A DNA stretch of 31,159 bases from an uncultured virus (IMG/VR IMGVR_UViG_3300033550_000001). Its lineage: Duplodnaviria > Heunggongvirae > Uroviricota > Caudoviricetes. The DNA is taken from the IMG/VR virus record IMGVR_UViG_3300033550_000001, one strand, 5' to 3'. The translations under genes were made by a program, and so were the position numbers. Numbering within the stretch: the first letter of the stretch is position 1; each line of letters begins with the position of its first letter. The notes below the pieces were generated by a model that saw only the letters and a list, made by a program, of their open reading frames with translations, did not search any database and was not told the origin of the DNA. Below are positions 1 through 31,159 of this stretch, piece after piece.

Positions 1-194
1 AGGCCGCCCGTGCCTGCGAACGGCTCGGTGGGGTGCCGGGTGACGTCGCACTCGATGGTCCAGTGCCCGGCGGCCCGTCGGGTGGCGCAGGCGGCCGGGT
101 CCATTTCCAGCCCCGGGCCGTGCAGGCCGAGGGGCCGCAGCACCTCGCTGAAGCCGACGCCCGCGAATATCTCGGTAACCTGCGCGCCGTTCAT
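1..194 (-). CDS. DNA (cytosine-5)-methyltransferase, N-terminal part (runs off window)
   Basis: Manual translation MNGAQVTEIFAGVGFSEVLRPLGLHGPGLEMDPAACATRRAAGHWTIECDV shows motif I (FAGxG), GLExD..AC and CDV of actinobacterial C5-MTases; ATGA overlap with upstream gene. Not in ORF track. Confidence 0.8.
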   Translation of the reverse strand, partial: MNGAQVTEIFAGVGFSEVLRPLGLHGPGLEMDPAACATRRAAGHWTIECDVTRHPTEPFAGTGG

Positions 195-703
195 CCCTCG
201 TCCTCCGCCTCGTCGTCCTCGTCGGCCAGGCCGTCGGCGAGGTCGCCGAGGGTGTAGCCGCTCCAGCACCGCGCGCAGTAGAAGGCGGCGTCCTTCCGGT
301 CCGGGAGGTCGGAGGGCTTCGCGAACAGTCGCTCCGTGGCGTGGCTGCACGACTGGCAGCGCAGTATGGCGATGGACCGGAACACGATCTTTCGCCGGTT
401 CATCTCCGCCCGCAGGGCCCGCGCGTAGTCGTAGACGAAGCCTTTGTCCTGACCGGAGAACACCGTGCTGGTCAGCTCGCAGAGCTGCGCCCGGCGCAGC
501 ACCGTCGCGTCGTCCAGGCGTTCCCACTGCGAGCGGAACGCCGGCGAAGTGCGGTAGCCCTTGGCCCGCCGCAGCAGGTCGGCGAACTCTTCCGCCGTCG
601 GGGCGGTGTACCCCTCGGGCGGCCAGACCCTGTACCGGGGCGCGTAGTCGTTGTCCCGCTTCATCTCCAGCAGGGCCCGGCGGGACAGTGTGTCGACGGC
701 CAT
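191..703 (-). CDS. hypothetical protein, C-terminal Zn-finger (CxxC...CxxC) and acidic tail
   Basis: 170 aa; GAGGTGA RBS; CQSC and CARC pairs. Confidence 0.75.
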   Translation of the reverse strand: MAVDTLSRRALLEMKRDNDYAPRYRVWPPEGYTAPTAEEFADLLRRAKGYRTSPAFRSQWERLDDATVLRRAQLCELTSTVFSGQDKGFVYDYARALRAEMNRRKIVFRSIAILRCQSCSHATERLFAKPSDLPDRKDAAFYCARCWSGYTLGDLADGLADEDDEAEDEG

Positions 704-704
704 G

Positions 705-1166
705 TCACCTCGCCCGCTTCACGGAGTGGAGGGTGAACCGGAAGTTGGCCCGCGCGCCGAACCGGGCGCGCACCTGCTTCAGCGCCTCGTACCGCGCCTC
801 CAGCTCGGTGCGTGCGGAGACGAACACCGGCAGCAGGCTGTCCCGGCTGCCGTCCTCCGCCATCGCCTTGTGCTGGAGCGTGACGGTCCAGCGGCGGTAG
901 GTCTCCCGGCGCGGGAACACCTGCGAGGGGCGGTAGCGGCGGGACTGCTCCTCGCCGGCCTTGGCGCAGTACAGGTGCGTGCGGTCGGTGCGCACGTAGA
1001 CGGCCGGGAACTCCACCTCGTCGCCGTCCTCGTCCAGCGTGCGGATGGTCACCGGCTGGCCCATCGTCGCCTCGCCGGGGCGCAGGTGCACCAGCCCGGG
1101 GCGGACGCGGGACGCGGGGCCGGACGGCTTGCGCCGCACCGGTCGCTCCACGGAGTAGCTGGTCAT
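705..1166 (-). CDS. hypothetical protein
   Basis: 153 aa; preceded by GACCAAGGAA start motif and operator/promoter. Confidence 0.75.
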   Translation of the reverse strand: MTSYSVERPVRRKPSGPASRVRPGLVHLRPGEATMGQPVTIRTLDEDGDEVEFPAVYVRTDRTHLYCAKAGEEQSRRYRPSQVFPRRETYRRWTVTLQHKAMAEDGSRDSLLPVFVSARTELEARYEALKQVRARFGARANFRFTLHSVKRAR

Positions 1167-1212
1167 GGGGCCCTACTTTCCTTGGTCTTTGGTCTCCGAC
1201 CTAACGGCCGTT

Positions 1213-1252
1213 ATGACTTAATTAAACCATGAAGCCCCGGGGCGGACAACCC
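1213..1252 (-). promoter_or_regulatory. cassette promoter (TTGTCC-17-TTTAAT) overlapped by palindromic operator 1213-1230
   Basis: ATGACTTAATTAAACCAT; the -35 lies in the GCCCCGGGG hairpin 1234-1258. Confidence 0.7.
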
Positions 1253-1271
1253 CGGGGCACAGGTTCTGCGG

Positions 1272-1427
1272 TCAGTCCTCGTCCGGGACGTGCACGCGGA
1301 ACGTGTCGCTGGCCGGGTCCATCCGCACCTCGGCCTGTCCGCCGTTGCTGCGGATCTCCTGCGCCTTCGCCTCGGCCGGCTTGACGCCGCGCGGGTGGCC
1401 CGCCGGCGACGTGAACACCACTGCCAT
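1272..1427 (-). CDS. small hypothetical protein (51 aa, MAVVFTSPAGHPRGVKPAEAKAQEIRSNGG...)
   Basis: Manual translation; GACCAAGGAATGAGGAAG start motif upstream; below ORF-track cutoff. Confidence 0.7.
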   Translation of the reverse strand: MAVVFTSPAGHPRGVKPAEAKAQEIRSNGGQAEVRMDPASDTFRVHVPDED

Positions 1428-1515
1428 GATCTTCCTCATTCCTTGGTCGGGCGCTCGGACTGAGCTGCCTCACAGGGGGCGCGGACGGCTCACCGGCCGC
1501 GCCCCCGGGCGGCGT

Positions 1516-1794
1516 TCAGCGCGCGGAGGCGTTCCCCGGGAACGTCGGCACCCCGGCGGCCTCGTTCCACGCCGCGAAGTCCTCGCCGGGCATCCCGTTC
1601 GACAAGGACCCCAGCGCCGTGGCGGCAGCGCCGGCGAGGGTCGCGTGGACCAGGGCGGCGGTCAGGTCCGCCGTACGCCGGGCGATCCGCTCCTCTCCGG
1701 ACATGTCCGCCTTCCAGCCGGTGTCCGCGTTCTCCCACGTCTCGGCCTGGCGCTGAAACCGTTCGGCCTCCAGGTAGTGCTCGGGTCCGGTCAT
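1516..1794 (-). CDS. hypothetical protein (MTGPEHYLEAERF...)
   Basis: 92 aa; GAGGAA RBS; GC-rich third positions. Confidence 0.75.
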   Translation of the reverse strand: MTGPEHYLEAERFQRQAETWENADTGWKADMSGEERIARRTADLTAALVHATLAGAAATALGSLSNGMPGEDFAAWNEAAGVPTFPGNASAR

Positions 1795-1861
1795 CGTGTC
1801 GGTTCCTCTCGTGTTCGGTGGGCCGGGGCCGCCGGTCGACGGCCCCGGGTCTGTCTGTCGG

Positions 1862-2275
1862 TCAGGCGCTGACCAGTTCGCGGGTCTTCGCCGGGCGCAC
1901 CGTCTGGCGGACGGTCACCGGGGCGCCGCCGGCCAGGACCATGAGCACCACGGCCGCCCTGTACTCCGCCTTGCGCGGCCTGTAGTTCCGCAGCAGGACG
2001 TCCACCTGTGCGGCGGTGTAGTGGTAGGTCCGGCGGGTCCGGCTCTCCGAGCCGCGCACGGTGCGGTGGCGGCGGACGACCTTGACGGGCTCGACGCCGA
2101 GGCGCTTGGCCACGGAGCGCAGGCCGTTCGCCACACCCTCGGCCGCCTCGGCGTCCACGCCGGCCGCGAGGGCGTGGGTGGCGAGGGCGCGGCCTCGGTG
2201 CAGCGAGCGGGCCAGCCGGGTGGCGGCGGAGCGCTGGGCGACGATCCGGCGGCGGAGGCGGGAGGTCTGCGTCAT
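1862..2275 (-). CDS. basic hypothetical protein
   Basis: 137 aa; full start motif at 2280-2298 and promoter upstream. Confidence 0.75.
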   Translation of the reverse strand: MTQTSRLRRRIVAQRSAATRLARSLHRGRALATHALAAGVDAEAAEGVANGLRSVAKRLGVEPVKVVRRHRTVRGSESRTRRTYHYTAAQVDVLLRNYRPRKAEYRAAVVLMVLAGGAPVTVRQTVRPAKTRELVSA

Positions 2276-2318
2276 GGTCGGTTCCTCGTTCCTTGGTCTG
2301 TCGCCGGTCCTCCCGGCG

Positions 2319-2358
2319 ATGACTTAATTAAATCATAGACTCGCGACGGGGGCAACCC
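2319..2358 (-). promoter_or_regulatory. cassette promoter (TTGCCC-17-TTTAAT) with operator 2319-2336
   Basis: ATGACTTAATTAAATCAT. Confidence 0.7.
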
Positions 2359-2369
2359 CGGGACGCGAA

Positions 2370-2401
2370 GAAGCCCCGGAGCAACGCGGCTCCGGGGCTT
2401 T
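2370..2401 (-). terminator. GC hairpin terminator
   Basis: AAGCCCCGGAGC-loop-GCTCCGGGGCTT just after the stop at 2416. Confidence 0.7.
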
Positions 2402-2415
2402 GGTGCGGCTGGCAG

Positions 2416-2595
2416 TCAGGCCGACCGCGCGGTGAACCCGTTGGCTGTGCGGCGGACCTCCACGCCGGGGCCGACGATGCGGCCGGCGACGATCCGGGTC
2501 CCGCTCGGGGCGAGCTGGTCCATCGCGTCCAGCAGCTCGGCGACCTGGACAGCGAGGGCCAGGGCCCGCTCCTCCATGTCACGGATCTCGCGCAT
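2416..2595 (-). CDS. small hypothetical protein
   Basis: MREIRDMEERALALAVQVAELL...; purine-rich RBS. Confidence 0.65.
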   Translation of the reverse strand: MREIRDMEERALALAVQVAELLDAMDQLAPSGTRIVAGRIVGPGVEVRRTANGFTARSA

Positions 2596-2617
2596 GCTTC
2601 CCTTCACGGTGTCCCCC

Positions 2618-3040
2618 TCAGTACCACTGGCCGTCGGCGTTGCGGCGGGTCACGTACGTCTGCACGGTCCGGACCGTGTCCGACCAGAGACCGGGCAGCT
2701 CGTACCGGACGGACGCGTGGTGCCGGTACGTGGCCGCCACGACGACCGGGAAGTGGTCGCCGTGCAGGCTGTGCATGGTGACCGTGTCGCCGGCGCGCAG
2801 CCCGAGGAAGTCGGGCGACTCGACCATCGCCGCGCCCTCCCACCACCGGCGGTAGTCCGCAGGGTTTCCGCGCGGCGTCTCGGGCATCGGCTCGAACAGG
2901 TCGCCGGGCCGGTAGTCGTAGTGGACGCCGGGGTCCAGCGCGTACCGGGTCAGGGACAGGGTCGGGCTGTAGAGGTGGCCCCGGTCCAGTGCCGCCGGGA
3001 CGGCGGACTGCGGGAGAGTCTGCGTGTCGGTCGTGGTCAT
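2618..3040 (-). CDS. hypothetical protein
   Basis: Start set at MTTTDTQ behind start motif 3044-3060; ATGA overlap. Confidence 0.7.
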   Translation of the reverse strand: MTTTDTQTLPQSAVPAALDRGHLYSPTLSLTRYALDPGVHYDYRPGDLFEPMPETPRGNPADYRRWWEGAAMVESPDFLGLRAGDTVTMHSLHGDHFPVVVAATYRHHASVRYELPGLWSDTVRTVQTYVTRRNADGQWY

Positions 3041-3633
3041 GCTGTCCTCGTTCCTTGGTCGTCGTGCGCGAAGTCGATGGCCCGGTCCAAGGCGGGCCAG
3101 AGCCGGCCGTCCCGGCCCCACACGGGGTCGATGACGGCGAGCAGCACGCCCTCACGGATCAGCCCCCGGCGGGCGCGGCGGCCGATGCCGGGCAGCTCCG
3201 AACCGAGCTGGAGGCGGCCGGGACGGCCTCCGAAGCCGGTGTGCGGCTCGCCGCCCCACCGGGTCGCCAGCAGGCCGCGAGACGGCCCCACAGCGCTTCC
3301 GGGGCCGTACGCGGTGACGATGAGCCCGGCCGCCCGCGCGGTCCGTACGAGGAGCCGCAGCAGCGGGTCCCCGCCGGCGATCCAGCCCTGCACGGCCGCG
3401 CGCTGCTCCCACCGGCGGCCGTCGAACGCCTCGGCGTCCATACCCGGCTGCGAGTCGGTGGTGACGTAGCCGCGCCGGTTCAGCCGGGCAAGCACCGGCA
3501 CCAGGTGCGCCGTCTCCTCGTCCGGCCGCGCGGCGCCGTACCCGGGCCGCGCGTCGATGCGGCCCTCCAGCCAGCCGGCCATCGCCGCGCCCACCTCGTC
3601 GATGCTGCGGGCGTCGCGCCAGATCCGGTCCAT
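3037..3633 (-). CDS. DUF6919-like hypothetical protein
   Basis: WLEGRI..PGY..PDEET..LVPVLARLNRRGYVTTDSQPG pattern; GGAGGAA RBS. Confidence 0.65.
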   Translation of the reverse strand: MDRIWRDARSIDEVGAAMAGWLEGRIDARPGYGAARPDEETAHLVPVLARLNRRGYVTTDSQPGMDAEAFDGRRWEQRAAVQGWIAGGDPLLRLLVRTARAAGLIVTAYGPGSAVGPSRGLLATRWGGEPHTGFGGRPGRLQLGSELPGIGRRARRGLIREGVLLAVIDPVWGRDGRLWPALDRAIDFAHDDQGTRTA

Positions 3634-3715
3634 GGCTTCCTCCGTCCTCGGTTCCTCGGTCAGGGTGGGGCAGGGCCCCGGTATCGCCAACGCGGCGCCG
3701 GGGCCCGGCGGGTGG

Positions 3716-3964
3716 TCAGGCGCGACGGCGCAGGAAGGGGAACGGGTCCACGGCGTCGGCGTCGGTGAACAGCCAGGCGTCGAACTTGTCGGGCCCCATG
3801 CGCTTCTCCAGCTCGTCTATCAGCCAGCCCCGCGTGACGGCCAGTTCCTCGCTCATCGGCAGCGTCTCGGACGTCAGCCACGTCACGCTCAGGGCCTCGT
3901 CCGACATGCGGCTGATCTTCTCCTGGACTGCTGTCACGGCCTCGCGCAGTGCGTTCGCGTCCAT
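3716..3964 (-). CDS. hypothetical protein
   Basis: MDANALREAV...; start motif 3967-3984. Confidence 0.75.
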   Translation of the reverse strand: MDANALREAVTAVQEKISRMSDEALSVTWLTSETLPMSEELAVTRGWLIDELEKRMGPDKFDAWLFTDADAVDPFPFLRRRA

Positions 3965-4005
3965 GTGTTCCTCGTTCCTTGGTCTGTCAGCGGTCAACCC
4001 CGTCG

Positions 4006-4047
4006 ATGAATTGATTAAATCATAAGGCGGGCCAGCGGGGCAACCCC
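4006..4047 (-). promoter_or_regulatory. cassette promoter (TTGCCC-18-TTTAAT) with operator 4006-4023
   Basis: ATGAATTGATTAAATCAT; hairpin 4057-4090 immediately upstream. Confidence 0.7.
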
Positions 4048-4104
4048 GGACACGGCGAAGCCCCGGGACCGCGAGGGTCGCCGGGGCTCCGTGTCGAAAT
4101 ATTT

Positions 4105-4338
4105 CTACACACGGTCCACGCGGAACGCGTAGCCACTGCCCTCGTGCTTCATCTGCTCGCCGGCCGGACGGTGGGCGAAGTCGGCGGCGAACCGGCGGGC
4201 CTCGCCGCGCGGCACGCGGGAGTTGTCCATCAGGCAGTACGCCACGGCGAACTCCACCTCGCGCAGCGTGCGCAGTGGGGTCGGGTTGGCCCTCACCGTG
4301 CCGTCGGGCAGGGTGCGGGTCAGGGTGTAGCTGGGCAT
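4105..4338 (-). CDS. hypothetical protein
   Basis: MPSYTLTRTLPDG...; start motif variant 4340-4359. Confidence 0.7.
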   Translation of the reverse strand: MPSYTLTRTLPDGTVRANPTPLRTLREVEFAVAYCLMDNSRVPRGEARRFAADFAHRPAGEQMKHEGSGYAFRVDRV

Positions 4339-4372
4339 CGGTTCCTCGTTTCCTCGGTCGGGCGGCCGGTGG

Positions 4373-4579
4373 TCACCAGTCGCCGTCGAATCCGTAGTCC
4401 TCGGGCGTCTCGCCGAGGCAGACCGGACAGCAGCACCGGCAGGTGGACTCCCGCCCGGTGCAGCGACTCCACATGCAGCCGTCACCGTGGCCCCGGCACA
4501 GGTCCCCGGCCTCCACGTACTCCCACGGGCCGAACGGGTCCGCCTCGGGGTCCCAGGCGAGAGCGGGGCGCCGAGTCAC
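4373..4579 (-). CDS. small Cys-rich hypothetical protein
   Basis: GTG start in GTGA overlap; CRGHGDGC...CRCCCPVC. Confidence 0.6.
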   Translation of the reverse strand: MTRRPALAWDPEADPFGPWEYVEAGDLCRGHGDGCMWSRCTGRESTCRCCCPVCLGETPEDYGFDGDW

Positions 4580-4917
4580 GCTGTTCGCCACATGCCCGGG
4601 TAGCACAGCGTGTGGTCGTCGCCGGGGCGCTTCTCATCCCCGCACCAGCAGGTGGTGTCGGCGGGCAGGTCCAGCGCCGTCTCCAGGTTCTCCACCGTCG
4701 CCTTGTCGTTGACGGCCCGGACGAGGCCGGACAGGTCCAGGGTCACGGTCAGGGCGACCGACGCCGTCCGGGACGCCTCGAACCGCCCGGTGCCTCCGGG
4801 CGCGAGGGTCTTCAGGTGGGCGTCGATCAGGTCCCGCGCGGCCTCCAGCATCTCCAATGCCTCGCGGGCGGTGGCCGCGTTCCAGGTGTAGCGCGGCGGG
4901 TCGAACTGCGTTGCCAT
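4576..4917 (-). CDS. hypothetical protein
   Basis: 113 aa; start motif upstream. Confidence 0.75.
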   Translation of the reverse strand: MATQFDPPRYTWNAATAREALEMLEAARDLIDAHLKTLAPGGTGRFEASRTASVALTVTLDLSGLVRAVNDKATVENLETALDLPADTTCWCGDEKRPGDDHTLCYPGMWRTA

Positions 4918-4920
4918 GGC

Positions 4921-5367
4921 TTCCTCGTTTCCTTGGTCGCAGGGAAGCCCCGGGCCCGACGGCCCGGGGCGGGTGGGTCACGGCGCCGGGAGCGGCCAGC
5001 CGCCCATGCCGGTACGGCGGTTGCTGTCGGGGCTGTCGACGTCGCGCGGCCGGTTGTCCTCCACGATCCGGCGCATCCACTCGGGCATCTCCATCACGGG
5101 CGGGAAGTGCTCCGCCGCGTTGTGGAACTCCACAGTGATGTCCACGCGGGAGACGTCCTGGCGGATGCCGTACTGGATGCGCAGGCCGTACGCCTTCCGA
5201 CGGCCTCCGGTGAATGTCTTGACGACCGGCCGGTCCGGCAGGTTCACGCGGACCTCGTGGCTGATCTCCCGGACGACTGCCGTCACGTCGGTGGTCTGGC
5301 TCATCGGTTCCTCGTTTCCTTGGTCGCAGGGAAGCCCCGGGCCGTCGGACCCGGGGCGGGCGGATCA
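4921..5367. repeat. 60-bp near-identical direct repeats (4921-4980, 5308-5367) flanking one gene
   Basis: First 36 bp identical: TTCCTCGTTTCCTTGGTCGCAGGGAAGCCCCGGGCC. Confidence 0.9.
4978..5304 (-). CDS. hypothetical protein
   Basis: 108 aa; start motif upstream. Confidence 0.75.
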   Translation of the reverse strand: MSQTTDVTAVVREISHEVRVNLPDRPVVKTFTGGRRKAYGLRIQYGIRQDVSRVDITVEFHNAAEHFPPVMEMPEWMRRIVEDNRPRDVDSPDSNRRTGMGGWPLPAP

Positions 5368-5697
5368 CTCGCCGACGCTGCCGAGGTAGGCGGCGAGGTC
5401 GGTGCGCAGGCCGCCCCAGATGGCCAGGGTGTACTCGGCCGCGATGACGCGCTGCTCGTCGCCGGCCGCGCGGGCCTCGGCGAGCTTGCGCCGGAACCCC
5501 TGCTCAATGGCGTCCTCGCTCAGGCCGTCCCGCGTGCGCAGGGTGGACAGGGTGCGGGCGGCGGTGGCGAAGCCGACGGTGGCCATGTTCTGGGCGACGC
5601 CGGACGCCATGCCGTCGTCCACCACCTTGTGCAGCAGGTAGCTGTCGGCGGCCTCGCGGGCGTTCCGCAGCATCGGGCGGTCGTGGGTGTCGGTCAT
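5365..5697 (-). CDS. hypothetical protein
   Basis: MTDTHDRPML...; start motif 5700-5717. Confidence 0.75.
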   Translation of the reverse strand: MTDTHDRPMLRNAREAADSYLLHKVVDDGMASGVAQNMATVGFATAARTLSTLRTRDGLSEDAIEQGFRRKLAEARAAGDEQRVIAAEYTLAIWGGLRTDLAAYLGSVGE

Positions 5698-5726
5698 GGG
5701 TCCCTCGTTCCTTGGTCGGTCGTGCG

Positions 5727-5767
5727 ATGACTTAATTAAACCATCACTCGGCCGGTTGGACAACCCC
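5727..5767 (-). promoter_or_regulatory. cassette promoter (TTGTCC-17-TTTAAT) with operator 5727-5744, overlapping the epimerase 3' end
   Basis: ATGACTTAATTAAACCAT; the -35 lies in codons GVVQ. Confidence 0.7.
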
Positions 5768-6661
5768 GAGCGCGCGGCAGATGCCGTCCTCCAGCCGGAC
5801 CCGGGGCCGGTGGTAGCGGTGCATCCGGGCCGGGTCGCCGACCCGGTACTCCACGCCCGCCGGCCGCCCCGGCAGCGGCTTGACCTCCGGGGCGTACCCG
5901 GCGACCGCCGCCATCGTCCGGGCGAGATCGAGGAACGAGGTCCCCCGTCCAGTGCACAGGTTCACCGGCTCCGTCGTGCCCGCCTCGGCGACAGCGAGCG
6001 CCCCGGCCACGACGTCGTCCACGTGAATCCAGTCGCGCACCTGCGCGCCGCTGCCCCACACCTCCAACGGGTCCTCCCGGCGCAGCACCCGGCCGAGGAT
6101 CGCCCGGAACGGGTACGCCTCGTCCTGGTCCTCGCCGTACCCGGAGAACGGCCGCACGACGGTCACCGGCACCCCGCTGTCGCGGAGGCGGGCGGCGAGG
6201 AGTTCGCCGGTCACCTTGGACCAGCCATACACCTGGTCCGGCTGCTGCACCACGTCCAGGTCCACGTCGTCCTCGCGCAGCCGGTAGCCGCTGCGCGCCG
6301 ACCACTTCGTCTGAAACCACACCGGGTAGGCGGCGGAGCTGGAGAAGTACAGCACCCGGCCGGGCCGCGCGACGGCCGCCCACCGGAACATCTCCGCGTC
6401 GATGCTCAGCGACTCCGCCGTGGCGAGCGGGTCGCCGTCGATGGTGGACCGGCCGCCGACGACCGCCGCGCAGTGCACGACGAGATCAAACGTCGGGGAC
6501 GGCGGGTTCCGGTAGGTGAGCTGCCGTCGGAAGAAGGCCCGGCAGTCCTGCGCCGAGGACGCCTTCGTGTCCAGGCCGGTCACGTCGTACCCGCGCCGCC
6601 TCAGCTCCGCCGCGAAATGCCTCCCGAGGAAGCCCCTGTCGCCGGTGACCAGCGCCCTCAT
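5744..6661 (-). CDS. NAD-dependent epimerase/dehydratase (extended SDR)
   Basis: TGDRGFLG Rossmann motif, SSSAAY, YGWSK (YxxxK), RDWIHVDDVV; ATGA overlap with GT. Confidence 0.92.
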   Translation of the reverse strand: MRALVTGDRGFLGRHFAAELRRRGYDVTGLDTKASSAQDCRAFFRRQLTYRNPPSPTFDLVVHCAAVVGGRSTIDGDPLATAESLSIDAEMFRWAAVARPGRVLYFSSSAAYPVWFQTKWSARSGYRLREDDVDLDVVQQPDQVYGWSKVTGELLAARLRDSGVPVTVVRPFSGYGEDQDEAYPFRAILGRVLRREDPLEVWGSGAQVRDWIHVDDVVAGALAVAEAGTTEPVNLCTGRGTSFLDLARTMAAVAGYAPEVKPLPGRPAGVEYRVGDPARMHRYHRPRVRLEDGICRALGVVQPAE

Positions 6662-7380
6662 GCCGCCGCCGTCCCGTACTCCGCGCGCACGCGGCGCAGC
6701 GCCCCGGCGAGGCCCGTGCCGTCCCGGAAGTCCAGCCACGCGCGCCGGTCGGCGGCGTCGGCGTCGGGGGCGTTGACGGCCGCGTACCGCTCGTCCATGG
6801 CCGCCTTGCCCGCCGCCGGGTGCAGGTGCTCCACGACGACGTCCGGCAGGTACCGCAGGCCGCCGAGGCGCTGGCCCAGCTCCTGCCAGAAGTTGTCGAC
6901 GTACAGGTGCCGCAGGACCGGCGGCGCCATGAAGCCGAGCGCCCGCACCAGCCGGGACGGCATGAACGCGGCCGTCGGCAGGGCCTCGCCCTGGAGCAGG
7001 TCGTCGCAGTAGACGACGGCCGGGCCGGGTCCGGCGAGCGCGCCGAGGACGTGCGCGTCCCACCCGGCGGTGCGCGGCAGGTGGTCGTCACCCATGAAGC
7101 CCAGCGCGCTGTACTCGCCGGCGAACCGGCCGGCCGCGTGGTTCAGGGCGGCCGACATGCCGGTGCCGCCCTCGCCGTCGTGGACGGTCAGGTGCGCGAT
7201 CTCGCCGACCCCCGCGCGCTCCCGGTAGCCGGGGAGTTCGGGGTCGTCGGCGTCCACGACGAAGATCAGGGCTGCGTTGAGGGAACCTGTGTCGGTGAAC
7301 GCCTGTTGGAGACGGGCGGCGTTTCGCGGCCGTCCCCGCGTGGGGACGAGGACCGCCAGGGGCGGGGTGGTCTGCGTCAT
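6658..7380 (-). CDS. glycosyltransferase family 2 (GT-A)
   Basis: VLVPTRGRP, VVDADDP, GFMGDDH (DxD-like), HLYVDN, EHLHP. Confidence 0.8.
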   Translation of the reverse strand: MTQTTPPLAVLVPTRGRPRNAARLQQAFTDTGSLNAALIFVVDADDPELPGYRERAGVGEIAHLTVHDGEGGTGMSAALNHAAGRFAGEYSALGFMGDDHLPRTAGWDAHVLGALAGPGPAVVYCDDLLQGEALPTAAFMPSRLVRALGFMAPPVLRHLYVDNFWQELGQRLGGLRYLPDVVVEHLHPAAGKAAMDERYAAVNAPDADAADRRAWLDFRDGTGLAGALRRVRAEYGTAAA

Positions 7381-7451
7381 GCGCCGGACCGTACCGAGGA
7401 TTCGCTGAATCACCGCACCGGTCGCTGCGCTCCCGGGCTCACCGGCGCGAC

Positions 7452-7483
7452 GAAGCCCCGGGCCGCGAGGGCTCCGGGGCTTC
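7452..7483 (-). terminator. GC hairpin terminator
   Basis: GAAGCCCCGG...CCGGGGCTTC after the stop at 7498. Confidence 0.7.
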
Positions 7484-7497
7484 GGTCGGTCGGCGGG

Positions 7498-8223
7498 TCA
7501 GACGGTGGCCGGCTGCGGCGCGCGGTCCGTCTTGTAGGCGAAGAACCGGCGCACCTCGTCGCGGGTGAAGCGGTTCGTCCACCCGTCGTCGGACTGGGCG
7601 ATGATGCCGCCGCGCTCGACCACGAGGACCGTGAAGCGGTCCCAGTGCCCGGAGGCGATGCCGTCCTTCACCAGCCGGTCGCCGACGCCGACCGGGACCT
7701 GGACGCTGCCACCGGTGAAGCGCGTGTACCTGATGAACACCCCGGGCGTACCCTCCGGGACGACCCCGGCCCGCGCGGTGAGGTCGTCCGTCAGGTGTTC
7801 CTGGATCAGGTCGTACAGCGGCTCGGTGCGGTAGTGGTTCTCCGGGTCGTACACGCCCCGGGCCAGCCGCTCGAACACCGGCCGCAGCTCCCCGCTGTCC
7901 GGGGCGAGGTGGACGAAGGCCAGCCGCAGCGCCTCGTTGTCCAGCGGCGGCACGTAGCCGCGCCGGTCGGCGTCGGCGATGACCGCGTCCGCGCACTGGC
8001 GGGCGAGGTCCGCCGGGTGGGTCTTCTCGCCGGCGACGGCGGCCATGCAGCCGGGGCAGGTCAGCGCGTCCTCGGTGAGCCGGGCCGGGTCCAGCTTCTC
8101 GTAGTGGCGGACGACGGCGTAGCGGCCGGCGTCGCACGCGACGTCGATGAAGAACCCGGTGTGCGAGTTGAGCAGGCCCTGGTGGACGGTGCCCGCGTGG
8201 CCGGTGACGTTGCGACGGTCCAT
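7498..8223 (-). CDS. hypothetical protein, N-terminal H/C Zn-binding motif
   Basis: 241 aa; TVH...AC...TCPGC; start motif 8226-8242. Confidence 0.75.
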   Translation of the reverse strand: MDRRNVTGHAGTVHQGLLNSHTGFFIDVACDAGRYAVVRHYEKLDPARLTEDALTCPGCMAAVAGEKTHPADLARQCADAVIADADRRGYVPPLDNEALRLAFVHLAPDSGELRPVFERLARGVYDPENHYRTEPLYDLIQEHLTDDLTARAGVVPEGTPGVFIRYTRFTGGSVQVPVGVGDRLVKDGIASGHWDRFTVLVVERGGIIAQSDDGWTNRFTRDEVRRFFAYKTDRAPQPATV

Positions 8224-8252
8224 GGTCCCTCGTTCCTTGGTCGGTGTTGCTG

Positions 8253-8294
8253 ATGAATTGATTAAATCATAGGTGTTCCGAAGGGGACAACCCC
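8253..8294 (-). promoter_or_regulatory. cassette promoter (TTGTCC-18-TTTAAT) with operator 8253-8270
   Basis: ATGAATTGATTAAATCAT; hairpin 8306-8334 upstream. Confidence 0.7.
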
Positions 8295-8355
8295 GGAGAC
8301 GACGAGAGCCCCGGAACCATACGGCTCCGGGGCTGTGCGACCAACCGGCCGGCGG

Positions 8356-8757
8356 TCAGCGGGCGATGACGGGGCGGTGCAGGTCGCGGTGCTCCACGGT
8401 GACCACGTGGCCCCGACGGCGCAGGCGTCGGGCGAGGACGTTGGCGGCGACGGCGGAGCGGTGACGGCCGCCGGTGCAGCCGACCGCGACGACGGTGTCC
8501 CGGGCGGACGGGCCGGCGTCGTACGCCCGGACGGCGCGCACCGTGGCGGCCAGCAGGGCCTTGACGCCCGGCGTGCCGAGCACGGCACGGCGCACCGTGC
8601 GGTCTGCGGCGGTCAGCTCGCGCATGGCCGGGCTGACGTGCGGGTCCCGGAAGTGGGCCCGCAGGTCCAGGGTCAGGTGGGCGGCCGGGGCGTCGCCGTG
8701 GCCGTAGCCGAAGGAGACGATCCGGACGGCGCCGGGGCGGGGCTTGGTCATGGTCAC
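8356..8757 (-). CDS. RapZ C-terminal-domain-like protein (stand-alone)
   Basis: IVSFGYGHG, DLR.HFRDP, VAVGCTGGRHRS, EHRDL motifs; start at 8757 (GTG) or 8751 (ATG). Confidence 0.85.
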   Translation of the reverse strand: MTMTKPRPGAVRIVSFGYGHGDAPAAHLTLDLRAHFRDPHVSPAMRELTAADRTVRRAVLGTPGVKALLAATVRAVRAYDAGPSARDTVVAVGCTGGRHRSAVAANVLARRLRRRGHVVTVEHRDLHRPVIAR

Positions 8758-8984
8758 CAGTCCCCGAAGGTGCAGACAGGCCCGCACGCGCCGCGTTCGT
8801 GCGGGCCGCCCGGAGCGAAGTGGTTCGAGACCTCGGCGTCGGTCGGGTAGCCGCCGGTGCGCCCCCTCTCCGTCCGGCCGTTGCCCCAGCGGACCGGCGC
8901 GGCACCTGCCTTCAGCTCGTCGCAGCGCGGGCAGCCGTCGAACTTCTGGCCGAAGCGCGGAGCGTGGTTGTGCTTCGTGGTCAT
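8754..8984 (-). CDS. small Cys/His-rich hypothetical protein
   Basis: 76 aa; CPRC...CGPVCTFGDW; start motif 8987-9004. Confidence 0.75.
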   Translation of the reverse strand: MTTKHNHAPRFGQKFDGCPRCDELKAGAAPVRWGNGRTERGRTGGYPTDAEVSNHFAPGGPHERGACGPVCTFGDW

Positions 8985-9002
8985 CGCTTCCTCGTTCCTT
9001 GG

Positions 9003-9602
9003 TCAGGCGGGCGGGTTGTTGTCGATGCCGAGCAGGCCGCACATCGCGTCGCCGGTGTACTCGGCGAAGTCGGTGAAGTGTCCGAGGCCGCGCAGGAGCA
9101 GCGGCCACACGTCGCTCAGGATCTCGTCGGCCGCGTTCTGGAACCGGCGGTAGTCGTTCGGTCCACCGTCAAACGTGATCGTCGGGTCAGCCTCCAACGC
9201 TGCCCGGCGGTCCGACTCGCCCTGGAGTTCCCCGCACACGGCGCGGCCCGGGGTCCACAGACCCTGTTCGCGGAGCCAGATGTCGTAGGCCCGTTCCCCG
9301 GCGGCGCCGCCGACGAGGACGGGACGCGCCGTGTCGCCGTCCGGGTGGACGAAGGAGACGGCGCCGCTCGGGATGACGTTGCCGGGGTCTTCCCGGACGG
9401 AGATGCGGGCCATCCGGGCGCCCAGCCTCCAGTTGACGAGGAAGTGCCCGAGTTCATGGGCTGCGACCCCCTGGAGGTGTTGCGCGGGGGTGAAGTCGGC
9501 GACTTCGCCCAATGCCCCAGCCCCGGTGAAGAAGGTACGTGTGGGGAAGGCCGTCCGCACGGCCCCGTCGGGGTCCGCCACTCCGATGTTCGTGTGCCAC
9601 AT
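9003..9602 (-). CDS. putative Zn metallopeptidase (HExxH, M41-like)
   Basis: VAAHELGHF; downstream AAGERA and SD motifs; start motif 9607-9625. Confidence 0.65.
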   Translation of the reverse strand: MWHTNIGVADPDGAVRTAFPTRTFFTGAGALGEVADFTPAQHLQGVAAHELGHFLVNWRLGARMARISVREDPGNVIPSGAVSFVHPDGDTARPVLVGGAAGERAYDIWLREQGLWTPGRAVCGELQGESDRRAALEADPTITFDGGPNDYRRFQNAADEILSDVWPLLLRGLGHFTDFAEYTGDAMCGLLGIDNNPPA

Positions 9603-9635
9603 GGTCGGTTCCTCGTTCCTTGGTCCGTGGTTCCG

Positions 9636-9677
9636 ATGAATTAACTAAACCATAGGCGTCCGTCGGCCCGCAACCCC
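9636..9677 (-). promoter_or_regulatory. cassette promoter (TTGCGG-18-TTTAGT) with operator 9636-9653
   Basis: ATGAATTAACTAAACCAT; hairpin 9687-9717 upstream. Confidence 0.65.
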
Positions 9678-9740
9678 GAACGCGAAGAACCCCGGAGACT
9701 CAGGGTCTCCGGGGTTCAGCCGCAGGCGGCGCCATTGTGA

Positions 9741-10160
9741 TCACCGCCTCCGGTGCGTGCCCTTCGCGGCCAGCGCCTCCGCCTTGGCCTTCGCCTCGAC
9801 GGCGCCGGCGTGGGAGTTGATGATGTGCGCGACCACCAGGCCGAGCAGCACCAGCGCGGCCAGCACCACCACGGCGATGACCATCACCGTGGCCAGCACC
9901 AGCGCGCACAGCGTCAGGACGACGCAGGCGAGCAGCGCCGCGTACAGCCACGGGATCATCTTCTCCGCCGCCGTCCGCTCCGGGCCCTGGTGCACGATCG
10001 CCCCGGCGGGGACGGCCGGCGCGGCCTCGTAATGGTGGTGGACGTGGACGTGAACCCCGCCGTCGGCCGCAGCCTGCGCCGCCGTCGGGTTGGCCCGCAG
10101 GTACTCCAGCAGCTCGCCGGGGACGGGGGTATGCCTCCGCTCTATCTCCATGGTCATCAT
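9741..10160 (-). CDS. membrane protein, SpdD/spread-protein-like
   Basis: Pro-rich N-terminus, VHVHVHHHY, about 40-aa hydrophobic stretch, basic tail; start 10160 or 10151. Confidence 0.6.
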   Translation of the reverse strand: MMTMEIERRHTPVPGELLEYLRANPTAAQAAADGGVHVHVHHHYEAAPAVPAGAIVHQGPERTAAEKMIPWLYAALLACVVLTLCALVLATVMVIAVVVLAALVLLGLVVAHIINSHAGAVEAKAKAEALAAKGTHRRR

Positions 10161-10249
10161 TCCTTGATTCCTTGGGCAGAAGGGCCCCGGCAGGGGCCCC
10201 GAATTAGTTGTACCACGGCCGTGAGCGGCCCAATCAGGCGGCTAACGAC

Positions 10250-10281
10250 GAAGCCCCGGGCCGTTGCGGCTCCGGGGCTTC
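10250..10281 (-). terminator. GC hairpin terminator
   Basis: GAAGCCCCGGGGCC-loop-GGCTCCGGGGCTTC. Confidence 0.7.
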
Positions 10282-10305
10282 GGGGCTTCGGGTCGTGCGG
10301 TGCGG

Positions 10306-10497
10306 TCAGGCACCGGAGGCCAGGAACGCCTTGCGCTGGAACAGTCGGAGCGCGTCGCCCCGGTTGCGGGTGGGCCGCGAGACGCGGTCACCCTGGCGGA
10401 CCCGGTGCCACGTGCCCGGAACGCCCATCGTCCCGTGGTCGTCGGCGGCGACCTCCAGCGCGACTCCCGAGCGAAGCGTCTCGACGGTCCAGTTCAT
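10306..10497 (-). CDS. small hypothetical protein
   Basis: GGAGGAA RBS before MNWTVETLRSG; promoter directly upstream. Confidence 0.65.
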   Translation of the reverse strand: MNWTVETLRSGVALEVAADDHGTMGVPGTWHRVRQGDRVSRPTRNRGDALRLFQRKAFLASGA

Positions 10498-10521
10498 CAG
10501 TTCCTCCATCAGCCGGTCTCG

Positions 10522-10562
10522 ATGAATTAACTAAACCATAGGTTCTGCCGCTGCACAACCCC
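10522..10562 (-). promoter_or_regulatory. cassette promoter (TTGTGC-17-TTTAGT) with operator 10522-10539
   Basis: ATGAATTAACTAAACCAT. Confidence 0.7.
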
Positions 10563-11011
10563 TACGCGGCGAACCGGTAGCCGGCCTGCCCGCCCCGGGT
10601 GTCGTCGACCAGCACGCCCTCCGCCACCCGGGCCTTGAGCCACATATAGACCCACGGGCGGGACCGGCCGGTCATGGCGGGGATGTCCTTGAAGTGACGC
10701 GGCACCACCCGCTCGATGCCCCGGGCCCGGAGGGCGGCGAGCCGTTCGGCGGCGAGGCGTTCGGCTTCCACCCGCGTCGGCCGGGGACGGCTGTCCTCGT
10801 GCACCGTGTCCGGCGGCGCGGCGACGGCGGCCAGGCTTCCCGGACTGCGGCTCGCGGCGGCCTCCCGCCGGGCGAGACGGAGGGAGCCCTGAAGCATCCC
10901 GGGGACGACTTCCGAGGCGACTTCCAGGCTGTGCAGGACGCACAGCGGGACGGGCTTGAGGATGACGGGCGAGGCGTCGCAACGGGCGGCGCAGCGAGTG
11001 TTCCTGCTCAT
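10562..11011 (-). CDS. protein with N-terminal C/C/C/H finger and C-terminal TraB-like winged helix
   Basis: CAARC..LCVLH; FKDIPAMTGRSRPWVYMWL aligns with TraB LEDIPGLVGRSRGWVYDEL. Confidence 0.7.
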   Translation of the reverse strand: MSRNTRCAARCDASPVILKPVPLCVLHSLEVASEVVPGMLQGSLRLARREAAASRSPGSLAAVAAPPDTVHEDSRPRPTRVEAERLAAERLAALRARGIERVVPRHFKDIPAMTGRSRPWVYMWLKARVAEGVLVDDTRGGQAGYRFAA

Positions 11012-11042
11012 GTCAGTGATCCTTTGTCAGAGTTCCTTGGTC

Positions 11043-11275
11043 GTGTCGGCCGGCCGACAGGGCGAGAGAGAGACCCAAGGCCGGAGGTCGTTCGGCCGGT
11101 CGGCCGACAGCCGACTGACGCGCCCGGCACCGTCAGGCATGATCGCCGACTGACGGTGTGACGGGCCGACACAGTCAGTGTGCCCCACCGGATGACCCTC
11201 CGACACCTGTCTGACACACCGGCAAACGTCAGGGCGGGCACCCGGTTGACTGCCCCGGATACCCGCCCTGACGCG
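11043..11275. repeat. CCGAC/CTGAC-rich repeat array downstream of traB (clt candidate)
   Basis: Repeated GCCGACAG, CCGACTGACG, CTGAC and reverse complements; 12-bp inverted repeat CGTCAGGGCGGG/CCCGCCCTGACG. Confidence 0.55.
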
Positions 11276-11288
11276 GCGCCTCACGACC

Positions 11289-13292
11289 TCATCCCGCAGC
11301 GGCGGCCTCCGCGAACACGTTCCCCGTGATCTCGTAGACGGCCCGGGTGTTGGGCGGCGTGAGCCGGCGCAGCACGCCGTCGTCGGCCAGCCGCTCCAGC
11401 TCGTCGTACACCCACCCGCGCGACCGGCCGACCAGCCCCGGGATGTCCTCCAGGGCCTGGAACGTGACCTCGTGGTCCTCGCCGGACGCGAGGATGTTGA
11501 TGCGGTTCAGCAGCTCCGCCCGCGCGTCCTCGGTGGTCATCCGGCCCTCGTCCACGATGGGGTCGGCGAAGGTGAGGGACAGCCCGTCGGGGGCGGCCAG
11601 CGGCTCCCCCGTGTCGATTCCGTCGCTGGTCAGAGACATGTCCCGCACCTCCGTGAAGTCGTCGTCCACCGTGCTCTCCGCGACCGCCTGCGCGGCCGGG
11701 GACACCCGCTCGGGCTGCTCGTCGGCGATGCCCCGGGCGAGGATGCGGTACGTCCCCTCGTCCAGCTCCGCCCAGAACTGCCGCGAGGACTCCCGGGCCT
11801 CCTGCGTGTCCTTGGCGGTGCGCCTCGGCGCCCGGCCGTCGATGGGCCAGTGGGCCCGGTCCGTGCCCACGACCTCGGCATACAGGCTGCCGGGGCTGTC
11901 GTTGCGCCACTTCGTCGGGTCGGCGCCCGCCTCCAGCGTGTCCCGGTGCAGGGAGTACTTGGCGTCCTGGTCCTCGTTCTGGCCGTGGGCGACGGACTGC
12001 ACGAGGGCCGCCCGGGTCTTCCGGCTGATGTTGTCGTGCGGCATGGTCTGCATGGACAGGCAGATGTGGACACCGATGGACCGCAGCTTGCGCAGCAGCT
12101 CGTCCAGCTCCTCGTCCATCTCCACGGCGATGTCCGCCGCCTCCTCGATGTCCACGAACACCAGCGGGATGCGGTGCAGCGTCCACATCTCCGAGACCCA
12201 CTGCTTGTAGCCGACGCCGCCGTCTGCCCTGGTCAGCGAGGCGAACAGGCCCGACCGGTACCCGATGACCCGCTTGAGGTTGACGACCAGGGTCTTCACC
12301 TCGTCCTCGTCCTTGGCGGCCAGTCCCAGCATGTCCTCGACGTCGCCGAAAGACTGCTCGAACTTGGCCGGGTCGCCCACGATCGGCACGACGTCGATGC
12401 GTTCGCGCATCTGGAGGATCGCCGTGACCATCGTCTCCGTCTTGCCCGACCCGGAGACGCCTGTCCACTTCGTGTGCGCCAGCGGCCGGTCCGCCTCCGG
12501 GTCGCCGCACAGCCACCACTCGATGTCCGAGCCGTTGGTGCGCCCGCCCAGCCAGATGGGTGCGTCGGCGACGGACATCCCCCGGTGGTCCGGGCGGTTC
12601 GCCCAGGTCACGGGCTTGCTGGAACCCTGCTCACGGGTGAACGTGACGTCCACCTGCGACTCGTCGCCCTTGACCCGGAGCACCTTGACCTGGTCGGCGC
12701 CGACGCCGGCGACAGCCGCGATCTGCTCCCGGGCGTCCTGCGCCTCCTTCGCCGTGGTCGGCGCGTCCAGGTGGACCCGGGCGCGCAGCTCGTCGGCCGA
12801 CTCCTGCACCTTGCCGACCTTGGCGTCCTTGAACGCCCTGACCTTGGCCAGCAGGCCGTCGTTTCCGCTGGTCTGCTGCGACTTGTCGGTCTCCCGCACG
12901 CCGGACAGGGCCGCGTGGCGCACGCACCACGCGGCCGACAGCACGAGGCCGCCGAGCGCCCACGCGCGGAGGATGTCCTCCTGCCAGGGCCTGATCGCCA
13001 CGGCGAAAAGAGACCAGGTCAGGACGGCCGTGGCGAAGACCATGACCATGGTCCGGGTCTCCCGACGGCGCACTGCCCAGTTGGTCCAGGTCGCGTACGC
13101 CAGGTACCCGAAGCTGAGGGCGAGGAAGGCCGTCCACAGCTCGCTGTGACCGCTGGTGGCGATGACGATGTGGAGTACGAGGGACAGCGGCCAGACGGCC
13201 GCCACGACGGCCCACGGCAGGACGTACGAGACGATCCGCTCGGGCACGTTGAACAGGGCGTATCCCCGCACGCGGGGGGTGTGCTTGCTCAT
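11289..13292 (-). CDS. traB: TraB-like FtsK/SpoIIIE-family conjugative DNA translocase
   Basis: N-terminal TM helices, Walker A GVSGSGKT, Walker B VFVDIEEAA, LRSIGV..SMQ, C-terminal winged helix; start set at MSKH. Confidence 0.85.
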   Translation of the reverse strand: MSKHTPRVRGYALFNVPERIVSYVLPWAVVAAVWPLSLVLHIVIATSGHSELWTAFLALSFGYLAYATWTNWAVRRRETRTMVMVFATAVLTWSLFAVAIRPWQEDILRAWALGGLVLSAAWCVRHAALSGVRETDKSQQTSGNDGLLAKVRAFKDAKVGKVQESADELRARVHLDAPTTAKEAQDAREQIAAVAGVGADQVKVLRVKGDESQVDVTFTREQGSSKPVTWANRPDHRGMSVADAPIWLGGRTNGSDIEWWLCGDPEADRPLAHTKWTGVSGSGKTETMVTAILQMRERIDVVPIVGDPAKFEQSFGDVEDMLGLAAKDEDEVKTLVVNLKRVIGYRSGLFASLTRADGGVGYKQWVSEMWTLHRIPLVFVDIEEAADIAVEMDEELDELLRKLRSIGVHICLSMQTMPHDNISRKTRAALVQSVAHGQNEDQDAKYSLHRDTLEAGADPTKWRNDSPGSLYAEVVGTDRAHWPIDGRAPRRTAKDTQEARESSRQFWAELDEGTYRILARGIADEQPERVSPAAQAVAESTVDDDFTEVRDMSLTSDGIDTGEPLAAPDGLSLTFADPIVDEGRMTTEDARAELLNRINILASGEDHEVTFQALEDIPGLVGRSRGWVYDELERLADDGVLRRLTPPNTRAVYEITGNVFAEAAAAG

Positions 13293-13306
13293 GTCGTCCA
13301 CCGCCC

Positions 13307-13873
13307 TCACTGCACGGAGAAGCCGCCACGGCGGCCCCCGGGACGGTTCACCCTGCGGTCGGACTCCAGGTCGTCCAGCAGGCCCTCGAACCGGCGCCAC
13401 GCCTTGACCGCGTCGGCCGCGCCGGCGACGCAGGAGTTCGCCATGTGGTCCAGGTCCCGACCCACCTGCCGCAGCGTGAGCGCGAGCTTGGCCGCCTGCG
13501 CGGGGCTCATCCACCCGTCCTTGGCCTGCCGCGCGTTGGCCCGCGCGGACGCCTTGAGCTGGCCTTCCGCCATCTTCGCGCTGACGGCGAGGTAGTTCAG
13601 GATCGCCCGGTACGCCTCGCAGAAGGCGTGCAGGTCGTCCTGGTTCGACAACTCCATGGAGCCGATGGACTGCGCGAGCTGCGCAATGTTCTGACCCCTC
13701 GGCCCGCCGGGCCGGGACGCGCCCTGACCTGCGGACTTGCTCGTCTTCTCCGCCGGCGCCGGGTGCCCCTGGGAGTCCAGGCCCTGGCGGCGCAGCTCCT
13801 CGGCCGACTTGCCGTTGGCCCGGCCCCGCGCGCTGAACGGGTTGTCCGGGTGGTTCACTCCGATACGGCTCAT
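13307..13873 (-). CDS. traA: plasmid transfer protein TraA-like
   Basis: Gly-rich N-terminus, SNQDDLHAFCE, helical core; directly upstream of traB. Confidence 0.6.
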   Translation of the reverse strand: MSRIGVNHPDNPFSARGRANGKSAEELRRQGLDSQGHPAPAEKTSKSAGQGASRPGGPRGQNIAQLAQSIGSMELSNQDDLHAFCEAYRAILNYLAVSAKMAEGQLKASARANARQAKDGWMSPAQAAKLALTLRQVGRDLDHMANSCVAGAADAVKAWRRFEGLLDDLESDRRVNRPGGRRGGFSVQ

Positions 13874-13920
13874 GACTGAGTCCTCTTCCTGCTTCCTGAT
13901 TCCTGGGTCCGAAAGGGCGA

Positions 13921-13953
13921 AAGCCCTACCAGGGTCATCCCCGGTAGGGCTTT
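13921..13953 (-). terminator. hairpin terminator with overlapping degenerate operator (13947-13964)
   Basis: AAGCCCTACC...GGTAGGGCTT. Confidence 0.6.
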
Positions 13954-13975
13954 ACCTAAATCAAGCGTCTCGCGG

Positions 13976-15169
13976 TCAGTCCTTCGCCGCAAGTGCCTTC
14001 TCAGCGCGCTGGATCGCCTTCTTCAGGCTGTCCGGCTTGACGTCCTCGTAGCCCGGCAGGGTGGGGACGATGGCCCGGACCTCGTCCCGGCTGTGTCCCG
14101 TCTCCATGAGGAACCGGACGGCGGCCGACACGCTGCTCAGCTTGTCCTCGGGGACATCGACCTTGCTGTCCCGCGCGGGGGACACGGCCGGGGACACGGT
14201 GTCCCCCTCGGCCTTGATCTCCTCGGGCGTCTTGTCCACCCGGATGCGGACGGAGGGACGCGCGGGGGACACGGCGGGGACAGCCACGCGGGTGCGGGAC
14301 ACGACCGGCGGGACAGGCGCGGGGACAGCCGGCGCGGCGGGGGACATGTCCCCGGGGACAGGGGACACAGGGGCAACCGGGGCCGTGTCCCGGGGGACAA
14401 CCTGCGTGGGGGACATGTCCCCGGGGACGTCGTCCTGTCCCTTGTCCCGGGACACCAGGGACAGCGCCCAGTCGTGGCGCGCGTCGATGCCCGCCAGGTC
14501 CGTGACCGACTTGCGCCGGACGATCCGGGCGACGATGTCCGCCTCCGCCCGCGCGGCCTCGTCGGAGGACAGTCCGTGGCGGGCGGCGTCGATGGCGGTG
14601 GCCAGCTTGGCCGTCCGGCGGCGGTGGCGGATGGTGCCCGCCTTGACGGCGGCCACCTCGTCGGCGAGGTCCACCGCGCGGTCGGCGGCCCGGCTGCGGG
14701 CGATGGCGGCGGAGTCGGCGCCGCGCCGGCCGATGCCCAGGAAGGCCGTCAGGCGCTCCCGCAGCTCGCGCAGGGCGGACGCCAGCAGGCCGTTGGACTT
14801 CTCGCCGGACATCCGCAGCTCAAGGCCCAGAAGCAGGTGCAGCAGCACAGCCAGCAGCACCGGGCCGAGGACGACCCGGACGGGGCCGCCGACGCTGCCC
14901 GACACCTGGAAGGCGGGGATGGCCTGCACGAGGACTGCCGCGTAGGCGAGGTACGCCGGGCCCTTGGTCCGGGTGGCCCACGCGTACACCGTGAGGGCGA
15001 TAATGGCGGCCTCGGCGACGCCGCACAGCACGGCGCGTTCGGTCTGGTCGGAGATCTGGAGCGCCGTCTCCAGGAAGCGGTACGAGGTGTCGGCGGACAT
15101 GGCCAGGGCCAGGGCGGCCGGGACAAGCAGACCCAGCGTCGCAGCCGTGGTGCGGGACATGCGGGACAT
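13976..15169 (-). CDS. SpdB-like multi-pass membrane protein with repeat linker and helical C-terminal domain
   Basis: About 4 N-terminal hydrophobic segments, helical middle, VSP/GDT-rich linker; upstream of traA-traB. Confidence 0.7.
   Translation of the reverse strand: MSRMSRTTAATLGLLVPAALALAMSADTSYRFLETALQISDQTERAVLCGVAEAAIIALTVYAWATRTKGPAYLAYAAVLVQAIPAFQVSGSVGGPVRVVLGPVLLAVLLHLLLGLELRMSGEKSNGLLASALRELRERLTAFLGIGRRGADSAAIARSRAADRAVDLADEVAAVKAGTIRHRRRTAKLATAIDAARHGLSSDEAARAEADIVARIVRRKSVTDLAGIDARHDWALSLVSRDKGQDDVPGDMSPTQVVPRDTAPVAPVSPVPGDMSPAAPAVPAPVPPVVSRTRVAVPAVSPARPSVRIRVDKTPEEIKAEGDTVSPAVSPARDSKVDVPEDKLSSVSAAVRFLMETGHSRDEVRAIVPTLPGYEDVKPDSLKKAIQRAEKALAAKD
14094..14463. repeat. GGGACA/TGTCCC array inside the Spd-like gene
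   Basis: About 23 copies by hand count, both orientations; GGGGACATGTCCCC palindromes. Confidence 0.9.
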
Positions 15170-15240
15170 GGTCTGTCCTCTCTTCCTTGGTCAGGTTCCT
15201 TGGTCGGTGCTGATTTTCTTAAATCATCGTACACGCTATC

Positions 15241-15465
15241 TGTCCCCGTGTCCCCTGCCCCGGCAAACCTTTGTCCCGGGACATCACCACCCCGTGTCCC
15301 GAGGGGGACGTGTCCCCGTGTCCCGAGGGGACATGTCCCGGTGTCCCGGTGTCCCGGTGTCCCCGGGGACACGACAAAGCCCCTGCGGTTGTCCCGCAGG
15401 GGCCCTGTGTCCCTGTCCCCCTGTCCCGCCGTCAGGTGTCGTCCCTGTCCCCGGAGATGTCCCGG
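15241..15465. repeat. mostly intergenic TGTCCC array with 8-bp tandem period (clt/TRS-like)
   Basis: TGTCCCGG x3 plus TGTCCCCG at 15334-15365; about 19 hexamer copies. Confidence 0.9.
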
Positions 15466-15767
15466 CAGGGGCGGAAAGGGTCAAAGCCGTCGCACGGATG
15501 CTGGGGGCGGAACGGGTCGGCGCTCTGTACCCCCGAAGCCCTGTCCCGGTCGTCCGCCGTGACGATCTCGCTGAACCAGAAGTCGGTGATCTCGACGTCC
15601 CGCAGCTCCACACCCTCGGAGCGGGACACGTCCCGCGCGGCCTCCGCACGCAACCGCATCTCGTCGCACCGGGCGAGGGACCACGCCGTCCCGTCCAGCA
15701 CCTTGGCGTGTCCCCGGACGGTGGCTGTCCCGCCGTAGAAGTATCCGAACTTCAGCCGTCCGGTCAT
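15432..15767 (-). CDS. hypothetical protein
   Basis: MTGRLKFGYFYGG...; ATGA overlap; GGAG RBS. Confidence 0.6.
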   Translation of the reverse strand: MTGRLKFGYFYGGTATVRGHAKVLDGTAWSLARCDEMRLRAEAARDVSRSEGVELRDVEITDFWFSEIVTADDRDRASGVQSADPFRPQHPCDGFDPFRPCRDISGDRDDT

Positions 15768-16024
15768 CGCAAGATCTCCGATCCGGGCGCGACAGTCCAT
15801 GCGCGGACAGGGGAGCGGGGGACAGCGCGCAAGGCGCCTGTCCCCTGAAGGACGATCAGGTGATCCGTCACCCATGAGGCCGGGCGCCGGACTGCGGCGG
15901 CGAGGTCGGTGAAGTGTCCCGGGGTGAACTCCCGCACGCCCCGGTCGTGCAGGTCCCGTATGCGCTGCCGTACGGCGTCGGCGAGCGCGGGCGGTGAGCC
16001 GGTCGTGACTGTGGTGGTCGGCAC
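15764..16024 (-). CDS. small winged-helix protein resembling the TraB C-terminus
   Basis: GTG start behind GGAG; FTDLAAAVRRPASWVTDHLIVLQGTGALR. Confidence 0.6.
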   Translation of the reverse strand: MPTTTVTTGSPPALADAVRQRIRDLHDRGVREFTPGHFTDLAAAVRRPASWVTDHLIVLQGTGALRAVPRSPVRAWTVAPGSEILR

Positions 16025-16043
16025 GACGTTCTCCGTTCCGTGT

Positions 16044-16682
16044 TCAGATATGAAGGGGCAGGCCCTTGCCGGCGGTGTGTCCGCCGTGGACATTCCAGAT
16101 CCACGTCCGAGCGTTCAGGTGCTCGAACACGGCTCCGTCGTCCAGCAGACGCACCAGATAATCCTCGTCCTCGCCACGGTAGCGGCGGCCGACCCCTTCT
16201 GTCGTCACTTCCTGACCGGGACGAAAGCCGCCTACGGCACGGACCCGTTCCGTCCGTACCAGATGCGTCATCGGGATGAACGATCCGAGCCGGCGCAGAT
16301 GTGCCTCCTGTTCGGCTCCGAAACGCACGCCCCAGGGGGAGACCCACTGGCCCTGCACGGACACGGCCGTCGGGTCCGCGCCTCCGCGCACCACCGGCGC
16401 CGGGTAGACGAGGTCCGGCCGCTCGCGCGACTGCTCCATCACCCGCATGCACGCCATGAGGTGGTTGGGCTTCAGCTCGTCATCGTCGTCGAGCCAGGCC
16501 ACGACGTCGGCGGTGACGCGCTGAAGCGCCCGGTTCCGGGCCGCGTCGGCCCCGGTGCGCAGGCTGTCGCGTTCCACGACGACCTGGTCCGGCCGGCGGC
16601 GCTGCGCCCGTACGGAGGCCAGCGCGCGTTCCAGCATGGCCTCCCGCCCGGGGATTGTGGGGATGACGACGGCGACTGTCAT
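16044..16682 (-). CDS. glycosyltransferase family 2
   Basis: VAVVIPT, ARNRAL, VAWLDDDD, VGGF, EDEDY. Confidence 0.9.
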   Translation of the reverse strand: MTVAVVIPTIPGREAMLERALASVRAQRRRPDQVVVERDSLRTGADAARNRALQRVTADVVAWLDDDDELKPNHLMACMRVMEQSRERPDLVYPAPVVRGGADPTAVSVQGQWVSPWGVRFGAEQEAHLRRLGSFIPMTHLVRTERVRAVGGFRPGQEVTTEGVGRRYRGEDEDYLVRLLDDGAVFEHLNARTWIWNVHGGHTAGKGLPLHI

Positions 16683-16927
16683 GCGAGGCACGAGGGTGTT
16701 TCCTCTCCGTCTGCCGGTGGGCTCCAGCGCATGGCGTCCCGGACCGGCGGTGCGTAGCGGTGATCGTAGGGGCGCCCCAGTCCGAACAGCGCTCCGAGGT
16801 CTGCCGCAGCCATCGCGGCCACACCGGCCGGCGAGGACGGGTCGAGCCCGACAACCACGGAGCCCGCTTCCTGACCCTCTTGGTCAGGCGCGGGCTCCCG
16901 GCTGCCAGGCGTCCGGTCCGATGGCAT
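16679..16927 (-). CDS. hypothetical protein
   Basis: Fills gap with start/stop overlaps on both sides. Confidence 0.5.
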   Translation of the reverse strand: MPSDRTPGSREPAPDQEGQEAGSVVVGLDPSSPAGVAAMAAADLGALFGLGRPYDHRYAPPVRDAMRWSPPADGEETPSCLA

Positions 16928-17190
16928 CACGCCCCCTTGACGGCCACCCACAGGGTGTCCTTGTCGGCCTGCGAGCCTTCCGGACTGATCTTCTGTGCCT
17001 TCCCGTCCCGGCGCAGCCGGTCCAGGGACAGGTACGTGCGGGACTTATTCAGCCCCATCTCCTCGGCGATGTCGTTGCGGGTCAGGCCGTCCGGGTTGTC
17101 CTGGAGCATGGCCAGGATCGTCTCGTCACGGCGGATGGTCTCGGCGGGCCTCGGGCGTCCTCGCGGGGGACGCTGCGCGGTCATGGTCAT
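16927..17190 (-). CDS. winged-HTH DNA-binding protein with N-terminal RGRPR hook
   Basis: LTRNDIAEEMGLNKSRTYLSLDRLRRDG. Confidence 0.8.
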   Translation of the reverse strand: MTMTAQRPPRGRPRPAETIRRDETILAMLQDNPDGLTRNDIAEEMGLNKSRTYLSLDRLRRDGKAQKISPEGSQADKDTLWVAVKGA

Positions 17191-17253
17191 GGTTCCTTCC
17201 TCGGGTTCTGCACAAGGGCTGATGATTTATCTTAATCGGTATTCCCGGTCCTG

Positions 17254-17541
17254 TCACGCCTCAACCCCCGGCGAAGTCAGCAGACCCGAGGAGCGGACCA
17301 GCGCGCACGCGGCGTCCACGCCCATCGGTTCGGCGCCCTCGGCGAGGTGCGCCGGCCGCTGCCACAGCACCAGCTCCGCCCCGGACGACAACGGCCCGCC
17401 GGGCGAGGTGCCCAGCAGGCCGGCAGTGCCGTTCTTCAGTTCCAGGTGGTCCCGCAGCAGCCGCTCGTACGCCTCCCGCAGGCCGAGGTACGCCCTGCGC
17501 AGATCCCGGGCGGGTATCCGCTGCGCGCCGTGCTTGCCCAT
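17254..17541 (-). CDS. hypothetical protein
   Basis: 95 aa; GAGGGG RBS. Confidence 0.6.
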   Translation of the reverse strand: MGKHGAQRIPARDLRRAYLGLREAYERLLRDHLELKNGTAGLLGTSPGGPLSSGAELVLWQRPAHLAEGAEPMGVDAACALVRSSGLLTSPGVEA

Positions 17542-17613
17542 ACCGTCTGTCCCCTCGTTCGGCTCCGGTGCGGCCGGGGACGGTATCAGCGGCCGGCGCC
17601 GGCGCCGAACGGC

Positions 17614-18084
17614 TTACTTCACCGCGCGCTGCGTCCACGCCTCGCGCATCCCGGGGTCGAACGACGCGGCCTGGCTCGCGGCCCTGGAGGCGGGCATGGT
17701 CAGGAACGCGTCGCGGCCCCGGCGGGTGGTCAGCTTCTCCAGCACCTCGTCACCGGTGACAAGACCCTCCCACTCGGTGAAGTTCTTCTCCCCCGGGGCG
17801 ACCGAGACGCCGCTCTTGACGACGAGGTACGGCAGTGGCGCGGGGTTGTCCACCTCGCTGTCGACGGCGAAGATGCGGATCTCCGTCCACCGGCAGGTGG
17901 AGCAGTGGGTGCGCGGCGGGGCGAACGTCGCGTCCGGGTGGTTCTGGTGCCGGGGCCGGAAACTGGAGCCAAGCCCCAGCAGCTCCCCGGTGATCGTGAT
18001 CGACTGGCCGTGCTGGTCCTGGATCGTCCACGTCCCCGCCTTGCCGACGGACTCCAGTCCGGGCAGGGGTGTAGGGCTTGGCAT
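17614..18084 (-). CDS. hypothetical protein
   Basis: 156 aa; GAGGAG RBS; H..H..CSTCRWTE. Confidence 0.75.
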   Translation of the reverse strand: MPSPTPLPGLESVGKAGTWTIQDQHGQSITITGELLGLGSSFRPRHQNHPDATFAPPRTHCSTCRWTEIRIFAVDSEVDNPAPLPYLVVKSGVSVAPGEKNFTEWEGLVTGDEVLEKLTTRRGRDAFLTMPASRAASQAASFDPGMREAWTQRAVK

Positions 18085-18250
18085 GGTCTCGTCTCCTCAG
18101 TCCGTGGTCCTGCCCCGAGCGTACCCGCCGGACCGCTTGGTCCACCTCGCGGGATCGCGCCGTCCCGTCGCAGGTCCGGCGGGGCGTGGCGGCCCAGCGT
18201 ATCGGGTATGTCTGATTTAACGAAATGACTCAGGGGCGGAGGACCAAGGA

Positions 18251-18838
18251 ATGCGGATCATGGGGTGGGACCTGTCGATTACGTGCACGGGGGTGGCCAT
18301 GCCGGACGGCTCCACCGCTGTCGTCAAGCCGCGCGGCAAAGGCTATGACCGGCTGCTCGGTATCGAGGAACGACTGTGCGCGGCGGTGCGTGTGGCCCGG
18401 CCCGACCTCGCCGTCATCGAGGACATCCGCGCGGGCCTGAAAGGCGACGCCGCCAAGGTCGTCCCGATGGTGCACGCGGTCGCCATACTCGCACTCGGCC
18501 GGGCCGGGGTGCCGTACGTCCTCGTCAACGCCTCCACGCTCAAGCTGTATGCCACCGGCTACGGCGCGGCCGACAAGGACTCCATGGCGCTGGCCGCGCT
18601 CACCTACGGCGGCCGGACGTTCCCCGGCGACACGGGCGGAGACATGTGCGACGCCTGGTGGCTGCGCGCGGCCGGGTACGCGGCCTACGGCCGGCCGGTG
18701 GTGCGGGTGCCGCAGCCCCACGTGGACGCCTTGCGCGCGGTGGAGTGGCCGCGCGTCGGTGAGATCAGCCCGCTCATGGAGCTGCGGAGGAAGCGCGCCA
18801 CGGCCCGCCCGGGGCGCCGGCGGAAGGCGGCCGTCTGA
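18251..18838 (+). CDS. ruvC: RuvC-like Holliday junction resolvase
   Basis: IMGWDLSITCTGVA, AVIED, LKLYATGYGAADK, DMCDA. Confidence 0.85.
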   Translation: MRIMGWDLSITCTGVAMPDGSTAVVKPRGKGYDRLLGIEERLCAAVRVARPDLAVIEDIRAGLKGDAAKVVPMVHAVAILALGRAGVPYVLVNASTLKLYATGYGAADKDSMALAALTYGGRTFPGDTGGDMCDAWWLRAAGYAAYGRPVVRVPQPHVDALRAVEWPRVGEISPLMELRRKRATARPGRRRKAAV

Positions 18839-18871
18839 CATGATGCGGTCGCGGCCCTCGGCCGTAAACAG

Positions 18872-18908
18872 GGGAAAACCCCGGGCGCGCTCTGCCCGGG
18901 GTTTTCCT
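18872..18908. terminator. bidirectional terminator between convergent ruvC and ssb-like genes
   Basis: GGAAAACCCCGGGC-loop-GCCCGGGGTTTTCC. Confidence 0.75.
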
Positions 18909-18927
18909 CGTGGTGCGGTGGTTCGGG

Positions 18928-19533
18928 TCAGCCGCCGAACGGGTCCGCCGGCTCGTCGCCCCCGCCGCTGACGGCGGTGGCGGAGTGCACCGGCACGTCC
19001 CGCTCCGCGTGGGGGTTCTGCGCGGCCGGGGTGTACCGGGCGCTGAACGACTGGCTGGCGAACTTGGCGCCGGGCGCCTTGACGCTCTTGCCCCGGGCCA
19101 TCTCCAGGTACCCACCGACCTCGGGGAGCTGCATGCCCGCCTTCTTCAGCGCGTCGGCGAGCGCCTTGATCTTGGTGTTGGAGACGTAGAGGGTGCGCTT
19201 GCCGTCATCCTCGGGCAGCGCCACCTCCTCGTAGTCCTTGCCCTCCCAGGTGACGCCGGTGGCCTCGCACTGCATTTCGATGACCATCATCTCGACGGGC
19301 CGGGCCGACTCCACCGGGATGGTGAGCTGGGACTGGATGGTGGGCCGCTTGCCCTGCCAGAACAGCAGCTCGCGGGTCTCGTTGTCGGTCTGCTGCGCCA
19401 TCCGCCAGTCCAGGATGGTGCCGGCGACGACGTGGCCGACCTTCGGGAACTTGGCTCCGATCTTCTTGTCGCCCGAGAGGAACCGGGCGGCCTTCACGGC
19501 GTCCGCGCTGAACGGGTCCGTCGAGGTGGTCAT
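18928..19533 (-). CDS. putative single-stranded DNA-binding protein (phage type)
   Basis: AKFPKVGHVVAGTI...QQTD; beta-rich core; acidic DEPADPFGG tail; downstream of exonuclease. Confidence 0.55.
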   Translation of the reverse strand: MTTSTDPFSADAVKAARFLSGDKKIGAKFPKVGHVVAGTILDWRMAQQTDNETRELLFWQGKRPTIQSQLTIPVESARPVEMMVIEMQCEATGVTWEGKDYEEVALPEDDGKRTLYVSNTKIKALADALKKAGMQLPEVGGYLEMARGKSVKAPGAKFASQSFSARYTPAAQNPHAERDVPVHSATAVSGGGDEPADPFGG

Positions 19534-19623
19534 GTGTTTCTCCTGTGTCTGTGGGCCTGTTGGTCCCTGGGTTTCCTCGTCCCGCCGTCGGCGGGGGAGG
19601 GGAGCCGGTGGTGCGTGGCTCCG

Positions 19624-19717
19624 GTGCGCGGCCGGGTCTCGAACCCGAATCTCCAGGGACTTACCGGCACGGGGTGACCGGGGTCCTTGGGGCTCTAGCC
19701 AGTTGAGCTACCGCGCT
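19624..19717 (-). ncRNA. tRNA-like RNA with expanded anticodon arm (no readable anticodon)
   Basis: GCGCGG-TA-GCTC AACTGGCTA GAGC ... AGAT TCGGG TTCGAGA CCCGG CCGCGC: canonical acceptor, D and T arms. Confidence 0.75.
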
Positions 19718-19939
19718 GCCAGCGTTTTACGGCCGCCGCCAGACCACCCACCGACCGCCGGTGTGAGCGTTTCGCCCTCGGGCTACTTGCTGCACGACGG
19801 TGCGGCTTAGGTCTCTCAGGGCCCCGAGGCCGGGGGATGTGGCCCCGGGGCGGTCTCTGTGGAGTTGATCCGGGAGGGTCTGTGACGATTGGTGAACTAC
19901 GTCTGACGCGCCCGGAGTTGGTGTGCTCCGTATGCTTTT

Positions 19940-19972
19940 ATGATACCCCGTCGGAGGATTTAGTTAAACCCT
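19940..19972 (-). promoter_or_regulatory. promoter TTTAAC-17-TATCAT with operator over the -35 (19955-19972)
   Basis: AGGATTTAGTTAAACCCT. Confidence 0.65.
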
Positions 19973-19974
19973 CT

Positions 19975-22863
19975 TCACCCACCGGGTTCCGCGAGTTCCC
20001 GGAGCCTCGTCTGCATGACGTCGACCAGCGCGTCCACCTCCGCCTTGGACAGGCCGGCCTTCGTCGCCTCCTGCCAGACGGCCGACGCCTCACCCTTGGA
20101 CGTGACCGCCTTGGCCCGCTCGCGCAGGGTCGGCGGCCGGACCGTCGTCCGGGACGTCACGCCGGTGTCCGGGTCGTAGTCCCCGGCCACCGGAGCCGAC
20201 TTCACCGTTTGCGCGGCCGGCCGCGACGGGGCGAACGTGCCCGCCTCGGAGACCATGACCGGGGAGGCGAGGTTGCGCAGCTTGCGCCACTCCCGCACCC
20301 GCTCACACAGCACGGCCGCGTTCCAGCCCGACTCCAGGTCGATGCCGTAGACGGCCGGCTGCTTCGTCCCCGACTTGTCCACCGGCAGGTGGATGACGAT
20401 GCCCGCGTCCAGCCGGACCTTCGTGCCCGGCTTGTCGAACCGGCTCAGCGGGTCCGGCTCCCACGTCTCCTCGTGCCGGTCCCACACCCCGGCCGTGTTG
20501 ATGCCCTGCGCGTACGTCCCGAGCTGGATGGCGATCTCCTGCCACCCGTAGTCGAGATCCCGGCCGGTCTTCTTGTCGCCGATCACGTACTCCCCGGGGG
20601 ACAGACGCACCTCCGCCCGGCCGATCCCCAGCACCAGCGGCTTGGTGACCTTGTAGCAGTTGTCCGAGGTCCCGGCGACGCCGTACTGCTTGACGACCGT
20701 GGTGAACTCGATGAGGTGCGGCACGGGCTCCAGGCCCGTCTCCTCCAGCAGCCGGATGTACGTCTCCACGTCGTCCCGGCAGTCCGGCGGCACCTGCTCC
20801 AGGATGCTGCGCGGCCCGCCCGGCGAGTGCCACGCCCGGTCAGCCATCTCCGTGAACGAGTGCATGGACGTGCCGAGGTTGGCGGCGACCTTGTCACCGG
20901 CGGCCGTCTTCAGCTCCGCCGTCAGCTCGTCCAGCAGTTTCTTGTCCGCGCGCACGTGCTTGCCGTGGGCGCGCTGCACGATGTCCGGCCGCATCGTCGC
21001 CCCGAGCAGCGCCATACGCAGACCCCACTGGGACAGGGCGTACGTGTCGCTGATGGACTTGGCGAACGTCGTCGCCCTCGTCCACGCCTGCTCCCGGCCG
21101 GTGTCCGGGTGCGGGATGAGGTACCGGCCGTACCGGTCGCGCTTGGTCTCCTTCTCCCCGTGCGTCCCGGACCCGCCGGCGAGGAACTGCGCCGCCGACG
21201 CGTTCCGGTCCTGCGCGGGAGCCGGGGCCGGGGCCGGCCGGCCGCCGAGGAACCGCGCCGCCGCGTCCGCCTGGTCAGTCGTCACCGCAGCACTCCTGCC
21301 CCTGCCAGCCGTCGTCGCCGTCGGCGCGGATGATGTCACCGATCCGGATTGCGGCGAAACAGCCGGAACACTCGCCCTCGTAGGCGGCGGGGAACCAGGG
21401 GCCGGGGCCGTCGTCGGGCTGGTCGTTGTCGGCGTCGATGCCGCCGAGGAAGCGGGCCGCTGCTGCGGCGTCCTGTCGTCCGTGCATTCCGTGGTCTCCT
21501 GTTCCGTGGTCCGGGGAGCGGGGGCCCGCTCCACCGTCTCGCCGAGGTTGGTCAGATTGCCGGTGCGGCCGTCGTGCGGGCCGCCGATGACGATGGCGTG
21601 GATGACGCCGTTGGTCTCGCCGGTGACGCGCATGAGCGAACCGCGCCGGGTGAAGTGGTCGCCGGTTTCCAGAAGGCCGAGGAGCACCGGGCCGGTAGCT
21701 GCTCGGACGGCCGCCACATCGCGGCGCACCTGGCCCATCACGTCCCGAGGGTCCAGGTCGGGGCTGGTCGCCTCGTCGTTCCCGGAGTCCACGGCGCCGC
21801 AAAGCCTGCACCGGAAAACCAGTTCTTCCCCGTCGTCCTCCGCCGGGTCGTTTTCGGTGAACCCGTCCGGGTGCGTGCACGGCGTACCGCAGGCGACGCA
21901 CACCAGCCGGTCGTCCTCCACGCCGAACACCCCGTCGGCGTGGTCGCACGGACGGCCGTCCTCGGTCTCGCCCTGCGGCAGCCGGCTCTCAGGCGGGGTG
22001 AACCAGCCCACGGCGTCGCAGTGCTCGCAGGCGGGGACCTCCCGGCCGTCCACGCTGAGCGTGTCTCGGAATCCGTCCGGGTGTGTGCACGCCGCCTGCC
22101 GCGCGGCCTTCTCCGCGTCCACCCGCGCGGTGCACTCCGCACAGGCGACGACGCCGTGGGGCACGTTGGTGCCGCAGCCGGGGCACCGGTGGTCGTCGGT
22201 GTTGCACTTACCGCACGCCGGGTCGAACCCCTCCGGGCTCGGGCGGCCCTCGGTGAGCAAGGCGGACACCCTTGCCCTGAGCAGAGGGCCACCCGTGGGC
22301 GCGCCCATGAACCGCTCGGCTTCGGTCCGGGTGCCGTCGTCCATCGCGTCCAGGACGGTTCCGACGCCGGACGTCTCCCGGGTCAGGGCCTCCGCCAGCG
22401 GCGAGCCGTTGAACTGGTCGGCCATCGTCGGGATCGGCACACCGGCGCAGATGTAGCACTGGCCAACCGGGACGTGCCCGCAGTCGACAGCCAGCGACGC
22501 GACGAGACCGTCCGTCGTGCCGACGATGTCCGGGTACGTGCCGAGCGGGAAGTCACTCCCGGCGGGGCACGGCCGGGGCGTCGCTTCCGGGGTGAGATGG
22601 CTGCGCACCCGGCCGTTGTCGGTGAGCTGCACCGGGTGCCTGCACAGGCGGCACTGTGGGCTGTCGGCGGTCATGTCCTCGGCGAGCGCGACACCGGCCG
22701 GCGTGGCGGGCTTCTCCCCGGCGCCCTTGCACTTGCGGCTGTCCGGGTTGGCCTGCCAGTCGGGGTTGTTGGCGGTGTGGTGGCGGACCGTGCCGTCCGC
22801 GTTGACGCTGCACTCCTTGCCGCACACGGCGCACGGTGCGCGCTCAGGGGTCGACTGAGTCAT
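19975..22863 (-). CDS. multi-Zn-finger protein in frame with a C-terminal PD-(D/E)XK (Cas4/RecE-like) exonuclease; exonuclease may also start internally at 21285
   Basis: Many CxxC and CxHxDG repeats; RDRYGRY, TRATT, GTSMH, AGTSD, IGDKKTG, QLGTYA. Confidence 0.8.
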   Translation of the reverse strand: MTQSTPERAPCAVCGKECSVNADGTVRHHTANNPDWQANPDSRKCKGAGEKPATPAGVALAEDMTADSPQCRLCRHPVQLTDNGRVRSHLTPEATPRPCPAGSDFPLGTYPDIVGTTDGLVASLAVDCGHVPVGQCYICAGVPIPTMADQFNGSPLAEALTRETSGVGTVLDAMDDGTRTEAERFMGAPTGGPLLRARVSALLTEGRPSPEGFDPACGKCNTDDHRCPGCGTNVPHGVVACAECTARVDAEKAARQAACTHPDGFRDTLSVDGREVPACEHCDAVGWFTPPESRLPQGETEDGRPCDHADGVFGVEDDRLVCVACGTPCTHPDGFTENDPAEDDGEELVFRCRLCGAVDSGNDEATSPDLDPRDVMGQVRRDVAAVRAATGPVLLGLLETGDHFTRRGSLMRVTGETNGVIHAIVIGGPHDGRTGNLTNLGETVERAPAPRTTEQETTECTDDRTPQQRPASSAASTPTTTSPTTAPAPGSPPPTRASVPAVSPQSGSVTSSAPTATTAGRGRSAAVTTDQADAAARFLGGRPAPAPAPAQDRNASAAQFLAGGSGTHGEKETKRDRYGRYLIPHPDTGREQAWTRATTFAKSISDTYALSQWGLRMALLGATMRPDIVQRAHGKHVRADKKLLDELTAELKTAAGDKVAANLGTSMHSFTEMADRAWHSPGGPRSILEQVPPDCRDDVETYIRLLEETGLEPVPHLIEFTTVVKQYGVAGTSDNCYKVTKPLVLGIGRAEVRLSPGEYVIGDKKTGRDLDYGWQEIAIQLGTYAQGINTAGVWDRHEETWEPDPLSRFDKPGTKVRLDAGIVIHLPVDKSGTKQPAVYGIDLESGWNAAVLCERVREWRKLRNLASPVMVSEAGTFAPSRPAAQTVKSAPVAGDYDPDTGVTSRTTVRPPTLRERAKAVTSKGEASAVWQEATKAGLSKAEVDALVDVMQTRLRELAEPGG
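21275..21487 (-). CDS. nested out-of-frame Zn-ribbon-like protein (70 aa)
   Basis: GGAG RBS; GC-rich third positions; WFPAAYEGECSGCFAAIRIGDIIRADGDDGWQGQECC. Confidence 0.6.
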   Translation of the reverse strand: MHGRQDAAAAARFLGGIDADNDQPDDGPGPWFPAAYEGECSGCFAAIRIGDIIRADGDDGWQGQECCGDD

Positions 22864-22939
22864 GGGCGTACCTTCCTGGTTCCTTGGTCAATGGCCTAAC
22901 GGCCAGGTGGGGAGGGCCGCCGCAGCCCTCCCGGGTGGG

Positions 22940-23422
22940 TCAGCGGCCGATGCGCGGGCCACCGTGCTGCACCAGACGGATCACGGCGTTGGTGTAGGCG
23001 TCGTTCCGGGCGAGGTTGCCCAGCAGCTTGTACGCCCCGGCGTCCAGCGCGTTCAGGTCGACGGCGGGCAGGTACGCCGCCGCGTGGGCGATGCGCCGCC
23101 GTTCGTTCTCGACGGCCAGCTCCTCCGCGCCGCAGTCGCAGAACGACCCGCTGTGCCCAGACATCCCGTCGTCCGCGTACTCGAAGCGGTGGATGTGCGG
23201 CTGTTCGTCGGGCTCGGTGAACGGGTTCTTCGGCTCCTGCGCCTGCTTCCCGTCGGCCTCCTGACACTCTCGCAGGTAGACGTGCTCGAACGCCTCCGCC
23301 GTCCGCCGGACGGCCACCAACGCGTCGTCGTCGGCCTCGGTCCAGCCAGCCGCCAGATGCAGCGTCTTCATGGCGAAAGCGATCTCCTCGCGGACGACCG
23401 CCCGTAGCCTCGTCTCGTCCAT
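22940..23422 (-). CDS. hypothetical protein
   Basis: 160 aa; HIHRF...FCDCG; operator copy at 23442-23459 upstream. Confidence 0.7.
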   Translation of the reverse strand: MDETRLRAVVREEIAFAMKTLHLAAGWTEADDDALVAVRRTAEAFEHVYLRECQEADGKQAQEPKNPFTEPDEQPHIHRFEYADDGMSGHSGSFCDCGAEELAVENERRRIAHAAAYLPAVDLNALDAGAYKLLGNLARNDAYTNAVIRLVQHGGPRIGR

Positions 23423-23455
23423 TCCGTAGTCCCCGTTCCTGTAGATTTAGCTAAA

Positions 23456-26113
23456 TCATACCTGACGGTCGCGCTGCATGTAAGGGTCCAGCTTGCGGGA
23501 GGCGAGGGTGACCGCGAACAGGTCGCTGGCGAGGCCGGCCCGGATCTCCTCGGGCACGGTGTGCCCGGCGTAGCGGAGCATTCCGATCAACTTCGGAGAC
23601 GCCGGCTTCTTCCTCCACGCCGCCGTCCGGGTCATGTTGAGCGCGGACCGATCGGTGGCCTCGGTCTCCGCCCACGCCATGGCGATGCCGAGGTCCAGGC
23701 CCTCGTGCAGCCGCTCCCAGTTCCCGCTCGGCGGGGCGTAAGCGACGTCCCACTTCTCGGCGCCCTCGCGGGACGGCCACAGCAGGATCTCCCCGTTGTC
23801 GCCGAGCGGGATGAACTGGATTCCCGCTCGGGTGCGCAGCCACGAGTAGGCGGCCGACGCCTTGAACAGGTCGATGTCCCGGTGGGTCAGCGCGAACCGC
23901 AGCGAGCCGGCCGGAACGCGGGCGTCCTTGCTGGACTCCTCGCGCTCGTACGCCTCGGCCAGAGTCTCGCCGTCGGCCACCTCCCGGAGCTGCGCGCCCG
24001 GCTCCAGGTCGACCAGCGTGCACAGCGACCCGCCCTCGCCGGCGAGGATGAGCACCAGGGCGTCCTCCTTGCCGGTGGCCGGCGACGGCCGCAGCACCCG
24101 CCCCACCATCTGTATGAACAGCGGCTCGGACTTGGTCGGCCGGGCGATGACCGCGCAGTCTGCGAACGGGAAGTCGGCACCCTCGGTCAGCACCATGCAG
24201 TTGACCAATGTGCGGATCTCGCCGGTGCGGAACTTGCGGTAGATGTTCAGCCGCTCCTCGCGGGGCGTGCCGCCGTGCACGTACGCCGCGCTCGGCAGGG
24301 CCTCGGCCGTCTCCCGCGCGACCTCCACCGTCGGCGTGAACACGATGGGGGACCGGCGGTCGGCCGCGTGCTCCTCCAGCACCTTGGCGATGATCTGCGG
24401 GCCGCCCGCCTCCATCAGCGCGTCGCCCAGGGACGAGGCGGTGTAGTCGCCCCGGCTCCGCTTGACGTCCCCGAGGTGCAGGGTGTCCACGTCGATGAGC
24501 CGGGAGCGCACATCGGTGAGGTAGCCCCGGCTCATCGCCCACAGCGGGGAGCGCGTGTAGACGGCGTCCTCCCACACGTCCCCGAGACCCTGGCCGTCGC
24601 CCCGGGCGAGTGTCGCGGTGAAGCCGACGGCCTTGGTGCCGGGCATCCCGCTGTAGCAGCCGAGGGCGGCGAGGATGTTGCGGTAGCTGACGGCCGCCGC
24701 GTGATGGCATTCGTCAACAATGACCAGCCCGACCTTGCCGCACTTCTCCTGGCTGTCGAGCAGCCGGTGCAGCCGCTTCTCCCGAGCGAGGGTCTGCACC
24801 GAGCAGACCATGACGTCTGCGGCGATGTTGTCGTCCGCCGCCTTCACCTTGCCGGTGAACAGGGACGGCTCGGTCTGCTTCAGCTTGGACAGCGTCTGGT
24901 CGGCCAGCTCGTCGCGGTGCACGAGGATGACGACGCGCGTGCCCTCCGACTCGACGTGCTCGGCCGCCATGCGGGAGAACACGACAGTGTTGTGCGTGAC
25001 GATGTGGTGCCTCGTCACCTGGTACAGGCTGTCCGGCGCGGCCACCCGGATGCACCGGATCTCCTGGTCCTCCACTCGCTCCACGGCCACGATGGTGCGC
25101 CGGGGTTCGAACGTCCGGCGCGGTCCGCCGGCGCGGTTCTTCCTCGGGGTGGACAGAGCGGGTGCGTCAGAGGGCATGAGGATGTTGACCACTATGTTCT
25201 CGTAGTCCTCGCCGCTGGTCGGCTGAACCCGGTTGTAGCACCGCACGCTCGCGGTACCCCCGAGAGAGCAGACCAGTTCGCTCACGTCGTCCGCCAGTCG
25301 CGGCGAGGTGGTGTGGTAGCAGACCGCCCGGCGTTCTGCCCGACTGGAGCCGTCGTTGTCCATGAGGCCGTGCAGCAGGGCAAGTCGCTGCGCCGTCCCG
25401 GCCTCCAGGTACCGGCGCGGGATGAACTTGTCCGCGCTGGCCACGTCCAGACCCATCACACGGATGTGCTTCTGAACCCCTCGGACGATGAAGCGGGGGC
25501 ACCACTTCGTCTCGTCCACGGTCGCCCGGGTCACCTCGTGCTCCGCACGGACGCGTTCGGCCACGTGTTCGTCGGGCGTGGTCAGGACCGGGCTGGTGTG
25601 GCTCAGGTAGCCGTTGGCGAGCAGCGCCCCGAGCGTGTACGGGCCGATAGGGAGTTCCGCGTCGGGTGTGAGAGTGCCTGACACCGGGATGGCCCACCGG
25701 TTGGCCCGCCCGTGCTTCAATCCGTGGTCCGCTATCTCCGACGTGCTGAGCGTGCGAACCTCCCGGGACGTACGCCGGTGCGCGTGGTCCCGCACGGTCC
25801 ACAGGTGTTCCGCGTCCGTGACGACGGACGACCCGTCCCGGAAGGTCACACGGAACGCGGGCAGGACGCCACGGTCGTAGACGTCCACGACCTCGGTCGG
25901 GTGACCGTTGCTGCCGAACACGAGGTCCCCGGGCTCCAGGTCACCCCACTTGCGCAGACCGTCCGGGGTGGGAACTTCGGTGTTCAGTGGATGGCCTTTG
26001 CCCATGCCGGTCGCCAGCACGGCGGCCGGCCGCTGCATCCCGTCGGCCCACGCGGCGCGCACCGTGTCGATGCACTCGCGCTGGTACTCGCGCAGGGCCA
26101 GAGTCTGGCTCAT
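23456..26113 (-). CDS. SF2 (DExH) DNA helicase with intein
   Basis: LREYQ Q-motif, ATGMGK/T, IVDECHH, FTAT, LTEGAD, QMVGRVLR; start set at MSQT. Confidence 0.93.
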   Translation of the reverse strand: MSQTLALREYQRECIDTVRAAWADGMQRPAAVLATGMGKGHPLNTEVPTPDGLRKWGDLEPGDLVFGSNGHPTEVVDVYDRGVLPAFRVTFRDGSSVVTDAEHLWTVRDHAHRRTSREVRTLSTSEIADHGLKHGRANRWAIPVSGTLTPDAELPIGPYTLGALLANGYLSHTSPVLTTPDEHVAERVRAEHEVTRATVDETKWCPRFIVRGVQKHIRVMGLDVASADKFIPRRYLEAGTAQRLALLHGLMDNDGSSRAERRAVCYHTTSPRLADDVSELVCSLGGTASVRCYNRVQPTSGEDYENIVVNILMPSDAPALSTPRKNRAGGPRRTFEPRRTIVAVERVEDQEIRCIRVAAPDSLYQVTRHHIVTHNTVVFSRMAAEHVESEGTRVVILVHRDELADQTLSKLKQTEPSLFTGKVKAADDNIAADVMVCSVQTLAREKRLHRLLDSQEKCGKVGLVIVDECHHAAAVSYRNILAALGCYSGMPGTKAVGFTATLARGDGQGLGDVWEDAVYTRSPLWAMSRGYLTDVRSRLIDVDTLHLGDVKRSRGDYTASSLGDALMEAGGPQIIAKVLEEHAADRRSPIVFTPTVEVARETAEALPSAAYVHGGTPREERLNIYRKFRTGEIRTLVNCMVLTEGADFPFADCAVIARPTKSEPLFIQMVGRVLRPSPATGKEDALVLILAGEGGSLCTLVDLEPGAQLREVADGETLAEAYEREESSKDARVPAGSLRFALTHRDIDLFKASAAYSWLRTRAGIQFIPLGDNGEILLWPSREGAEKWDVAYAPPSGNWERLHEGLDLGIAMAWAETEATDRSALNMTRTAAWRKKPASPKLIGMLRYAGHTVPEEIRAGLASDLFAVTLASRKLDPYMQRDRQV
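24989..25996 (-). mobile_element. intein (336 aa) with LAGLIDADG domain in helicase Walker A
   Basis: GK|GHPLNTEVPTPDG ... IVTHN|T; LGALLANG and LHGLMDNDG. Confidence 0.9.
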
Positions 26114-26358
26114 CGGTCCCCCTCGTCGTTCCCGTCCAGCGCCCGCTCCAGCGCGCCGTAGCCCGGCCCCCGGCGCAGCCCGAGCAGCCGGTAAATTTCC
26201 GTGGCGTGCAGCATCCCGGACCGGGGGTCCGACGGAACCGGGTACGCCTCTTCCTTGCCGCACTGCTCCAACAGCCGGTCCACCACGCGGCGCAGGTCCG
26301 TCTCGGACAGGGCCAGCGCCCGGGCCCGCAGCTCGTGGTTGTAGTCCTCCGCACTCAT
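26110..26358 (-). CDS. hypothetical protein
   Basis: MSAEDYNHEL...; ATGA overlaps at both ends. Confidence 0.7.
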   Translation of the reverse strand: MSAEDYNHELRARALALSETDLRRVVDRLLEQCGKEEAYPVPSDPRSGMLHATEIYRLLGLRRGPGYGALERALDGNDEGDR

Positions 26359-26663
26359 GCGGCCTTCGTCCCCTCGTACTCCGCCACGGCGCGGTCCCAC
26401 GCGATGCGGGCCGGCTCGTCGGCGAACCGGGGGTCGGCACCGTGACGCGCGATCAGGTGCTCCCACAGGTCGGCGAAGTGCTCGCCGTCCCCGAGGCCGT
26501 CGCAGCGCACCGTCCACCAGCAGCTCGGGCAGTCGGCGTGCGGGCCGGTGGAGTGGGCCGCCGCGCGGCGCAGGCGCCCGAGGTAGTCCACCAGTTCCAC
26601 GTCGTCCACGTCGGAGCCGAACAGGTTGAGCGCCGCCCCGTAGGCGGTCTGTTCCGTGGTCAT
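26355..26663 (-). CDS. hypothetical protein with C2H2-like residues
   Basis: GGGAGG RBS; CPSC..C...H....H. Confidence 0.65.
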   Translation of the reverse strand: MTTEQTAYGAALNLFGSDVDDVELVDYLGRLRRAAAHSTGPHADCPSCWWTVRCDGLGDGEHFADLWEHLIARHGADPRFADEPARIAWDRAVAEYEGTKAA

Positions 26664-26782
26664 AGGCCCGTGATCCTCCCAGCGGGGTGCGCAATCGCCG
26701 AACCAGCACCCCATCGCCGCCCCGGCGTCCCGGGATTCCTTGGTCAGTGGTCGGCGCGGCCCCGTCGGGCCCGCTGTCCGTT

Positions 26783-26823
26783 ATGGTACCCCTCGTGTAA
26801 TCGTGTGTAAACGCGGGTATCAT
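26783..26823. promoter_or_regulatory. divergent promoter region
   Basis: Minus strand TTTACA-17-TACCAT (26811-26783); plus strand TATCAT at 26818-26823; TCGTGTAA/TCGTGTGTAA direct repeat. Confidence 0.6.
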
Positions 26824-26858
26824 CGTGACGCATACTTACGCACCGTCAAGGAGGAGCA

Positions 26859-27074
26859 GTGGAGGACTTTCTGACCGTCCCGAAGGCGGCGGCCCGTGCA
26901 CGCGTCGCCAACGGCACCGTCTACCGATGGCTGGCCGAGGGGAAGCTGACCAAGTACAAGGACGGCACCGGCCGCGTGTGGGTGGACCCGGCGGAGCTGG
27001 ACGAGCTGACCCGCATCCGCCCCGCCACGGAGGTGTCCGTCTCCGCCGCCACGCCCGCAGTCACGGGGTCGTGA
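26859..27074 (+). CDS. excisionase-like (HTH_17/MerR-type) DNA-binding protein
   Basis: LTVPKAAARARVANGTVYRWLAEGKL; AGGAGGAG RBS. Confidence 0.85.
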   Translation: MEDFLTVPKAAARARVANGTVYRWLAEGKLTKYKDGTGRVWVDPAELDELTRIRPATEVSVSAATPAVTGS

Positions 27075-27550
27075 TGGCGCCGCCGGTCATCAAGGCGATA
27101 GAGACCGAGGCGTTCGGCTGCAAGTTCCGCTCCCGCACCGAGGCCCGGTTCGCCACGTTCTGCGACGCGGCCGGCGTCCCGTGGGAGTACGAGCCCGAGG
27201 GCTACAGGCTGGCCAGCGGCTGGTACCTGCCGGACTTCCGCATCCGGCCCGAATGGGCCCCTGACCAGGTGTGGGTGGAGATTAAGCCGCCCAGCGATAC
27301 ATTCGACGATCCACGCTGGGCGGAGCTGGCCGAGGGGAGCGGGCTGATCGTCCTCGTGCTGCGTGGCCTGCACCGGCGGGGCGACACCTGCGGGCGCGAC
27401 CACATGGTGCGCTTCTGGCACCCGGAGGGCGTCGTGGCAGACGTCCCCCGGATGTGGACCGGACAGCGGTTCGCACCGGCGTGGGACGCCGCCTCGGCGG
27501 CCCGGTTCGACCGCCGCGCGCCCGCCGGCCGGAAGGGGAGGAGAACGTAA
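27074..27550 (+). CDS. PD-(D/E)XK endonuclease
   Basis: FRSRTEARFA, WEYEPEG, YLPDF, VEIKP; TGATG coupling. Confidence 0.8.
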   Translation: MAPPVIKAIETEAFGCKFRSRTEARFATFCDAAGVPWEYEPEGYRLASGWYLPDFRIRPEWAPDQVWVEIKPPSDTFDDPRWAELAEGSGLIVLVLRGLHRRGDTCGRDHMVRFWHPEGVVADVPRMWTGQRFAPAWDAASAARFDRRAPAGRKGRRT

Positions 27551-27606
27551 GTGCCCACGCCCCAGCAGACCAAGGAAGCACGGACCAAGGAATCGAGGAA
27601 CCACCG

Positions 27607-30600
27607 ATGACCACGTACGTGGACACGAACGCGGGGCAGGTGTCGGACCACCACCTGGCGGAGCTGGACGCCAGCGAGATCGCCCCGGAGCACCGCGAGG
27701 CACGCGGGTACGAGACGCTGTACGGCACCGACGAGGACCGCGCGAGGCTGCGCGAGGAGTCCATCCCGGTGTGGGCCTGGCGCGAGGACACGGCCTTCCC
27801 CGGACTGTTCATCCCGATGTACCGGGTGACCGGCGAGCGGATCGGCGCGCAGTTCAAGCCCGGCCAGCCGCAGCCGAACAGCAACGGCAGCGAGAGCAAG
27901 CCGGTGAAATACGCCACCCCCAAGGGCACCAAGCCGCGCCTGGACGTCCCGCCGCTCATGGCGACAGCCGTCCGCGCCGGGGCCGCCCCGTTGTGGATCA
28001 CTGAGGGTGTGAAGAAGGCCGACTCGCTCGCCTCCAAGGGCCTCGCGGCCATCGCGCTCTCGGGCGTCTACAACTGGCGCAGCCGGCTGGGCACGCTCGG
28101 CGACTGGGAGGACATCCCGCTCAAGGGCCGGGTCGTGGTGATCTGTTTCGACTCCGACGCCCGGCACAACTCCAACGTGCTGAACGCGATGCGCCGGCTC
28201 GGCATGTGGCTGGAGTCCAAGGGCGCCGCCGACATCCGGTACCTGATCGTTCCGCAAGAGGTCGACGGGACCGCCGTCAAGGGCGTGGACGACTACTTCC
28301 ACGCGGGCGGCACGCTGGAGGGCCTGCGGGACGCGGCCACCTCCGAGATGCCTTCGGACAACAACCGCGACGCCGCGTTCAGTGACGCGGTCCTCGCCGA
28401 CACGGTGTGCTCCGACGTCCTGGAGGGCCATTACCGGTGGGCCGCCGGTCTCGGGTGGATGCGCTGGGACGGCAAGGTGTGGACCGAGTGCACCGACGCC
28501 ACGGTGATGGAGGAGATCCGACTGTGGGCCCTGGCCGGCTTCCAGCGGGTGCTGGAGAAGTGGCGCGCGGAGCCGAACAAGGACTTCCGTACCGAGCAGG
28601 AGGGGTGGCGCGGGGCCCTCGCCGCGTCCAAGCTGGGCAACCTGCTCAAGCTGTCCAGGGGCATCCTGGAGTCGGCCGCGACGGACTTCGACTACGACCC
28701 TGACGCGCTCAACTGCCAGAACGGCATCCTGGACCTGAAGACCGGCGTCCTCACCCCGCACGACCCGGACCGGCTGATGACGAAGATCACCGGCTGCGAC
28801 TACGTCCCCGCGACGTTCCACCCGGACTGGAAGCAGGCGCTGGAGGCGGTACCGGCGGCCGTGCTGGACTGGTTCCAGATGCGCATGGGCCAGTCCATCA
28901 CCGGCCACACCCCGCCGGACGACCTGATCCTGATCCTCCAGGGCGGCGGGTCCAACGGGAAGGCGCTGGACACCGACACGCCGATGCTCACCGCCAACCG
29001 TGGCTGGACAACCATGGGCGACCTCGTGGCCGGTGACGAGGTGTACGGCCCGGACGGGCAGCCCACAAAGGTCACGCACGCGTTCGACGTCCTGCACGGA
29101 CGCCGCTGCTACCGGGTGACCACGACCGACGGACGGTCCGTCGTGGCTGACGCGGACCACCTGTGGACCGTCCGGCTGAGCAAGGGGACGAGCAAGCTCA
29201 ACAGGCCACGGTGGGTCACGCTGACCACCGAACAGATGGTCCAGCGGGGCGTCTACGCCCGTACGGGAGGGGGCCGCGCGGGGCTTCGGTTCCGGCTGCC
29301 CGAACAGCAGCCGATCCAGTCCAAGCCAGTTGATCTGCCGTTTGACCCCTACGTGCTCGGTGCCTGGCTGGGGGACGGGGAGAGCGCGGGTAACCGCCTC
29401 ACCTGCCACCCCGACGACGTTCAGATCGTCGAGGAGATCCGGGCAGCCGGCATCCCGGTGCGAAGGCAGAACACCCCGTACGCGTGGGCTCTCGGGGACG
29501 GGGGCGGTCGTGGCAAGCGCAACGGCCAGTCCATCACCGAACAGCTCCGGTCCCTGGGCGTGCTGAACAACAAGCACATCCCGGAGCAGTACCTGGCCGG
29601 GTCCCAGGAGCAGCGCCTGGCGCTGCTTCAGGGACTCATGGACACCGACGGCTTCGCGTCTGCGGGGCAGGGTCAGGCCGTGTTCACGTCCACCCGCAAG
29701 TGTCTGGCAGACGGGGTGCTGTACCTGGCGCGGTCGCTGGGGTGGAAGGCGACGGTAAAGGAGTCCGTGGCGACCCTGAAAGGCGTTGCCGTCGGTCCGA
29801 AGTGGATGGTCACGTGGACGCCGGGTCCTGATGGGTTGAACCCCTTCCGGCTGGCCCGCAAGGCCGGCCGCATCAGCGCCTCCCGCCCGCGCGTGCGCAC
29901 CTCGGCGCCGAGCATCGCGGCCATCGAGAGGGTGGACTCCAGGCCGGTGCGCTGCATCACTGTGGACCGCGAGGACGCCCTGTACCTCGCCGGCCGGGAC
30001 CTGGTCCCCACGCACAACTCTACCGTCATGGACGCCATCGCCAAGTCGGCCGGCAAGCGCGGCGGCTACCACACGGCTGTCGCCGACCGGGCGCTGCTCG
30101 GCAACGCGAGCGACAACCACCCCACCGAGATGATGGACTTCATGGGCGCTCGCCTCGCGGTGCTGGAGGAGACACCGGAGGCCAAGCGCCTGGACGTCAA
30201 CCGGGCGAAAAAGTTGGCGGGCACCGACCAGATCACGGCCCGCAAGATGCGGCAGGACAGCGTCACCTTCTCCACGACGCACACGCTGATCATCAACACG
30301 AACCACAAGCCGCTGGTGGAGGAGTCCGATCACGGCACGTGGCGCCGGCTGGCCATGCTCGTCTTCCCGTACAAGTACTGCAAGCCGTGGGAGGCGTGCA
30401 CGGGGCCCAACGACCGGCCGGGGGACCTGAACCTGCGCCAGCGGGTGAAGACCGACGAGCGGGTCACTGAGGCCGTCCTGGCGTGGCTGGTGGACGGGGC
30501 CCGCAAGTGGTACGCGGCCGACATGATCCTGCCCCCGCCGCCGGCGGAAGTGGCGGAGGCCACCCTGGAGTGGCGCCGGGAGTCGGACCTGGTGCTGTCC

Positions 30601-31159
30601 TTCATCGGGGACGTCCTGGAGTTCGACTGGGACTCCCACATCTACGCCCCGGAGCTGCGCGAGGCGTTCAACAAGTACCTGGCCGACAAGGGCCACCGGG
30701 AGTGGACGGACAGGACGTTCACCGCCCGATTCGGAAGCCACGACGAGTGCTCGCGGAACGGGGTCGCCCGGAAGCGGATCAAGACCCGCGAAGGGCGGTC
30801 CACGCTGGACCCGGGGCTCGCCGTACCCAATCCGTACTACGCGTGGCTGGGAATCCGGTTCCAGGACCCGAACGGAAACGGCCAGCTCAGCGAGGGTGAG
30901 GACAACCCGGTACCGTCGGTACCCTCTTCTCCCGTTAACAATGAAATCGGCCCTCGTATAGGAGGAACAGGAGAACACGGTACCGACGGTACCGGCCCTC
31001 GAACCGCCCCCGGAGGGGACCCTTTCGGAGGTGATCCGTTCGCGGAAGCGGAAGCCGATCACGCGCCCGTGGCCACCGTCCCCGCCCCGTCCCCGCCGCC
31101 GGCCGCCGAGACCGTGCCCCCGCGCGCCGGCGGCGGGGACGGGGCGGGGACGGTGGCCA
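27607..31159 (+). CDS. DUF3854 (Toprim-like) primase / D5-P4-type SF3 helicase with intein; 3' end beyond window
   Basis: Manual translation: WITEGVKKAD, ICFDSD, KGVDDY, LNCQNGILDL, GGGSNGK/S, NTNHKP, GTWRR; no stop seen; doubled GACCAAGGAA motif upstream. Confidence 0.9.
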   Translation, partial: MTTYVDTNAGQVSDHHLAELDASEIAPEHREARGYETLYGTDEDRARLREESIPVWAWREDTAFPGLFIPMYRVTGERIGAQFKPGQPQPNSNGSESKPVKYATPKGTKPRLDVPPLMATAVRAGAAPLWITEGVKKADSLASKGLAAIALSGVYNWRSRLGTLGDWEDIPLKGRVVVICFDSDARHNSNVLNAMRRLGMWLESKGAADIRYLIVPQEVDGTAVKGVDDYFHAGGTLEGLRDAATSEMPSDNNRDAAFSDAVLADTVCSDVLEGHYRWAAGLGWMRWDGKVWTECTDATVMEEIRLWALAGFQRVLEKWRAEPNKDFRTEQEGWRGALAASKLGNLLKLSRGILESAATDFDYDPDALNCQNGILDLKTGVLTPHDPDRLMTKITGCDYVPATFHPDWKQALEAVPAAVLDWFQMRMGQSITGHTPPDDLILILQGGGSNGKALDTDTPMLTANRGWTTMGDLVAGDEVYGPDGQPTKVTHAFDVLHGRRCYRVTTTDGRSVVADADHLWTVRLSKGTSKLNRPRWVTLTTEQMVQRGVYARTGGGRAGLRFRLPEQQPIQSKPVDLPFDPYVLGAWLGDGESAGNRLTCHPDDVQIVEEIRAAGIPVRRQNTPYAWALGDGGGRGKRNGQSITEQLRSLGVLNNKHIPEQYLAGSQEQRLALLQGLMDTDGFASAGQGQAVFTSTRKCLADGVLYLARSLGWKATVKESVATLKGVAVGPKWMVTWTPGPDGLNPFRLARKAGRISASRPRVRTSAPSIAAIERVDSRPVRCITVDREDALYLAGRDLVPTHNSTVMDAIAKSAGKRGGYHTAVADRALLGNASDNHPTEMMDFMGARLAVLEETPEAKRLDVNRAKKLAGTDQITARKMRQDSVTFSTTHTLIINTNHKPLVEESDHGTWRRLAMLVFPYKYCKPWEACTGPNDRPGDLNLRQRVKTDERVTEAVLAWLVDGARKWYAADMILPPPPAEVAEATLEWRRESDLVLSFIGDVLEFDWDSHIYAPELREAFNKYLADKGHREWTDRTFTARFGSHDECSRNGVARKRIKTREGRSTLDPGLAVPNPYYAWLGIRFQDPNGNGQLSEGEDNPVPSVPSSPVNNEIGPRIGGTGEHGTDGTGPRTAPGGDPFGGDPFAEAEADHAPVATVPAPSPPPAAETVPPRAGGGDGAGTVA
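28963..30018 (+). mobile_element. intein (352 aa) with LAGLIDADG homing endonuclease in primase-helicase Walker A
   Basis: GK|ALDTDTPMLT ... VPTHN|S; LGAWLGDG and LQGLMDTDG. Confidence 0.92.
30907..30995. repeat. 17-bp perfect inverted repeat flanking an AT-richer core (putative origin)
   Basis: CCGGTACCGTCGGTACC ... GGTACCGACGGTACCGG. Confidence 0.8.

Follow-up and report, generated by a model that had tools for sequence, protein, structure and literature searches.

Stand-alone paralogs of the TraB DNA-reading winged helix lie near repeat arrays in a Streptomyces phage-plasmid transfer module

Introduction

In Streptomyces, TraB and clt are held to be all that conjugation requires, and control is ascribed to a GntR repressor. 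Among the described systems, those of plasmids pSVH1 and pWTY27 are close to the locus presented here: an FtsK-like pump ends in a C-terminal winged helix, and direct and inverted repeats lie behind the pump gene (PMC3583192, PMC5133688). The clt of pWTY27, which was footprinted with a TraB homolog, consists of TGACACC repeats, CCCGCCC, and inverted repeats located right behind the tra gene (PMC3583192), and the TRS word of pSVH1 is the 8-bp sequence GACCCGGA (PMC5133688). A similar arrangement is found in the FtsK gamma/KOPS system, where a hexameric double-stranded DNA pump ends in a winged helix that recognizes 8-bp words and guides loading; the likeness of TraB to FtsK is described in PMC4447253 and PMC3583192.

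The DNA analyzed here is a stretch of 31,159 nucleotides (the window) whose transfer module comes from a Streptomyces phage-plasmid, and the gene order of this module is shared by six related elements of approximately 77 to 99 kb. The module shares the features of the pSVH1 and pWTY27 systems listed above, and its CTGAC(A/G) words are similar to the TGACACC word reported for pWTY27 (PMC3583192). Unlike those plasmids, the window family has two to three extra, separate small proteins of the kind found at the end of TraB (here called heads), two dense GGGACA fields, and a phage-plasmid host. We found no paper describing stand-alone TraB-type heads.

Results

A transfer module of conserved order in a phage-plasmid family

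The features of the module are as follows.

15764 to 16024, minus strand: ORF86, a diverged stand-alone TraB-type winged helix (NF041214, hhalign, AF2; 86 amino acids, GTG start)
15432 to 15767, minus strand: ORF112, a conserved gene (GC3 0.89; homologs in all five other elements)
15376 to 15410, minus strand: strong hairpin 3' of ORF112, within the GGGACA array (fold of 15370 to 15420 on the minus strand, -32.1 kcal/mol, z -4.9)
15241 to 15463, no strand: intergenic GGGACA array (19 copies, of which 16 read TGTCCC on the plus strand; partly tandem, period 8)
15212 to 15254, minus strand: putative spd-traA-traB promoter (box by pattern search, hexamers by eye)
13976 to 15169, minus strand: spd-like membrane protein gene, 397 amino acids (contains a second GGGACA cluster)
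13307 to 13873, minus strand: TraA-like gene, 188 amino acids (NF041213 plasmid_TraA, E = 1.4e-4, under the family cut-off)
11289 to 13292, minus strand: TraB, an FtsK-like DNA translocase of 667 amino acids with a C-terminal winged helix (NF041214, E = 7.7e-87)
11227 to 11273, no strand: 19-nt inverted repeat with a GGGCGGG/CCCGCCC stem, just past the traB stop (fold -50.1 kcal/mol, z -4.3)
11012 to 11288, no strand: CTGAC/CCGACA array, candidate clt (word enrichment; conserved with pS1D4-14.2)
10562 to 11011, minus strand: ORF149, a Cys-rich, zinc-ribbon-like N terminus, a linker, and a TraB-type winged helix (NF041214, hhalign, AF2)

A plain-plasmid identity for the element family was considered, given that Phage_capsid (PF05065) and TerL_ATPase (PF03354) were found in none of three records. 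This identity was overturned by Terminase_6C, which scored above its cut-off in all three. A tape-measure domain was also found in one of the three records, and these two results together identify the family as phage-plasmids. A search of synteny revealed that the order ORF86, ORF112, GGGACA array, spd, traA, traB, hairpin with CTGAC array, and ORF149 is conserved in all six related elements. Moreover, pCQ3 and one unrelated Streptomyces contig (G047:C104) also have traB followed by a CTGAC-type array and then by a stand-alone winged helix.

The TraB of the window matches NF041214 (plasmid_TraB, 639 positions) with 292 bits, where the cut-off is 800 bits, and its identity to the named plasmid TraBs is at most 27%. 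Its start was placed at the ATG at 13292, and an equivalent start is annotated in pS1D4-14.2. The TraA-like gene is syntenic in all relatives.

Two motor-less winged-helix proteins are related to TraB

Homology, fold, and conservation identify ORF149 and ORF86 as genuine genes under selection whose products are motor-less paralogs of the winged helix with which TraB reads DNA. This bears out an earlier reading of the window, made from its letters alone, which had recognized three copies of a TraB-type winged helix, two of them separate from the motor. Residues 70 to 146 of ORF149 match positions 557 to 631 of the NF041214 model (E = 1.7e-9), and this protein of 149 amino acids matches neither the P-loop motor domain nor the N-terminal membrane part of TraB. 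BLASTP aligns ORF149 with TraB directly (15/33 identical, E = 6e-6), and hhalign returns a probability of 99.1% when a profile of 10 TraB C termini is compared with the ORF149 family (E = 6.6e-19, 65 columns).

ORF86 is more diverged. It comprises 86 amino acids from its GTG start, as in public protein P0010, or 109 if started at the ATG at 16093. Residues 31 to 93 of the 109-residue form match NF041214 model positions 564 to 626 (E = 0.0021), again with no match to the motor region. Whereas BLASTP of TraB against ORF86 was not significant (best E = 2.8), ORF149 and ORF86 find each other by BLASTP (15/46, E = 1e-5), and hhalign relates the ORF86 family both to the TraB C termini (95.0%, E = 3.7e-8, 54 columns) and to the ORF149 family (93.3%, E = 2.8e-7).

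The AF2 models agree with this assignment. ORF149 is predicted with a pLDDT of 89 to 97 per block over residues 80 to 149, in which a helix (80 to 96), a strand, two helices (104 to 114 and 118 to 130), and two wing strands follow one another. In ORF86 (mean pLDDT 81.4), the corresponding elements are helix 11 to 27, a strand, helices 35 to 44 and 49 to 62, and two wing strands. Both stand-alone heads are therefore predicted to share the helix-strand-helix-helix-wing topology. The recognition helix begins with a GRSRxW motif, which is GRSRPW in ORF149 and is also present in most TraBs; members of the ORF86 family have RRPASW or GRPAAW in its place.

A profile search against solved structures gave nothing below an E value of 0.03. 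Fold searches returned generic winged-helix chains only among the matches listed (best Foldseek E values 0.019 and 0.0027; VIA Z up to 9.0). FtsK gamma was not among the matches listed for the heads, and no natural free-standing paralog of the gamma domain appeared in a separate listing.

The two stand-alone genes are conserved, and purifying selection acts on both, with dN/dS values for the closest pairs of 0.25 (ORF149) and 0.22 (ORF86). ORF86, whose family has six members, has a GC3 of 0.80 and a coding-type frame pattern. Its stop overlaps the ATG of ORF112 as ATGA, and the 3' end of ORF112 enters the GGGACA array. Domain searches with ORF112 found no family match.

The N-terminal module of ORF149 and its nuclease-bearing relatives

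In the N-terminal module of ORF149, residues C7, C11, and C24 do not vary, whereas residue 27 is H or C. An Atlas look-up with this N terminus returned no score of 0.9 or higher, and a Pfam scan of ORF149 yielded no match, T5orf172 (PF10544/PF13455) included. The SpdA and SpdA2 proteins of pIJ101, pSVH1, and pJV1 are likewise small (117 to 163 amino acids), with a zinc-finger-like N terminus and, in some plasmids, a location next to traB, and SpdA is described as binding repeats located within or next to the gene that encodes it (PMC4170104). Unlike ORF149, SpdA carries its DNA-binding part at the N terminus, where a region of 38 to 50 amino acids is conserved, and the window lacks both the 12-bp sps palindrome and the SRDD motif. 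Homology of ORF149 to SpdA2 was ruled out (BLASTP against pIJ101 SpdA2, best E = 18; no SRDD/E motif).

An ORF149 profile finds proteins of 243 to 290 amino acids that carry both its Cys module and its winged helix, and 7 of 17 scanned hits have T5orf172/MUG113 between the two. In one protein of the T5orf172 type (P0027), the head is 67% identical to that of the window TraB (56/84, E = 1e-33). There is a precedent in ICP1 Odn (Gp88), an origin-directed chimera in which a T5orf172 nuclease is joined to a DNA-binding domain copied from the origin-binding protein of its target (PMC8263062); P0027-type relatives similarly join T5orf172 to the head of TraB. Unlike Odn, ORF149 itself has no nuclease domain.

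These relatives suggest that ORF149 might be a relic of a mobile, GIY-YIG-like T5orf172 endonuclease whose TraB head was aimed at clt, or a sibling of such an enzyme that has no nuclease domain. In that case, ORF149 would be either a decayed remnant or an immunity factor masking its own clt, and the nucleases would serve conflicts among related phage-plasmids. The rapid evolution of ORF149 fits this explanation. In four of five comparisons, no other gene in the module has diverged as far (36 to 47% identity for ORF149, versus 56 to 91% for its neighbors). However, its position and length class are fixed in all six elements and its dN/dS falls as low as 0.25, which fit poorly with a decaying relic. 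In addition, three loci fetched with P0027 (L019 to L021) have T5orf172 homologs only, with TraB not found nearby, and the heads of pCQ3 and G047 entirely lack the Cys module. We consider this origin improbable.

The array behind traB and the GGGACA fields

Two short-repeat arrays had been proposed to lie near the heads, and both are much denser than expected by chance. In the 277-nt spacer between traB and ORF149, CTGAC occurs 9 times versus 0.64 expected (Poisson 2.7e-8) and CCGACA 5 times versus 0.26 expected (8e-6). ORF149 does stand beside the CCGAC/CTGAC array noted previously. CTGAC is enriched in seven of eight spacers downstream of traB. One of these is in pCQ3, whose TraB reaches 850 bits against NF041214, with the downstream gene matching model positions 562 to 636 (E = 3e-10). 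Another is in G047:C104, in which traB is separated from a 142-residue stand-alone head by a spacer with approximately 11 TGACACC words. The CCGACA sub-words are confined to the two elements with the 149-residue allele of ORF149.

This array begins at the traB stop, and its direct and inverted repeats resemble those of pWTY27. Such resemblance to a footprinted clt makes it the likelier TraB docking site, and by analogy of position and word type the array is most likely clt. The stem of the 19-nt inverted repeat is invariant in six elements; this repeat may act as a terminator, belong to clt, or do both.

GGGACA occurs 69 times on either strand in the 31,159-nt window, and 52 of these copies fall within positions 14001 to 16000. 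The intergenic array is present in five of the six related elements with 19 to 23 copies, and in the window TRF identifies 7.2 copies of period 8 at 15309 to 15365. A second cluster, absent from the original description, places 23 copies at 14094 to 14463 inside the spd-like gene, across a linker rich in Pro, Val, and Ser, and is kept in five of six relatives. The hairpin at 15376 to 15410, conserved in relatives, is likely a terminator. Because the GGGACA words (GGGACACC, CCGGGAC) also resemble the TraB words TGACACC (pWTY27) and GACCCGGA (pSVH1), the GGGACA field could itself be clt.

Covariation between heads and arrays was evaluated in the set of six elements, which offers very few independent events, and the signals conflict on which head goes with which array. 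In the sequence-only reading, ORF86 stood next to the GGGACA array. The two are indeed near each other, but they are not in direct contact, as ORF112 intervenes. Furthermore, a functional pairing of the two is weakened by the relatives: G002 has an in-frame deletion of the ORF86 helix-turn-helix and keeps both GGGACA clusters, while pS1D4-14.2 has the reverse, with ORF86 and ORF149 present and the GGGACA arrays absent. Compared with the window, pS1D4-14.2 has kept the TraB head and the array downstream of traB but not the GGGACA arrays. This sole element without the GGGACA arrays is also the one in which the ORF149 recognition helix differs most (MWLKAR to MVLGTL), and thus GGGACA could instead be the word read by ORF149.

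Control of the spd-traA-traB operon

The region from 15212 to 15254 is a putative promoter of the spd-traA-traB operon. On the minus strand, a GATTT-N4-AAATC box (15212 to 15225) adjoins a -10-like TACGAT (15226 to 15231), and a GGGACA word (15249 to 15254) occupies the -35 position with a 17-nt spacer, these hexamers having been read by eye. A strict sigma-70 scan found no promoter.

One alternative is that the heads are ordinary repressors that replace the GntR-type TraR/KorA in the kil-override of a lethal traB operon, with GGGACA over the spd promoter as the operator and with no direct interplay with TraB at clt. Conjugative Streptomyces plasmids are described as encoding TraR, without which traB is toxic (PMC4447253). 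GntR-type TraR was found in none of four records of the element family, two of which are rated 100% complete, and therefore another regulator would be needed. The expected role, non-lethal expression of traB, is the same as that described for TraR/KorA (PMC4447253), although the fold family of these repressors differs from that of the heads. The location of GGGACA at the -35 position is also in keeping with an operator, and the best fold matches of the heads are repressor families (ArsR/SmtB, Fur, and DtxR).

Against this explanation, the G002 and pS1D4-14.2 elements separate the arrays from the ORF86 helix-turn-helix, and G047:C104 has a stand-alone head in addition to a GntR-like open reading frame (by eye). 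The two GGGACA fields together provide 42 words, far beyond what an operator needs. Finally, the GATTT-N4-AAATC box, which is separate from the GGGACA words and common to all operons of the element (9 sites versus 0.04 expected in a pattern search of the window), could serve a global repressor. We regard a purely repressive role as unlikely, albeit one to be taken seriously.

The heads might also be centromere-like adaptors for intramycelial spread or segregation, coating the repeat fields and passing DNA to an Spd/TraB complex at septa. The spd gene is flanked by arrays that also reach into it, and the centromere binders AspA and TubR are among the weak fold matches of ORF149 (E values 0.019 to 0.07). 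A parallel exists in pIJ101 SpdA2, a small protein that binds DNA, whose gene contains repeats and which is described as affecting plasmid stability (PMC4170104). On the other hand, those fold matches are generic, ORF149 bears no similarity to SpdA2, and no partner ATPase was identified near the head genes. An adaptor of this kind seems very unlikely.

Discussion

The explanation that we favor, tentatively, is that the motor-less TraB heads are accessory readers that tune the access of TraB to clt and the expression of the transfer genes. ORF149 would bind GAC(A)-type words in or next to the array after traB, and would thereby control its own expression and restrict when, or how far, the TraB hexamer can reach clt, acting as an accessory regulator outside the pump itself. 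ORF86 would be a second, more diverged reader within the upstream operon. The GGGACA field, which overlaps the -35 element of the putative spd-traA-traB promoter and recurs in spd, would most likely serve as an operator or as a second docking field. All of these DNA-protein pairings, and any effect on transfer between hyphae, are what we infer. A control layer on TraB loading, as first suggested from the letters of the window, fits the placement of ORF149 straight after a clt-like array in the eight elements examined. The fast divergence of ORF149, the confinement of CCGACA to the elements with its 149-residue allele, and the failure to find a GntR-type TraR in four records also favor this explanation. 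For pWTY27, a tra gene and clt are enough for high-frequency transfer, and so a downstream reader should be at most accessory. A complex prediction for TraB residues 190 to 667 with ORF149, run without controls, scored 0.00, which speaks neither for nor against binding.

A more far-reaching possibility, which we consider quite doubtful, is an address code in which TraB, ORF149, ORF86, and X4 (a fourth head-type protein present in some relatives) would each read one xxGACA word (CTGACA/G, CCGACA, or GGGACA). The motor-less heads would gate the place and time of pump loading and set compatibility or immunity, the siblings that combine T5orf172 with a TraB head would be weapons against a rival clt, and the fast evolution of ORF149 and its array would reflect an arms race.

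If accessory reading is correct, free-standing copies of the reading head of a pump beside its docking site would represent a different kind of control, through competition, help with loading, or immunity. The heads reside in a phage-plasmid that lacks the usual GntR repressor. Natural head variants with matching arrays would open a recognition code of the TraB/FtsK-gamma type to direct swaps of heads and words, and the nuclease-bearing relatives suggest transfer origins as targets in conflicts between mobile elements.

Searching PLSDB with tblastn returned pS1D4-14.2 as the sole match for ORF149 and for ORF86, and searches of genome and metagenome contigs for further ORF149 relatives confirmed no locus. 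Counting against the accessory-reader explanation, stand-alone heads are rare in 401 Streptomycetaceae genomes, where a stricter first look, whose counts are a floor, placed at least 3 of at least 67 matched places in short frames.

Three TraB-type winged helices in one transfer region

The transfer region lies in a window of high GC content (about 0.67-0.75), and its features are listed below. Among the records compared, the one nearest to the window is an IMG/VR contig, with 94% of sampled words in common.

Features of the transfer region (window coordinates)
15764-16024, minus strand: ORF86, an 86-aa gene
15432-15767, minus strand: ORF112, whose ATG overlaps the ORF86 stop
15241-15463: hairpin and GGGACA array, after ORF112 and before spd
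13976-15169, minus strand: gene for an spd-like membrane protein
13307-13873, minus strand: TraA-like gene
11289-13292, minus strand: TraB
11012-11288: 19-nt inverted repeat and CTGAC/CCGACA array, between TraB and ORF149
10562-11011, minus strand: ORF149, a 149-aa gene

A sequence-only reading had claimed three copies of the TraB C-terminal winged helix (the head) here, two of them without a motor, and database comparisons bear this out. The NCBIfam plasmid_TraB model NF041214 (639 positions) matches TraB over its full length (E 7.7e-87), ORF149 at model positions 557-631 only (E 1.7e-9), and ORF86 at positions 564-626 only (E 0.0021). BLASTP pairs TraB with ORF149 (E 6e-6) and ORF149 with ORF86 (E 1e-5), with no direct link between TraB and ORF86. 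When families were compared profile to profile, ten TraB C-termini matched the ORF149 family (99.1%, E 6.6e-19) and the ORF86 family (95.0%, E 3.7e-8), and these two families matched each other (93.3%). Judged by these alignments, the three winged helices are homologous.

The winged-helix fold of ORF149 and ORF86 is confirmed at the level of AlphaFold2 models (mean pLDDT 79.4 for ORF149, with residue blocks 81-149 at 89-97, and 81.4 for ORF86). A superposition of all three domains had been suggested; there is no TraB structure to superpose, and the two models share one topology: a long helix, then a short strand, a pair of helices, and a wing of two strands. Among the solved structures listed as matches for ORF149 and ORF86, all are generic winged-helix proteins (best Foldseek E values of 0.019 and 0.0027; VIA Z up to 9.0 for Fur, AF1382, Z-alpha, and DtxR-type domains), and no specific likeness to FtsK gamma was demonstrable in them.

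Both small ORFs are real genes. They have coding-type GC3 (0.90 in ORF149; 0.80 in ORF86, where the frame pattern at 15860-16039 is clean), and we found nine homologue clusters for ORF149 and six for ORF86. At close range, between the related Streptomyces contigs L017 and L018, ORF149 has a dN/dS of 0.25 and ORF86 one of 0.22; values for the TraB head are 0.27-0.58. In the N-terminal module of ORF149, C7, C11, and C24 are invariant and position 27 is H or C, a pattern that we read, at lower model confidence, as zinc-ribbon-like.

Free-standing heads in other proteins

When 1.84 billion representative proteins were searched with the ORF149 profile, 46 matched, and 41 of these matched the TraB model on rescanning. 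Motor positions are included in 15 of the 41, which are TraBs or fragments of TraB. The other 26 (63-290 aa, the shortest of which may include cut gene calls) match only the last ~100 model positions. Among 401 Streptomycetaceae genomes, at least 56 have a match. Of the 67 matched places, 64 are TraB ends, with frames 667-1104 aa long, and 3 lie in short frames; because the first look was a stricter one, all of these counts are minimum values. Among the papers listed for TraB with clt/TRS, for TraB with wHTH, and for stand-alone FtsK gamma domains, none describes a free-standing TraB head.

In 7 of the 17 matches scanned against Pfam, the Cys module is followed by a T5orf172/MUG113 domain and then by the head, and the head of one of these seven (P0027) is 67% identical to that of the window TraB. 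ORF149 might be related to T5orf172 nucleases directed at clt, the cis docking site of the TraB pump, either as a sibling that lacks the nuclease or as their immunity partner. This reading, modeled on ICP1 Odn (PMC8263062), seems to us improbable.

Related elements

Gene order around TraB, proposed earlier for a synteny search, is kept as HTH87-GT215-ORF86-ORF112-(array)-spd-traA-traB-(hairpin and array)-ORF149-ORF139 in six elements: the window, pS1D4-14.2, the 93.5-kb IMG/VR record G002, and three Streptomyces genome contigs (L016-L018). pS1D4-14.2 (NZ_CP041606, record G003) was deposited as a 98.8-kb linear plasmid. Terminase_6C is over cut-off in all three long records (G002, G003, and G004), and a tape-measure domain is present in one. 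Two other phage families (PF05065 and PF03354) were found in none of the three. Such domains in records with a TraB module point to a phage-plasmid family. Each of the three, deposited or classed as plasmid or virus, has both the TraB module and Terminase_6C.

In L017, L018, and pS1D4-14.2, ORF112 is separated from the GGGACA field by X4 (about 154-167 aa), a fourth gene that encodes a head. In record G007, X4 matches NF041214 positions 558-635 (E 4.1e-5).

Loci of X4 (C-terminal TraB-type head)
L018 10679-11155
L017 ~10692-11155
L006 4742-5280

Repeat arrays and the candidate clt

Both short-repeat arrays noticed by eye proved to be nonrandom. The window has 69 GGGACA words, and 52 of these fall inside 2 kb. 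The intergenic field (15241-15463) has 19 copies, partly tandem with period 8, of which 16 share one orientation (TGTCCC on the plus strand). A field inside spd (14094-14463) has 23 copies across a Pro/Val/Ser-rich linker, 15 of them GGGACA on the plus strand; because the two fields are mostly opposite in orientation, they run toward the 5' half of spd from either side. The spacer that follows traB (277 nt) has 9 CTGAC words (0.64 expected) and 5 CCGACA words (0.26 expected). Both hairpins are strong; folding energies are -50.1 kcal/mol (z -4.3) for the hairpin after traB and -32.1 kcal/mol (z -4.9) for that after ORF112.

According to PMC3583192, the clt of pWTY27 begins within the tra gene, taking in its final 16 bp, and extends for a further 159 bp. 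TGACACC is repeated four times in this clt, which also has CCCGCCC repeats and inverted repeats. It is footprinted by the TraB homologue, and together with the tra gene it is enough for transfer. The post-traB array occupies the same place, with a GGGCGGG/CCCGCCC stem and CTGAC(A/G) words. Two more distant elements have the same layout. In G047:C104, about 11 TGACACC words after traB (GACAC 11 versus 0.48 expected) precede a stand-alone head, a 142-aa protein that matches its own TraB (E 2e-6). In pCQ3, whose TraB scores 850 bits on NF041214, six CTGAC words in 182 nt precede a gene that matches the head (E 3e-10). A homologue is also present on NC_019307. By this analogy of place, stem, words, and layout, the post-traB array (11012-11288) is the likelier candidate clt. 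The rival candidate is the GGGACA field, whose words (GGGACACC, CCGGGAC) are also near TGACACC of pWTY27 and the pSVH1 word GACCCGGA (PMC5133688).

The heads of G047 and pCQ3 lack the Cys module, so a free head after clt arose or was rebuilt with different N-termini. Another dense array in G047:C104 (L052 ~13700-14100), 3.7 kb downstream of the head gene, has about 13 CCGCTAC(A) words in 300 nt, which may represent replication iterons.

Natural variation and a proposed mechanism

The heads had also been placed beside the arrays. Their proximity stands, but a pairing of ORF86 with GGGACA is weakened. In G002, the ORF86 homologue (L007 5292-5456) has lost its helix-turn-helix by in-frame deletion, leaving 47 aa, and there is no third match to the TraB model, yet both GGGACA fields (about 19 and 22 words) are retained. 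Conversely, pS1D4-14.2 has ORF86 and ORF149 but neither field; the 3' half of its spd is rearranged (L001 9380-10420), with CGAAAG repeats (11 in 400 nt) replacing the GGGACA cluster. An HNH/endonuclease-VII-like ORF, recognized by eye, is inserted there.

The window and pS1D4-14.2 share a conserved TraB head and a conserved post-traB array. Seven of the eight elements examined are enriched in CTGAC after traB; in the exception, G002, the TraB recognition helix differs (WVYDELERL to WVYKQLERL) and CACGGAC-type words replace CTGAC. The two elements carrying the 149-aa ORF149 allele are alone in having CCGACA words, and ORF149 is the most diverged module gene in four of five comparisons. A point against this covariation is that the recognition helix of ORF149 has changed most in pS1D4-14.2, the sole element without GGGACA fields. 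Since few independent events lie behind these signals, and the signals are partly contradictory, we make no confident assignment of arrays to heads.

In the reading that we tentatively prefer, ORF149 would bind words of the GAC(A) type within clt or next to it, and this binding would autoregulate the gene and limit or time TraB loading. ORF86 would be a second, dispensable predicted reader, and the GGGACA field a putative operator or second docking field. One GGGACA word is at the -35 position of a putative spd promoter read by eye; no promoter was found by a strict scan. Plain Kor-type repression by the heads is rather unlikely in our view. A GntR protein, TraR, is described as the usual kil-override partner of traB (PMC4447253), and a GntR domain is present in none of four records of the element family. 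That the heads act as a centromere-like spread adaptor appears very improbable.

Other features of the window

The box GATTT-N4-AAATC (at most one mismatch) occurs nine times in the window versus 0.04 expected, at 2321, 4008, 8255, 13949, 15212, 17224, 18214, 19957, and 23444. Every copy is directly upstream of a gene or operon start, beside a TACGAT-like hexamer. The box probably serves the whole element as a promoter or operator.

Two large ORFs, for the helicase and the primase (23456-26452 and 27286-31158), match intein-containing models weakly (E 1e-3 to 1.6e-5) and also match PHROG "terminase" families weakly. This suggests that both replication proteins carry intein or Hint insertions.

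What the first reader, a model, noticed from the sequence alone, without database searches (positions are those of the whole stretch)
19624..19717. tRNA mimic whose anticodon loop is replaced by an extra hairpin
Seen (minus strand): 6-bp acceptor stem GCGCGG/CCGCGC, U8A9, D arm GCTC-AACTGGCTA-GAGC, T arm TCGGG-TTCGAGA-CCCGG. The anticodon stem is extended (CCAAGGAC/GTCCCTGG) and encloses 22 nt forming another hairpin (CCGG.CAC-CCC-GTG-CCGG). There is no 7-nt loop and no encoded CCA. Inference: an intact elbow with a non-decoding arm suggests a decoy for tRNA-targeting defences, an RNase P processing signal for the ssb transcript, or a protein scaffold.
Basis: partly seen in the sequence, partly recalled or inferred. 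Interest (0 to 1): 0.75.

Follow-up and report, generated by a model that had tools for sequence, protein, structure and literature searches.

The report
Anticodon-less tRNA look-alike in phage leader
A family of ~95-kb Streptomyces phages keeps a tRNA-shaped RNA whose codon-reading arm is replaced by a long sealed hairpin with a C-rich tip, sitting in the untranslated leader of a replication-module gene, so it is a selected tRNA mimic that cannot decode; its job is still unproven.

Summary
Window 19717..19624 (minus strand) folds as a cloverleaf with a complete tRNA body. It has a 39-nt arm in place of the 17-nt anticodon stem-loop, and no CCA.

Default ARAGORN and Rfam do not call it a tRNA. 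It is not decay. I found 12 distinct copies: 9 uncultured viral contigs and the window, plus three Streptomyces assemblies, one of whose contigs is also an IMG/VR record. All 12 lie upstream of the same gene.
- 92% of pair cells are standard pairs.
- 12 of 30 pairs show compensatory changes (0 of 500 shuffles reach this).
- The body is 93% identical between phages. The neighbouring gene is 71% identical and the arm 49%.
- Three features never change: an unpaired 1:72 (C·A or A·A), C73, and a run of at least 3 C at the arm tip.

The element lies about 215 nt downstream of a conserved sigma-70-like promoter and 90 nt upstream of a 201-aa gene. That gene is weakly OB-fold-like; "ssb" is not proven.

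Best reading: host RNase P and RNase Z recognise it, cut the leader from the mRNA and release a stable non-decoding tRNA look-alike. Decoy and riboregulator roles remain open. No RNA data exist.

The closest known RNAs are the T5 "tRNA-like stable RNAs". This scan has noted similar phage look-alikes on other DNA.

The parts
19624..19717 (-). tRNA-shaped module, positions 1-73: A1 (unpaired with A72), 6-bp acceptor stem, U8 A9, D arm, long arm, variable loop AGAU, T arm, A72, C73
   Evidence: Sequence; MFE fold; covariance model R1 scores it 102.6 bits; pair counts
19653..19690 (-). Arm that replaces the anticodon stem-loop: 8-bp stem with one A.C, a 1x3 internal loop (C / UAA), a 4-bp CCGG/CCGG helix, a bulged U, a 3-bp CAC/GUG helix and a CCC tip
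   Evidence: In homologues the arm is 27-42 nt, its stems covary, and its tip always holds >=3 C
19692..19708 (-). D arm GCUC-AACUGGCUA-GAGC, with G18 G19 and A21
   Evidence: The stem is the same in all 12 once a one-column misalignment is allowed for. Two homologues carry extra hairpins only inside the D loop
19632..19648 (-). T arm UCGGG-UUCGAGA-CCCGG
   Evidence: The 49:65 pair is U.G, C-G or A-U in homologues
19719..19745 (-). Nearly invariant 27-nt box just 5' of the module (GGUCUGGCGGCGGCCGUAAAACGCUGG). It holds a small predicted hairpin CGGCG-GCCGUAAAA-CGCUG
   Evidence: Alignments; RNAalifold
19744..19760 (-). G-rich leader box (..GGUCGGUGGGUGG..) that is complementary to the C-rich tip region of the arm
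   Evidence: In this window only 5 contiguous Watson-Crick pairs form (CACCC:GGGUG). Two homologues have 8. This is a lead, not shown
19601..19622 (-). Conserved hairpin GGAGCC-N10-GGCUCC starting 2 nt after C73; the stem is the same in 11 of 12 and the loop varies
19581..19595 (-). Second small hairpin CCCGCC-GAC-GGCGGG in the leader
   Evidence: some both-sided changes among homologues
19940..19967 (-). Sigma-70-like promoter TTAACT-16 nt-TATCAT, directly after the stop codon of the upstream exonuclease gene. It overlaps an operator-like motif at 19957-19971
   Evidence: Promoter scan: 1 site found, 0.1 expected. The -35 hexamer TTAACT/TTAATT is kept in all 10 copies whose fetched stretch reaches it and that were examined, TATCAT in 10 of 11 and TACCAT in L053. 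L058 has no such promoter, and the L015 stretch begins inside the -35 hexamer. Motif repeats
18928..19533 (-). Downstream gene, 201 aa, PHROG 1911 (unknown function). Beta-rich model, weakly OB-like, with a conserved C-terminal ..DPFGG
19975..22863 (-). Upstream gene, 962 aa, with a Cas4/RecB-like exonuclease domain in its C-terminal part
   Evidence: PHROG 466, E 8.5e-62; relatives in annotated phage records are named exonuclease or Cas4 family exonuclease

Best explanation
The element is a selected, non-decoding tRNA-shaped RNA module of a family of ~95-kb Streptomyces phages.

Proposed mechanism:
1. It is transcribed as part of the ~400-nt leader of the 201-aa gene, from the conserved promoter at 19967..19940.
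2. It keeps the whole tRNA body: acceptor/T-arm stack, D/T-loop elbow and the usual tertiary-contact nucleotides. The host's tRNA end-processing enzymes can therefore recognise it. RNase P would cut 5' of position 1 (19717). RNase Z would cut after C73 (19624). The CCA-adding enzyme would then finish the 3' end.
3. This would detach the first ~215 nt of the leader. The mRNA would then start 2 nt before a conserved hairpin. A stable RNA of about 95-100 nt would be released.
4. The long, sealed arm keeps this RNA out of decoding.
5. The invariant C-rich tip marks a second functional site that is not yet explained.

Shown: the fold, its selection, its position in the leader and the invariant features. 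Inferred: the transcript, both cleavages, CCA addition and the consequences for the mRNA.
For: The fold is real and selected.
- There are 12 distinct copies. All 12 lie upstream of the same gene, shown for 11 by alignment or coordinates and for L058 by the protein match.
- 92.0% of cells are paired, and 12 of 30 pairs changed on both sides; 0 of 500 shuffles reach this.
- Across 28 pairs of 8 phages, the body is 92.6% identical, the downstream CDS 71.0% and the arm 48.6%.

The body keeps tRNA-specific positions (and the alignments): U8, A9 with U12-A23, A14, G18 G19, A21, A15/U48 and the T loop UUCGAxx.

Insertions in two homologues fall only inside the D loop.

The arm always folds but varies from 27 to 42 nt. 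It is never a 5-bp stem with a 7-nt loop carrying U33.

Leader context: a conserved promoter lies about 215 nt upstream, a conserved hairpin lies 2 nt after C73, and the leader holds no credible small ORF.

Lack of an encoded CCA is normal for this host. Only 12 of 58 distinct ARAGORN tRNA calls in one Streptomyces assembly that holds the phage end in CCA.

The same phages carry two further odd tRNA-shaped elements, each 40-50 nt upstream of a start codon. The one complete genome has no canonical tRNA gene.
Against: There is no RNA evidence of any kind. No transcript, 5' or 3' end, or CCA addition has been seen.

Processing alone does not explain why the arm tip keeps >=3 C in 12 of 12 copies while the rest of the arm changes freely. 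It also does not explain why 1:72 is always unpaired.

One homologue (L058) lacks the long leader and the promoter yet keeps the module. The module is therefore not tied to this leader architecture.

Ordinary phage tRNA genes also sit between genes, so position alone is weak evidence.

The promoter is a consensus match only.
Confidence: 0.45

Rival explanations
1. Trans-acting decoy. The released look-alike soaks up a host tRNA-directed defence or toxin that recognises the tRNA body or acceptor end. Having no anticodon loop, it is immune to anticodon nucleases and cannot disturb translation.
For: The whole tRNA body is under stronger constraint than the neighbouring gene, while the arm evolves fast, as expected for a mimic of shape. 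These phages carry three tRNA-shaped genes and no canonical one. Phage tRNAs that counter tRNA-cleaving defences are documented (PMC10264068, PMC11464382, PMC11555353; abstracts in the search listing only). tRNA cleavage occurs in Streptomyces (PMC2241913; abstract in the listing only).
Against: Nothing in the sequence points to a particular defence system. The known cases use decoding tRNAs with altered anticodon loops, not sealed arms. A conserved C-rich tip is not needed for a body decoy.
Confidence: 0.2
2. tRNA-scaffolded riboregulator. The C-rich tip is a seed that pairs with a G-rich sequence. The target may be in cis (the G-box 25-35 nt upstream in its own leader, forming a pseudoknot that gates processing or translation) or in trans on mRNAs, as the C-rich loops of actinobacterial 6C sRNA do.
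For: The tip holds >=3 C in 12 of 12 copies although arm identity is only 48.6%. The two copies with the most diverged tips are each complementary over 8 contiguous Watson-Crick pairs to their own leader G-box: G002 CCCCGAGC:GCUCGGGG (16 of 1000 shuffles) and L044 CCCGAUCC:GGAUCGGG (6 of 1000). Summed over 11 copies the score is 63 against 51.3 +/- 3.4, and 4 of 2000 shuffles reach it. In L056 a G-to-A change in the box is mirrored by C-to-U in the arm. 6C sRNA acts through C-rich loops (PMC6486639; title and abstract in the listing).
Against: In 9 of 11 copies the longest match is 5-6 pairs, which composition alone gives. Duplex energies with the phage's own leader are barely better than with other leaders, -21.4 against -19.9 kcal/mol. 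The copies are related, so the shuffle count is not a probability. L058 has no such leader. There is no Rfam 6C match.
Confidence: 0.15
3. A real decoding tRNA whose insert is removed, that is, an intron-containing tRNA.
For: The 3-nt bulge / 4-bp helix / bulge layout of the arm loosely recalls an archaeal bulge-helix-bulge site (my reading).
Against: The forced calls disagree between copies: Leu(AAG) here and Leu(CAG) with a 30-nt 'intron' in G002. L044 has a plain 9-bp stem with an 8-nt loop and nothing to remove. The 5' bulge is 1-2 nt, not 3. The product I derive would lack U33 and a purine at 37. Bacterial tRNA introns are group I introns of hundreds of nt (recalled). No splicing endonuclease or RNA ligase family was found in the complete relative at E<=1e-5; 110 of 113 ORFs were scanned.
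Confidence: 0.03
4. A decaying tRNA pseudogene or a chance fold with no function.
For: Default ARAGORN and Rfam do not call it. There is a mismatch at 1:72 and an A.C in the arm.
Against: There are 12 copies with compensatory changes in 12 of 30 pairs and a body more conserved than the adjacent protein gene. The 1:72 mismatch is itself conserved: C.A in 10 and A.A in 2.
Confidence: 0.02
5. A structural part of a replication or protein-binding site. One version is an origin transcript whose RNase P cut makes a primer 3' end. Another is a scaffold bound by the neighbouring OB-like protein, which would regulate its own mRNA.
For: The element lies in the replication/recombination module between exonuclease, helicase, primase and a RuvC-like gene. 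The lowest G+C of the region (50-55%) lies at the promoter. The downstream protein gives weak OB-fold matches.
Against: No test bears on it. The OB matches are at noise level. Nothing requires a tRNA shape for either role.
Confidence: 0.08

Closest known systems
Phage T5 RNA1 and RNA2 ('tRNA-like stable RNA with unknown functions', NC_005859 30501-30644 and 32959-33083)
   Same: Both are phage-encoded stable-RNA genes annotated as tRNA-like. In an MFE fold, RNA2 shows an acceptor stem, a D arm, a T arm with GGUUCGAAUCC, and a long branched arm where the anticodon arm should be. Their function is unknown.
   Different: No sequence relationship was tested or is evident. The T5 RNAs sit inside a cluster of 20-odd ordinary tRNA genes in a coliphage. 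This element sits alone in an mRNA leader of an actinophage that has no ordinary tRNA genes. The T5 RNAs are longer (125-144 nt).
t-elements of plant mitochondria, and mascRNA at the MALAT1 3' end
   Same: Both are tRNA-like folds next to mRNAs or long RNAs that RNase P and RNase Z use to make transcript ends (t-elements: PMC1920247, abstract in the listing; mascRNA: recalled). The anticodon part is not needed. This is the closest match for how the element may work.
   Different: They belong to a different domain of life and share no homology. Here the complete elbow and all tertiary positions are kept and a C-rich tip is conserved, which is more than a processing signal needs. Cleavage has not been shown here.
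Canonical bacterial or phage tRNA (Rfam RF00005)
   Same: Acceptor stem, U8, D arm with G18 G19, 4-nt variable loop, and a T arm with UUCGAxx.
   Different: There is no 5-bp stem with a 7-nt loop, no U33 and no anticodon. Position 1:72 is always unpaired. No RF00005 match was found on any of the copies searched with it: the window, its near-identical record G001, and 7 others. No host tRNA is clearly ancestral; the best body match is tRNA-Lys(CUU) at 31 of 58.
Actinobacterial 6C sRNA (C-rich loops)
   Same: A hairpin tip made of a C run in a high-G+C Gram-positive setting. 6C pairs with targets through such loops (PMC6486639; title and abstract in the listing).
   Different: There is one C-rich tip, not two, it is carried on a tRNA body, and there is no Rfam 6C match. 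No target is shown.
RNase P-matured phage regulatory RNAs (P1/P7 C4, P4 CI) and the engineered 'tRNA scaffold' for RNA expression
   Different: Those are enterobacterial or man-made. No relation of sequence exists and there is no evidence of antisense function here.

Membership tests
Canonical tRNA (Rfam RF00005 / ARAGORN) | Scores above the family's gathering score or is called by a default tRNA finder | tested here: not met
   ARAGORN default: 0 genes in the window. Rfam gathering: 0. No RF00005 match at E<=10 on the window stretch or on 7 homologous loci. An RF00005 search of G001 and G002 found only the other element, B.
Canonical tRNA (Rfam RF00005 / ARAGORN) | 5-bp anticodon stem with a 7-nt loop, U33 and an anticodon | tested here: not met
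   The arm is 27-42 nt in 12 of 12 copies. Tips are 3- to 8-nt C-rich loops. The one 7-nt tip (L058, ACCCCAA) has C, not U, at the second position.
Canonical tRNA (Rfam RF00005 / ARAGORN) | Acceptor stem, D arm with G18 G19, and T arm with UUCRANY, able to form the L-shape | tested here: met
   Sequence. Helices 1, 2 and 6 are 100%, 83% (an alignment slip) and 100% paired. 1:72 is unpaired in all 12.
Intron-containing tRNA (archaeal bulge-helix-bulge or bacterial group I) | An insert at or near 37/38 with two 3-nt bulges around a 4-bp helix, or a group I intron; removal gives a normal anticodon loop | tested here: not met
   The ARAGORN -i calls differ between copies and use positions 33/34 or 42. 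The 5' bulge is 1-2 nt. L044 has no insert-like hairpin. The insert is 21-22 nt. No endonuclease or ligase family was found in 110 scanned ORFs of G002 at E<=1e-5.
tmRNA | tRNA-Ala-like ends with G3.U70, plus a tag reading frame | tested here: not met
   ARAGORN -m finds none. Rfam finds none. 3:70 is C-G.
Phage tRNA-like stable RNAs (T5 RNA1/RNA2 type) | A phage-encoded, discrete, stable RNA with a tRNA-like body and a non-canonical anticodon region | tested here: inconclusive
   The body and the non-canonical arm are met, and the T5 annotation and fold were checked. That a discrete stable RNA is made could not be tested.
t-element / mascRNA-type processing signal | Cleaved by RNase P at its 5' side and RNase Z at its 3' side, setting the ends of a neighbouring RNA | not testable with these tools
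   Only the anatomy fits: a leader position, no CCA after C73, and a conserved hairpin 2 nt downstream.
6C sRNA (Rfam) | Two hairpins with conserved C-rich loops; matches the Rfam model | tested here: not met
   No Rfam match at gathering score or at E<=10. There is a single C-rich tip.
Y RNA / YrlA | Ro-binding helix formed by the 5' and 3' ends, a tRNA-like domain inside, and a Ro (TROVE) protein nearby | tested here: not met
   No Rfam match. Here the 5' and 3' ends form the acceptor stem. No TROVE family was found in 110 scanned ORFs of G002.
   No Pfam family even at E<=10 except a chance-level PHAT match. PHROG 1911 is 'unknown function'. The model has pLDDT 78. Foldseek gives nothing at E<=0.001. 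The best VIA-align Z is 5.5; the list is rich in OB folds (RPA, SSB 1kaw at Z 4.1) but lies below the tool's stated noise level.

The most novel reading that the evidence does not exclude
The module is the core of a self-contained leader switch. The C-rich tip of the long arm acts as a pseudo-anticodon that pairs with a G-rich 'specifier' box 25-35 nt upstream in the same leader. A tRNA-shaped domain and its reader would then be joined in one RNA. The pseudoknot would decide whether host RNase P and RNase Z can excise the module, and so whether the replication-module gene's mRNA is matured and translated. The same phages would use three such tRNA-shaped punctuation marks in place of any decoding tRNA.
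Probability: 0.15. Interest if true: 0.8.

Novelty: new variant of a known kind. Interest (0 to 1): 0.55.

Why it matters
Phage tRNA look-alikes have been known since the T4 and T5 stable RNAs, yet none has an established function.

This case is unusually clean for three reasons.
- A dozen diverged copies give direct evolutionary proof that the tRNA body, a sealed arm, an unpaired 1:72 and a C-rich tip are all selected.
- The RNA sits at a defined place in an mRNA leader with a conserved promoter.
- The hosts, Streptomyces, are culturable, and three public Streptomyces assemblies hold the phage.

The old question of what non-decoding phage tRNA mimics do therefore becomes testable with ordinary genetics: mRNA punctuation by RNase P/Z, decoy, or riboregulator. 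The case would also extend this class of RNA to actinophages.

Tried and rejected
Steps that led nowhere:
- Rfam at gathering and permissive thresholds gave only chance-level matches: Scr3202, HOXB13-AS1_2, Mu-gpT-DE, hya and RcsR1, all E > 0.2.
- DNA search of 50,697 phage records with 1.4 kb around the element gave no match.
- Two metagenome-contig pattern scans gave 0 matches.
- A looser T-arm pattern in viral contigs brought in 4 unrelated phage tRNA-Glu genes. I dropped them after reading them.
- Of the 19 loci from the genome-contig scan, I kept the 3 Streptomyces ones. I read 7 of the others, all ordinary tRNAs of other organisms; the other 9 I dropped unread, on match length and source organism.
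- A covariance-model search of 151 Streptomyces genomes found the element only in the genome already known to hold the phage. The two other matches are tRNA-sized genes.
- Public runs: no RNA holder is listed. The four runs laid are contigs only and show no ends.

Ideas considered and rejected or left open:
- A leader-trailer helix enclosing the module was predicted from 8 sequences. It did not hold with 12.
- A promoter reading of the CGUAAAACG box was considered and dropped. It has no -35 element and no final T in the hexamer (my reading).
- Ancestry from a host tRNA: no clear donor among 58 distinct tRNA calls of one host. tRNA-Gly, suggested by the CCC tip, scores 17-28 of 58.
- Aminoacylation identity, from recalled rules: no G3.U70 (Ala), no long variable arm (Ser, Leu), and no G-1 opposite C73 (His). 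Position -1 is C, U or A in 11 copies; in L058 it is G, which I did not examine further.
- Integration-site (attP) reading: the element is a full tRNA shape inside a replication-module leader. Two of the three assemblies hold the phage on contigs of about phage size (92.7 and 92.2 kb; the third is 53.7 kb), which looks unintegrated. This was not pursued further.
- A small leader ORF: only 22-46-aa GTG ORFs that overlap the RNA.
- Loop-leader duplex energies do not separate a phage's own leader from foreign leaders well.
Full report
**What is there**

On the minus strand, 19717..19624 reads as follows.
- Position 1 is A.
- GCGCGG, then U8 A9.
- D arm GCUC-AACUGGCUA-GAGC, then C.
- 8-bp stem CCAAGGAC/GUCCCUGG with one A.C. 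It encloses C, CCGG, U, CAC, CCC, GUG, CCGG, UAA.
- Variable loop AGAU.
- T arm UCGGG-UUCGAGA-CCCGG.
- CCGCGC, A72, C73, then CGG.

Two details are added: the A.C in the stem, and an unpaired A1/A72.

The minimum-energy fold is this cloverleaf, at -44.7 kcal/mol with z -2.86; 1 of 200 shuffles folds as well.

Standard finders do not call it.
- ARAGORN default finds 0 genes in the window.
- Rfam finds 0 at gathering score.
- No tRNA match appears at E<=10 on the local 551 nt.
- With introns allowed, ARAGORN forces 'tRNA-Leu(AAG)' with a 21-nt intron at 33/34.

**Setting**

The window is 71% G+C. Codon-position G+C shows that nearly all genes lie on the minus strand. It is a phage replication and recombination module.
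- Primase/polymerase with an intein.
- Helicase with an intein.
- A 962-aa protein with a Cas4/RecB-like exonuclease domain (19975-22863).
- A 441-nt gap that holds the element.
- A 201-aa gene (19533..18928; PHROG 1911, unknown function).
- A convergent RuvC-like gene.

No isolated phage is close. A DNA search gave no match. The best protein match of the exonuclease in 750 phage records is 35% identical over a third of its length.

**Relatives**

Pattern scans, a protein-anchored scan and a covariance model gave 12 distinct copies.
- The window, which is identical over the element to the partial virus record G001.
- Nine uncultured viral contigs of 30-99 kb.
- Three Streptomyces genome assemblies. 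Two hold the element on contigs of about 92 kb, near the 95.7-kb size of the one complete relative, which has direct terminal repeats. One of these contigs is also an IMG/VR record.

So the host is Streptomyces. All 12 copies lie upstream of the same 201-aa gene, which is 40-86% identical in protein in the loci.

Three searches limit how wide the family is.
- The two metagenome scans found nothing.
- In 151 sampled Streptomyces genomes the model found the element only in the assembly already known to hold the phage.
- A 31%-identical protein relative on a 122-kb contig has no such element.

**Selection**

These counts were made on the model-fitted alignment of the 12 copies, which leans towards the structure.
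- 92.0% of 336 pair cells are standard pairs. Shuffles give 82.8 +/- 0.9, and 0 of 500 reach the observed value.
- 12 of 30 pairs changed on both sides. Shuffles give 4.3.
- With partners slid by 1-3 columns, only 28-46% pair.

Compensatory changes occur in every main helix.
- Acceptor stem: 3 pairs, all from L058.
- The two halves of the proximal arm stem: 6 pairs.
- The inner hairpin: 2 pairs.
- T stem: 1 pair, where 49:65 is U.G, C-G or A-U.
- The 'unpaired' D-stem cells come from a one-column misalignment of 4 rows (visible).

Each copy folds into the cloverleaf on its own.

Among 8 phages (28 pairs) the body is 92.6% identical, the first 570 nt of the downstream gene 71.0%, and the arm 48.6%.

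**What is invariant and what is free**

Invariant or nearly so:
- The acceptor stem, U8 A9, the D stem, G18 G19, A21, the variable loop AGA(U/C), and the T arm.
- A72 and C73 in 12 of 12.
- Position 1 is C in 10 copies and A in 2, so it never pairs with A72.

Free: the arm.
- Its length runs from 27 nt (L044: a perfect 9-bp stem GUUGGACUG/CAGUCCAAC with the 8-nt loop UCCCGAUC) to 42 nt.
- Most copies have an 8-bp stem, a 1x3 internal loop and an inner hairpin.
- No copy has a 5-bp stem with a 7-nt loop carrying U33.
- Yet the tip holds at least three consecutive C in all 12.

Two copies carry an extra hairpin (19 and 22 nt), both inside the D loop but at different places. These are the regions where tRNAs tolerate length variation (established knowledge). 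This again points to a preserved L-shape.

**Leader**

- Right after the exonuclease stop codon lies TTAACT-16 nt-TATCAT (19967..19940). It is the only promoter-like site in 700 nt; 0.1 are expected by chance.
- The -35 hexamer is TTAACT or TTAATT in all 10 copies whose fetched stretch reaches it and that were examined. The L015 stretch begins inside the hexamer.
- The -10 hexamer is TATCAT in 10 of 11 copies and TACCAT in L053. L058 has no such promoter.
- It overlaps a motif, TTTAAnTAAATC, palindromic in some copies. The motif occurs at 5 intergenic places in the window, giving 6 matches against 0.03 expected, and 15 times in the complete relative.

The module thus starts about 215 nt into a leader and ends 90 nt before the start codon.

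- The 27 nt before it are almost invariant and hold a small predicted hairpin.
- Two nt after C73 starts a hairpin, GGAGCC-N10-GGCUCC. Its stem is the same in 11 of 12 copies while its loop varies.
- The leader has no credible small ORF.

**Other tRNA-shaped genes of these phages**

*Element B* lies outside the window, at G001 5101-5196.
- It scores 43.4 bits with RF00005.
- It is 96 nt, has an encoded ACCA and also a long arm. Its 14-nt loop CCUUGGUCGGUUCC is identical in 5 genomes.

*Element C* is 71 nt.
- It scores 45.5 bits in one Streptomyces assembly.
- ARAGORN calls it Gly(CCC) in one phage and Glu(CUC) in another.
- It has C at position 33 and an odd T loop.

B lies 38 nt and C about 45 nt upstream of a start codon.

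The complete relative has no canonical tRNA. RF00005 gives 0 matches, and ARAGORN's 2 calls are B and C.

Among 110 of its 113 ORFs, Pfam at E<=1e-5 found no RNA ligase, CCA-adding enzyme, splicing endonuclease or Ro protein. It did find ParA, a tyrosine recombinase and a RapZ-C-like protein.

**Mechanism**

What is shown:
- A selected tRNA body with a sealed arm.
- A fixed place in a conserved leader.
- No CCA in a host where only 12 of 58 distinct tRNA calls end in CCA.

What I infer from the known substrate rules of RNase P, RNase Z and the CCA-adding enzyme, which read the acceptor/T stack and the elbow and ignore the anticodon arm:
1. The host excises the module.
2. This removes the first ~215 nt of the leader.
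3. The mRNA is left beginning just before a protective hairpin.
4. A stable look-alike that cannot decode is released.

This works like plant-mitochondrial t-elements (PMC1920247, abstract only) or mascRNA (recalled). I give it 0.45. Processing alone does not explain the invariant C-rich tip or the always-open 1:72, L058 keeps the module without the leader, and no RNA data exist.

**The tip**

The leader has a G-rich box 25-35 nt upstream of position 1, and it comes in five sequence types.
- The two copies whose tips diverged most match their own box over 8 contiguous Watson-Crick pairs. For G002, 16 of 1000 shuffles do as well; for L044, 6 of 1000.
- In L056 a G-to-A change in the box is mirrored by C-to-U in the arm.
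- The sum over 11 copies is 63 against 51.3 +/- 3.4, and 4 of 2000 shuffles reach it.
- Against this, 9 of 11 copies have only 5-6 pairs, which composition alone gives.
- Duplex energies are -21.4 kcal/mol with a phage's own leader against -19.9 with other leaders.
- The copies are not independent.

I keep this as a lead and as the boldest reading. C-rich loops as pairing seeds are known for actinobacterial 6C sRNA (PMC6486639, title and abstract only).

**Downstream protein**

- No Pfam family.
- 27 homologues, all unnamed or 'hypothetical'.
- The model has pLDDT 78 and is beta-rich.
- Foldseek gives nothing at E<=0.001.
- VIA-align's best Z is 5.5. Its list is rich in OB folds, but it lies below the tool's stated noise level.

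'ssb' is therefore possible, helped by the conserved C-terminal ..DPFGG, but not shown.

**Comparison and novelty**

The closest known objects are T5 RNA1 and RNA2, annotated 'tRNA-like stable RNA with unknown functions'. RNA2 folds with a long arm in the anticodon position.

Earlier notes of this scan describe similar sealed-arm look-alikes in other, unrelated phages. They are unchecked AI notes and I used them only as leads.

Full-text searches for 'tRNA-like' with 'actinobacteriophage' or 'Streptomyces phage' returned 3 and 6 papers. I read matching passages of one (PMC10732093; there the term occurs only in a reference title). By title and abstract start, none of the others describes such an RNA.

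I class it as a new variant of a known but unexplained kind. It is the first well-supported actinophage case. It is leader-embedded, has an invariant C-rich tip and an open 1:72, and occurs in phages that carry three tRNA-shaped genes and no ordinary tRNA.

Noticed in passing
Outside the window: G001 C1:5101-5196 (-), = L004 1501-1596 (-). Copies at L032, L033, L034 and L035: A second tRNA-shaped RNA ('element B', 96 nt). It scores 43.4 bits with RF00005, has an encoded ACCA, and its D stem covaries (GCAC/GUGC against GCUC/GAGC). It has a long arm whose 14-nt loop CCUUGGUCGGUUCC is identical in 5 genomes. It lies between two same-strand genes, 38 nt before a start codon. Its loop GUCGGU is complementary to ACCGAC repeats in the conserved trailer (my reading; not tested).
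   Followed up: partly
G002 C1:13522-13592 (L046); G004 C551:74921-74991 (L120 222-293): A third, 71-72-nt tRNA-shaped gene ('element C'). It scores 45.5 bits with RF00005 in G004. ARAGORN calls it Gly(CCC) in one phage and Glu(CUC) in the other. It has C at position 33, T loop AUCGUGA and a 3-bp D stem. It lies about 45 nt before a start codon. It is doubtful as a decoder.
   Followed up: partly
window 1215-1229, 5729-5743, 13948-13962, 19957-19971, 23443-23458: An AT-rich motif TTTAAnTAAATC, a perfect palindrome GATTTAGCTAAATC at 23443-23458, recurs in intergenic gaps: 6 matches against 0.03 expected. It occurs 15 times in the complete relative G002. It is likely an operator or promoter element of the phage.
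   Followed up: partly
window 23456-26440 (-) and 27286-31158 (+); G002 51119-53152: Intein-type insertions (LAGLIDADG, homing endonuclease and Hint domains) interrupt the helicase and the primase/polymerase in the window, and the large terminase in the relative G002.
   Followed up: no
L015, L018 and L028 (Streptomyces assemblies); G002 11356-12150 and 45425-46510: The phage appears in three Streptomyces assemblies, on contigs of 92.7, 92.2 and 53.7 kb. The complete relative encodes a ParA-type ATPase and a tyrosine recombinase. This suggests a plasmid-like (unintegrated) prophage or carrier state.
   Followed up: no
L039 1501-1568 (G154 C2:371478-371548): In an unrelated Streptomyces genome, a cluster of tRNA-Ala(AGC), an odd tRNA-like gene and tRNA-Arg(ACG). 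The odd gene has a normal body, but its anticodon arm is a 4-bp stem with a UGCG tetraloop. It is another anticodon-less look-alike.
   Followed up: no
G002 88742-89119 (L050 8742-9119): A 125-aa protein matches the RapZ C-terminal (RNA-binding adaptor) domain, PF22740, E 8.6e-9. No Pfam match to this family was found among the window ORFs scanned.
   Followed up: no
window 19975-22863 (-): The exonuclease domain fills only residues ~550-934 of the 962-aa protein. Except for a short match at residues 7-38 (PHROG 6601, unknown function), the first ~550 residues match no family searched.
   Followed up: no
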